Source: a virus
Taxonomy: Duplodnaviria > Caudoviricetes
Reading direction: 5' to 3' (one strand)
Virus record (IMG/VR): IMGVR_UViG_3300012002_000216
Location: 1 to 57,881 of that record
Length of the DNA stretch: 57,881 nt
Within the stretch, counting starts at the first letter, position 1; every line of letters starts with the position of its first letter. The translations under genes were made by a program, and so were the position numbers. This document shows, piece by piece, positions 1-57,881 of the stretch. The notes under the pieces were generated by a model. The model worked only from the letters and a program-made list of their open reading frames with translations, was not told the DNA's origin and made no database searches.

Positions 1-1926
1 GGCTTCGATGATATAGGTGATAACGGAGGCGGCGGAGGTCGCGTGAAGCTTCGACGCTCTGTTGCAGAGTCAAAGCGACGACGAGGAAGGCGTCGAGTAC
101 GAGAAGCTGATGATGAACAGGATCCTCAGCAAGATAACGCTAATTCAAGCGATCCTGCTGCTTTACGCTACCCAAGCGTTTCACCTGATCAGCAAAACGA
201 CGAAGAAGAGTCCTCTCGTGAAGCTGTTGATACAGAGGGACAATCATCTCTTCCGGTTTATCTAGATTACGATTCCTCAGAAGATACTGAATTCTCATCT
301 GGTCTTGACTCCTTTCAGCATACCAAAGGCGCTCCTGCACCCGAGATGACTACCGAAGCTGTTGGAAAGCGCGGTCACTCAAAACAAGACAAGCTTCTTC
401 GTGAGCGATTTGCGAAAGAACAAACACGGCTTAGAGAAGCGCGTGGGCAAAAGGCAGAGGTTGTAAATCAATATCTATCTCAAGCGTCTAATCCTGATTA
501 CGATGAATTTATTGAATGGGCACAGAATCAAGGTATTCAGGAAGTTCCTAACAAGTACTACTTCAATAATTTGCTTAAGAAGCGCGGTGGTACAGGATCT
601 GGTGGAGCAATAGAGGTAGAAGAACGAGAGCCATTTAACCCAGAAGACGCTCCAGAAGAATTGCAGCAACTAATGAATCTATACTCCCAGGCTTCAGACG
701 AGGATGCAAGCCTTGAGCCGTCTGTTGAAGATAAGTTCAAGGGTATTTACGCTATTGGATATAGAACAGCAAAGGGTCGCGCACTTAAACGACACGCATT
801 TATCTGTGGGTCACCTGGAATAGGAAAAACCTTTACTGTTGCTAAGGCCGTTGAAAAGGGTGCTACAGAAGGCAAGCAGATGTTTGCTAAGTTTCGTGGA
901 TCAATTGGAAAGTCACTTTCTGCTATTCTTGCTTTTCTCTGGATGCATAGAGAAAATTACGTTATCCTACTTGATGATGCTGACGGCTTTCTTACCGGCT
1001 CATCAGACGAAGTTATGAACACGCTAAAAGCAGCGATGGATACTGATGAACCAATGGTATCAACCTCATCTCCTCACATTCGTAAGAATGTTGCCAAGAT
1101 GGTTGGGTTGAATGAGAGCGAGCGATGGTCAGGAGCACTTAACTTTGATACATCGCGACTACATGAAGGTATCATTACAGCAGTTGATCGTGATGGTAAC
1201 GTTCTAGCAGAAGAAGTACTTGACGATAGTGAACAACGGTTTTGGGAGGAATTTACTAATGCTAATCAGCCCAAATCCGACACACAGTCCTTTTTAGAGA
1301 GCAGCCTATACAATGGTGATGTTCGCCCTCGTATACAAGAAGGCTTCTTTGATGATGACGAGGAAGAAGAGGGCAACGATCTAGGTCTTGAAGATGAAAT
1401 CGAAGAGGATGAAGAAGAGGGTGAAAAGATGCTTCCGGCACAGTTCGAATTCGGTTCACGCATTATCTTCATCTCAAACATGATGCAAGCAGATATTCCA
1501 GACGCCATTGCTGGTCGCTGTAACGTAAAGGAACTATATCTTACACGTCCAGAGATTATGCTACGCTTAGAGCAGATTCTGCCAGAGCTGCTGAAGAATG
1601 AGAGTGCATATGGCCCAGAAGAACTTACGTGGGCCAAAGCTAATGTATTTCGTTGGATGAAAGCAGTAGTATTAGCTGACGATATGGGAGCACCTCTCAC
1701 ACTGGCATCAGGCAAGACGGTAAACGTAAACATCAACGTACCGATTACCTTTAGGATGTTTAATGATTTTGTTGATGCTTGGATGCAGCTTGCTGATGAA
1801 CATGCAATGGAAGCTGACGAGAGCAATTTTGACGAGATAGAAGAAGAAATTGCTCTGAAGTTTGTGTCACAGATGATTCTTCCTACATTCCGCGGTGATC
1901 TTCGGAAGAAGAAGAAAAAGAGATAA
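1..1926 (+). CDS. AAA+ P-loop ATPase with long acidic low-complexity regions; 5'-partial; probable virion-packaged protein
   Basis: Frame is open from base 1, so the GTG at 43 is probably internal. Walker A GSPGIGKT, Walker B ILLDDAD, sensor-1-like IIFISN. Many [LIV]-x-E-[SAG] motifs. Confidence 0.75.
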   Translation, partial: GFDDIGDNGGGGGRVKLRRSVAESKRRRGRRRVREADDEQDPQQDNANSSDPAALRYPSVSPDQQNDEEESSREAVDTEGQSSLPVYLDYDSSEDTEFSSGLDSFQHTKGAPAPEMTTEAVGKRGHSKQDKLLRERFAKEQTRLREARGQKAEVVNQYLSQASNPDYDEFIEWAQNQGIQEVPNKYYFNNLLKKRGGTGSGGAIEVEEREPFNPEDAPEELQQLMNLYSQASDEDASLEPSVEDKFKGIYAIGYRTAKGRALKRHAFICGSPGIGKTFTVAKAVEKGATEGKQMFAKFRGSIGKSLSAILAFLWMHRENYVILLDDADGFLTGSSDEVMNTLKAAMDTDEPMVSTSSPHIRKNVAKMVGLNESERWSGALNFDTSRLHEGIITAVDRDGNVLAEEVLDDSEQRFWEEFTNANQPKSDTQSFLESSLYNGDVRPRIQEGFFDDDEEEEGNDLGLEDEIEEDEEEGEKMLPAQFEFGSRIIFISNMMQADIPDAIAGRCNVKELYLTRPEIMLRLEQILPELLKNESAYGPEELTWAKANVFRWMKAVVLADDMGAPLTLASGKTVNVNINVPITFRMFNDFVDAWMQLADEHAMEADESNFDEIEEEIALKFVSQMILPTFRGDLRKKKKKR

Positions 1927-1944
1927 TACATGCTATCATAATAA

Positions 1945-1968
1945 AAGAGGGGCCACAGTGCCCCTCTT
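1945..1968 (+). terminator. intergenic hairpin, probable terminator
   Basis: AAGAGGGGC-CACAGT-GCCCCTCTT, 9-bp stem just after the 1926 stop; weak U tract. Confidence 0.5.
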
Positions 1969-1983
1969 CCTATGTTCGAGTAT

Positions 1984-1990
1984 ACTAATT
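1984..1990 (+). promoter_or_regulatory. ACTAATT putative late promoter
   Basis: Recurrent motif, upstream of the 2017 start. Confidence 0.65.
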
Positions 1991-2016
1991 GATTAGTACA
2001 GTCAAAGAGGACACAT

Positions 2017-4530
2017 ATGAAGTATAGAGAACAAATTGAAGCGCACCTATTACAGTTAGCCGAGTCAAACTTGACGAAGAAGGCCAATACGCATATGACT
2101 CACATAGAAGATCTTGTGATTCTGTCTGGTGCTGAGGGTATTGAACATGCGCTTGATACATTCAAGTCTCTATATGATGAGCTAAAGGGTGAAACTCCTA
2201 AATCACAGCGACGCGTATCCGTAAAGATTGATGGAGCGCCCGCTGTATTTGTTTGGAGCTCATTTCCAGGTATAGAAAGTCCTGGATTGGCTACAAAGGG
2301 TCTTTTTGCTAAAACACCAAAAATAGCATACAATCATGAACTAATCGATCAGTACTTTGGTCATGCCCCAGATCTTGCTAAAAAGATGCATGCAATGTTC
2401 GATCACATTCCTGCACTTGGTATTCCTGATGGGGAGATCTGGCAGGGAGACTTCTTATATGATAGAGATTCCGTTAAGCTAAAAACGATTGATGATGAAG
2501 CATATTATGTTTTTCATCCTAACACAATCGTGTACGCTGTTCCAGTGCATTCAGAGCTTGGGGCTCGGATGGAAGAGTCAGAGATTGGTGTTGTTTGGCA
2601 TACAGTTTACACAGGCGACTCTTTAGAGAATGTAACTCCTTCATTCTCGGCAAAAGCCGAAAATCTCAATCATGTACCTAGTGTTTTGTCTACTGACCCA
2701 TATGTGAAATCGATAGCTGGTGAAGTTACGTTAACCGCAGAAGAGTCTGATACAATTGCACAAAAGTTGACTGAAGCTGAGGCTCTTGCACAACAGCTTA
2801 CCTCACATCCTCAATATGAAGATGTGATTAACGATAAGGCCTTTATCTCATCCTTTTTTACTGTTTATCAAAATGCCACTATCAAAAGCGGTAAAAAGGT
2901 TCCAGACGCTGAGACGTTTATTTCTAATTTTACTCAATGGGCAACTGATAAGATACGTACAGCTGCTGAAAAGAAGATTGCAGGGCTAAAGACTGAACGA
3001 GGTAAGAATGCCGCACAGCAAAAAATGGAACAAGATCTACAAACCGTACAAGAGATGATTGAAGAGAATGAGGATGTTCTAATCCTTATTATTGAACTCA
3101 TCGGAGTGCTCACTGATATCAAAGAGATATTTACACGTAAAATGGATGCACTTGGTGATTTCCAGGCGTATCTACAGAAGAAGAGTGGAGAGTTCCAGCG
3201 CACAGGTCAAGAGGGGTTCGCTGTTTCTGACATAGCAGGCAACGTGGTTAAGTTTGTCGATCGTACAGAATTCAGCTACGCTAATTTTTCTCCAGATGTG
3301 AAGAAGGGGTGGGAGAGCGATAGGAGAGTACAAGAGTCTATAGACAAAGACATCAATCTCTCCCTTCTTGACGAAAAAGTACAAATAGAGTTGGATGGGA
3401 TTTTACAACAACTAGAAGAGAAAACAGCTGCGCCTGCTACTACTGCGTCAGATGTTGATACGCTTTTACAAGATATATTTTCAAGGCTTCAACAAGCGTC
3501 ACAAAAGCTAACACGACAGCAAATAACGACACTCAAGCACGAAGTGCTCACTCTCATAGGTGATGAAGTAAAGATCATGGAGCTCCTTGACCCAGTGCTT
3601 AACCTTTTCTCTACATTCAAAAAAGAACTCACTAACCAGCTATATTTAGCTTTCCGTGGTGTAGATGATGAAGTTCTTAAAATATTTTTAGAGTCACTAC
3701 ATACGCAAGGCCCGATTATCACTCCTGAAATCCTCAATGAAGGAAAGACCTCTAAAGTGATATGGAAGGATCACCTTCGAGAACGAATGAAAGGGATTGT
3801 TGACCAAGAAGACCTCGAAGCATTGCTCGATGCAATGGAAAAAACCTTTATGGTATACAAAGGTGGCAATGCTGGTATGGGTAAGGGTGAGCTGCAATAC
3901 GCTATTCTTTGTGGGGGAGCTAAGCCGGAGAAAGGTGATCTAGCTATTCCAGGCTTTGGTGAATTAGAATTGAAGGGTGCAACAGGACGATTAAAAGGAT
4001 TACGAGCTGCTATAGGTAGTCCAGCGTCCGCGTATCAGAAAATAGTTCAACGCTATACGCAAGAACCTGAGTTGGAAGCACTAGCGGATCAGATCAAAGA
4101 TCCTAACAACTTAACACTCAAGAAGCGAGCAAATCCGCTATATGAAGCGATAAATGCTGCGCTACCGCAGGATAGATTATTAACGCTATATGAGGATGTG
4201 TCTCGTATCTACATGGAGACGCTTTATCGTACGGCTGTAAGCAAGGGCTATCAGCTCGACCAATCCTTAATTACAAAAACGGCTGAGGCAATGGCTTCGG
4301 GTAATTTTGATCGAGCGATAGCCTATCAAGCTGCTACACAATATGCTATTTATAAACAAGCTGATGAATTCAGGGGAATTCTTGCAATTGATACTATTGG
4401 ATTCGTATTTATCGAAGAGCCAGAAGATTTGGTAGCAGCCGCAGAAACTGGAGCAATTATCATTACCCCAGCATCAATGAAGGATACGATAGGCTCTGCA
4501 GCTGGAATAACAGTTAGAAAGGGTCGGTAG
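2017..4530 (+). CDS. DUF6267-like (ligase-type nucleotidyltransferase motifs) protein fused to a C-terminal PD-(D/E)xK-like domain
   Basis: NTHMTHIED, VKIDGAPA (KxDG), WQGDFLY, PNTIVYAVP, EGFAV, VKFVDR.EFS.ANF as in T4-like phage DUF6267; C-terminal GKGE...GDL...ELELKG; SD GAGG. Confidence 0.65.
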   Translation: MKYREQIEAHLLQLAESNLTKKANTHMTHIEDLVILSGAEGIEHALDTFKSLYDELKGETPKSQRRVSVKIDGAPAVFVWSSFPGIESPGLATKGLFAKTPKIAYNHELIDQYFGHAPDLAKKMHAMFDHIPALGIPDGEIWQGDFLYDRDSVKLKTIDDEAYYVFHPNTIVYAVPVHSELGARMEESEIGVVWHTVYTGDSLENVTPSFSAKAENLNHVPSVLSTDPYVKSIAGEVTLTAEESDTIAQKLTEAEALAQQLTSHPQYEDVINDKAFISSFFTVYQNATIKSGKKVPDAETFISNFTQWATDKIRTAAEKKIAGLKTERGKNAAQQKMEQDLQTVQEMIEENEDVLILIIELIGVLTDIKEIFTRKMDALGDFQAYLQKKSGEFQRTGQEGFAVSDIAGNVVKFVDRTEFSYANFSPDVKKGWESDRRVQESIDKDINLSLLDEKVQIELDGILQQLEEKTAAPATTASDVDTLLQDIFSRLQQASQKLTRQQITTLKHEVLTLIGDEVKIMELLDPVLNLFSTFKKELTNQLYLAFRGVDDEVLKIFLESLHTQGPIITPEILNEGKTSKVIWKDHLRERMKGIVDQEDLEALLDAMEKTFMVYKGGNAGMGKGELQYAILCGGAKPEKGDLAIPGFGELELKGATGRLKGLRAAIGSPASAYQKIVQRYTQEPELEALADQIKDPNNLTLKKRANPLYEAINAALPQDRLLTLYEDVSRIYMETLYRTAVSKGYQLDQSLITKTAEAMASGNFDRAIAYQAATQYAIYKQADEFRGILAIDTIGFVFIEEPEDLVAAAETGAIIITPASMKDTIGSAAGITVRKGR

Positions 4531-4531
4531 G

Positions 4532-4538
4532 ACTAATT
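4532..4538 (+). promoter_or_regulatory. ACTAATT putative late promoter
   Basis: Intergenic, before the SD GGAGG and ATG at 4553. Confidence 0.65.
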
Positions 4539-4552
4539 AAGTGGAGGCAGCA

Positions 4553-5986
4553 ATGCATACCGAATCTTGGCTATATAGAAATTATCAGAAGCCGCTCGAT
4601 GAGAGCGACACAAATGGTCTCATTGTGGCTTTTGACCCATCACGTAAAAACGCGCTACTTCATCAGCAAGTTACCGCTCTTCAAGAAGACACGCAATTCG
4701 ACCGCCGCGTTATGGCTAAAGCGGATACGCGCACGGCTTTACAAAGGGTAGCAGAACAAGCCTGGGCTGATGGATATGAGCATCTAACGGTGCTAACAGC
4801 TCCAGAACGTATCTCTGAAGTAGACGGCTTCTTACAGCGATATTGTAGCCAGTCATTTGAAAGCGTACAGGTAGTACCAGAAAATAGCCCTCGTCTGCAT
4901 GAAGCTGAGCTTGATGATATGTTAGGACCAGCGACACAGCAAGCTCCTCAACAACAGAATCAACAAGCTGCTTTCCAGCAGAATCAGCAACAAAATCAGC
5001 AGGGGCAGGCACAACCTCAACAGCAACAAGACCCTCAACAACAAGAGGAACCCCAAGAAGAAGAGCAGGCCGGTAAACCCATATCCCTTTTTCTGGTTTC
5101 AGCAAATCCACCAGTGACAGGTACCGATAAGATCTTAGAGCAGGGACAAAAGCTATTAGCACAACAGAAAGCTACCAACGCTCATTATGCCTTTCATAAT
5201 ACCGGGATCGATCCTAAATATCGATTCTCTGTTGGTCTACGGTCAAGCTTAGTAAAGGGTGATGATAGAGAAAGTATGCCATCTCTATATGGAAAGAATG
5301 GTATTAAAGCTATTAACGATTTGATGAAAATGAACGGTCGATCTGCTATTCATTTAGAGGGCGGTGATATAGCGACAGTCCTTCAGCAGCATCCAGATCT
5401 ACAAAAAATGCAGATACAGTATATAGCAGTACCAGAAGACGTGTTACCTAATATCAATCTTGGTGACTTTGACCAAAACCGAGTCATTACGGTTCCTGGT
5501 AAGGGAGACATGTTCACACCTCAGCATAAGGCGCTCATCGACCTAGGGCGTCAAATAGCGAAGGAAAGTGAGAAGCCTAAGAAAGAGAATAAAGACGATG
5601 ATAAAGAAGAAGCACCTACTTTCGCGAAGGAAGAAATAACACAAGAAGATAAAATTGCTCTTCACATTATCAATGCCTGCGTTTTAGCAGAGAGTATGTC
5701 GGGAGAGCAAATGACTAAACAACTTCGTCTCTCTTGGGGTGAATTAGATGCAGGTACAAAAGAATTTGCACAAGAGTTTGGAAAGTCAACTGGTATCGGC
5801 GATATGGTTAGCGGTGCTAAGGGAATGGCTGATCTCGTTACCAAGTCAGTAAAATCTGAAGAGGTCAATAAGGGCGCTGCAATGCAGGCGCAATTGAATA
5901 GCCTCCAAGCTCTATCTTTTGACGGTATGAAAGCAGTGAACCACCCACAATACAAGAAGTTTTTTGATGGGTTGGATCTAGCCTAA
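4553..5986 (+). CDS. degenerate cytidylyltransferase-like (HIGH superfamily) protein with Gln-rich linker
   Basis: GYEHLTVLTAPERISEVDGFLQRY resembles the T4-like phage CTase segment Gy..v.mVvGsDRv.eF..ll.kY; NPPVTGTDK resembles NPPTxGHxK; ATG 4553 follows GGAGG. Confidence 0.5.
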   Translation: MHTESWLYRNYQKPLDESDTNGLIVAFDPSRKNALLHQQVTALQEDTQFDRRVMAKADTRTALQRVAEQAWADGYEHLTVLTAPERISEVDGFLQRYCSQSFESVQVVPENSPRLHEAELDDMLGPATQQAPQQQNQQAAFQQNQQQNQQGQAQPQQQQDPQQQEEPQEEEQAGKPISLFLVSANPPVTGTDKILEQGQKLLAQQKATNAHYAFHNTGIDPKYRFSVGLRSSLVKGDDRESMPSLYGKNGIKAINDLMKMNGRSAIHLEGGDIATVLQQHPDLQKMQIQYIAVPEDVLPNINLGDFDQNRVITVPGKGDMFTPQHKALIDLGRQIAKESEKPKKENKDDDKEEAPTFAKEEITQEDKIALHIINACVLAESMSGEQMTKQLRLSWGELDAGTKEFAQEFGKSTGIGDMVSGAKGMADLVTKSVKSEEVNKGAAMQAQLNSLQALSFDGMKAVNHPQYKKFFDGLDLA

Positions 5987-6666
5987 CTCGCAGTAGTCAC
6001 TGTTAATCGATTTCGTATTTCAAGTAAGAGGAGGTCGAGGACCTCCTCTTCTTTTGTGCTTAGCTGAAGATGTCGTCGGAATATATTCAGCGAATGTCGT
6101 ATTTTAGACTTTCTCACGAAAAGCAAAATGTAGAGTCGTGCTAATAGTGAGAGTCTATAGCTGTCAACAGCTGTGTCAAACTCCGACAGTGTTGATTGCA
6201 CTATCGCATGCATCTCATCAGCAAGAATTTTATCTAAAATAGGTTCATCAGATGTAGCACCGGTTGTAGTATGGAATCCAATAGACGATTGTAGGTCACC
6301 CAGTTCTGTTACATGACCGCCCTCTTCTGAGACAATATGATTCAAAGAGAGATGGGTCTCTTCTTGACGATCGCCGTATAGTGATTCAACGACCTTCCAA
6401 CGAAGTAACCCACCAAACGAGCGGTCTATAATAAAATCTGGGTCTTCATACCGACGCATAATTTTGATCGCCGCATCAGTAGCTACTCCAATCACGTGAT
6501 CAGGGTCTAAAAACACCTTTCCCTTTGTAGCTTTAAGGACCAACGAACGAGCGTAGTTAATCATGATATCGAACATTTCTTGCCACACAGCGTCGTCGCG
6601 TGTAGCAAGATATTGTTCCTGGAGCTCTCCGAGCTTTATCTCTGTTGCTGGTTTCTTCTTTGCCAT
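5983..6666 (-). CDS. sigma-70 region-2-like phage transcription factor (possible gp55-type late sigma)
   Basis: Helical N-terminus LQEQY..RDDAVWQEMF..MINYARSLV...A.DAAIKIMRRYE...SFGGLLRWKV resembles sigma domain 2; no obvious region-4 HTH. Confidence 0.5.
   Translation of the reverse strand: MAKKKPATEIKLGELQEQYLATRDDAVWQEMFDIMINYARSLVLKATKGKVFLDPDHVIGVATDAAIKIMRRYEDPDFIIDRSFGGLLRWKVVESLYGDRQEETHLSLNHIVSEEGGHVTELGDLQSSIGFHTTTGATSDEPILDKILADEMHAIVQSTLSEFDTAVDSYRLSLLARLYILLFVRKSKIRHSLNIFRRHLQLSTKEEEVLDLLLLEIRNRLTVTTAS
6026..6055 (+). terminator. intrinsic terminator for the + strand genes, embedded in the opposite-strand CDS
   Basis: AAGAGGAGGTC-GAG-GACCTCCTCTT followed by CTTTT, 40 nt after the 5986 stop. 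Confidence 0.55.
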
Positions 6667-7892
6667 TAGTTATCCTGTAGTTTCGCTAGTACTGCTGAAT
6701 ATTTTTCGATACCAGCTTCATCGGTATATGTCACCAATACACCCGCCCCGTGAGCTTGATCTGATGGCTTTTCGTTGAAGTACAGACGCACAAGTCCATT
6801 AGGACCTAGTCGAGACAAAAGAGTACGAATCGAGTCGCTAATCAAGATAAAAGAGGCTGTCTCTGATACCTTTTCGAGCTCTCCCTGGAACTCTTCTACA
6901 ACCAAGTCCTTTTCGACCTCGGTAGATGGGTGCTGATAAGAAAGCTTGATCTTTTGACTACCACTATTGTAGTTCCAGAAAAAGGTAATAGGTTTCCAGA
7001 CCGACGCTTCAAAGAGGCCATTGAAGAAGTCAATAGCTTCAGTAAAGCGACTCGGTTTTATAAGAGCTACCTGCTGTGAGTCCTCTTCTGGTATAATTGC
7101 TTCGATATCAGATTGCTCTGGTATCGCAATATTACATGGATCAATAGAGATGATAGCCCAGAAGTTATCATCCTCCCCGGACTTCCAGAGTATTGATTGC
7201 CGAGCTTCATCAACGATGAAGCTAGGGGTATCACTTGCTACAAACTCTAGGAATCCTAGGACGAATTTATGAATGAGAATTGGCTCATCTGTTATTTGCG
7301 CCTCAAGCACCTCTGTATTGAGGGTTAGAACGATAGTTCTGTCAGCATATACAAGATGATCGTTATAAAGAGCGATGCTGTTGTTCTTGTTGATTGTTGA
7401 CATATATGTTGATGATATATGGACAAAATCTAGTAAGTCTTGAGTGATGGATACGGATGATCCTGACTCAAATTCTTGCTCGTGATCAGCATAAAACGTT
7501 GCTAATGATGTTACCTCTGAATTGTCCTCTTCATAATATGAGACCGATAGTGTGATCTTATCATTCGTTGAATTAGACGACAGCCTAAGTGTTGGAGGTG
7601 TTTGAACGAACGTAAGGATCAGATCATTATTGCCAGCCACCTTCTTAGCAGCACTGAGAAACTTCTGAACATCAACAGAAATCCACTGGGTTTCCGGGAT
7701 TGAAGCCGCGAGCGGGATACTAATTGAAAGTACAGATTTGTTTCCCTTGAAGTAGAAGATCGCAGAGTCTTCTTCAAACTTGATATACGTCTTTGTGAAT
7801 GATGACATCAAAAACGAATACATACGCGAATATCGCGTTAGCTTTTCTACACCTTCTTGCGCGATCGTAGTTTTGATCGTCTGGTTGGACAT
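6666..7892 (-). CDS. probable DNA polymerase sliding clamp (DnaN/beta-clamp-like, three-domain size)
   Basis: 408 aa, repeated beta-alpha-beta pattern (ISVDVQKFLSAAKKV; IKPSRFTEAIDFF), replication context; no catalytic motif. Confidence 0.45.
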   Translation of the reverse strand: MSNQTIKTTIAQEGVEKLTRYSRMYSFLMSSFTKTYIKFEEDSAIFYFKGNKSVLSISIPLAASIPETQWISVDVQKFLSAAKKVAGNNDLILTFVQTPPTLRLSSNSTNDKITLSVSYYEEDNSEVTSLATFYADHEQEFESGSSVSITQDLLDFVHISSTYMSTINKNNSIALYNDHLVYADRTIVLTLNTEVLEAQITDEPILIHKFVLGFLEFVASDTPSFIVDEARQSILWKSGEDDNFWAIISIDPCNIAIPEQSDIEAIIPEEDSQQVALIKPSRFTEAIDFFNGLFEASVWKPITFFWNYNSGSQKIKLSYQHPSTEVEKDLVVEEFQGELEKVSETASFILISDSIRTLLSRLGPNGLVRLYFNEKPSDQAHGAGVLVTYTDEAGIEKYSAVLAKLQDN

Positions 7893-8022
7893 TTTGCTTT
7901 ACCCTCCTGGTTAGGCGTTACTTATGGTAATATACAGCAGTACGAATGCGTAATAACTTTTTGTCTTGCATAGTGTCAATTTGATATATTATAATATACG
8001 AATCATATAGGAGGATTGCGCA

Positions 8023-8697
8023 TTGGCAGCAAAAGAAAAATCAGAACTCGAGCAAATGAGTGATAGGGCCCTTGTTACGCTTATTAAGACAAGCGAAAAC
8101 AAAGAAGAGGAACGAAATGCACGTCATGTCTTGTACCATCGCTATGAACGTTTTGTTCATAAGCACTGGCATTCACTTAACGGGAGACTTAATCGTTCTC
8201 CTATCGCACTAGAACTTAAAAACGATTTCTATGCTGAATCGTATATTGTTTTTGAGAAAGCTCTCAAAGCAACCAAGCTTAGCAAAATTCGAGATGACAA
8301 GTGGAAGTTTCTTGGCTATTATGGATTCTATCTTTCGACGTTGAAGAATAACTTCGTAAAGAGAGCGGTGCAAAAATATCATAACGAAACATCCATCGAA
8401 GCACCTGTAGAGTCGGCGTCACGACCTGTATTACTATCAGATATGGCAGAAGCTGGCGTCATTCCATCGGCTGAAGATCAGGTTATTCAAAAAGATCAAC
8501 AGCGTCGGTTTTGGAAGGCATTAACGCAATGTCAGTCTACTGTATGGGATGGTACGAGGCGTACTATATGGGAACGTCGAGCTGCAGGTGTATCTATCAA
8601 GGATACATGCGAGGAACTAGGAATATCTGCTTGGCGATTCAATAAGATCCTATCTGAGATGAAAGAGCAGCTTAACTCAGCTATCGCTAGGGCCTAG
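8023..8697 (+). CDS. phage RNA polymerase sigma-70 family factor
   Basis: SDRALVTLIK..ARHVLYHRYERFV (region 1.2/2), KFLGYYGFYL (region 2), C-terminal HTH GVSIKDTCEELGIS (region 4); SD GGAGG before TTG. Confidence 0.75.
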   Translation: MAAKEKSELEQMSDRALVTLIKTSENKEEERNARHVLYHRYERFVHKHWHSLNGRLNRSPIALELKNDFYAESYIVFEKALKATKLSKIRDDKWKFLGYYGFYLSTLKNNFVKRAVQKYHNETSIEAPVESASRPVLLSDMAEAGVIPSAEDQVIQKDQQRRFWKALTQCQSTVWDGTRRTIWERRAAGVSIKDTCEELGISAWRFNKILSEMKEQLNSAIARA

Positions 8698-9063
8698 AGT
8701 GTCTACATAGCCGGCAAGTGATTCCCATTGTTCTTGACCAGCTATTCTCTTCCACCACTCTTGGCGCTCCTCATATGATATAGCGTCTCCTGTAATAGGA
8801 TGACGTAAGTTATCTAATGCCTCATGACTGTACCGGTTGAGTATAACCATATTGGTGTCATTATACATTATATCAGGGTACAGAGATACGGGAAAAATGT
8901 GAGCTACATCTAGCTTTTTGAGAAGAACAGCTGGGGCTTTCTTTTGCAGTGACAGCGCTTCTTTCATAGTAAGAACGCGTAGTAAGCGGTCTCGATTTCC
9001 ATCGCGCTTGCGTACACGCTCTTTTACCTCTTGCCACTGCTTATCTGAAGAATCCCGACGCAT
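8677..9063 (-). CDS. HNH-family endonuclease-like protein
   Basis: W.EVKERVRKRDG...LDVAHIFP...NMVILNRYSH (H-N-H); the usual Zn cysteines are absent. Confidence 0.6.
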   Translation of the reverse strand: MRRDSSDKQWQEVKERVRKRDGNRDRLLRVLTMKEALSLQKKAPAVLLKKLDVAHIFPVSLYPDIMYNDTNMVILNRYSHEALDNLRHPITGDAISYEERQEWWKRIAGQEQWESLAGYVDTLGPSDS

Positions 9064-9064
9064 A

Positions 9065-9637
9065 TTAGTTTGCTTCTGCAGGGCTCTTTGGTTCCATTTT
9101 GTTGAGTAGCTCGCTATTGCGAAAGAAATAGTCGGCAGCTGACTCTAATGTATACTTACCACTACGATAGTTCTTGAGGAAGAATACACATGATTTGTGC
9201 ATCTTATAGCGATATTGTTCTTCAGTTTCCTCATCAATCAAAATAAATACATCACGCCACACAATAACGCGATCGATGCGCCACATCTTTTTATGTTGCT
9301 CGACCTTGGTAGTAGGTAGTTCATCTGCTGGGGTTCCTCGCTCAAGTAAAGCAGCTTGTTCTTCAGGTGTAAGTGGAACTTCTTCTTCAATCACTTGGAC
9401 AAGTCTCGGATAATGATTCTGTACAAGAACTTGCTTTATATTATGAATAAAGGACTTTACTGGTATAGTGAAGTCCCATGGGAAATCATATGATTGTCCA
9501 CTATTGGTATGAACTACTGTGACGCCATTGTCTGATGTCACAAAGGAAAGTAATACTGGTGCTTTCTCACAGAAATTAGAAAGCTTTTTGATTAGTTCTG
9601 CTTTATATCGTTCACTGTCAATTTTTTCATGTAGCAT
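9065..9637 (-). CDS. hypothetical protein
   Basis: 190-aa ORF, SD GGAG, tightly packed operon. Confidence 0.7.
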   Translation of the reverse strand: MLHEKIDSERYKAELIKKLSNFCEKAPVLLSFVTSDNGVTVVHTNSGQSYDFPWDFTIPVKSFIHNIKQVLVQNHYPRLVQVIEEEVPLTPEEQAALLERGTPADELPTTKVEQHKKMWRIDRVIVWRDVFILIDEETEEQYRYKMHKSCVFFLKNYRSGKYTLESAADYFFRNSELLNKMEPKSPAEAN

Positions 9638-9661
9638 TTTATGCTCCTTGATTGCTATAGC

Positions 9662-9988
9662 TTAGCTGTTGATAATTGGAAACGGAAACGCATCTTCCAT
9701 ACCTTGTAGATATGCATGCGCAAATGCGTCGACAAGTTCGTAGAATGCATCCATTTCGCGGATATAGTCGTCGACGTCCATATCCTCTTCGCGCGCTTCT
9801 GCTTCTACGTCAATGTTCATAGAGCGAAGCTTTGTTCGAATGACATGCTCAGCAGTATCCATGAATCTATCAGTAATAGAATCGCCTTGCTGTCGACCAG
9901 TTGTTTCGAAACGTTCGCGTGCTTGAACGGTGTCTTCAGGTGTAAGTCTTAACATCTGATCTGGGTCAAATAGTTCGTTTTGTGCCAT
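9662..9988 (-). CDS. acidic hypothetical protein
   Basis: 108-aa ORF with SD GAGG. Confidence 0.7.
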   Translation of the reverse strand: MAQNELFDPDQMLRLTPEDTVQARERFETTGRQQGDSITDRFMDTAEHVIRTKLRSMNIDVEAEAREEDMDVDDYIREMDAFYELVDAFAHAYLQGMEDAFPFPIINS

Positions 9989-10000
9989 TGGTTATATCCT

Positions 10001-10180
10001 CTACTCCATTATTTCTGGGAATCGACTGAGTAGATCTTCGGCAAGTTCATCAAATGCCTCATTTCCTTCGTCTCTATCCCATTCGTAATCATCAAGAAAT
10101 TCTACAACCCATTCAACGAGGGTATCCTCTTTGGATTTTAGGAATCGTCTCCAGTCATCGTTCCGTATGACATCATCCAT
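10001..10180 (-). CDS. small acidic hypothetical protein
   Basis: Start moved to ATG 10180 (MDDVIR) after AAGGA, which avoids overlap with the upstream gene. Confidence 0.6.
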   Translation of the reverse strand: MDDVIRNDDWRRFLKSKEDTLVEWVVEFLDDYEWDRDEGNEAFDELAEDLLSRFPEIME

Positions 10181-10190
10181 AATATTTTCC

Positions 10191-10487
10191 TTAAAACGGT
10201 AAAAGCATAAAGTGAAGAGCATCCTCATCACCAGACTGCGCTGCTTCACGTATTTTACTGACCCACGCATGAGTTACATCACTAACAGTCTCCATCAGTA
10301 AATCTTGCGCATCATCATCTTCTGGGTCATCTAGATTTACACCTTGCTCTTTTGCATCCTTGATAACGGCCTCTGTGAGGTGGTTAAAAATCTCATCTGG
10401 TAGTTTTCGTTGAACTTGCTCAACAATATCATCTACCTGCGGAACGTAGCCTGTTCCGTATCCAAAAAGATCGTCTTGCTCTGGCAT
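10191..10487 (-). CDS. acidic hypothetical protein
   Basis: 98-aa ORF in operon; LTEA and IREA motifs. Confidence 0.7.
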   Translation of the reverse strand: MPEQDDLFGYGTGYVPQVDDIVEQVQRKLPDEIFNHLTEAVIKDAKEQGVNLDDPEDDDAQDLLMETVSDVTHAWVSKIREAAQSGDEDALHFMLLPF

Positions 10488-10490
10488 ACT

Positions 10491-10778
10491 CTATTCCTCG
10501 CTATCCTCGGCTTGAAAATGTTCATCTACTGCTGTAATTAGTGTGTAGTAATCCTCATCTTCAGCATTGAGTGTTTGTTGACGAAGAGCTTTGTACCGTC
10601 GGTACGCTTCTGATATCTGTGTCTTTGTCGTCTCGAGATCATCAGCAAACTCTTTCAAGCGCGCCTTAGCGTCTTTCGATATTTCATTTGCTTGAGAGCG
10701 AAGATCAGCTGCCTGCTGTTCCGACTCATATACCGATTCAAAATTACCAATCACTTCTTCTTGTGTGATCTGTCGCAT
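10491..10778 (-). CDS. small helical protein, possibly T4 DsbA/GapR-like DNA-binding protein
   Basis: Start MRQIT after GGAG; pattern ..EISKDAKARLKEFADDLETTKTQISEAYRRYK. Confidence 0.4.
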   Translation of the reverse strand: MRQITQEEVIGNFESVYESEQQAADLRSQANEISKDAKARLKEFADDLETTKTQISEAYRRYKALRQQTLNAEDEDYYTLITAVDEHFQAEDSEE

Positions 10779-10821
10779 ATTATCTCCTTTGCATATTATC
10801 GGGCCGTAGCCCATTACGTCT

Positions 10822-10828
10822 AATTAGT
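10822..10828 (-). promoter_or_regulatory. ACTAATT putative late promoter
   Basis: Overlaps the primase stop codon and points to the 10778 gene. Confidence 0.6.
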
Positions 10829-11858
10829 GGAATACTCGTCTTGAACTAGGAACTGGATTTCTTCCCCAGCCTCTGCGTCGTAAGTTTTCAACAGTTGTAC
10901 GTAGCACGGTCGGTATGTCCCCAATATCTTTTATATCTTGTAGACGCGGTACGTCCAATATTTCGAAGGGTCTGTCTAACTCTTCTATCAATTTGCGCGT
11001 GGTATTACGTCCTGCTTTATCATTATCTGGTATTAGAACAAGATGGTCGTATTGGTTCAAAAGCCACAGTTGTCTACGTGTTACTTGAGCACCAAAGATC
11101 GCAGTACTGTTAGCAAAGTAAGGATCAGTCCGCAATACTGCTAGATCAAATAATCCTTCTACTACATAGAGTGGTTTTTCTGGATTTATATTATCTAGAT
11201 CATAAAGCGTATTGACCGAAGAGTCTTTCGGGTATAAAACCTTTCTCGATTGATTCCCGGTAACGTCTCGACCCTCTACTGATATTAGATTACCGTTATC
11301 GTAGATAGGTATAAGAAGCCTCTTGCGATAAACAGTCCCGTTTATGCGACCAGATTCCATATAGGCCATTTGCATACTATCTGCTACATCAAACGTAACA
11401 CCTCTACGTCGTAGGTAGCGAACGGCATCTGCCGATTCACGAACATTGACGACAGGACTTTGAATGGTGATGGATATCTCACGATCTAACTTAGAGTGGT
11501 CTTCTGCTTCAGGCGCATACGCAGTATGCTTAGCAAATCGAGAAAATTCATCAGTAGGAATATTAAGATCTTTATAGAGACTATTACCTGTAAGATCATG
11601 ATATAGAGATGCAATGGTACCCTTAGCACCACACGAGAAGCAATTATATACTCCTTTCTCTACATGTACAAACATTGAGGGGTTTTTATCTTCATGAAAT
11701 GGGCAATGACATGGAACATCCCCAGACCAGTTACCCTCACTCCACGCTGATCTGATCTGCAGTCGCTTCATTGCTTCTCGTGTCATTTCTTCTGTAGACA
11801 GTTCAGGGGAAGCAAGAGGTGCAGCCATAAGGATATTGCCAAACTTAAATGCGTCCAT
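10824..11858 (-). CDS. dnaG: DnaG-type DNA primase
   Basis: CHC2 zinc finger CPFHEDKNPS...CFSC; TOPRIM VVEGLFD and PDNDKAG. Confidence 0.9.
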   Translation of the reverse strand: MDAFKFGNILMAAPLASPELSTEEMTREAMKRLQIRSAWSEGNWSGDVPCHCPFHEDKNPSMFVHVEKGVYNCFSCGAKGTIASLYHDLTGNSLYKDLNIPTDEFSRFAKHTAYAPEAEDHSKLDREISITIQSPVVNVRESADAVRYLRRRGVTFDVADSMQMAYMESGRINGTVYRKRLLIPIYDNGNLISVEGRDVTGNQSRKVLYPKDSSVNTLYDLDNINPEKPLYVVEGLFDLAVLRTDPYFANSTAIFGAQVTRRQLWLLNQYDHLVLIPDNDKAGRNTTRKLIEELDRPFEILDVPRLQDIKDIGDIPTVLRTTVENLRRRGWGRNPVPSSRRVFH

Positions 11859-11886
11859 TTTACGCGCTCCTTAGATTGACAATATA

Positions 11887-12363
11887 CTATCTCTTTCTAT
11901 GCTTCTTCCCGTTCGGAAAAATCGAGACACCGCGGCGCTTATCGCGTGAGATATCCTCTTCTTGTGGATCTTCAAAAAACGGAAGGTCAAGTTCAGCATG
12001 CGCAAGATGCTCGGCTGGATTTACTGTATCTCCCTCGCGTTCACGTTCCTTTTGTGGTGTATGATATTGTGAGTCACGATTCATGATCTCTCTAATATTT
12101 CGAATATCGTCATCACCAGATATCGCGACTCGTGAGATTGCAGAATTTTGTCTATCTAACACCCAGAATGTACCATATGTACTGAGCGTCTCTCGCACTG
12201 CATACTCTATTTGATACCCAACAGTCTCTACGATAAGATCTATAAATGCTTGGTGCTTCATTACCACCAACGAATTATCACCATCGATATATAGTCGCAC
12301 ATTCTCTCGTTGTGGATTAGATGCATATATAAGAAAATAAAAATGCTTGTAAGCCTGATCCAT
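11887..12363 (-). CDS. hypothetical protein
   Basis: 158-aa ORF downstream of an ACTAATT motif. Confidence 0.65.
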   Translation of the reverse strand: MDQAYKHFYFLIYASNPQRENVRLYIDGDNSLVVMKHQAFIDLIVETVGYQIEYAVRETLSTYGTFWVLDRQNSAISRVAISGDDDIRNIREIMNRDSQYHTPQKEREREGDTVNPAEHLAHAELDLPFFEDPQEEDISRDKRRGVSIFPNGKKHRKR

Positions 12364-12499
12364 GATATCCCCTGTAGTGAGTGGCGAAGCCTATTCTTCC
12401 ATATTCTTATATTAAAGTAGTAGTCTTGTATACCGTACGACATTCTCAGTATCTGAGAAACTCACAAACTGGTAGAATACGCACTAAGCTTCTTTGAAT

Positions 12500-12506
12500 A
12501 ATTAGT
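12500..12506 (-). promoter_or_regulatory. ACTAATT putative late promoter
   Basis: Intergenic, oriented toward the 12363 gene. Confidence 0.55.
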
Positions 12507-12555
12507 GTGGATATGTAGTAGCTAGCGTTATATTGAGGGTATGGAGGTGTGATAC

Positions 12556-14649
12556 ATGGGATTCGCATTTGGTGGCTTGAGTGTTCAAGCTTCAAAAAAG
12601 ACACTTCAAGCAGACTTGATAGATGAGCCGTTGCTTATCGAACATACGACGGATAGCTCTAAGCATCCATACTTTCTAATCTTGCTTGATGAATACTACT
12701 CTCCCCAGAAGCTCAAGAAAATAGAGAAACTTCTTAAATTGAATGGTATTGCAAACTACCGTGCAGTTGTCTCTGTCAATGTCAATATCAAAAAAGATGA
12801 TCTAAAGGACGGAATCGGTCAGCATTATCGAACGAATCAATCGCGATGGAAGCAGTATGTAGAAGGAGCGAAAGCAGTGATCGCGGTGGGTCCAGCCTTG
12901 TACTCGATCAACCAATCGACCGACATACTAGTGGATCATTTTCGTGATATTGTCTTTAACAAATCGTACTATTGGTCGCCAGATACGGGAACCTACGTGT
13001 TTCCGGTTGATAGCTTTAACGATATTTTTGTGCCATTAGCACAAAAGAATACAGGAATGTTCCAGCCATCGCAACCTGCTCCAGTTACTGACGCCCCAGC
13101 GAATACATATCGTACGCATTTCACGGAGTATCAATTGGGGTTGGCACAGAAGCTTCAGCTTACTAAGCAGCGTAAAATTGAGCCTGAGCTTGTCAAGATT
13201 GAAACCACTGAAGACTTCCTGATTGTTTGTAGAAATCATCATGGGGCAGAGAAGATGGCTTGGGACTTAGAGACTAGTGGCTTCGATTTTATGACCGATC
13301 GCATTGGCTGTATTACGATGTCCTTTGATGGTAGAACAGGGTATTATGTTCCTTGGGAAATTGTAGATAGAGCGGCATTGAACGATTTATTGGCATCAGT
13401 GGGAACGCAAATTGGAGCGAACCTAAAGTTTGATGTTCGCTTTCTGTGGCGTAACGGAATACCAGCAGCGCATATTGATACCGATACAGTTCAGCTTGGC
13501 CATGTGCTGAATGAGCAACGATCCAACAGTCTAAAAGCACATGCATTCTTCTATACGCAATATGGTGGGTATGACAGAGACCTAGATCGTTACATCGAAA
13601 AAACTGGTATCGATGACTATACAGCGATCCCTGAGCATATAATGATTCATTATGCAGCGATGGATGCGGTAGTCACATGGCTGGTGCATGAAGCATTACA
13701 GCGTCAACTAGATTGGGTGGATACGCAATATCCGAACGAGAAGATGCTAGATTGGACTATGCGTCGGTATTATGAAGAAGTGATGATGCCAGCGGTAAAT
13801 ACGTTTGCTGAAATTGAGTATCGTGGGGTATATACCGATAAAGAGCATCTTGCAAATTCACGTGAGTATATCCAATCTGAAATCAGTCGTATTGAAAATG
13901 AATTGCGCGCCCTTTGGGGTGTGGATGATTCGTTCGATTTTAACTCTACTAAGCGTTTGGGTGAACTATTTGAGCAACTGGGTTGGGAGGATCTGGGGCG
14001 ATCCAAGACAGATGTATACCAGACCTCTGACGCGCATCTCTCTAAGTGGGCAAAGATGGGCCATGAGGGTGTAGCTGAGTTTCAGCGACTACGATCCCTT
14101 AAAACAATTCTTGGAACATTCATTTCAGCTACTGAAGATTCAAAGAAGGGGTGGGCTCAATATCTACGAGAGCATGAAGAAGATGAATCGCACAGGATGC
14201 ATCCAACCTTCAATGTGATGAGAACTGAGTCGGGAAGATGTAGGTGTTCGAACCCGAATATGCAAAATGTCCCGTCTCATGGAGAGTTTGCAAAGCTTGT
14301 GAAGTCATGTATTACGACTCCTGATCCGTCTGACTACTACCTCTCAACTGTTGACTATGCATCGCTACAGATTCGGCTTGCAGCTATTGATACTAATCTG
14401 AATGAAGACGGTCGCGATCAAGCGTTATATAACGTCTATACAGACCCTAAGATGGGCGGAGACATGCATAGTCGAACAGCGTATGGGGTATTTGCTCATG
14501 GTCGGGACTTCAGCTTAGATGTGGTAGAAGTGGAAGACAGCAAAACTGGGAAACAGCACACATTCTATGCAGACGAGTGGATACAGACAGAGCGAGGCAG
14601 TATTCAAGCCAAAGCTCTAATGGAAGATGACGTACTACTAATTGAATGA
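12556..14649 (+). CDS. family A DNA polymerase, N-terminal fragment (UDG-like region, 3'-5' exonuclease, polymerase domain up to motif A) ending in a Hint/intein-like tail
   Basis: ExoI WDLETSG, ExoII NLKFD, ExoIII YAAMDA; TESGR..SNPNMQNVP; motif A VDYASLQIRLAA; GDMHSRTA; motifs B and C absent; SD GGAGG. Confidence 0.9.
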   Translation: MGFAFGGLSVQASKKTLQADLIDEPLLIEHTTDSSKHPYFLILLDEYYSPQKLKKIEKLLKLNGIANYRAVVSVNVNIKKDDLKDGIGQHYRTNQSRWKQYVEGAKAVIAVGPALYSINQSTDILVDHFRDIVFNKSYYWSPDTGTYVFPVDSFNDIFVPLAQKNTGMFQPSQPAPVTDAPANTYRTHFTEYQLGLAQKLQLTKQRKIEPELVKIETTEDFLIVCRNHHGAEKMAWDLETSGFDFMTDRIGCITMSFDGRTGYYVPWEIVDRAALNDLLASVGTQIGANLKFDVRFLWRNGIPAAHIDTDTVQLGHVLNEQRSNSLKAHAFFYTQYGGYDRDLDRYIEKTGIDDYTAIPEHIMIHYAAMDAVVTWLVHEALQRQLDWVDTQYPNEKMLDWTMRRYYEEVMMPAVNTFAEIEYRGVYTDKEHLANSREYIQSEISRIENELRALWGVDDSFDFNSTKRLGELFEQLGWEDLGRSKTDVYQTSDAHLSKWAKMGHEGVAEFQRLRSLKTILGTFISATEDSKKGWAQYLREHEEDESHRMHPTFNVMRTESGRCRCSNPNMQNVPSHGEFAKLVKSCITTPDPSDYYLSTVDYASLQIRLAAIDTNLNEDGRDQALYNVYTDPKMGGDMHSRTAYGVFAHGRDFSLDVVEVEDSKTGKQHTFYADEWIQTERGSIQAKALMEDDVLLIE

Positions 14650-14664
14650 GGTATAAATTGTATA

Positions 14665-15060
14665 ATGGAAGAAAAACAAGTTCTACTTGTAGATGACTCC
14701 ATCTCTCTTCATACGATGATTGAGATGTTTCTACGACAAAATGACAATCCTCATTACCAGCTATTCTCTGTTGTATCTGCACATGAGATGTTCTCGTACC
14801 TAGATCAACAAGCGATTAGTATAGTCTTGCTCGATATCGGATTATCAGACGGAAATGGGCTGCTATTGACCAAAACGATCAAGCAAACACATCCAGAGAT
14901 TGCGGTTGTTATTATAACGGCGAAGCTGGGAGATGAGCACGCGCAAGCGGCGCTTGAAGCTGGAGCCACAGACTTTCTTTCGAAGCCGTTTGATGGACAG
15001 AGTCTGCTTCAATGCCTTAATAGAATATCCTCATCACATAATACACCATCGAGGATATAA
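14665..15060 (+). CDS. stand-alone CheY-like response regulator receiver
   Basis: VLLVDDS, IVLLDIGL.DGNGL (phosphoacceptor Asp), IITA, GATDFLSKPF. Confidence 0.92.
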   Translation: MEEKQVLLVDDSISLHTMIEMFLRQNDNPHYQLFSVVSAHEMFSYLDQQAISIVLLDIGLSDGNGLLLTKTIKQTHPEIAVVIITAKLGDEHAQAALEAGATDFLSKPFDGQSLLQCLNRISSSHNTPSRI

Positions 15061-16232
15061 TGGGTGTGTCATCCTTACATGAGTCCTCTTCGATAAAACT
15101 AGAACAACATCTGTTTTTAGTTGGCGCACTGTTTTACCCATTGTGGAGTCTTTTTCTAGCGATAGCAGTACCTACAGCGTATGATATAGCTAGCGGTAGA
15201 ATCGCAGTGGGGGTTTTTGGTCTTTGTTTATTACTATTAACCTATCGATTTGAGTGGGCACACCAAAGAACAGCTCTACTCAAATATCTATATGTATACG
15301 TAGGTACTGCGCAATTTGCTTCGCTCATCTATTTATCAAATGGATCAACAATCTACGCAATAGGAAACATTATTTTTAGCGCTGCGGTTTCAATGCTCTT
15401 CACGAAACCTCGCCCGTATGCTATATTTACTACGTATTGGATCCTCTTAAACATACTTGCAATCAGCCATACACCGATGTCACCTGATCATGTAGCGATG
15501 GTGTTTGGTGGTATACTTACGACACACTTTGTTATAGGCTATCTGCTTTATTCTAGAACAAAAGCCTTAATGCAGGTGGTAGAGCAACAAACTCGTGCAG
15601 ATGCACTACAGCGACAGATTTTAACACAAGAGTTGGAAAAGGCGAAAGAGTCCGCCGAAATGCTACGCAAAAGAGCCTATTACGATTTTCTGACTGGTCT
15701 AGCGAATCGCGCGATGTTTAGGGATACACTAAATCGTCAATTCGCAGCTGCTAGACGTACAGGATCTACCCTTGGCATTTTATTTATTGATCTAGATGGT
15801 TTCAAAGCTATAAACGATTCTCGAGGTCACGATGTTGGTGATTCATTATTGAAAGAGTTCGCCGTGCGTCTTGATCGATCATTAAGACAAGAAGATCTAG
15901 CAGCCCGAATTGGCGGTGATGAGTTTGCAGCGATACTATCAGAAATAAGTGACCCTCAGGATCCTGAGGTTATATGTAATCGCATTCTTGAAGAGGTGAG
16001 TACTCCGATCAAAGTTGGTGTGTATGAGTGTAAGATTGGAGCGAGCATTGGTCTTGCAATAACTCCACGTGCAGGTCAAGACCCAACAGAACAAATTCAT
16101 GATCCAGTAGATCTCATAAAGCAGGCTGATATCGCAATGTATGTTGCAAAGGAATCTGGAAAAAATGGATGGGTAAGCTACTCAGAAGAGCTAGCTTACT
16201 TGAATGCAAAGTCTTTCAGAAAGACTATCTAA
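15060..16232 (+). CDS. membrane-anchored diguanylate cyclase (GGDEF)
   Basis: About 5-6 hydrophobic N-terminal helices, coiled coil, YDFLTGLANR, FIDLDGFKAIND.GH.VGD, RQED I-site, RIGGDEF, ADIAMY.AK..GKN. Confidence 0.93.
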   Translation: MGVSSLHESSSIKLEQHLFLVGALFYPLWSLFLAIAVPTAYDIASGRIAVGVFGLCLLLLTYRFEWAHQRTALLKYLYVYVGTAQFASLIYLSNGSTIYAIGNIIFSAAVSMLFTKPRPYAIFTTYWILLNILAISHTPMSPDHVAMVFGGILTTHFVIGYLLYSRTKALMQVVEQQTRADALQRQILTQELEKAKESAEMLRKRAYYDFLTGLANRAMFRDTLNRQFAAARRTGSTLGILFIDLDGFKAINDSRGHDVGDSLLKEFAVRLDRSLRQEDLAARIGGDEFAAILSEISDPQDPEVICNRILEEVSTPIKVGVYECKIGASIGLAITPRAGQDPTEQIHDPVDLIKQADIAMYVAKESGKNGWVSYSEELAYLNAKSFRKTI

Positions 16233-16711
16233 GCCTGAACATCGTTCAACGTCGGCGATCCATATAATCCATTCATACTTTGATCATCGATAGTCTGGCT
16301 AAGGAATACGAGAAGCTGGGACGCCTCATCTGTCATAGTAGCTATTGAGGTGTTCACATCCCCTAACAACTTACGCATTTGAGTTTGAATGAGTTCTTTT
16401 TGATCTTCCATTTCAGAGATAAGAGTACCTAGTTCAGACAGCTGGTTAGAATCTACACTCATATCTTTATTCGAGTATGCAGGAGTTGGGGAGGCTACTC
16501 CTGGAAACGTTGAAACTGCCATAGCTGGCGCTTGGTCCGAATATTTTGCCACTATATCAGCATATTTTGATTTAGCTTGTGTCAGGTCAGTAACTACTGA
16601 TTTGTATTGCTTGAGGAATTGAGAGAGGGACTCAAGTGCTTGTACTGATTCAGTATACTTGGAATCAATCTCTCCTCCAAGCTGTTGCACGATTTGTTGC
16701 GCACGATCCAT
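16229..16711 (-). CDS. coiled-coil hypothetical protein
   Basis: Start MDRAQQ after GGAGGG; helical heptads. Confidence 0.7.
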   Translation of the reverse strand: MDRAQQIVQQLGGEIDSKYTESVQALESLSQFLKQYKSVVTDLTQAKSKYADIVAKYSDQAPAMAVSTFPGVASPTPAYSNKDMSVDSNQLSELGTLISEMEDQKELIQTQMRKLLGDVNTSIATMTDEASQLLVFLSQTIDDQSMNGLYGSPTLNDVQA

Positions 16712-16713
16712 GA

Positions 16714-17271
16714 TTATCCCTCCTTCCAATAAAGGCGTGTACCAGCAGGGTACACCTTACCTTCTATCATAGTAGGACGCTCTAATTCAACCTCATTATT
16801 TTCATCCTCATCCGTATTGAAAGCAGCTGATGGTTCCATCATCGAGCGAACTCCTGTATGCTGAGGAAAATCACCATCAGTAGACCCTTGAGGCGCTAAG
16901 GACGATGTAGTGCGGGTATGCTGTGGAAACTCCCCTGCATCCTGCTCTAAGTCTGTATGATGAACATCGCTAAATGAGTGTGTAGTTTCGGGGTCCTTAT
17001 TAGAGTATGTTTTACCAAGCTTATTAGCTAATTGAGATTTTGGATTTCCGAATCCACCATGCCGCGCAACTGGATCTGTAAACATATAGTAATCTGTGTA
17101 TACAACCGGATCGGGATGATCCGTATGATCCTGTGTAGTTGGATCAGCTTGAGTAAACTCATCAGTTTCTTCATCTTCTGGTTGGTTGATGAACTCGCGC
17201 GGATCTCTATTATTCGGTGGCATGAACTCTATGTCTTTGAAAAAACTCAAGAGATCTTTATCTTGTATCAT
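16714..17271 (-). CDS. acidic low-complexity hypothetical protein
   Basis: 185 aa; internal repeat GEFPQHT/GDFPQHT; ACTAATT upstream. Confidence 0.7.
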   Translation of the reverse strand: MIQDKDLLSFFKDIEFMPPNNRDPREFINQPEDEETDEFTQADPTTQDHTDHPDPVVYTDYYMFTDPVARHGGFGNPKSQLANKLGKTYSNKDPETTHSFSDVHHTDLEQDAGEFPQHTRTTSSLAPQGSTDGDFPQHTGVRSMMEPSAAFNTDEDENNEVELERPTMIEGKVYPAGTRLYWKEG

Positions 17272-17298
17272 GCAGTAATCCCCTTTTGAACGTTATCT

Positions 17299-17305
17299 AA
17301 TTAGT
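17299..17305 (-). promoter_or_regulatory. ACTAATT putative late promoter
   Basis: Intergenic, just downstream of a terminator and before the 17271 gene. Confidence 0.65.
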
Positions 17306-17312
17306 ATCGTTC

Positions 17313-17342
17313 AAAAGGAAAGGGTGCCGAAGCACCCTTTTT
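17313..17342 (-). terminator. intrinsic terminator (possibly bidirectional)
   Basis: Minus strand AAAGGGTGC-TTCG-GCACCCTTT-CCTTTT, cUUCGg tetraloop, right after the 17348 stop. Confidence 0.8.
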
Positions 17343-17347
17343 GGATA

Positions 17348-18235
17348 TTATTCATCAGGAACAGGAATTGGTCCCTCTCCTCTTGCCCATTGCTCTAGTT
17401 CCTCTACCGTATACCATCCAAAGTTGTTTCTACGCTGTTCCATTGGGTTGAGCCAAAACACAATATCAGGGAGTCTCGATTCACGTTGTCGTTCTTTAAG
17501 AGTCTTCTTCTCCTCTGTATCAGAGACGTGAGCCTCGAACTGCATTTGCTTTGGGCTGCATGCAAAATATCTACATTCAGCTTTCTTGAGCTTCTCGAAA
17601 ATCTTTGTCTTATATATGCGCTTCCACATTTTGCGGTACGCTTTCTGATCCTCAATAAGAGCCTTTTCGGCACCTTCCGGATACGCAGTTTCCATAGCAA
17701 AGAGAAGGCCGCTACCAGCGAATGGATTGTCCTGGTGATGCATGCCAAGAAGCATATTTTTTGATTTGAAAGCCCGGTAAATTGTTTCTAGTTTTTCTTT
17801 GACCGATTCTGGGCCCCAGATCATGAATTCCTTTTCATCCCAGGCAGCGTTGAATTCTGATCTTTCAAAATCATACGTATGATTATCGATAAAACTTCTA
17901 TTACGAGCTAGTATATCCTCTGCAGCTCGCCATGGGGATTCTCGAATAAGCGCAACTGCATATATCTTCCCCTTAGACGGACGCTTATTTCCGGGTTTGA
18001 GGTACTTCGTTTCATGCTCGATAAAATGAACATTATCAGCATTCGTAACACGAACTCGATCGAAGCCCCATACACGTTTTTCAGTCTGAGGATCGCCAGT
18101 CCAAATACCCAATACTCGCTTTATGTCCTTCACACCCCACTCGTGCTCAGCACAGTAATCGTACCCTAGACACACCCCAGCAAGATTCTCATTATCATCA
18201 TAGATGAATTCTTTGTCTTGATACGCAAGTCTCAT
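17348..18235 (-). CDS. hypothetical phage protein
   Basis: 295-aa ORF with SD GGGAG. Confidence 0.8.
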   Translation of the reverse strand: MRLAYQDKEFIYDDNENLAGVCLGYDYCAEHEWGVKDIKRVLGIWTGDPQTEKRVWGFDRVRVTNADNVHFIEHETKYLKPGNKRPSKGKIYAVALIRESPWRAAEDILARNRSFIDNHTYDFERSEFNAAWDEKEFMIWGPESVKEKLETIYRAFKSKNMLLGMHHQDNPFAGSGLLFAMETAYPEGAEKALIEDQKAYRKMWKRIYKTKIFEKLKKAECRYFACSPKQMQFEAHVSDTEEKKTLKERQRESRLPDIVFWLNPMEQRRNNFGWYTVEELEQWARGEGPIPVPDE

Positions 18236-18408
18236 TGTACAACTCCCTTAAAACCATCGACGATTCTACCGAAAAAAGCTCCAATTGCTTCTGGGCTTGT
18301 TACGACGAATACAGCAATTGCAACTACAGCAATTACTTGAACTACAATCAGTAGAACTGAAATTGTAACTCCCATTCTAAAGTGCCTATCAACCTTGTCT
18401 TTATACAT
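18232..18408 (-). CDS. small membrane protein (not in ORF track)
   Basis: MYKDKVDRHFRMGVTISVLLIVVQVIAVVAIAVFVVTSPEAIGAFFGRIVDGFKGVVQ; SD GGGGAGG; ATGA overlap with the next gene. Confidence 0.7.
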   Translation of the reverse strand: MYKDKVDRHFRMGVTISVLLIVVQVIAVVAIAVFVVTSPEAIGAFFGRIVDGFKGVVQ

Positions 18409-18436
18409 TTTCCTCCCCTAAAGTCTTTGTCTATAT

Positions 18437-18466
18437 ATTATATACGAGAAGCTGCATTGAAGGCAA
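18437..18466 (-). promoter_or_regulatory. sigma70-type early promoter
   Basis: Minus strand TTGCCT-N16-TATATAAT upstream of the 18408 gene. Confidence 0.55.
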
Positions 18467-18473
18467 ACAACTC

Positions 18474-18480
18474 ACTAATT
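18474..18480 (+). promoter_or_regulatory. ACTAATT putative late promoter
   Basis: Before SD AAGGAG and the 18498 start. Confidence 0.6.
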
Positions 18481-18497
18481 ATTGTAAGGAGTATCTT

Positions 18498-18899
18498 TTG
18501 AAAAGCCTTCCTTGCAAGATTCACTACATTCGGGCTAAAAAACAAGATCATATTGTTATTGTAGGAGTAACACAGCAGAAGATTCCAAAAGCTATTTTCG
18601 CAGATATTAAACGAGACAGGAACCTACTCAACGCTCAATCTGGAACATTGTCTTTTTCCAAAAATAAGGCCTCGCTAACTTGTGACAATGGTATTGAAAT
18701 CGATAATTTGTTCACAGACTTCAATGGAGTAGCTGGGCTAGTGTGTAGGCTTCTTACAGTCGCATTGGAGCATGGGGCTCCATTGAATCAGCTAATTCAT
18801 ATACTTCGTAAGTCTCATGCGCAAATAAATCTAGAAGCCGCAATAATTCGAGTGCTACGATACTATGAATCATTGACACAGAATAGTGAAGAAGAGTAA
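18498..18899 (+). CDS. stand-alone class II ribonucleotide reductase C-terminal (TSCPD-like) domain
   Basis: LPCKIHY...IVIVG...P.AIF and VCRLLTVALEHGAPLNQLI..L.K...IIRVLRYY match the NrdJ C-terminal domain pattern as recalled. Confidence 0.55.
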   Translation: MKSLPCKIHYIRAKKQDHIVIVGVTQQKIPKAIFADIKRDRNLLNAQSGTLSFSKNKASLTCDNGIEIDNLFTDFNGVAGLVCRLLTVALEHGAPLNQLIHILRKSHAQINLEAAIIRVLRYYESLTQNSEEE

Positions 18900-18934
18900 T
18901 ATATCTTTGTATATTACAATATAGGAGGACTGAT

Positions 18935-19228
18935 ATGAAGTTCGAAGTAACGTTTGAGGTTAGTAAAGACGACCAAATAATTGTGCTAACAACTGAAGAG
19001 GCACAGGAGCTTTATAATAGGTTGAAACAGCACTTTGGAAACGACCCGCCTGTGAATCCAATTCCAATTATTTACCCGCAAGGTCCTCAACCGCCATATA
19101 CGCCTATGCCTAATACGCCATATGTACCGTGGACAGAGCCTAGTACAGATACGCCACCAGGTCCACCTCCGTGGACTATTACCTGTACATATGGGGACAC
19201 GTACGGGGAATCGAGTGTAACAAATTAA
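18935..19228 (+). CDS. Pro-rich hypothetical protein
   Basis: SD GGAGG; Pro-rich C-terminal half. Confidence 0.7.
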   Translation: MKFEVTFEVSKDDQIIVLTTEEAQELYNRLKQHFGNDPPVNPIPIIYPQGPQPPYTPMPNTPYVPWTEPSTDTPPGPPPWTITCTYGDTYGESSVTN

Positions 19229-19238
19229 GGAGAATGCT

Positions 19239-19409
19239 GTGGAAGAGCAAAAGGATCTACAAGAAAAAACTCAACGTTTGGTTGAGGTAGATGGTCGTAA
19301 GATGTCTGAGAAAGAGCTTGCAGAAAAGCAAAGGAATCTTCCTAAAGATGAACGTCTTACAGAGGTTGAGCCAGGTAAGTTTCGAACGCTAAAGCGTATG
19401 CAGGAGTAA
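19239..19409 (+). CDS. small hypothetical protein (not in ORF track)
   Basis: GTG start after AAGGAG; 56 aa MEEQKDLQEKTQRLVEVDGRKM...LTEVEPGKFRTLKRMQE; fills the gap between neighbours. Confidence 0.65.
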   Translation: MEEQKDLQEKTQRLVEVDGRKMSEKELAEKQRNLPKDERLTEVEPGKFRTLKRMQE

Positions 19410-19411
19410 TT

Positions 19412-20350
19412 GTGAAGTATAGAGCAATTCTTATAGATGCCCTCAATCTGCTCTATCGATTGCGTGAGCAACATAATGAAGCAAGCAAAGTGTCCTCTAA
19501 GTATGTGTATCGTGATTTGGTAGTGCGATTTATTGCATTTATGGATGCTCTGCAAGATAATTATTTAGCTGCAGACGGGCAGGTGTTTTTTCTTTTCGAC
19601 CATTCACCATCTGGTCATGATCACAATCGTTCGTATAGGCATATTGGGCGCAAAGCTATCGACTCTCGATACAAAGAGAATAGACAACGAGACACCAAAG
19701 AATTCTATAATACGTTTGATCTGATTAAGTACTATTATCTTACCAACAAATCACACTATGTATCGCTTCAAGCACAAGGGTATGAGGCTGATGATCTGGT
19801 GAAGCCAGTCTTGACGTACATGGTACCTCATGATCAGCGCGCACTTTTGGTAACAAACGATCACGATTGGGCACGATACCTTAGTGAACGCGTGGATTGG
19901 CTTCCTAAGCTAGCACAAAAGCCAGCTACGATTCAAAACTATATAGAGGATAAAGGGTATAAACCGACCGAGCAATCCGTTCTGGTGTATAAGGCCGTTT
20001 TTGGGGATAGATCGGATAATATTCCTAACCTCTTATCAGAAAGCCCAAAACATGTAGCTGAGATGATAAACATCCTAGCCGAGCCCAACATCACTTCAGA
20101 TATGCTTCTTGAACGGAGCTTTCAATCGAAAAATATTGCTGAGTCTCCGATCTATCAAGCTATTCACGAAAACGAAAAGCAGTTTCGTATAAATGTTCAG
20201 CTCATACAACCAGTTCCTCTAGAAGAGAAACATCTTCGAGCGATCACATGTACAGGAAGAGATAGTGAGGTAGCTGTATCTGCAGTTCAAACAGCGCTAG
20301 GGATGCGCAAAGAGGAGCGAGTGTTTGTCTTTGGTAACATAAAGACATGA
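19412..20350 (+). CDS. 5'-3' exonuclease / flap endonuclease (T4 RNase H-like)
   Basis: LIDALNLLYR, FLFD, YKENR, GYEADDLV, TNDHDW, GDRSDNIP. Confidence 0.88.
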   Translation: MKYRAILIDALNLLYRLREQHNEASKVSSKYVYRDLVVRFIAFMDALQDNYLAADGQVFFLFDHSPSGHDHNRSYRHIGRKAIDSRYKENRQRDTKEFYNTFDLIKYYYLTNKSHYVSLQAQGYEADDLVKPVLTYMVPHDQRALLVTNDHDWARYLSERVDWLPKLAQKPATIQNYIEDKGYKPTEQSVLVYKAVFGDRSDNIPNLLSESPKHVAEMINILAEPNITSDMLLERSFQSKNIAESPIYQAIHENEKQFRINVQLIQPVPLEEKHLRAITCTGRDSEVAVSAVQTALGMRKEERVFVFGNIKT

Positions 20351-20351
20351 T

Positions 20352-20720
20352 TTATGTTTTGGTGTTTTCTACCAGGATGGTATCAAGGAGCCCTTCTTTA
20401 AGCTTGTTGATATAAGCATGAATATAGCAGAATTGACCCCATGTCAACTCATTTTGGTCACTACACATAGAATAGTATGCAACAGTAGCTATTTTAAGGG
20501 TGTTTAAGTACGAGCGAAATGCTTGACCATTTTCTGCGATCCAATGTAGCGCTTCTTGTGCGTCATAGCTATCAGACTGGTACCTTTGAAGATGGGCCTG
20601 TATTTCCATGGTTGTAATATAGCGATCCATTGCGGTTATATCATCACTAGAGTTCCATGCTTTTATATACATATCCAAATATTGAAACGTCTTTTCGTCT
20701 AACTCTAACTTACAGAACAT
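20352..20720 (-). CDS. hypothetical protein
   Basis: Start MFCKLE after GGGGTGGGA; ACTAATT upstream. Confidence 0.65.
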   Translation of the reverse strand: MFCKLELDEKTFQYLDMYIKAWNSSDDITAMDRYITTMEIQAHLQRYQSDSYDAQEALHWIAENGQAFRSYLNTLKIATVAYYSMCSDQNELTWGQFCYIHAYINKLKEGLLDTILVENTKT

Positions 20721-20740
20721 TGTCCCACCCCGTATACTAG

Positions 20741-20747
20741 AATTAGT
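20741..20747 (-). promoter_or_regulatory. ACTAATT putative late promoter
   Basis: 20 nt upstream of the 20720 start. Confidence 0.55.
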
Positions 20748-20768
20748 CTGACTGAGAGAGAATGAACT

Positions 20769-21800
20769 ATGAAGCAATCGATATATTTACTAGGTGATCT
20801 GCATCTATCTGCGTCACAACCCTGGTCATTACCGACAGGAGACGCATTTTTAGAATGGTTTGAGCGCTTTGAGCCAGACCCTGACTCCATATTTATTGCA
20901 TTAGGGGATCTAACAAATGATGCGGTTAACCCAGGTGCTGTCATTCGGCAGTTAGAGCGCTTTATCAATATTGCTCAAAGCAAGTTTTCTCATTCGTATT
21001 TACTGGTAGGTAATCATGATCTCAAGCTGTTCAAAAACAGACCCCAACTAGCCTTCGACTATGCGCGCGAGAAAAAGGGAGTCACTATTCTTGAGGAACC
21101 TGCCGAGATACTTGAGATTGCAGGACTCAACGTGCTCTCATTACCACACTATAATTATAGAGATGATATTCCGTCAATGGGAGAGTATTATGAGAACCTC
21201 CCTGATGAGATCGCCAAACAATCTTTTGATTTGCTAATTGGGCATTTTGCAGATACATCTGCTTTCACGTTTGCGCATAACATTGACCTTACCTATCTAG
21301 ACACCAAACTCACATGTCTAGGAGATATTCACGCTAGAATCTCCGACCATTATATTGGCTCGGTGTATGCATGCAAGATCTCAGAAAATGAGACGCCACG
21401 GCCGCGGGCAGTTTGGAAGGTGTGGAAGGAGCAAGATGAAGTCTATAAAGAAGAAATTGAGCTACCACATTTTTGCGACTATCGGGTAGTAGAATACCCT
21501 AACGCGCTCCCGCCAACTACATCACCAGTCACTGTATGGACGGTACTGGGAGCCGAGAATGAGGTCATCGCTAAGAACTTCTACAAAGATATCTATATTC
21601 GCGGTGTTCATCTATCTCGTAAAAAGAAGGATAAACGAACTGCATCCTCTACTGAGAATTTCGTTATTCAAGACCCTATTGAAGTATTCAATGACTGGCT
21701 AAAAGAGGTACAAGAGCCAGTTGCGAGACCGGTTGCTAAAATAATACGAGATCTCCTGAAACCCCAAGCCAGCCAGACTGAAGTAACAAAGAACGACTGA
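20769..21800 (+). CDS. Mre11/SbcD-like recombination nuclease (gp47-like)
   Basis: Metallophosphoesterase motifs GDLH, LGDL, GNHD, GH, GDIH. Confidence 0.85.
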   Translation: MKQSIYLLGDLHLSASQPWSLPTGDAFLEWFERFEPDPDSIFIALGDLTNDAVNPGAVIRQLERFINIAQSKFSHSYLLVGNHDLKLFKNRPQLAFDYAREKKGVTILEEPAEILEIAGLNVLSLPHYNYRDDIPSMGEYYENLPDEIAKQSFDLLIGHFADTSAFTFAHNIDLTYLDTKLTCLGDIHARISDHYIGSVYACKISENETPRPRAVWKVWKEQDEVYKEEIELPHFCDYRVVEYPNALPPTTSPVTVWTVLGAENEVIAKNFYKDIYIRGVHLSRKKKDKRTASSTENFVIQDPIEVFNDWLKEVQEPVARPVAKIIRDLLKPQASQTEVTKND

Positions 21801-21814
21801 TTCCCCAGCTCGGG

Positions 21815-21821
21815 ACTAATT
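21815..21821 (+). promoter_or_regulatory. ACTAATT putative late promoter
   Basis: Only 4 nt before ATG 21826 and no SD, so probably a leaderless transcript. Confidence 0.6.
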
Positions 21822-21825
21822 ATGT

Positions 21826-23073
21826 ATGGCCCGAGAATTCGTACAGCAAAAGTTTTTTGATCACAGTCTCTTTACTAATACCTACTACGCATCTCTCATT
21901 CCTCTAGAATACTTTGTATCTAACGTATTGATGAGGGGTGAGCTCTCACGGGTACTTTGGGCCTCTGATGATATGGCGTTCTATCGTCGCTTTCTAACAG
22001 TGGGAGCTGAGAATGGAGCTAATGTAACAGAGATTAAACCCGCTAACTTGGAGCTTCCATTCGTAAACTATTGGTATAGTGGGGGCTGGGCCCCAGATGA
22101 CAGAGCATACGCGGTACAGCCTAAGCAAATGATCAACGGCGTTTGGCATGAAGGATTACCTGGATATTTACGCGCCATGGCTGTTCGAGGGGATTTTTCT
22201 TTTACAGCCTTCTACAGTAGAGATGACGATTCACGGCTCGCATACGAGCTGTTACTTTGGGAGCAGACTCCTAAAGGTCCAGCTCAATTCGCTACATATC
22301 TGAAATGGAACGATACAGATATAGCCATACCTACATTCTTTACGATAGAAGATCCTCAGTTTAACCCCGATTTCCAAGAGTCCGAATGGCTGAAAGCTCA
22401 ACGTATCTTTCCTATAAAGTTTCGTATTGTGGCACGAACATACAGTATCCATATGAGAGCTCAAGAGTCGTATGACGGCATCAATAGGGAAACAGCCACA
22501 TACGCTACTGGAATTCCAAACTCTTGGGGTGGGCTATCTCTCACAGAAGAATCAATTCTTAGTTTCGCTGCAGCTAAGGGATGGGGCGATGCAAACGGTA
22601 CAGATCTTTCAACAGACATAGTATTAGAAACTGAAGAAGCTAGCGATGAGAGTGATTCAGAAAGTGGTGCTGAGAACGATCCGCGTGCAATTACTACAGA
22701 TATCGTAACCGGGTATTTCCAGGGTTCAAAGGATCTCGAAGTCAACTATTGTAAGATTGTTGAAGAGTCAATCACTTCGACATCCTTTACATTAGAGTGG
22801 CAGATCAAACCTTCAGATAGAGAACGCTTCTCTCATATAAAAATTCTCGTGCCTGGTCAAGCTCCTGCATGGATACCTGACGCGTTTGAAACATCATATG
22901 AAATGTCTGGGTTATATCCTAGCTCTGACTATCATGTAATCGTATTGTTCTATGCTACATCTGGAATTGTAACTGATGTTCATCTACAGGTACAAACTGC
23001 GCCCGATCCCGCTGATCCAATACAACGACCGTTAACACGAAGAATGGGTAACCTACGGGGTATGGAATGGTAA
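21826..23073 (+). CDS. tail terminator/neck-type structural protein with C-terminal fibronectin-III-like domain
   Basis: Directly upstream of the sheath; LELPFVNY segment; FN3 signature ITSTSFTLEW...SGLYPSSDYHV. Confidence 0.45.
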   Translation: MAREFVQQKFFDHSLFTNTYYASLIPLEYFVSNVLMRGELSRVLWASDDMAFYRRFLTVGAENGANVTEIKPANLELPFVNYWYSGGWAPDDRAYAVQPKQMINGVWHEGLPGYLRAMAVRGDFSFTAFYSRDDDSRLAYELLLWEQTPKGPAQFATYLKWNDTDIAIPTFFTIEDPQFNPDFQESEWLKAQRIFPIKFRIVARTYSIHMRAQESYDGINRETATYATGIPNSWGGLSLTEESILSFAAAKGWGDANGTDLSTDIVLETEEASDESDSESGAENDPRAITTDIVTGYFQGSKDLEVNYCKIVEESITSTSFTLEWQIKPSDRERFSHIKILVPGQAPAWIPDAFETSYEMSGLYPSSDYHVIVLFYATSGIVTDVHLQVQTAPDPADPIQRPLTRRMGNLRGMEW

Positions 23074-23099
23074 ACACTAAAGATCTCAAGCTACAACCT

Positions 23100-23106
23100 A
23101 CTAATT
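23100..23106 (+). promoter_or_regulatory. ACTAATT putative late promoter
   Basis: Upstream of the sheath gene. Confidence 0.7.
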
Positions 23107-23143
23107 AGCTAACAGAGCGATAACGAAAGAGGAGTGTTAACTC

Positions 23144-25690
23144 ATGGATACATTTAGGCTGAATTTTATCGATATTGATCAATCGTTCAATATCCCAGTT
23201 GCAGACACCAGCGCTACCGGATACATGGTTTGCCGCGCACCGAAAGGCAGAACAGAAGCTATGTACTTCCCACGCGGGCAAACAACGCAGATCCACTCGA
23301 TGCTAGGTGCTCCAACCGCGCACTGGCCAGATCTACAGGATGCAATTGATTTCAATAATCAATTCGGGCTTTGGATCTCTGCGCCAGCTGGTTCAAGTGC
23401 AGATTACCAATCCTTTTATGGTGGTACATACATTACATCACGAGGCACTTTTCCATTCCTGGAAGTGACAGACCCAGAAGAGCCGAATTTCCGAACTCTT
23501 GTAGGGGTAGAGGATGAGGCAGGTACATATCTTCATGATACGCAAAGTTCAGTATCTCAGATATCTGTATCAATGTCCAATTCTAAAGACAAAATCTATA
23601 TCACAGATATCGATGGGCAGGTTCGCGCAAATAATCAAGGAATACGATTCCATTATTGGGGCAATCCCAACTATGCTGCACATCCTGGCCCAAAGGTGTA
23701 TGATCTGCATATGCGCGGGTCTACAGTATATACATATGATTCTGATGATAATGAGGTTGAAGTAGGATCATTTGCAGGTAATACCATTACTCTTACAGGT
23801 ACCCCTGGTGATAACAGCCTCATGGCTATCGACTTTGCAGAACTCGTAGATCCAGCACCTTACCTTACTGATAGTGCTGACTTTAAGCTTCCTCAAGAAG
23901 ATCCAGAGTACAATGAAACCACATACAAAGAAGAAGTTGCTGCACAGATCAGAGGTACCATGGATTGGATCATCAATCTTGAAAGCGACACCTACGCAGT
24001 TATTGCTCAGAAATCGCCCACTGAAACTCAGACACATGTAACTATCACTCATATAGGATACGACAAGTATCTATATGACTTGTCGTTGAACGCATACGTA
24101 AATGAGCATATGGTAGAGGGTCGCGGATTTCCATATCCTACTGTTGATGATACTGGAAACCCAGAGGGGCTCTTCTTCCTTTGGAATGAAGATCCTTTTC
24201 ATGGTGAGTCAGGTATTTACAAGTCTCAAGGCGACAGCATTCCGCCAGAAAATGTAACTGATAAGTATCGCACTCGTTATATTCGTATACATGGCGCTGG
24301 ATGGCTTCGAAATGCAGACGGAGATAGAATCGAGGATAATGACGGGAATAACCCTGAATTACAGCGTGTACTAGACTATGACCTTATTGCATCGCTACAA
24401 TACATTACCGCTGTTGGTAACCTCGTAGAGGCAACAGAAGATGGGCAGATTAAGCCACGTCTGAACCCTCGATATAATACAATTACGTTCCGTCTTGAAG
24501 AAGAGATCTATCCAGGTGAACTAACGCCAGGCGGTGAATTCCATGGATCGCTAGATCCAGCAGGCAGAGACAGCTTTGGTGCTAAGATTTACTTCCCAGA
24601 AGTACTACCAGACAATGCACTATCATTTGCACAAATTGATGTAATTCGAACTTTCGATAATGAAGTTGGCGATCATGGATTTTACGAAGGCTATCGTATT
24701 GTAGATCCTTTTGCTACCTCATCTCCTAATATTCGAACGCTTCGACTGGCAGGACAGCGATTTATCACTAAGATCAATAACGATCTACGCGCTAGAGGTA
24801 TTCTTGGTGGTGCATCAGTACCAGACTATGAGGACATTGTCCGCGAAGGTTGGACTGAAGCAAGTCACAGCGACTACGATCCGGTTCGTGTTTTTATGGA
24901 ACCAACTGGTATAGAGAGTCTCAAAGAGAACATTTACGCTCTTCGTTCTCAAGCGCATAAGATGAGCACATTTATCTCTGCTAAGAAGATTTCAGAAGCC
25001 GAGAAGAATGACCTCGAATCAGTAGTAGTAGTTGGTCGGCTCACAGGTACTGCACAATATGTGAACGAATTCCTACGACGTGACTCAACAACAGGACGTA
25101 AGTATTGGACATCCCTTATCGGAGCTATTGGTACTAAGCTTTGCGCCATTATTCAGCGTCGCATGGGTGGATGGGCGCCGATGTTCACCGATACTGGAGG
25201 TGTTGGTGGTCAGCTCGCTGTTAGTGTTGAAAGGGCGCGTTTCGAGTTCAATGCTGAAGAGAGTCGTATCTTAGACGAAAGAGGACTTAATCCTGTAATT
25301 CTTGATCCTTCATATGGCTTGATGATTATCAGTCAAAAGACCACACAAGATCCTGATAACCTATCGGATTGGTCCTATTTAGGTCATAGTATGGCTTTTG
25401 ACCTCTTTAAGAGAGAGGTTCGTGATAACGTCATGATTCCTCAGATCGGTAAACCAAACGATCCATACTATCAGTCAATGCGGCAGCAGCAAACTGATGC
25501 TATTCTTGGCCGTCGTACTGGTGGAGGAGCGCCGATTTGGGCTGGTGGTCGAATAGAGGTTGCTAACGTCAACACAGATGAGATCAGAGCTCAAAGAAAG
25601 TTCAAGATCAGGGCTACCGTCAAGGTAAACGTCTTCTCAGAGTACGTAGAGCTTGTATTTGTTAACGTTGGTCAAACAGTATCGCTCTAA
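23144..25690 (+). CDS. contractile tail sheath protein
   Basis: C-terminal sheath motifs WAP, LDERGLNPV, ISQKT, IGKPND, NTDEIRAQRKFKIRATVKV..FSEYVELVF; N-terminal FIDIDQS. Confidence 0.85.
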   Translation: MDTFRLNFIDIDQSFNIPVADTSATGYMVCRAPKGRTEAMYFPRGQTTQIHSMLGAPTAHWPDLQDAIDFNNQFGLWISAPAGSSADYQSFYGGTYITSRGTFPFLEVTDPEEPNFRTLVGVEDEAGTYLHDTQSSVSQISVSMSNSKDKIYITDIDGQVRANNQGIRFHYWGNPNYAAHPGPKVYDLHMRGSTVYTYDSDDNEVEVGSFAGNTITLTGTPGDNSLMAIDFAELVDPAPYLTDSADFKLPQEDPEYNETTYKEEVAAQIRGTMDWIINLESDTYAVIAQKSPTETQTHVTITHIGYDKYLYDLSLNAYVNEHMVEGRGFPYPTVDDTGNPEGLFFLWNEDPFHGESGIYKSQGDSIPPENVTDKYRTRYIRIHGAGWLRNADGDRIEDNDGNNPELQRVLDYDLIASLQYITAVGNLVEATEDGQIKPRLNPRYNTITFRLEEEIYPGELTPGGEFHGSLDPAGRDSFGAKIYFPEVLPDNALSFAQIDVIRTFDNEVGDHGFYEGYRIVDPFATSSPNIRTLRLAGQRFITKINNDLRARGILGGASVPDYEDIVREGWTEASHSDYDPVRVFMEPTGIESLKENIYALRSQAHKMSTFISAKKISEAEKNDLESVVVVGRLTGTAQYVNEFLRRDSTTGRKYWTSLIGAIGTKLCAIIQRRMGGWAPMFTDTGGVGGQLAVSVERARFEFNAEESRILDERGLNPVILDPSYGLMIISQKTTQDPDNLSDWSYLGHSMAFDLFKREVRDNVMIPQIGKPNDPYYQSMRQQQTDAILGRRTGGGAPIWAGGRIEVANVNTDEIRAQRKFKIRATVKVNVFSEYVELVFVNVGQTVSL

Positions 25691-25708
25691 CTCATATAAA
25701 AAGTACAG

Positions 25709-25734
25709 AAGCCCTCCTTCGGGAGGGCTTTTTT
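25709..25734 (+). terminator. intrinsic terminator
   Basis: AAGCCCTCC-TTCG-GGAGGGCTT-TTTT after the sheath gene. Confidence 0.9.
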
Positions 25735-25791
25735 ATTGCTAGATGCTATTTCTGTCAAAATAGGCGAAAGCAAAACAATATTTTCCAGCCC

Positions 25792-25798
25792 ACTAATT
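25792..25798 (+). promoter_or_regulatory. ACTAATT putative late promoter
   Basis: Between the terminator and the tube gene. Confidence 0.7.
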
Positions 25799-25843
25799 AT
25801 GTAAGATAGTTCGTGATCACATCACGTTTAAGGAGAGAATACG

Positions 25844-26605
25844 ATGGGAAATCTATCCAGTAACAACGTAGCTTCATTGCTTAATCTTGGCGCAGATGCA
25901 ATGGACAATATGTTTGACGTAACCATTGAGCCACCTGCCGGATTGACGTCTTTTGCAGGAGCAGAAATGGATTCAGTTGAATTTGATTCTGCACGATTTA
26001 AGCACGACATTACTATTCGTGCAGAAGGATTCAAGCCACCGGAGTTCAATGTCAAAACATATAAGGTAGCGTACAAGACGGTCGAAATCGATCGGCCTGC
26101 AACTCGTATTGAAGGTGACCGTCAATTTGAAATGACGTTTCGACTTGATGCTAACTATATGGCGTATCGATTCCTTGGGGCTTGGAGAGGTATTATCATG
26201 AATGCCTCTAGTGGATATGCCACAAATGCATTGTACGGAACTGATGGCGGCGGACTTAGCGAAATAAGTGGTGACCGCGACCTCTTTGATCAAATCGGGT
26301 CTAGTAACAGCGTATTTGGCGCTGTTCGTGTTGCAGCACTTAGTCGCCCAATTTACCAGATGGAAAGTGATCCATTCCAAGCACACGGTGTTTCAGCTGG
26401 TAAGTTTGAGGATGGTGCGAATACAGTTGTGGTACCTGGAAAGCCCAAAGACGATCAGCTTGCAAAGTGGGAGTTTACAGAGGTATGGATCTCTAATCTT
26501 ACTACACCAGATTACAAAGTTGATGGTGGTGATCCTATCACTGTAACAGCAACGTTTAAGTTTGGTAACTTCAAGGATCCGATCTACATGACGTACGGTG
26601 AGTAA
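25844..26605 (+). CDS. tail tube protein (gp19-like), paralogue 1
   Basis: Follows the sheath; NMFDVTI, PEFNV..Y.V.YKT, FEMTFRLD, WEFTEVW.SNL...Y, VTATFKF. Confidence 0.7.
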   Translation: MGNLSSNNVASLLNLGADAMDNMFDVTIEPPAGLTSFAGAEMDSVEFDSARFKHDITIRAEGFKPPEFNVKTYKVAYKTVEIDRPATRIEGDRQFEMTFRLDANYMAYRFLGAWRGIIMNASSGYATNALYGTDGGGLSEISGDRDLFDQIGSSNSVFGAVRVAALSRPIYQMESDPFQAHGVSAGKFEDGANTVVVPGKPKDDQLAKWEFTEVWISNLTTPDYKVDGGDPITVTATFKFGNFKDPIYMTYGE

Positions 26606-26632
26606 TATTACTCAGCGGAAGAAGGATAGATT

Positions 26633-27349
26633 ATGACTCTAAATAGCCAAATCACTGCGCTCCATAGCATTGGCGCCGATGCTATGGACAATCTCTATGA
26701 TGTATACATCACGTTACCCGAGGTACTAACAGATGAAAGTGCTAACAATATACCAGGAAATATTGCAGATCACTTTAGACTGCGTGCCGAGGGGTTTACG
26801 CCGCCGCAGTTTACGCAAAAGAAGTACGAAGTACGATACAAAACAGTAAAAATGAATCGACCTGCTGCACTCGTAGAAGGGGATCGTACATTTGAGCTAA
26901 CGTTCCGCATGGATGCGTACTATCGGGTATATCATGCACTTCTAGCATGGCGCTCCCTGCTTTTCGAACCTACTGTTGGTTATGCAAATCAGTCATTACC
27001 AGATGTAGATGAAGAGGGAGATCATTATGGTACTGTAGCTGTATACACGATGGTTCGTCCTCCTGCCCGTGTTAGGGGCGAAGGGTATACCTCTCGAGGT
27101 ATAACAGCGAACGGATTTGGTCCTGAAGAAAGTGGTGAAGCCACAAATCCCATCACTACAGGGGATTTTTGGGACAATGATGAAAGCGGAAACGCAACAG
27201 TACACAAAGCCTGGGAGTTCAGACAGGTCTGGATTTCAGAGCTAACCGAACCAGAGTTCAGCAATAGCGGTGGTGAAACACAAAAAATCAAAGCTACTTT
27301 TGAATTTGGAGAATACCGATCACCAGCAGCTGACTTCACAGCTCGCTAA
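26633..27349 (+). CDS. tail tube protein (gp19-like), paralogue 2
   Basis: Shares GADAMDN, RAEGF.PP.F, YKTV...RPA...EGDR.FE.TFR, WEF..VWIS.L with the previous ORF. Confidence 0.7.
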   Translation: MTLNSQITALHSIGADAMDNLYDVYITLPEVLTDESANNIPGNIADHFRLRAEGFTPPQFTQKKYEVRYKTVKMNRPAALVEGDRTFELTFRMDAYYRVYHALLAWRSLLFEPTVGYANQSLPDVDEEGDHYGTVAVYTMVRPPARVRGEGYTSRGITANGFGPEESGEATNPITTGDFWDNDESGNATVHKAWEFRQVWISELTEPEFSNSGGETQKIKATFEFGEYRSPAADFTAR

Positions 27350-27376
27350 TTTCCCCTACAAGTCCTATAAAAAGCA

Positions 27377-27399
27377 ACACGAAGAGCCGCTCTTCGTGT
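27377..27399 (+). terminator. intergenic hairpin
   Basis: ACACGAAGAG-CCG-CTCTTCGTGT, 10-bp stem, no clear U tract. Confidence 0.4.
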
Positions 27400-27413
27400 G
27401 TGCCTAGAGCTAC

Positions 27414-27420
27414 ACTAATT
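27414..27420 (+). promoter_or_regulatory. ACTAATT putative late promoter
   Basis: Before SD GGGAG and ATG 27437. Confidence 0.7.
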
Positions 27421-27436
27421 ACGTGGGAGACATGTA

Positions 27437-28111
27437 ATGAGTAGTGTGCTAATAACAGAGCTTCTTCAACGTGGACGCATACAGCCATTTGTAGGCAACA
27501 TGTTCAATGTAGGGATCTTTGGTCGAGATCAATCTACACAATCAGAAGAGCTAGAGTTTGAACGAGCCAATCTTCGTTGTTCATCAATTTCAATTGGATC
27601 TCCAGAGCTCCAATTTGGTGATCGTCATCCTCTAACCAAGCAACATTTAATAGAGGGAATGTCCCTCATAGATACTATCTCTATTACGTGGTTAGAGGAC
27701 CAGCTGTTGAATGTTTGGAATTATCATCGCACCTGGATGTCGTATTTTTATGATCGTGAACGAGACCAATTTCGGTCAGGTGCACGCGGGAAGAGACGTG
27801 TAGCTGAGGTTTTTCTACAAGAGATGCTAGATAAACAATCAACAGATACTCCTAATGCACGGGAGGGACAAGCTGGTGCTACCCAGCACTTCCTTATCCT
27901 AGATGGGCTCATTCCTACAAAGTTGCCAGATTTTTCCCTCGGTTGGAGTAACGATGACAGTAGTTCGATGGAAATAGAGCTCACATATAGGGTAGACTCT
28001 ATACGATATCAAATTACTGATCAACGAGCTTTGTCTGCTGGAGAAGAGTCGCAGTTTCGGTCTCGTCCAGGTGGTCAATATCCAACTTCGTTTGAAGGAG
28101 TAGAGATCTAA
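27437..28111 (+). CDS. tube-fold baseplate/tube initiator (gp48/gp54-like)
   Basis: NMFNV, ISITWLED...WNYHRTW, GLIPTKL...LGWS, IELTY: diverged tube-like pattern and position. Confidence 0.5.
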   Translation: MSSVLITELLQRGRIQPFVGNMFNVGIFGRDQSTQSEELEFERANLRCSSISIGSPELQFGDRHPLTKQHLIEGMSLIDTISITWLEDQLLNVWNYHRTWMSYFYDRERDQFRSGARGKRRVAEVFLQEMLDKQSTDTPNAREGQAGATQHFLILDGLIPTKLPDFSLGWSNDDSSSMEIELTYRVDSIRYQITDQRALSAGEESQFRSRPGGQYPTSFEGVEI

Positions 28112-28542
28112 TGCCTAGTATCATCGAACGTAATATAGCTAAGTTAGGAAATCAATTTCTAGAGAATATCGAGTATGAAGACATAGACTACCGTGGAATA
28201 GGGGTTCCTGGAGATAACATTACCTTGAAATCCGGAGCAGTTCTGGTAAATGACTTGAAGCTCTGGTTACAAGCCTCTAAAGGAGACTATTATCGTCGTT
28301 GGGATATGGGCGGGTATTTTGATACAAAGGTGCGCACCTTCCCTCTAAATGCAGAAGGTGCTGAGCGACTGAAAGAGGATCTTCGTGCAACTATTGAAAA
28401 GCAATTTCCATCTGTGGAAGTCCTAGATATGACGGTCGAAGCATTATTTGCTAGACGAGCGTGGAAAATTCGAATAGTAGCACGCGATAGGTACACCGGT
28501 GTGCTTGGTCCTCTTGAAGCAGGAATTCCGGTACCAGAGTAG
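28111..28542 (+). CDS. baseplate wedge/sheath initiator (gp25-like)
   Basis: NDLKLWLQASKGDY.R.WDMGG...IEKQFPSVEV; 143 aa; precedes the gp6-like gene. Confidence 0.65.
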   Translation: MPSIIERNIAKLGNQFLENIEYEDIDYRGIGVPGDNITLKSGAVLVNDLKLWLQASKGDYYRRWDMGGYFDTKVRTFPLNAEGAERLKEDLRATIEKQFPSVEVLDMTVEALFARRAWKIRIVARDRYTGVLGPLEAGIPVPE

Positions 28543-28546
28543 ATAT

Positions 28547-28553
28547 ACTAATT
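28547..28553 (+). promoter_or_regulatory. ACTAATT putative late promoter
   Basis: Intergenic, before 28573. Confidence 0.7.
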
Positions 28554-28572
28554 AGGAAAGAGGATAGTACGA

Positions 28573-31167
28573 ATGAAAAGATTTGATCCAGAAGCAATAA
28601 AGAGCCGCCTATTAGATCGGTTACGTGTACGTCTTGATTGGGCTTTAGTATCAGAGAACGGCACGCTATCGGCGTTACTAGACGCGTTTGCGGATGGACA
28701 TGCGGAAATTGCGAGATACGGGGAGTATCTACTAGGAGAGAAGAAATGGACGACAGCACAAAACATCACCTCTCTCACAACACAGGTTGGCCTGATAGGT
28801 CGTAAACCTCAACGTCGACGTTCAGCAATTTCATACGTTATCGTTTCTCATACTGATGAAGAAGGAACTAATCGACTACGTAATCTTGGCCGCTCATTCT
28901 TTAATCTTGATGATGCGTCAAACTATGATAACATCTCTCGCGACCCAGATCCGCAAAGCCCGTTTCGTACTCAAACGCTCGTACCTTGGACGTATGATAC
29001 ACCATATGTTGTTCCTAAGCGTACACGCTTTATCTCAGGCGATGGAACTGAATATGTTTCTACCACGTCTGTAGCTAGCCGCTCACTCAAAGAGCCATGG
29101 AATATCATCAGAGATGATCCGGAGCGACGAAGGGCATTTTTAGAAGCTGGTGGTTGGGCAGGTATCAAGTACCTTAAAGTTCCAGTCATTCAAGGAAAAA
29201 CGCGTACATACACTCTAGGAAGAGCAACGGGCGAACGGTTTGAAACGCGGCTATTGCCGGTACAGAATTGTGAGGATGCTTCCAATAACGTATCTAAGGA
29301 TTTTCTTAAAGTATACGTAAATCAAACCCCAGCAATGCCAGATGCGGCGAAAGAGTGGGTACAGGTACGCAGTCTATTACTTGCAGGTCCATATGATCGC
29401 GTATTCGAAGTCAACAATGTTCCAGATTACTCTGGTGTACTGTTTAAGTTTGGTGATGATGTCAATGGCAAGCGCCTCCCGCAAGGAGCGCAACTAACAG
29501 TTGAGTATCTTGAAAGCGCCGGTGAAAACGGCAATCTAGATCGTCGGTATCAAATAGAAGAGATGGTCTTTCCGGAAGGGTACGATATGATCGATCCTCG
29601 TACTCAAAATCTAGCGACATTTCTTTCAGCTACAAACATCGCTCCTATTTTAGGGGGCCAAAATCCAGAAAATGAGATTGATCTACGGAAAAACGCACCA
29701 CAAGACTATCTACAGTTCTACTCTATCGCTACTACAGGGGCATATGAGCGACAGATCTTACAATACGCCCAGCTTGGGTTAGATAAGGTCAAAGTTTTCA
29801 GTGGTGATCGATTTACTCGCACCAACCCCGCATTTGCGCAGGCAAGACAGGGCCTCAATTCATCAAATCTAGAGATAGGGTTGTCACAGAGTGTCTTATA
29901 TGTCACTGCTATCGCATCTAACGGAGAACGAATTGAGAATGCACAAACCACTTTGATAGACCCAGTAACAAAGGCGATCGGCGATTTGAAAGCACCGTCA
30001 GACACTCTTGCCTATATTGACCCAAACTTTATAAAATTGCGTCTCAGCACAGTCGTCTATTCGTCTAGTACGGATATGTCTGATGAAGACATTATCGATC
30101 TTGAGACCCAGGCCTTAGCAGATGAATACTCAATCTTTAATCGTGATTTTCGCCAACCATTTTACGAATCCGAATATGTACGACTAGTTTCATCTTTTCC
30201 TTTTGTGGATTATGTTGATACTCATATTGAGACAGCAGCTCATCTTCCATTAGAGGAAGACGGGATCGCCCATATTCCATCCGAATCTGAGGATGTTGAT
30301 GCTCAAGGTACTGAGACTATTACCTATCCTACGCTATATAAGTTTCCGTTCCGATTTGATAGGCTCTTCAGTCAGAATCCATTTTCACGAGGATTTAGGA
30401 ATTATCTACAAAACGTTCCAGCGCTTCTTCGAGTAGATCTGAAAATTCAGAACGATCCACGTAAAGCATCTCAGCTTAATAGAACGTTTTTCTTATATGA
30501 TCAGCGCAACAGGTATCAAGGTCCAGAAGTCCCAACACTAGCACAAGGTAAGTTTCTAATGCTCAATGATACAGCTGTTATTACTAACAACACTGGTCTA
30601 CCAGAGTGGAGACGCCCTGAAGAGACTCTAGAGAACTATAATGATCGTACTGTACGTGTTGCCCAATTCCCTCTTTTAGACGAAATAACAAACGATCAAA
30701 CAATGCTTGCACGTATCAAAGCTACAGATAAGTCACCAAGAGAAATTCGGCCATATCGTACTGATAGTCAGGGTCGTAATCGCATTTATCAAATGGATGA
30801 GGTAACGTGGCCAGCAAACGAGCCGGATCCACGCGTTCCTCTTCCCGGTGGTACCCAGGCATATCTTCGAGATTGGCGGTATATTAACTACTTTGATATT
30901 GAATTTAGCGAAAACTACGATTCACCACAATCAGCTGAATACGCTTTTGGATATATTGTTTTTCCTGCATCGTACTTTCAGTTCAATAACGTAGATATAA
31001 ACAATAAAGCCCAATTTGTAGGAGCCGCTCGAAACTTCATTTCCTTGAAGGTATACGCTCAGCCGCTTCTAGACGACATCAATCCAACTCAATGGAACGA
31101 CATCCTATTTTGCGATATGGAAGATATAGTCGTCGAGCGCGTGCGCCCTGGACAGCGACAGCAATAA
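28573..31167 (+). CDS. baseplate wedge protein (gp6/baseplate J-like)
   Basis: FDPEAIKSRL, LLDAFA, E..WTTAQ, FKFGDDVNGK.L, Y..SAGENGN, GGQNPE.EIDLRKNAP. Confidence 0.85.
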   Translation: MKRFDPEAIKSRLLDRLRVRLDWALVSENGTLSALLDAFADGHAEIARYGEYLLGEKKWTTAQNITSLTTQVGLIGRKPQRRRSAISYVIVSHTDEEGTNRLRNLGRSFFNLDDASNYDNISRDPDPQSPFRTQTLVPWTYDTPYVVPKRTRFISGDGTEYVSTTSVASRSLKEPWNIIRDDPERRRAFLEAGGWAGIKYLKVPVIQGKTRTYTLGRATGERFETRLLPVQNCEDASNNVSKDFLKVYVNQTPAMPDAAKEWVQVRSLLLAGPYDRVFEVNNVPDYSGVLFKFGDDVNGKRLPQGAQLTVEYLESAGENGNLDRRYQIEEMVFPEGYDMIDPRTQNLATFLSATNIAPILGGQNPENEIDLRKNAPQDYLQFYSIATTGAYERQILQYAQLGLDKVKVFSGDRFTRTNPAFAQARQGLNSSNLEIGLSQSVLYVTAIASNGERIENAQTTLIDPVTKAIGDLKAPSDTLAYIDPNFIKLRLSTVVYSSSTDMSDEDIIDLETQALADEYSIFNRDFRQPFYESEYVRLVSSFPFVDYVDTHIETAAHLPLEEDGIAHIPSESEDVDAQGTETITYPTLYKFPFRFDRLFSQNPFSRGFRNYLQNVPALLRVDLKIQNDPRKASQLNRTFFLYDQRNRYQGPEVPTLAQGKFLMLNDTAVITNNTGLPEWRRPEETLENYNDRTVRVAQFPLLDEITNDQTMLARIKATDKSPREIRPYRTDSQGRNRIYQMDEVTWPANEPDPRVPLPGGTQAYLRDWRYINYFDIEFSENYDSPQSAEYAFGYIVFPASYFQFNNVDINNKAQFVGAARNFISLKVYAQPLLDDINPTQWNDILFCDMEDIVVERVRPGQRQQ

Positions 31168-31182
31168 AGAGAGTGAATATAT

Positions 31183-34100
31183 ATGGCATATACATCTAGT
31201 TCTGAATTCGATCATGTAAAACGAATTCAAATAACAAATGAAGTTCCTCCTGTATCCTTGTTCTATCTGCTCCCGCAAGGTCTCCAAAATGAATTTTGGA
31301 AATATGTGATAGGCACAGCAGATACTCAACATAACATACCAGTCATAGATAACGAGAATCGACCCAAGAAAATTGTGAACGGGGATGAGTCCCCTATCTA
31401 TGGTCCGGTAGTACCTGAAACGCCCCCTACTTTTGAAGACGCAGAGGAATATCATAACATCACCATTGAAGGCACTATTGAGCCTGAGCTCGACTTCATG
31501 CTTCATGAAATGTACCGATATCTGGATACTATGTACCCAGATCATCCAGACTATCTTGAGCTTTTAACGAGCTTGGAAATGAATGAGATGTTTCGAGCAG
31601 CTGCAGCTGTGATAGGGTATGAACCAAACTATACGTTTATAGAAGACTGGAGCCGCTCTATCAATGGGCAGCGAATGCAGACTGAGGAAGTGAAATGGAA
31701 GATTCGTGATCTACGCTCTCTAGCGTTTCGTCGTAAGTTTTTTGGAGCATATCTAGGCTATAAGATGATCTGTAGCTCGTTGCTTCGACATGGATCCATT
31801 TATATCACAGGTAAGTATCGTCCATTGATTAACGGCGATGAAGCCACCATTGATTATGAAGATTTTCGTGCGAATCGTAGATTTCGTTTAATAGACTTCT
31901 TCAACACAAACGATACAGTCTATCAAGAAAACACACGAGTCACATTCAAAGGTCTTATAACTCCCAATTATCGTACACATGTGTACCATTACGCGTATCA
32001 AGACACATCAATAGTAGCTGACGGGGCCCTTGGGCGGGTCTCTGTAAACACTTTTCTTTCAAACGATACGATCAATCTTCCTACACCAAACGTTACGGTT
32101 ACGTCTAAGAAGGTAGGGAGCACAGCTTCTAATCAATACCACTTTTTAGAGATGTCGGGAAGTCAATACCCTACATTACGAACATATTCAATTCGAGATC
32201 TCAGTGATCCACAAGATGAAAGCCTAGAACGAAGAAAAATAGAACTGACACCATCTCCGTTTGCAGATGGAATTTTTGATTTTCCTCTACATGAAGCCTT
32301 ATCCGTCTATCCTGATCAGACTATTATACGCGACAATATCGATCTTATTGGTTTTAGTGGTAGCCTAGATGTTAATACAGCTGCTCTTTGTGATACGTAC
32401 AATGAGGGTGTCCGCACCTATACCGATTGTGCCAATATACTCCACCTAACTCGTGGGGAAATAACACTCAATATAAACGCAGATCGGTCTCCAATTCTCA
32501 ACGCTCTACCAGATCCAGATTATCCTCTATATGGGATTGAGTTTCAAGTTCGTCGCTTTGAGCAAAATCTTGATGGCACTATGCAACCCATAACGTCATC
32601 TATTTTTATTCAGTGTACTCTTACCTTTACTAGAGATAGACGTAATCGACCAACTAGTGCAACTGCACGTATTGTCACAATTCCTCATATCCATCCGCTT
32701 ACCGGCGAATCAAACGATCGTGAGTACCTTCTTGATCCAGATCAGATTGCACGCGTGACATCGGGCACACAGGCTTACTTCCTATCATATAGCGAGCAGA
32801 ATGCAGAATGGAGCTATATGATTGGATATGAAGGGTGGACCCAAAGTGTCAGCTGGGCCTGTATTCATACAGAAGAGCTAATGTATCAAGATGTACCTGT
32901 AAATGCTGCTTTTACAGTAGAGTCGTTTGAACGTTGGAAGCTACGAGCCGCTCATGACTTCTCTTCTGAAGCTGTGGTTCTAGACGAATTGCAAATATAC
33001 GGTCGAATAGAGAGTCAGCTACCTGGTACTATTTTGGTTCCGAATGAGGAAGAGAGCAAGAAGCTTCCATTGCTTACTCCAGGAGATGAAATTCGAGGTC
33101 CAGGACTTCCCCTCAATACCATGGTTACATATGTAGCTACAGATTATTTTGAGGTCTCACAAGACGCTCTTTTGTTCGGGCTCTCTGAATTTTCAATCGT
33201 GTTACGACAGTCGCAAGTGGTAGAAGATACGTTACTAGATGATTTCAAGCGCCAGGTGTATAATTTACATCCTGATACAGATCATTCTATTTATACTGCT
33301 ATGTGGCCTTCCCCTAAGTGGCCCCGAGTTAGCTCAGCATACCTTGAAGGTCTTAAAGATGCCTCGCTCTTTCAACCGCTAGCTGTTGAAAAAGTCACCA
33401 ATGATCCAGCAGCTATTGAATTTGATAAGACAGTCTTTTTAGAGCTTTCGTTAGACAGAGTATTACGACATGTCAATAGCGTTAAGTTTAAGATGGGACC
33501 ACGATACGTTTCTCTTATGGATAAAGCGTGGCTGGATTATGTAGAGAATTTTCTCTCACACGCTGCACGTGCTACCGAAATTGTACAGCTAGGAACGCAG
33601 CTCACATTAACAACTGATGAATCAGGACTATATACCATCATCCCGGAAAACCAGTATTCTGATCCTGACATTAACGCTCGCTTTACTATACTTCCAAACC
33701 CGTATGAAAATGATGAAACACCCACTCACCTCCAGTTAGGGACAGGCGGGCATACGGCCGAGCGCGAACGGCTCTTTACATCAATCTCTGACTTGAATCG
33801 TCCTCCTCTTTATGGTGTTACGACATTTGACTCAAATAGAGATCTATCCTCAGATTTAGAGAGGATTGAGCCTGTTCGTCGTGGTACATATGCTTCTGCA
33901 AAGAACATAGGGGACGGGTATGATGATAATATTGCCTCTATTGCCAATCTTGATAGCCCACTTTTTGAAGTACCACTCGGTGAGCATGAGTATGCTGTAG
34001 ATGTTGCGTCAGAAGAGCGTCCAGGGAATCGTTATAAGATTGTAACAACATCCGTATATGAAGAAGAGTTTAACGATATTGAAAAAGAAGACACGTTAAT

Positions 34101-37100
34101 TGTAAACTCACCATATATTGCAACTGGAGAGCAACTACCTAGAGAACTATACAGATTCAGAGGACGTTGGAACCCCGCACCTCAAGCAGAGAATCGCTTC
34201 ATACCTATTTGGCCTAAGGAAGACCCTAATAATCCGTTTGTCAATCGAGATTACTTTCTCGTCTCTGCAACTAACACAGTGGGGACCTACGAGTACGAAG
34301 AGGGCGACTGGTTAGTATACAATGACGGGGAATGGACTCGTCGACAATGGCTATTGCTAGGAACGTGGCCGCCCGACGGTGAACCCGAACCGGATAACGG
34401 TATTTATCTATCACCTTCCAAAACACAGCTCCAAACTGACATTGCACCTCTAGGGCTTACGATCTCTGAAGCTTTAGATAAGTACTTTATGTATTATATT
34501 GCTTCTAAGGATCTCGAGCTTAGGGACAAAACACCGGAAGGTGAACCTACAAAAACTATTGATGTAGCTATAGATGACTGGATTATTCTGACTAAAGAAA
34601 CATATGTTGATGAGAGTGCAAACAGGTTTATAGTGAGAGATGAAACAGGAGATGAGTATTACTTAATCTCGTTGCCACCTGGTCAACAGCAAGGAAACTG
34701 GACACCAGTTGAAGATTCAAATAATCCTTCGCAACCTGACTATCCAGATACTACTGGTCTCAGTCATAATGACTATTTTTATATAACAGAAGATAAAACT
34801 ATCGGAGGAGACACATTCCGAGAAGGCGATTATATACAAGTTGTCATTGATAGTCAAAATAACATAACCTGGCGTATTGCTGAAGCGTTCTTTTTGACTT
34901 GGACGGAGTACCAACCCTGGCTCGTAGCGGGTGGTCGAACATATGAAATTATTCGTCAATCTTTCCAACGGACCAATCTTTTAGATAATACTACGTTTCA
35001 AAAGTTCGTAGACCAACGAGAGCTTCTAATAGATAATACACAGCAGATTCTCGATCTACCTAGAGAATTTTTGGCACGTGGGTCCTGCAATTTTGAGCTC
35101 AAAATCGATCCAGAGTTTTATGCTACAGATGCAAATGGTGTACGATTCTCCTTAACTGCAAGTCCTATTTACCGTGATCAAACGGCTAATCGCTTCTATG
35201 TACACAATCAAACCGCAGATGGATCTACAACACGGCACGATATTGAGTTTAAGGATCCCACATACTTCAAAAATCTATATTCGCTTGTAGGAACAGTTTT
35301 TGCTGACACCCCAACAGAAATACACACTTACCCAGATTATGAGTTTAACGCTCAAGCACTATCGTTAACAGATAGCGTGAAATCTGGAAACTATATTTTC
35401 ATACGAAATGAGTATGAAGAAGCTCTAGAAAATCGGTACTACTCCCACTACATAACTATAGAGGGAGAAGTCAATCCCGATAATCTTTATCAAATTCGAC
35501 CAATAACCGACAGTCCTCGCGCTGACGATCGTGTCGAAGACTTTCGATTAAGTGTCTTAGGTATCCAACCCGTCGAAGCAGACGATGGGTCGATAGCAGC
35601 TAGATCAACAGTAAAAACCGCCTCTCCTGCGATCATTAGATCATACGAAGATCGATTTGAAAACAGATTCTTTCGTAATCTTCTTATGGTAGCTGGTACA
35701 GTAAAGAGAGATACTCCGAACATGATACTTCCATGGGGAGATGATCAAGAATCTCTACGAGCTTTTGCAGAAGCATTAGCTGAACTAAACCCTGGAGATT
35801 ATATTCAAGGAGTCTATCTTACAAATGGAACTACATATAGGTTATCGCAAAATGTTCTAACTCAAAATGATCAGCAAATCAATGTTATTCGGTGGGGCCC
35901 AGGCTCTTGGCTAGCAGCGGGTACTGAAGGCACATTGTTGATGAATTATTCAGATACTGTCGATGAGCCTTGGGAAACAAAGTCATTACCAACTGGTAGT
36001 AACCCCTCTATTGATGATACCTGGGATCCCATTGATGCAGTTAATGATGCTGTTTATTCACAAAATATCCAATCGTGGTGGATAGTGGGTGAAAGTGGCA
36101 ATATTGCACGATCGTATGACGATGGTGAGAACTGGCACATGGTTGCAGGACCTGAAGAATGGAACGGTATAGACCCATCAATAACTTGTATCGAATACTC
36201 TAACCCGCTCAACGATACTAACGTTGCCAATCGTCTTCTTATTGGTACAGATGATGGTCGCATAGCATATTTTGATGAAGATGCAGACGAGAACGATCTT
36301 ACTGCAGCCCAAGAGTGGACACCATTGCCTTTGCCAATTGAAGGGCAACTTGACACAGAAGGATTCGATCCAAATGCTGACGGTACAGGACAAAACGAAG
36401 ATGACGAAGAAGGCTCATTTGACGACGCCCCACCCGTGACTGAGGGTTGGGGTAATAATGCTGTTCAAGCTATTGGGTATAACGACATAACCGATACATG
36501 GATGATAGGTGGAAGTAATGGTAAACTAGCTGTTACAGATACATTACTAGATCCTGTACAAGATTCAGACCCCGATACTGACGATGACGATCTACCGAAA
36601 TCTCAATGGACTATGCTAGGTTTGCCAGATGGGTTAACCTTATATAATATTACCGCAATACGTTGTGTTGATGGTATGTGGGTGGTCGCCGGGGAGTATC
36701 AGCAACTAGGAGCTATTATATACTCTGATGATGATGGTGTCTCATGGTCGATTGCCCAGTTAAAAGACCAAAACGATGACGACGATGATTTCGGTCCAAT
36801 TTTTGAAATAGAGTGGAAGCCAGGAGAGTGGATAGCTACTTCAGAGGATGGAGTTGTATATACATCAGCATATAATGAAACCAACGCAGGTCGACCCTTT
36901 TCGGAGGCATTGCCGGAATGGACATATAAAGACATTCCTAGCATTCCTGACATGAAGATTCTTGGTGTAGGAGTAGCAGCTGATACGGTTCTTCTTGGTG
37001 GCGATGATGCAAATATCTATATAATATCTAATAATTCTCGTCCTGCTGATGCTCTGCAAATTCAGGAAGTCAATGAAGATGAGAGTATTTTCAATATTGT

Positions 37101-39555
37101 GACTGAAGCACCTGTTGTAGTGCCTGATGACTGGGAGGAATCGCTTGAGCTTCGTTGTCTGCTTCAAATCTATACGCTTAGATCTATTGAAGATAGCTAT
37201 GCAGGAGTTCCTGCAGACGCCATATCGACACTTACGAATCCGCGAACTCGTGAATTATATCTTCCAAGTACGTCAGAAGTAGAAGATGCCGACATAGCTA
37301 ATCGTGTATATATGCCACGAATGAACCCATTTCTACTAGAGCCTACGATAGGGAATGGAGATGAGAACCCAGATTATATCGGAGGAAATGGATATCCAAC
37401 CTTTGAGGAATCTGAAGATGCTTACGTCACTGGTGGAGCAGGAAATCCAGAACTCTGGACGAACGACAGCGGTTTGACACTTCATCATTGTGATATTGCT
37501 GGTAATTATATTGATGCGCGAGGAGTAGCTCTAGGAACAAATAGCTTCACCGAGCAAGTAGTAGTTGAAGACGAAGACACTGATCAAGATACGCGAACAG
37601 ATAGGGTCGATCCAAGGGAAGTCGCTTGGCAACCACTTTACACAACATATCTAGAGTGGTTAGAAGATGGTAATGATATTGAGATCTCAGATGATGTTAT
37701 TGACCTAACTGGGCTAGGTCCTATAGAAGTTGCTAATACGTATAATGAACAAAATGAAACTCCTTGGATTGAGACTACACTCTCTGTCACCTTAGATCCT
37801 CCGTACAATGGTATTAGTCTCAACATCCTACCAGCAAGTCCAGTAGCGATACCTCTACGAGGTATACCACGGTACCGAACAGACATGTCTGGAACAAACA
37901 TGGGTATAGTAGCTCAGATTCAAAATAATGAAGTACTATACTCAATCGAACCACTTGAAAACAACACAGCTTTAATTGAGACACGAGGGGATAATGAAGG
38001 TGTTGAATTTGAGAGCGGGCTTCCTGACGGGCTATATTCGATAGAGCCTGTCGCAGCATTGCCAGACTCCTTTGTTACTGACGAAGGGTTGGTAATTGAG
38101 GAAACGAGGGATGGTAAAACGTACTATACCGTTGATGACCCGGAGCTAACTGGTGTTTATTATCATCCTAATGGGTACGGTTCTTGGGCTGATCGACCCG
38201 CTACTAATGGTCTATGGCCATGGGAAAACGACCCCAATGCGTTTGTAGGTGAAGACACGGATAACGATGGCTTAAATGATCAGTTCTACTATCTACAAAA
38301 TAAACGGCACGATGTTATATATGTAGTAGATAGAATGGGCGAACGCGTAGTAGATGAGAACGGTGATTTTATACCATCTCCTGCGCCAAAGCACTTGTCA
38401 TATGCAGATCTGCTAGCCGTAGAGGGCGATTTTGCTGAGAAAGAGAATATTACGTTTTCACCAGATCAAGAGATCTCCATTACAGGTGTACGACAAAACG
38501 GGCGAGCTTTTGAAGTATCAAATCCCATTCCTATGGAAGAAGGAGCATTTGTACGACAGGTACGGTTGAACTTACTTACATTAGCATCAATCCCAACTAC
38601 CGAACGCTCGAAAACAGATGAACGTCTTGTATATAAGCTCACTCCACAAGATCTATTACGGTATGAACCAGATAGAGTGTATTATGGGGATTCAGCATAT
38701 CCTTCTCAAATAGAAGATCCAACACTCTATCAGGGTGGATTGTTCACAAATCGAAATGGAGCGCCAGTATTCCGAGCAAATTCTGAAGGAAGCTATCTTG
38801 ATGTAAATGACGAAGCTACATTAGATCTTTCTGCACGAACACGTACAGCTCAGCCTCTTTATTATCTGTGTCAAGACTGGTTTCAAGAAGAGTATTTCGT
38901 AGAAGGTGATGAAGATAATCCATACTGGCAATACATCATCTTTGAAGACTACTTAGATAATCGCTCCAAAGAATGGCGCCAGCGCTATACGACATATCGT
39001 CGGGTAAAGGGAGATGCTGGTCAAGAGATGGTACTACAAAAGGTGCCAGACGAAGATGCATATGTAACTCTATATCCAGGGTTAGAGTATTCGAGTGATA
39101 GAGAGTCACTAATCGTTCGCCAAACAGACTATATTCAATATCGTCGTGGGCGCATTGCTGCAGTTATGGTATCTAATCGACGGTATTCACGTGAAGAATA
39201 CCCTAATGTTGATCAAGAGAATGCACAATATGGTCTTTACTATGATTCTGTCTTTCATGAAGCTACCGACCTAGAGGGCAATGACATTGACATGTTTGAT
39301 CTGGATGAGGTAGTACAGACTGAGCTTAAGGGTAATTGGAAGCTCAACTATTCCGTCAATACAACGAAGAATTTCGCTAATCCACTAGACTCGCAATCAT
39401 CCATTGTAGCTATTACAGAACTTGGTCTCTTTAACGCAGCTCATGAAATGATTGCATATGCAAACTTTCCACCAGTTATCTATGACTCTGCTAAACATCA
39501 TATGTCAGTGAACTTGCTTATTAAGCAAGGAGAGTTTACACCTGTCAATGACTAA
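31183..39555 (+). CDS. giant baseplate wedge/fibre protein (gp7-like N-terminus, beta-propeller, tail-collar-fibre-like C-terminus)
   Basis: 2790 aa after gp6; Asp-box motifs RSYDDGENW and YSDDDGVSW; G.W..P...GD[WY] repeats; C-terminal ITELGLFN...MIAYANFPP. Confidence 0.65.
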   Translation: MAYTSSSEFDHVKRIQITNEVPPVSLFYLLPQGLQNEFWKYVIGTADTQHNIPVIDNENRPKKIVNGDESPIYGPVVPETPPTFEDAEEYHNITIEGTIEPELDFMLHEMYRYLDTMYPDHPDYLELLTSLEMNEMFRAAAAVIGYEPNYTFIEDWSRSINGQRMQTEEVKWKIRDLRSLAFRRKFFGAYLGYKMICSSLLRHGSIYITGKYRPLINGDEATIDYEDFRANRRFRLIDFFNTNDTVYQENTRVTFKGLITPNYRTHVYHYAYQDTSIVADGALGRVSVNTFLSNDTINLPTPNVTVTSKKVGSTASNQYHFLEMSGSQYPTLRTYSIRDLSDPQDESLERRKIELTPSPFADGIFDFPLHEALSVYPDQTIIRDNIDLIGFSGSLDVNTAALCDTYNEGVRTYTDCANILHLTRGEITLNINADRSPILNALPDPDYPLYGIEFQVRRFEQNLDGTMQPITSSIFIQCTLTFTRDRRNRPTSATARIVTIPHIHPLTGESNDREYLLDPDQIARVTSGTQAYFLSYSEQNAEWSYMIGYEGWTQSVSWACIHTEELMYQDVPVNAAFTVESFERWKLRAAHDFSSEAVVLDELQIYGRIESQLPGTILVPNEEESKKLPLLTPGDEIRGPGLPLNTMVTYVATDYFEVSQDALLFGLSEFSIVLRQSQVVEDTLLDDFKRQVYNLHPDTDHSIYTAMWPSPKWPRVSSAYLEGLKDASLFQPLAVEKVTNDPAAIEFDKTVFLELSLDRVLRHVNSVKFKMGPRYVSLMDKAWLDYVENFLSHAARATEIVQLGTQLTLTTDESGLYTIIPENQYSDPDINARFTILPNPYENDETPTHLQLGTGGHTAERERLFTSISDLNRPPLYGVTTFDSNRDLSSDLERIEPVRRGTYASAKNIGDGYDDNIASIANLDSPLFEVPLGEHEYAVDVASEERPGNRYKIVTTSVYEEEFNDIEKEDTLIVNSPYIATGEQLPRELYRFRGRWNPAPQAENRFIPIWPKEDPNNPFVNRDYFLVSATNTVGTYEYEEGDWLVYNDGEWTRRQWLLLGTWPPDGEPEPDNGIYLSPSKTQLQTDIAPLGLTISEALDKYFMYYIASKDLELRDKTPEGEPTKTIDVAIDDWIILTKETYVDESANRFIVRDETGDEYYLISLPPGQQQGNWTPVEDSNNPSQPDYPDTTGLSHNDYFYITEDKTIGGDTFREGDYIQVVIDSQNNITWRIAEAFFLTWTEYQPWLVAGGRTYEIIRQSFQRTNLLDNTTFQKFVDQRELLIDNTQQILDLPREFLARGSCNFELKIDPEFYATDANGVRFSLTASPIYRDQTANRFYVHNQTADGSTTRHDIEFKDPTYFKNLYSLVGTVFADTPTEIHTYPDYEFNAQALSLTDSVKSGNYIFIRNEYEEALENRYYSHYITIEGEVNPDNLYQIRPITDSPRADDRVEDFRLSVLGIQPVEADDGSIAARSTVKTASPAIIRSYEDRFENRFFRNLLMVAGTVKRDTPNMILPWGDDQESLRAFAEALAELNPGDYIQGVYLTNGTTYRLSQNVLTQNDQQINVIRWGPGSWLAAGTEGTLLMNYSDTVDEPWETKSLPTGSNPSIDDTWDPIDAVNDAVYSQNIQSWWIVGESGNIARSYDDGENWHMVAGPEEWNGIDPSITCIEYSNPLNDTNVANRLLIGTDDGRIAYFDEDADENDLTAAQEWTPLPLPIEGQLDTEGFDPNADGTGQNEDDEEGSFDDAPPVTEGWGNNAVQAIGYNDITDTWMIGGSNGKLAVTDTLLDPVQDSDPDTDDDDLPKSQWTMLGLPDGLTLYNITAIRCVDGMWVVAGEYQQLGAIIYSDDDGVSWSIAQLKDQNDDDDDFGPIFEIEWKPGEWIATSEDGVVYTSAYNETNAGRPFSEALPEWTYKDIPSIPDMKILGVGVAADTVLLGGDDANIYIISNNSRPADALQIQEVNEDESIFNIVTEAPVVVPDDWEESLELRCLLQIYTLRSIEDSYAGVPADAISTLTNPRTRELYLPSTSEVEDADIANRVYMPRMNPFLLEPTIGNGDENPDYIGGNGYPTFEESEDAYVTGGAGNPELWTNDSGLTLHHCDIAGNYIDARGVALGTNSFTEQVVVEDEDTDQDTRTDRVDPREVAWQPLYTTYLEWLEDGNDIEISDDVIDLTGLGPIEVANTYNEQNETPWIETTLSVTLDPPYNGISLNILPASPVAIPLRGIPRYRTDMSGTNMGIVAQIQNNEVLYSIEPLENNTALIETRGDNEGVEFESGLPDGLYSIEPVAALPDSFVTDEGLVIEETRDGKTYYTVDDPELTGVYYHPNGYGSWADRPATNGLWPWENDPNAFVGEDTDNDGLNDQFYYLQNKRHDVIYVVDRMGERVVDENGDFIPSPAPKHLSYADLLAVEGDFAEKENITFSPDQEISITGVRQNGRAFEVSNPIPMEEGAFVRQVRLNLLTLASIPTTERSKTDERLVYKLTPQDLLRYEPDRVYYGDSAYPSQIEDPTLYQGGLFTNRNGAPVFRANSEGSYLDVNDEATLDLSARTRTAQPLYYLCQDWFQEEYFVEGDEDNPYWQYIIFEDYLDNRSKEWRQRYTTYRRVKGDAGQEMVLQKVPDEDAYVTLYPGLEYSSDRESLIVRQTDYIQYRRGRIAAVMVSNRRYSREEYPNVDQENAQYGLYYDSVFHEATDLEGNDIDMFDLDEVVQTELKGNWKLNYSVNTTKNFANPLDSQSSIVAITELGLFNAAHEMIAYANFPPVIYDSAKHHMSVNLLIKQGEFTPVND

Positions 39556-39557
39556 TT
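39551..39557 (+). promoter_or_regulatory. ACTAATT putative late promoter
   Basis: Contains the upstream TAA stop; precedes 39587. Confidence 0.65.
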
Positions 39558-39586
39558 GAAGAGATGATCACGAGGAGAATAGACAG

Positions 39587-48376: not shown

Positions 48377-48377
48377 A

Positions 48378-48620
48378 ATGAAACTTGGAGCAAAGTGTAA
48401 AGATAAAGTTTCGGGATTTGTAGGTGTCGCAGTAGCGCGTCATACGTACCTAAACGGATGTGATCGAATCACGATTCAGCCAAAGATTGACAAGAGTGGT
48501 CAACTTCCTGAACCCCAGACGTTCGATGAACCGCAGCTGGAGGTTTTAGAACAGGTTCTTGTTGAAGGGGATCGAACTGTAGGTGGTCCTGAGAAGTTCT
48601 CAGATAACCGTTCATATTGA
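48378..48620 (+). CDS. small phage hypothetical protein
   Basis: LGAKCKDKVSGFVGVAVAR..YLNGC pattern; SD GAGG. Confidence 0.75.
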   Translation: MKLGAKCKDKVSGFVGVAVARHTYLNGCDRITIQPKIDKSGQLPEPQTFDEPQLEVLEQVLVEGDRTVGGPEKFSDNRSY

Positions 48621-48621
48621 G

Positions 48622-48650
48622 TTTGCCTAATGTAATTCAAATCGTATATT
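48622..48650 (+). promoter_or_regulatory. sigma70-type promoter
   Basis: TTGCCT-N16-TATATT. Confidence 0.55.
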
Positions 48651-48656
48651 ATAGGT

Positions 48657-48736
48657 GTAGACAGAATAGCAAATATTCATCTACCTCTCCTCCTCCCTCT
48701 AGTCTCTAGCGAACGTTGTTCCTAGAGACTTTTTTA
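48657..48736 (+). ncRNA. candidate small RNA with a C-rich anti-Shine-Dalgarno tract
   Basis: Promoter, then 5' hairpin GTAGA..GAATA/TATTC..TCTAC, then CTCTCCTCCTCCCTCT, then a terminator. Confidence 0.45.
48701..48736 (+). terminator. intrinsic terminator
   Basis: AGTCTCTAG...CTAGAGACT followed by TTTTT. Confidence 0.7.
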
Positions 48737-48803
48737 TGTTTACATTCACGAATCGTAACAGTATACTAATAAGGCATATACATCTAGGAACATGAGGAGC
48801 TAT

Positions 48804-50432
48804 ATGAAAGAGTTGAAATATTCATCCGATGTGCGGCGACGGCTTTTCGTCGGTGTTGAAAAACTATCACAAGCGGTAGCCGTTACGCTCGGACCGAAGG
48901 GACGTAATGTGCTTATTGAGCGCGGGTTCGGCTCACCGTTGATGACCAAGGATGGGGTCACTGTTGCGAAAGAAGTGAAACTGTCCGATAAATATGAAAA
49001 TCTTGGTGTGCAGACAATCAAGGAAGCCGCTACCCGTACAAATGAGACTGCTGGTGATGGAACTACTACCGCTACAGTTCTTGCACATGGTATCATTGCC
49101 GAAGGGCTTAAGCTGGTAGAGGCTGGTCATGACCCTATGGAGCTTCGTCGCGGTATCGATGCTGCCATGTCCTATGCAATTGATAGTCTAGATACTATCA
49201 CACGTCCTGTTCGTGATCGTGATGACCTATTGCACATTGCTACTATCTCAGCTAACAGTGATACTGAAATAGGAGAGCACATTGCTGACGCATTTACAGC
49301 AATCGGTAAAGACGGTGTTGTAACTGTTGAAGAGTCGCGAGGGTTTGATACATATATAAATTACCTTGAAGGTATGCAGTTTGATAAGGGGTATCTTTCT
49401 CCGTACTTTGCTAACACAGATACCTTTACTGTTGAATATGATAATCCATATATTCTTCTTTCAGATCAACCCATTGTAAACGCTCAAGCCCTAGCAGGGT
49501 TATTAGAAACCGTACGACGACAGCAGAGAGGTCTTGTTCTTATTGCCCGTGATGTATCAGGAGATGCACTTACAGCTCTTGTTGTAAACAACTCACGAGG
49601 AATCATTCAAGCAGCAGCTGTTCGTGCCCCGTCCTTTGGTGATCGTCAGCGATTGATGCTAGAAGACTTGGCAATTTTGCTCGGTGGAGAAATTATCGGG
49701 CAGCATACTGGTCTTGAGTTGAGTGATGTAAAGATTGAAAATCTTGGTTCATGTGATAAGATTAAGATCACTTCACAAGAAACGATTATCATCAATGGTC
49801 ATGGAGAGAAAGAAGCGATTGATGAACGTATTGCTCTTCTACGTACAAACATCGAAGAAGAACGATCGCCCTTTCTCAAAGAACAGCATCAAGAGCGCCT
49901 TTCAAAGCTTTCAGGTGGTGTAGCAATATTACATGTTGGTGGGTCTACTGAGGTAGAGCTCATGGAACGAAAATATAGGGTTGAGGACGCTCTATCCGCT
50001 ACACGAGCAGCTATTGAAACTGGTGTTGTGCCCGGTGGTGGAGTAGCACTGTTGCGAATTGCTGAAGAGCTAGCTGCTGCCGATATAAATGGCTACTCAA
50101 GCACATATCAAGCCGGGTTTGATATTGTGCAACTTGCCATGAAGTACCCATTGCGACGAATTGCGTCCAACGCAGGTACCTCAGCGGATGTTATCATTGA
50201 TAAGATCTTAACCAAAGAAGAGTTCGGGTATGGATGGGACGCTAAAAATGGCGTCTTTGGTTATATGTATGATATGGGTATTATTGACCCAGCTAAGGTC
50301 GCTGTATCAGCAATTCGTAATGCTTGTTCTGTTGCAGGAACGTTTCTAACTACAGAGTGCGCTATTGTAGACGTATCTAATATCACAGTCACGTCTAACA
50401 ACGAACTTCCGTTGTCAGATATGGGAATGTAG
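48804..50432 (+). CDS. groEL: chaperonin GroEL (phage-encoded)
   Basis: VTLGPKGRNV, TKDGVTVAKE, AGDGTTTATVLA, EGMQFDKGY.SPYF, RVEDAL.ATRAA, VVPGGG, GIIDP.KV; ATG 48804 after GAGGAG. Confidence 0.97.
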   Translation: MKELKYSSDVRRRLFVGVEKLSQAVAVTLGPKGRNVLIERGFGSPLMTKDGVTVAKEVKLSDKYENLGVQTIKEAATRTNETAGDGTTTATVLAHGIIAEGLKLVEAGHDPMELRRGIDAAMSYAIDSLDTITRPVRDRDDLLHIATISANSDTEIGEHIADAFTAIGKDGVVTVEESRGFDTYINYLEGMQFDKGYLSPYFANTDTFTVEYDNPYILLSDQPIVNAQALAGLLETVRRQQRGLVLIARDVSGDALTALVVNNSRGIIQAAAVRAPSFGDRQRLMLEDLAILLGGEIIGQHTGLELSDVKIENLGSCDKIKITSQETIIINGHGEKEAIDERIALLRTNIEEERSPFLKEQHQERLSKLSGGVAILHVGGSTEVELMERKYRVEDALSATRAAIETGVVPGGGVALLRIAEELAAADINGYSSTYQAGFDIVQLAMKYPLRRIASNAGTSADVIIDKILTKEEFGYGWDAKNGVFGYMYDMGIIDPAKVAVSAIRNACSVAGTFLTTECAIVDVSNITVTSNNELPLSDMGM

Positions 50433-50435
50433 TAT

Positions 50436-50723
50436 ATGGTTACCAATACTGAGAGTCGAGGGAAGTCAGCAGTACCTACTTCTTTTTTCCAATGCCGGGT
50501 ATCACCCTACATAAAACGAATAACGAAGAAGTATCCTATCAACTATGATTCGGCGCTAATCTTTCCAACGCGAGAGATGGCGTCAACGTATATGCCTATG
50601 TTTATTAAAAAGCTGTATGAGGATGGTTTTCTTGAAGAAAAGCAAGACTATGAGACTAAAATCATTCAGCTAGCAACGTATATTCCAGAAATGCAAGAAT
50701 CAGGAGGAGTCCAACATGAGTGA
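50436..50723 (+). CDS. hypothetical protein
   Basis: 95-aa ORF, in frame with groEL across TAG-TAT; start uncertain. Confidence 0.6.
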   Translation: MVTNTESRGKSAVPTSFFQCRVSPYIKRITKKYPINYDSALIFPTREMASTYMPMFIKKLYEDGFLEEKQDYETKIIQLATYIPEMQESGGVQHE

Positions 50724-51141
50724 CAATCCAAATGCGGATTATGATACTCTACTAGACGAAAAGAAAGCCGTCTTTCCGAGTATGTATGAAGAAGCGATGG
50801 CACAACTTGCCGACGATTATGATTTCCCGCACGCTCTCCAGGAGCGCCTAATTGCTAAGAGAGCGTTTGGTCTTAAGAAGTACGGTGAACGAGCATTTCA
50901 AGCTTCAATTGAGAATGCGGTAGCGTCCCCGGTAGCAGCCCATCTTGGGGATGAGCTAGTGGATGCTTTCAACTATGCACTACATGGGTACTATATAGCG
51001 AATATGACAATGGATGATCCGCTCCGTAAGTCATACGACAAGATGATAGGAGCTCTTCTAGATGTATTAGCAGTTCTTACCGAAGTTCGCGGCGTTGTTC
51101 AGAGTGCGGATGAGAAGGAAGCTCTTGCATGGACGGAGTAG
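50716..51141 (+). CDS. all-alpha NTP pyrophosphohydrolase-like (MazG superfamily) protein
   Basis: R.FGLKKYG...HLGDELVDAFNY; SD GGAGGAG. Confidence 0.5.
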   Translation: MSDNPNADYDTLLDEKKAVFPSMYEEAMAQLADDYDFPHALQERLIAKRAFGLKKYGERAFQASIENAVASPVAAHLGDELVDAFNYALHGYYIANMTMDDPLRKSYDKMIGALLDVLAVLTEVRGVVQSADEKEALAWTE

Positions 51142-51449
51142 CTGCCACACCGACAAGTATAGTGCACCCGCTTATCTTTGGTCTACGTAACCCTGAGTTT
51201 GCTTCTACCATAGAACATATGCATAAGCTAAACCCCGGGTATGTTGTTGATGCTACAGACCCACAAGCTCCTGCATTGTTACGTCATTGTTTATGTGGCG
51301 AAAAAGAGTTCATTTATTTAGAGGAATGGTTAGACGGAGATCAACCACCTCAATATCGGTACAAATGCGCGACATGTGGTGCCGCTACAGAGTGGACCCC
51401 TTCACGAGCCAATGCGCAGCAACTCTGGAACACGCTTCAGACTAATTGA
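51129..51449 (+). CDS. Lar-like zinc-ribbon protein
   Basis: CLCG...YKCATCGA......NAQQLWN. Confidence 0.5.
   Translation: MDGVAATPTSIVHPLIFGLRNPEFASTIEHMHKLNPGYVVDATDPQAPALLRHCLCGEKEFIYLEEWLDGDQPPQYRYKCATCGAATEWTPSRANAQQLWNTLQTN
51441..51447 (+). promoter_or_regulatory. ACTAATT putative late promoter (upstream of the NUDIX-lysis genes)
   Basis: At a gene junction, before ATG 51467. Confidence 0.5.
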
Positions 51450-51466
51450 AAAGGAAAGCGTATAAA

Positions 51467-51709
51467 ATGGTTCGGTATAAAATAGAGCATTCCTTCGAGA
51501 AAGAGGATCATGTATATATAGAAAAAGCCTCTTCAGTGACAATGCTGTATTATGCTTCAAATCGTGGTAAGTTTCAATGTCCTTGCCTTTGGAAGAAGGA
51601 ATACGGTACTGTTATCGACACGCACGGAAATTACATCTATTGCAAGCATGATGAGAATCCTACGCGCATCTCAGCGTTCTATTATCGAGATGTCCAACTA
51701 GTGGAGTAG
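51467..51709 (+). CDS. small hypothetical protein
   Basis: ATG 51467 after AAGGA; ORF track start at TTG 51446 is also possible. Confidence 0.55.
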   Translation: MVRYKIEHSFEKEDHVYIEKASSVTMLYYASNRGKFQCPCLWKKEYGTVIDTHGNYIYCKHDENPTRISAFYYRDVQLVE

Positions 51710-51710
51710 T

Positions 51711-52169
51711 TTGATGCCCAAAGAAAAAGAGCTTTCGGTTGGGACTATCTTGACCGATGGAATATCGATGCTAGCCTGTCAACCATTCAGTCGTAAGGGG
51801 CGCCCTGGTAACTACGATATTCCTAAAGGGCATTTAGAGAAAGGAGAGTCACCTCTTGAAACTGCTCTTCGCGAGATGCAAGAAGAGACGGGGTTTTATA
51901 TTACACATCCCGAGCAAATGATTGATCTAGGTGAATATAGCTACATTCCCACCAAAAACCTCCATGTGTTCTTTTATGACATAGATGCTGTTCCAGAGCC
52001 TGACACCCTAAAATGTTCAACGTACTTTACGTATAGAGGCCGTGAGGTGCCTGAAGTCATTGGGTACCGACATGTTGCTATAGATGACTTGCAATGGTTC
52101 TTTCCATCGTTACAATCTGTATTATCAGAAGCATTCGATAATCTAATAACCATATTAGAAGAGGAGTAA
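51711..52169 (+). CDS. NUDIX hydrolase
   Basis: PKGHLEKGESPLETALREMQEETG. Confidence 0.9.
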   Translation: MMPKEKELSVGTILTDGISMLACQPFSRKGRPGNYDIPKGHLEKGESPLETALREMQEETGFYITHPEQMIDLGEYSYIPTKNLHVFFYDIDAVPEPDTLKCSTYFTYRGREVPEVIGYRHVAIDDLQWFFPSLQSVLSEAFDNLITILEEE

Positions 52170-52174
52170 GAGGT

Positions 52175-53260
52175 ATGTTTGAAATTATTAAGCGTCTGGC
52201 ACGACAAAAGCGAGAGCGATCGCTTGTTAAGACTAGGGAAAAGACGGATTCTAAGTCTACGCAACAAGCGAACAAGAGTAAGCCTCGTAAAGAGACTGCG
52301 GAGAAGAAGCCTACAGAGGCTAAGACAGAGGTGAAACGTCGTAAAGAAGCGGCTACGCAGAAGCCAAAAAAGGAAACTACCGAGCGCAAGCCGACAGAAA
52401 ATGATACAGTCGAGAAGCCTCCTTCTATTGAAGATGAGCCTCATGTCATTTCCAAAGGAAAAGAGCCAGTTCGCTCTTCTGTATTAGATAAGTTCTTAGA
52501 CACATATGACCCCGAGGGCAACCTTGAGTTTAACAGTCTGCAATTTCGTAAAGGCGCACGAATCACAGTTCCTTTTGGCCTAGAGAATGGGTTCAAGATG
52601 ATAGACGGGCAAATGGTTTGGGGCTACGTTAGACTACATGCTGGTGTTGATCGCGCTGGTGGTGGTACCGCAGAGTATCCTCAAGGGGATATTCCTGATG
52701 TTGTTCAAGTTCCTTTTCATGCTCATCGTTCTTATATATATGAATATGGTGATACATCGTATGGAACGCTCGTTGTCTTATATAATGACACATATAAGTT
52801 TGAATTTCGTATCGCTCACATGAACCCAAACCAAGATACTCGCAAACACAATGAAAAAGGACCGCTTACTAGTTGGTCTTATAATCGTCTAAAACAACGT
52901 CGCCCTTTTGAACGAAATACGTCACTAGGTTCTGCTGGCTCCTGGGGGCACTCTACCGGTGCGCATACACACACCGAGATCAAATCATATGAACCGAAGT
53001 GTGAAGTACTTGAGCAATTACTTCATGAACTCTATGGTTCTGCGGGAACTGAAGAGTATACTAAAGAAGACGTAATCGCTGCCTATCGGCGACAGCGCAA
53101 CTATACCAATGCATCTTCGGATACGATCTTGCGCGACTACGCCCAGCTTCGAGAAGATAAGAAGACCATTCTTCTCAACCCATATAAGTGTGAGTACGTT
53201 GACTGGGATGGCTCACTAAAGACACGCTACTCTACCGAATTGCTATTCAATGGGCTATAG
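52175..53260 (+). CDS. M23-family peptidase, probable endolysin
   Basis: HAGVD (HxxxD), YG..V, AHM, STGAHTH (HxH); K/E/T-rich disordered N-terminus. Confidence 0.8.
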   Translation: MFEIIKRLARQKRERSLVKTREKTDSKSTQQANKSKPRKETAEKKPTEAKTEVKRRKEAATQKPKKETTERKPTENDTVEKPPSIEDEPHVISKGKEPVRSSVLDKFLDTYDPEGNLEFNSLQFRKGARITVPFGLENGFKMIDGQMVWGYVRLHAGVDRAGGGTAEYPQGDIPDVVQVPFHAHRSYIYEYGDTSYGTLVVLYNDTYKFEFRIAHMNPNQDTRKHNEKGPLTSWSYNRLKQRRPFERNTSLGSAGSWGHSTGAHTHTEIKSYEPKCEVLEQLLHELYGSAGTEEYTKEDVIAAYRRQRNYTNASSDTILRDYAQLREDKKTILLNPYKCEYVDWDGSLKTRYSTELLFNGL

Positions 53261-53262
53261 AC

Positions 53263-53490
53263 ATGCTTGAAATTATATGGACGATAGTCCAATGGTATGC
53301 CGCCATTGGACTACTTCTTTCTATCGCTACATTCATTGGTTCTGCTGAGCCCTCCTTCCACCTCTCGCTAACAGAGCGAGTACTTATTGCCTTACGAGCT
53401 ATATATCTATGGCCATTGGCGATCTTCTCTATTCTTTATGATATGATAGCCGATCGTGCAGCAGCCTCTAGAAAGCTCCAAAAGAAGTGA
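53263..53490 (+). CDS. small two-TM membrane protein, possible holin
   Basis: Two hydrophobic segments and a basic C-terminus, directly after the endolysin. Confidence 0.45.
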   Translation: MLEIIWTIVQWYAAIGLLLSIATFIGSAEPSFHLSLTERVLIALRAIYLWPLAIFSILYDMIADRAAASRKLQKK

Positions 53491-53529
53491 TTGGCTATCT
53501 CCATTCTTAGTAAGGTATATTAACCATAC

Positions 53530-55596
53530 ATGATTACGCTACAACGATTGACACTTGAGAATTTCATGAACATTGAGTCTGCGGACCTAGACCTAGCTTC
53601 CTCTTATCTGAATATTTTTACAGGTCCCAATGGAGCAGGTAAATCCTCTTTGATAGAGGCAATTGCTACATGCTTTACCGAACGACGTCGAGGTGACTCG
53701 TTTAAGGATTTTATCAAGCATGGTAGCACGAATGCTAAAATACATCTTGAAGCGATGTACAATCAGAATCCCGTTACGTTCGATGTTGAGCTAATCAATA
53801 AGTCAGGATACCCGCCAACAAAACGTCAGATCACCTATAAGGGTATAACGTACAAAAATTCGGAGTGCTCCCCTCTGTTGGAGTCCTTTGGGCTAGATTA
53901 TTTACAGCATATCATGTTCTCTCTTCAAGGGGAGAATAACGTTGTGGATCTCAAGCCTGCAGAACGTACGAAAGTACTAAAGCGTATTTTCGACTTTGAA
54001 TTGAAGCCGCAAGTAGACGCTCTAGAAAACCGCATGAGCCAGGACGAACAGGCACTACTAGTAGCACAGACTCAATTCGATACCTTGTCTGCTCGTGAAT
54101 TCACCCCACAGCAAGAAAAGAAAGAGCTTTCACCTACTCAAATCAAGCGCTACGAAATGGGGCTTGAAGAGGTTGAGAGAAAGCTCAAAGAAGTGGAGCA
54201 GCGGGCATTTCAGGCCTCTACAGTACAGAAGGACATTGACAATGTTGATGGACGAATAGCCTCATTAGAAGACCAGATTACTTCTGCTCAACAAACTATT
54301 GAAAAGCTCACGTCAGACATCGCAGCTCTTCAAACTGATATTACAACGTATACCACCAATGTTGATGAGCTCGAATTAGACGAAACGATTCAGACTCAAA
54401 TCGACGAAAAGACAGAGAACATCGCCTCTCTTACTGCTCTCGTAGAGCAAAATGAGCGGTTGATCGCTGAAAAGCAAGACGCTCTTGATTCAGTTTATCC
54501 AAAGATAGTCGAACTGACAACGCATATTGAAGCACATAAGAAAGGCTCCTGTCCAACATGCGGGCAGGCGACGCAACCAGAGTCAGTACCTGAAATGGAG
54601 AAGGATAAGGAACAACTAGCTACTGAACGAGCTGCGCTTCAAACTGAGCAAACACAACTACAACAATCACGAGAAGACTCCCGACGTACTGTTACGCGAT
54701 TAGAGAACGAAATTGCTAATCATAAACAAGCTCTCATTAGCAACAAGCGCACTAGAGAACAATATGATCAGTTTATCTCTCGTATGCAAAACGATATTGT
54801 AACGCATAACCAGCGTATAGCTGATCTGCAAAACAATATCGTATCGTTAGAAGCTACGCTTGCCAATACTCGGCAAGAACGGTCTGACCTTGTTCAATCC
54901 CAGCAAGAGGTTGAGGTTGATATTGACCAGCTATATACCGATCGTACGCGTCTAAGAAAGGCTCTAGAAGATGATAAAGTTACTAAAGCACTTAATGCAT
55001 CCATTCGACAGCAAAATGCTGAGTTAGAGACAGAGAAAGTTCAAGTTGAAGAACAACTGCAAGAGCTTATTGATCTTCAAAATAAGCTGTCTGCTAGTCT
55101 TAATCATTGTCGTGATGCAAAACGAATTCTATCAGTGGATCTTCCTAATTACATCATCGTGAAGGCGTGCTCAAAGCTCGAAAAGCACATCAATAGCTTC
55201 ATAGCAAATGTGAAGCCAGGAATGGTAGTACGACTACTTCAGAATAAACGAGGTGTTGATTTCTTCTATTCTCCAAAAGGGGAGGACACTGATGTCAATG
55301 AATGGATGTCTACGAAGATGGCATCGGGGTTTGAACGCGAGCTGCTATCAGCCGCGTGGAGGGTGGCTCTTGCGAAAGCATATAGCCTCGATATCCTAGT
55401 ATTAGATGAAATAGATAGTGCTGCATCGGTACAGGCATCGGAGAAGATGTTCCGTGAAATCGCTACTCTAGAAGGCTTTGAGCAGTTGATTATCATATCG
55501 CATAAACCAGAGGTGGTCGATGCTGTAAGAATGGAGACCGATCGTATTTCCGCCTATACAGTAGAAGGTGGAACCTTCACTCTCCAAGATTACTAA
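53530..55596 (+). CDS. Rad50/SbcC-like recombination ATPase (gp46-like)
   Basis: Walker A GPNGAGKS, Q-loop SLQG, zinc hook CPTCG, signature ASGFE, Walker B VLDEID, H-loop ISH. Confidence 0.92.
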   Translation: MITLQRLTLENFMNIESADLDLASSYLNIFTGPNGAGKSSLIEAIATCFTERRRGDSFKDFIKHGSTNAKIHLEAMYNQNPVTFDVELINKSGYPPTKRQITYKGITYKNSECSPLLESFGLDYLQHIMFSLQGENNVVDLKPAERTKVLKRIFDFELKPQVDALENRMSQDEQALLVAQTQFDTLSAREFTPQQEKKELSPTQIKRYEMGLEEVERKLKEVEQRAFQASTVQKDIDNVDGRIASLEDQITSAQQTIEKLTSDIAALQTDITTYTTNVDELELDETIQTQIDEKTENIASLTALVEQNERLIAEKQDALDSVYPKIVELTTHIEAHKKGSCPTCGQATQPESVPEMEKDKEQLATERAALQTEQTQLQQSREDSRRTVTRLENEIANHKQALISNKRTREQYDQFISRMQNDIVTHNQRIADLQNNIVSLEATLANTRQERSDLVQSQQEVEVDIDQLYTDRTRLRKALEDDKVTKALNASIRQQNAELETEKVQVEEQLQELIDLQNKLSASLNHCRDAKRILSVDLPNYIIVKACSKLEKHINSFIANVKPGMVVRLLQNKRGVDFFYSPKGEDTDVNEWMSTKMASGFERELLSAAWRVALAKAYSLDILVLDEIDSAASVQASEKMFREIATLEGFEQLIIISHKPEVVDAVRMETDRISAYTVEGGTFTLQDY

Positions 55597-55598
55597 TT
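55592..55598 (+). promoter_or_regulatory. ACTAATT putative late promoter
   Basis: Contains the TAA stop of the Rad50-like gene; precedes 55615. Confidence 0.65.
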
Positions 55599-55614
55599 AG
55601 AGAGGGAGTAGTGA

Positions 55615-56322
55615 ATGGCACAACTATTTTATGAAGGGCGTAATCTCCAGGACGATGTTGAGGAGTTTATTGAAACTCTTCTCAATCAAGGATATGATCG
55701 AAAAGAAATTGTTGATCGAATCACCCAGCTCTTTCCGGGCTTCGATATTGCGCTTGCGTCTGAGGCATATGAAGAATACGAGAAGGATAATGATCCAGCG
55801 AACGAAGAAGCAACATCTGGGGATATTGAACGTTTTATAGATGACCTAGAAGCGGATGGATTTCCTCATGACGAAGCAGTTGAGAAAGCAATGAAGCGCT
55901 ACAAACTAACAGCGCAGGAGATTGAAAGTATGACAGAGAGTAATAAGCGTAAACCACGCACCACCGAACGAGCAGCAGCTCTTAGCTATCTTGATAAGCT
56001 AGAGTCAGCAGTTAATCAGTTTCAGGAAGCATACCCGGAAATGGGAGCTCTTAGTGACGACGATGTTGACGATGAAGATATCGTCGACCTCGACGATGAG
56101 ACCCCAGCGCTTAATGATACTGAAGATGACTTTGATATGGAGAGTGCAGCTCGACGCTTAAACGATCTTGTACAGGATGAAGAGTGGGACGAAGAAGATG
56201 CTGCTATATACATTATTGAAACAGAAGCAGCTCACCTTTTTGATACCGAAGAAGAAGAAACTGCCTTGATCGGCGAACTTCTCGACACTGCATATGAGGT
56301 GAATTTGACTGAAGGAGAGTAG
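55615..56322 (+). CDS. highly acidic protein, probable virion-internal protein
   Basis: D/E-rich with repeated helical units; MTES and LTEG motifs; late motif upstream. Confidence 0.6.
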   Translation: MAQLFYEGRNLQDDVEEFIETLLNQGYDRKEIVDRITQLFPGFDIALASEAYEEYEKDNDPANEEATSGDIERFIDDLEADGFPHDEAVEKAMKRYKLTAQEIESMTESNKRKPRTTERAAALSYLDKLESAVNQFQEAYPEMGALSDDDVDDEDIVDLDDETPALNDTEDDFDMESAARRLNDLVQDEEWDEEDAAIYIIETEAAHLFDTEEEETALIGELLDTAYEVNLTEGE

Positions 56323-56324
56323 AC

Positions 56325-56540
56325 TCACTCATCCTCATCAGGTTCAGCGAACATAACATCTTGACACGTCTGGCAAAGACCAGTGATCGAGTATTCACGA
56401 CGAGATATCTCGTCTACAAAATCCTTTTCATATACAGGGTTCTGACACATAGGACAGAGCCCTAGTTGTGTATACATTGCCTCTACGCGGAAGTCTGGAT
56501 GTTGGAATAATGGTCTGCTAATGTCGGGTTTTGGCAACAT
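56325..56540 (-). CDS. small zinc-finger protein
   Basis: CPMC...DEISRREYSITGLCQTCQD; SD GGAGG. Confidence 0.75.
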   Translation of the reverse strand: MLPKPDISRPLFQHPDFRVEAMYTQLGLCPMCQNPVYEKDFVDEISRREYSITGLCQTCQDVMFAEPDEDE

Positions 56541-56552
56541 ATATGCCTCCTA

Positions 56553-56735
56553 TCAGTACTGTGCTTCGTCTGCCTCTTCATCAATATCTTGTTCATAGTA
56601 ATCAAAAAGTGCAGACTCTACCATATCATATGTCAAGTCATCAATAGCAACTCCACGCCACATCTGGAGCACCGCCGCTCCTACTATTGTGATAGCTATG
56701 TCATGCTCTTTAGCTACTTGAGCTATTGCACTCAT
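56553..56735 (-). CDS. small acidic hypothetical protein
   Basis: 60-aa ORF packed in operon. Confidence 0.55.
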   Translation of the reverse strand: MSAIAQVAKEHDIAITIVGAAVLQMWRGVAIDDLTYDMVESALFDYYEQDIDEEADEAQY

Positions 56736-56737
56736 TG

Positions 56738-57472
56738 TTAAATTCCATGTACGTCTGAGTCTTGATATGGTACGTTCTCTACCGAAAATATCTCGCCTTG
56801 GATATCAATTGAACCACTTACGTTATGTGATCGTACTGACGCGCGATTACTCATTGAGATGTATTCACTATCGTCTGTTTCATAGTCGAGGTTGGTGAAG
56901 TCGAAATCCCGTAATTGATCGTATGTAAAGTCATATTTTTCAAGGAGGGCCTCTGTAAGAGCGTAGACTTCAGGTCCTTCCTGCTGTGCTTCATCGATAA
57001 TAGCCTTAGTAAGTTGCATTTTCTTGGCTCTTTGTTTCTGGTCTATGGCGTCTTCCGCTGAAAGTTTCTTGACAGTAAAGTTGTCACCAAAGCGACGCTG
57101 CTCGGCATCTCGCTCTTTACGCTTGCGCATTGCGTATGCTTTTGCCTTCTCTTTATCATCGAATATCTTTATAACGTCCTTCAATACAGGCTTACGTGTC
57201 TCTTGATCCCGACGAGTTGAGTATACAGCGTATGTGATCTCTGTTTCTTCCCCATACCATGCTTTAGGAGATCGATTGCTAGATGTTTCTCTGACACGAC
57301 GACGTTGCCGTACTGCACGTTCAAGATCGGCCTTAGTTACATTGCGGTTGGCTACGCGCAGGTCAACGGCAATTTCTGCAACATCTTCATATAGAAGACC
57401 AAACTTTTCAGAAACATCTGCAGCCGCTGTGGCTAACGCCTCGTACTCTTTCAAATCATCATATCCACTCAT
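56738..57472 (-). CDS. hypothetical protein (late, possibly virion-internal)
   Basis: 244 aa, SD GGAG, ACTAATT upstream. Confidence 0.7.
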   Translation of the reverse strand: MSGYDDLKEYEALATAAADVSEKFGLLYEDVAEIAVDLRVANRNVTKADLERAVRQRRRVRETSSNRSPKAWYGEETEITYAVYSTRRDQETRKPVLKDVIKIFDDKEKAKAYAMRKRKERDAEQRRFGDNFTVKKLSAEDAIDQKQRAKKMQLTKAIIDEAQQEGPEVYALTEALLEKYDFTYDQLRDFDFTNLDYETDDSEYISMSNRASVRSHNVSGSIDIQGEIFSVENVPYQDSDVHGI

Positions 57473-57489
57473 TCGTATCTCCTATGTTT

Positions 57490-57881: not shown

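Follow-up and report, generated by a model that had tools for sequence, protein, structure and literature searches.

A jumbo-phage family A DNA polymerase, probably encoded by two genes, whose N-terminal subunit ends in a putative docking tail derived from a splicing-dead half-intein

Here, we describe a jumbo-phage family A DNA polymerase that is probably made from two genes, the product of the first ending in a splicing-dead half-intein tail that would dock onto a strand at the head of the second. The DNA analysed, a single stretch of 57,881 bases that we call the window, is a fragment of a jumbo phage genome (18% complete) and carries the gene for the N-terminal subunit. This subunit would comprise an N-terminal domain, a 3'-5' exonuclease and, from the polymerase domain, thumb, motif A palm and the initial helices of the fingers, and would break off in the loop that joins the DxHSxTA helix to the O helix (motif B); a second subunit of ~270-320 aa, bearing motifs B and C, would be encoded elsewhere in the genome, outside the window. 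The last 50 residues are best read as the leftover N fragment of an NrdJ-1-like split intein, of which only the second half, namely block B and N4, four beta strands reaching to the natural split site, would have been kept, and the first half, including the Cys1 nucleophile, lost. We propose that the tail and the head strand pair to form one small beta domain at the fingertip, which would help the two chains to find and hold each other non-covalently and so rebuild the fingers and the active site. The gene was most likely fractured by an intein or a homing-endonuclease element, and the halves would have drifted apart in the genome afterwards.

The open reading frame (ORF) of the N-terminal subunit contains GDMHSRTAYGVF and terminates in VVEVEDSKTGKQHTFYADEWIQTERGSIQAKALMEDDVLLIE followed by the stop codon; its features are collected in Table 1. 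A preliminary description of this DNA had reported a full exonuclease domain and motif A, and both are borne out by a Pfam scan of the whole protein (P0001), which shows only PF00476 and PF01612. Two marks of family A membership are present, the 3'-5' exonuclease domain over its full profile span and the palm motif A (VDYASLQIR, with D600 invariant in a 30-sequence alignment, A1). Residues 599-610 we take to be family A motif A, the Asp there presumably being catalytic. The PF00476 match scores 85.2 bits against a cut-off of 34.3, and the region that it covers takes in the thumb, the motif A palm and the beginning of the fingers, up to their first helices. No Pfam family matches residues 1-213, where several positions are invariant in A1 (F3, F5, G6, L43, D45 and others); in the structural model of a relative, P0057, the counterpart of this N-terminal domain is predicted confidently as an alpha/beta domain. 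The same model places the counterpart of the DMHSRTAYGVFA stretch in a predicted helix, residues 647-657.

Table 1. Positions of the polymerase gene, its domains and its surroundings in the window
Feature	Position	Strand	Remarks
Polymerase gene, N-half (proposed N-terminal subunit of a family A enzyme made from two genes)	12556..14649	+	697 aa, TGA stop
N-terminal ~200-residue domain	12556..13155	+	family-conserved, without Pfam match
3'-5' exonuclease domain (aa 214-386)	13195..13713	+	PF01612 (DNA_pol_A_exo1), E 1.8e-13, profile 3-173 of 173
First half of polymerase domain (aa 430-648)	13843..14499	+	PF00476 (DNA_pol_A), E 5.7e-24, profile 2-197 of 381
Motif A VDYASLQIRLAA (aa 599-610)	14350..14385	+	D600, S603, L604, Q605, R607 invariant in A1
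DMHSRTAYGVFA helix (aa 636-647), last canonical polymerase element before the break	14461..14496	+	
50-residue acidic tail (aa 648-697), half-Hint remnant, intein blocks B + N4	14497..14646	+	
TGA stop and 15-nt spacer (with GAGG and TATAAT)	14647..14664	+	next gene in same frame

The polymerase domain is incomplete, the PF00476 match ending at profile position 197 of 381, and motifs B (O helix, R..K..F/Y) and C (HD) are absent from the ORF. The earlier statement that these motifs lie in no ORF of the window also holds: in a search of all 57,881 bases PF00476 matches once at E<=10, with no second family A polymerase piece, and tblastn of the window with the C-halves of two relatives gave no match at E<=1e-3. 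As previously noted, an unrelated gene lies downstream; its ATG stands 15 nt after the stop and its product is a response regulator (PF00072, E 8e-23), followed by a GGDEF protein, with no homing endonuclease gene adjacent. The stop being TGA, read-through of an amber codon by the window's tRNA(CUA) was considered and rejected. Three relatives (L002-L004) share the gene order primase, 158-aa ORF, N-half, response regulator. Megablast against phages gave no match to the window DNA, and a viral-contig search with a single window protein found no relatives; tblastn returned 1,729 records, all below 60% identity and none spanning 80% of the query.

The missing half is found as a separate gene in related viruses. 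When PF00476 was searched over ten related virus records, each in its entirety, six held a C-half as an ORF of its own, 270-320 aa long and bearing motif B (R..K..F..FG) and motif C (HDS); the two records with a completeness of at least 96% are among these six, and the four without a C-half are 15-37% complete. Residues R32, K36, F40, F44, G45, H203, D204 and S205 of the C-half are invariant. The distance between the two halves varies, from 12 nt in permuted order (L009) through ~3.5 kb with a SegE-like GIY-YIG gene in between (G002; PF19835, E 3.8e-6) to ~33 kb, ~83 kb and ~208 kb in other related records. Additionally, one C-half (P0164) lies on a contig of 274,414 b and an N-half 82% identical to that of the window (P0004) on a contig also of 274,414 b, and the contigs of another C-half (P0153) and of an N-half 67% identical to the window's (P0008) both measure 292,485 b. 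Because relatives carry motifs B and C on a separate protein of 270-320 aa, we read the window ORF as one subunit and not as a whole polymerase. The two-subunit enzyme put forward in the preliminary description thus gains its counterpart, a C-terminal half outside the N-half ORF in six of the ten related records, both near-complete ones included.

Homologues of the window protein numbered 150 at E<=0.001, and the following counts were taken among the 120 listed. One hundred are split N-pieces, and every one ends in a Hint-like segment: 89 have the fingers-site tail at the same, alignable position, nine have a look-alike tail just before motif A, and two (P0112 and P0115) have genuine split-intein N fragments of ~102 aa. 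The presence of the module tracks splitting, since it is absent from 14 unsplit relatives and it or a look-alike is found on all 100 split pieces. A viral-contig search with P0113 yielded no partner for the second tail type, that with the break before motif A.

The tail itself is conserved. Its residues T678, G681, L688 and D692 are invariant in A1, and it persists across sequences that are only 30-40% identical overall, its Asp being invariant and its Gly, Ala and Leu nearly so; on these alignments it is not due to chance. Comparison of profiles relates it to inteins. By hhalign, 89 tails aligned with five genuine split-intein N fragments from ribonucleotide reductase (RNR) at a probability of 97.3% (E 2.6e-11, score 54.8), tail positions 8-52 corresponding to intein positions 57-99 of 100, and the controls scored 10.9 when reversed and 8.3+-1.3, with a maximum of 11.2, in 30 column shuffles; the five reference fragments have Cys1 and CTP[DE]H, and their Pfam Intein_splicing matches fall below the curated cut-off. 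Against the inteins resident in its own polymerase family the tail reached a probability of 91% and a score of 36.3, with 40 shuffles at or below 13.7. A profile search of solved structures placed two inteins at the top of its 12 matches, 9hth_A (E 0.0035) and the NrdJ-1 intein 8ubs_A (E 0.0077, residues 63-106), and the motif V.R.G..I.A.DL..D.L of the tail also matched a P-type ATPase actuator domain (E 0.08, 23 columns). Searched against 1.84 billion representatives, the tail profile gave 174 matches at E<=0.001; in a Pfam scan of 40 proteins chosen from these, 16 had Hint or intein families, the Pfam match overlapping the tail match in about ten, split RNR N-pieces included, and not in the other six. 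Scanned singly, none of 41 tails matched the Hint families PF14890, PF07591, PF01079 or PF13403 at E<=10.

The predicted fold agrees with the profiles. Modelled alone, the tail is predicted with confidence to form four strands (pLDDT 89.9, pTM 0.66). A VIA comparison with 48,161 chains gave 30 at Z>=2, of which 24 are Hint folds, including all of ranks 1-19 (best Z 5.1), and the matched ranges reach the natural ends of N fragments (Npu DnaE 47-97 of 101, NrdJ-1 59-107, gp41-1 38-87). With Foldseek nine of the ten best rows were Hint or intein chains, but every E was at least 1.3. These fold matches of a predicted model are modest in absolute terms, and their weight lies in the enrichment for Hint chains. 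About a third of the Hint fold is predicted in the tail, corresponding to the second half of intein N-terminal regions, and the remainder is absent. We read the tail as a real Hint-fold remnant that spans blocks B and N4 alone and stops at the natural split site. The Hint pattern noted in the preliminary description is in this way upheld by both profile and predicted fold, inteins being the two best matches among solved structures.

At the start of the C-halves lies a basic strand, ~13 residues long (M-L-K-I-x-[KR]-x...). The charges of the two termini are opposite: the tail averages -4.2 and is negative in 81 of 89 sequences, and the head averages +3.2 and is positive in 32 of 32, these heads being the ones picked by a narrow pattern from 60 C-half proteins. 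The geometry of a joined module can be seen in the model of P0057, a natural re-fused enzyme (pLDDT 91.2), in which residues 661-710 are predicted as five strands (pLDDT 90-96), with residues 702-710, the head strand, forming one of the five. A profile of 43 heads has no detectable similarity to inteins by hhalign (probability 0.1%), and the two re-fused insertions, aligned as a pair, reached a probability of 1.3% at a different intein region; on profile comparison, Hint descent is supported for the tail but not for the head. A complex prediction, run without controls, of the tail of the G002 N-half (residues 662-709) with its cognate C-half gave ipSAE values of 0.01 and 0.01, an outcome that yields no interface and weighs on neither side as to binding. 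From the charges and the re-fused model we infer that the acidic tail and the basic head probably help the two polymerase pieces to hold together non-covalently.

The most serious alternative, which we nevertheless regard as unlikely, is that the tail is a true Hint relic with no function left, the chains assembling through an ordinary interface of fingers and palm. The two re-fused enzymes speak for it. P0057 is sister to P0049 (support 97) and P0071 to P0070 (support 100), both within the split clade, so that fusion occurred twice independently, and both proteins keep the whole module in frame where docking is needless; because they do so, the module may be tolerated ballast or may have another role. 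The lack of an intein signal in the head fits such a relic as well, as do two published cases: the tails of the split RNR of phage Aeh1 are dispensable for heterodimer formation, according to the portions of PMC3045599 available, and Pfu polymerase engineered to be split near the fingertip stays active, according to those of PMC3061061. A scar would however be expected to decay or be lost, whereas the module is found on every split N-piece among the homologues listed, at three break sites, its sequence is maintained at low overall identity, and tail and head have kept their opposite charges.

It is less probable still that the tail was recruited for some other task at the fingertip, for example binding a replisome partner or regulating the enzyme. 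The confident prediction that the tail folds autonomously as a small beta domain would suit such a task, as would its retention after re-fusion, and four unsplit relatives (P0093, P0104, P0106 and P0119) have other beta-rich inserts of 45-90 residues in the same loop. Against this, no result points to a partner, the module follows splitting, and similar short tails end split pieces of DnaE, PolB and RNR, which a role associated with the break fits better.

Splicing can be excluded, as far as the sequence can tell, because block A is missing, the TxxH of block B has become Tyr and Glu, and the head of the C-half is only a ~13-residue strand. No block A sequence lies between ..GVFA and the tail, and no Cys, Ser or Thr is conserved at the junction of extein and tail. 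In block B the Thr is replaced by Tyr and the His by Glu (FYADEW in the window against CTPDHK), an alignment on which hhalign and hmmsearch agree; the absence of block A and of the block-B His had been pointed out in the preliminary description and is corroborated here. In the C-halves of relatives the head passes directly into polymerase sequence (..R.IT.EEF), and these proteins have no block F or G, no terminal Asn or Gln, no HN or similar motif and no +1 Cys, Ser or Thr. A split intein of unusual form that is nonetheless active, trans-splicing covalently with catalytic residues supplied by its partner, is accordingly given very little credence, even though phage replication genes often carry split inteins (PMC2677866, in the portion available) and genuine ones occur in relatives of this same polymerase (P0112 and P0115): tail and head together amount to ~60 residues, and natural re-fused proteins retain the module instead of removing it. 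Catalysis by the partner is very unlikely because the head has only ~13 residues and lacks block F or G. Of the two mechanisms originally offered, the non-splicing remnant is thus favoured. Finally, a truncated pseudogene or an assembly artefact, which the want of motifs B and C in the window and the unrelated gene 15 nt on might suggest, is the least probable reading of all, given that 89 of the 120 homologues listed, from many independent assemblies, stop at this point with this kind of tail, that relatives share the gene order around the N-half, and that complete relatives have separate C-halves.

Tails of this kind are not confined to the fingers site. A tail of 45-65 residues, without a Pfam-detectable Hint domain, ends family A polymerase N-pieces at two break sites, and among the 40 matches examined the same short tail is found on five DnaE N-pieces, three family B polymerase N-pieces and, by eye, two or three RNR pieces. 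We tentatively suggest, as a possibility somewhat short of probable, that fractured phage replication enzymes have retained the miniaturised, dead half of an NrdJ-1-like split intein as a non-covalent clasp, a portable module that may also have spread. The usual view is that split inteins persist by repairing, through splicing, the genes that they break. If the suggestion is correct, simple docking through the capture half of an intein has replaced protein splicing in many lineages, and in a large, widespread group of jumbo phages the replicative polymerase depends on a split intein devoid of chemistry, which has retained only the part of the intein fold by which the fragments find each other. 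Such an enzyme would mark a natural stage between repair by inteins and ordinary enzymes of two subunits, and would represent one route from selfish elements to new protein-protein interfaces. It would also give protein engineers a natural and very small pair of heterodimerisation elements, the acidic tail (~45 residues) and the basic strand (~13). For annotation, 'truncated' polymerases of 690 aa should not be labelled pseudogenes, and the matching gene of ~270 aa may lie anywhere in the genome.

A search of the full-text literature, with subscription journals and supplements outside its scope, found no paper on a split polymerase with a natural intein remnant incapable of splicing. The closest known arrangements are the fractured genes of Dassa et al. 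2009 (PMC2677866), for which the model, in the portion of that paper available, foresees loss of the endonuclease and genomic uncoupling of the halves; family A polymerase is not listed there among the fractured enzyme types ('PolA' has 0 occurrences in that portion). As in those genes, an essential replication enzyme would be made from two genes, and a GIY-YIG endonuclease gene lies between the halves in the relative G002; unlike them, as described in the same portion, the window has no functional split intein, only a dead partial remnant on the N side, and no free-standing homing endonuclease gene adjacent. Compared with the NrdJ-1 and gp41-1 split inteins, the window N-piece likewise ends in a homologue of the N fragment at the same split site, but only the second half of that fragment is present, and its product cannot be ligated, since nothing remains of blocks A, F and G or of the splicing residues.

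A second parallel is the RNR of phage Aeh1, NrdA-a / mobE / NrdA-b (Crona et al. 2010, PMC3045599), which, in the text of that paper available, was fragmented by insertion of a mobile endonuclease and has extra C- and N-terminal tails that are required for activity and act as protein interaction domains, heterodimer formation itself being independent of them. In both cases a mobile element would have divided an essential enzyme, which would be rebuilt with no splicing of RNA or protein. The Aeh1 tails are not called intein-derived in that text, whereas the window tail is a recognisable Hint-fold remnant and, unlike them, recurs across many lineages and at several break sites, with a putative role in assembly. 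Split phage family B polymerases share the division of a replicative polymerase into two polypeptides: T4-like gp43 (PMC2677866), the PolB of MIJ3 (PMC6892783), with a split intein, an HNH gene and blocks A, N2, B, N4, F and G, and that of a chimallivirus (PMC13648687). These systems belong to a different polymerase family from the family A enzyme of the window. Among them the MIJ3 PolB represents, as described, the intact version of the arrangement, with a complete and presumably splicing intein where the window has only the dead blocks B and N4.

The open reading frame studied here (N-half, P0001) contains the strings quoted in the preliminary description, and both its translation and a Pfam scan confirm that it encodes part of a split family A polymerase. 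Following DMHSRTAYGVFA, the protein continues for 50 residues that have no Pfam match, here called the tail, and terminates at a TGA codon; a response-regulator gene starts 15 nt past this stop and is followed by a membrane GGDEF gene. PF00476 matches the window only once, and when C-halves (separate proteins carrying motifs B and C) from two relatives served as tblastn queries, nothing was detected in the window at E<=1e-3. As the window, a whole IMG/VR record of 57,881 b, is rated 18% complete, the genome is expected to be roughly 300 kb. Its PHROGs matches (tail tube, baseplate, primase, SbcCD, sigma factor, and GroEL) place the window in a myovirus-like jumbo phage. Megablast against phages gave no match to a close cultured phage, and the 1,729 records matched by tblastn were all <60% identical, and none of these matches extended past query residue 669.

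Features of the split polymerase gene and of other loci in the window
Feature	Position	Strand	Remarks
N-half ORF	12556..14649	+	697 aa
3'-5' exonuclease domain	N-half residues 214-386	+	Pfam; complete, profile positions 3-173 of 173
Family A polymerase, partial	N-half residues 430-648	+	Pfam; profile positions 2-197 of 381 only
Codon of motif A Gln	14365-14367		N-half aa 605
Spacer, N-half to receiver	14647-14667		contains GAGG and TATAAT
Receiver and GGDEF genes	14665-16232	+	stand-alone receiver, 131 aa, PF00072, E 8e-23; GGDEF protein, 390 aa, PF00990, E 5e-45
2,790-aa ORF	31183-39555	+	adjoins baseplate and tail-fibre genes; no PHROG match
tRNA, anticodon CUA	47531-47606	+	called by ARAGORN; amber suppressor, labelled tRNA-Pyl
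Phage GroEL homologue	48792-50432	+	phrog_5725, E 3e-156

Several features of this neighbourhood were recorded in their own right. Motif A of the N-half reads DYASLQIR, and its Gln is invariant in 30 close homologues; in Klenow-type enzymes the corresponding residue is the 'steric gate' Glu, and by analogy the Gln might bear on sugar selectivity. The receiver gene occupies the same place in the related loci L002-L004. The GGDEF gene was absent from all fetched relatives; its product, whose N-terminal half is hydrophobic and whose GGDEF domain is intact (RIGGDEF present), is a possible c-di-GMP synthase carried by the phage. The receiver ORF is in frame with the N-half, with only the TGA and five sense codons between them, so that read-through of the TGA would fuse the two, and no sign of such read-through was seen. 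Among the 43 window ORFs taken as genes, 13 stop at TAG, 24 at TAA, and 6 at TGA. Late read-through or recoding in this phage is conceivable, and amber suppression acting on the N-half is ruled out by its TGA stop.

The preliminary description looked to the complete genome for a C-terminal half, and relatives of the window do possess one. The C-terminal region of P0057, a natural one-piece relative, retrieved 29 proteins of 224-351 aa, and the C-half of the related record G001 retrieved 31 more; in the alignment of C-halves, R32, K36, F40, F44, and G45 of motif B and H203, D204, and S205 of motif C are invariant. A PF00476 search of ten whole relative records found both halves in six, among them the two records with a completeness of 96% or more; the four without both are 15-37% complete. 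An N-half 82% identical to that of the window and a C-half are both found on contigs of 274,414 b, as are an N-half 67% identical and a C-half on contigs of 292,485 b. The spacing of the halves varies from 12 nt in L009, where the C-half lies upstream of the N-half in permuted order (9104-12124), through ~3.5 kb in G002, with a SegE-like GIY-YIG gene between, ~33 kb in G006 and G007, and ~83 kb on opposite strands in G010, to ~208 kb in G001. The window and L002-L004 share a gene order in which the primase and then the 158-aa ORF precede the N-half, and the response regulator and two more ORFs follow it; in G001, homologues of the primase and the 158-aa ORF lie directly upstream of the C-half instead (L087, L089), an order that fits a putative ancestral pair of adjacent halves separated later. 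In all likelihood the split polymerase is a conserved two-gene enzyme and not a broken gene.

A protein search with the N-half yielded 150 homologues at E<=0.001, and the 120 listed were sorted by their C-terminal ends. Eighty-nine carry an alignable tail at the fingers site, nine carry a look-alike tail at the expected start of motif A, and two end in genuine split-intein N fragments of ~102 aa (Cys1, TP[DE]H); the remainder are unsplit, six with a beta-rich insert in the fingers loop and 14 without. Thus, among those listed, Hint-like sequence ends 100 of 100 split N-pieces. The nine with the second tail type (P0107-P0109, P0113, P0114, P0116-P0118, and P0120) are sister family A polymerases whose dead tail lies exactly at the position of motif A's Asp. 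Four of them (P0113, P0116, P0117, and P0118) additionally hold an intact mini-intein at PNWQQ/C, and the two ending in genuine N fragments are P0112 and P0115. Judged from sequence, some sister-group polymerases may be made of three pieces; a search of viral contigs with P0113 found no partner pieces.

The tail is very probably derived from a Hint domain, a conclusion on which four independent lines of evidence agree, and the Hint similarity anticipated in the preliminary description was recovered by both profile and structure. When the 89 tails were compared with five genuine RNR split-intein N fragments (Cys1, CTP[DE]H; Pfam Intein_splicing match below the curated cut-off), the profiles aligned with a probability of 97.3% (E 2.6e-11, score 54.8; reversed control 10.9; 30 column shuffles 8.3+-1.3, maximum 11.2), the tail covering positions 57-99 of 100. 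Five inteins resident in relatives of the polymerase gave a probability of 91% and a score of 36.3 (40 shuffles, 9.6+-1.9, maximum 13.7), and for the second tail type the scores were 54.8 with these inteins and 51.6 with the first tail type. The tail profile matched 12 sequences of solved structures at E<=10, the best being 9hth_A (E 0.0035), a 173-aa chain labelled 'DNA-directed DNA polymerase' that we infer to be an intein from its length, TADH, and VYDIEV. The NrdJ-1 intein 8ubs_A was second (E 0.0077, residues 63-106), and two TFIIB mini-inteins (E 0.58 and 2.3) and P-type ATPase actuator domains (23 columns, E 0.08-0.2) also matched. A search of 1.84 billion representatives gave 174 matches at E<=0.001, and the 40 picked for a Pfam scan, which differed from the 690-aa family in length or match position, comprised 15 PolA pieces, 12 RNR proteins with Pfam intein/Hint families, two PolB with a Pfam intein, two Hint-only proteins, five DnaE and three PolB N-pieces with 45-65 extra C-terminal residues and no Pfam Hint match, and one protein with no Pfam match. 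For most of the RNR N-pieces that are split, the regions matched by the tail profile and by the Pfam intein family overlap, and the Pfam match stops at position 92-93 of the 155-position profile. The terminal sequence is ..CTPDHK(V/I)FTKNRGYVEAKDLVETDELVIS in genuine N fragments, ..FLGGQIINTVNRGEIFASELVEEDTLAI in one polymerase tail, and ..FYADEWIQTERGSIQAKALMEDDVLLIE in that of the window; scanned singly, none of 41 tails matched a Pfam Hint family. Tails of 45-65 residues also end the N-pieces P0232, P0237, P0244, P0297, and P0307 (DnaE), P0207, P0254, and P0302 (PolB), and P0252 and P0299 (RNR); these match the polymerase-tail profile at E<=1e-4, have no Pfam-detectable Hint and, by eye, no Cys1 or TxxH.

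Predicted from a 41-row alignment, the window tail alone forms four strands (pLDDT 89.9, pTM 0.66), and the model shows it as an autonomously folding beta unit. Foldseek with this model returned nothing at E<=0.001, and nine of its ten best rows were intein chains (E 1.3-3.6). VIA-align against 48,161 representative chains gave 30 at Z>=2, of which 24 have Hint folds, and every chain at ranks 1-19 is an intein or the hedgehog Hint domain (best Z 5.1 and 5.0; NrdJ-1 Z 4.2, rmsd 2.2 A over 47 residues). A modest Z is expected for 50 residues, and the weight of the fold evidence is in this enrichment. The matched ranges extend to the point where natural N fragments stop: Npu DnaE 47-97 of 101, NrdJ-1 59-107, and gp41-1 38-87.

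In unsplit relatives that lack an insert, the sequence is ..DxHSxTAxxxF..(E/D)-(I/M)T(L/V)EEF...R..AK..NF. Because these relatives run on directly, the tail and the head, the basic start of the C-half (~13 residues), are additional sequence lying between the DxHSxTA helix and motif B (the O helix). The AlphaFold model of P0057 (pLDDT 91.2, pTM 0.88; alignment A8 inspected by eye) runs from helix 647-657 through strands 661-669, 674-676, 680-683, and 687-690, a short helix at 696-699, and strand 702-710, the counterpart of the head, to helix 713-718, all at pLDDT 90-96; the helices flanking the module are presumably N and O of the Klenow fragment. In this model of a natural fusion, the head strand is shown to belong to the same small domain as the tail. 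A quick, unrooted FastTree of 114 N-regions (six fragments, P0014, P0031, P0033, P0051, P0096, and P0098, left out) nests P0057 and P0071, a second one-piece relative, deep in the split clade (79 rows; support 98), where they have separate split proteins as their neighbours (supports 97 and 100). Thus, they look like two independent re-fusions and not ancestors.

The tail and head apparently cannot splice. With blocks named as in PMC6892783, the tail holds only B and N4, with no counterpart of A or N2; in the profile alignments the block-B Thr is Tyr and the His is Glu in the window tail, in agreement with the earlier observation that block A and the TxxH histidine are lacking. The C-halves begin M-x(0-2)-K-I-[TSK]-[KR]-x-x-x-x-[RK]-x-I-T, directly followed by polymerase sequence, and lack blocks F and G, a terminal Asn, and a +1 nucleophile. 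Tail and head total ~60 residues, and the re-fused natural proteins retain the whole module in frame. Although descended from an intein, the tail has none of the defining catalytic features and on that basis does not belong to the intein family.

The enzyme is made from two genes, and the charges calculated for tail and head are complementary: tails average -4.2 and are negative in 81 of 89, and heads, picked by a narrow pattern from 60 fetched C-half proteins, average +3.2 and are positive in 32 of 32. The acidic tail would capture the basic head strand and would thereby help the two chains to assemble into a working fingers domain. In DnaE split inteins, the initial association is electrostatic and involves the C fragment and the latter half of the N fragment; by analogy, the tail may represent the 'capture' half of the Hint fold. 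Compared with inteins by hhalign, the head showed no similarity (probability 0.1%). The two-subunit polymerase with a non-splicing intein remnant proposed in the preliminary description is supported by the separate C-halves and the Hint-like dead tail, and docking is the part that we infer. The Aeh1 precedent (PMC3045599) cautions that the role of such tails may be in steps of assembly apart from the formation of the heterodimer. We lean somewhat towards the mechanism as a whole, docking included.

The published full text searched on splitting, inteins, and phage polymerases, which takes in few subscription journals, describes no such apparently splicing-dead intein remnant at a split polymerase. 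The closest published parallels are the fractured genes described by Dassa et al. 2009 (PMC2677866), the tails on Aeh1 NrdA studied by Crona et al. 2010 (PMC3045599), and MIJ3 PolB, an intact version of the arrangement (PMC6892783). In contrast to these systems, the intein of the window polymerase appears reduced to the dead half of one fragment.
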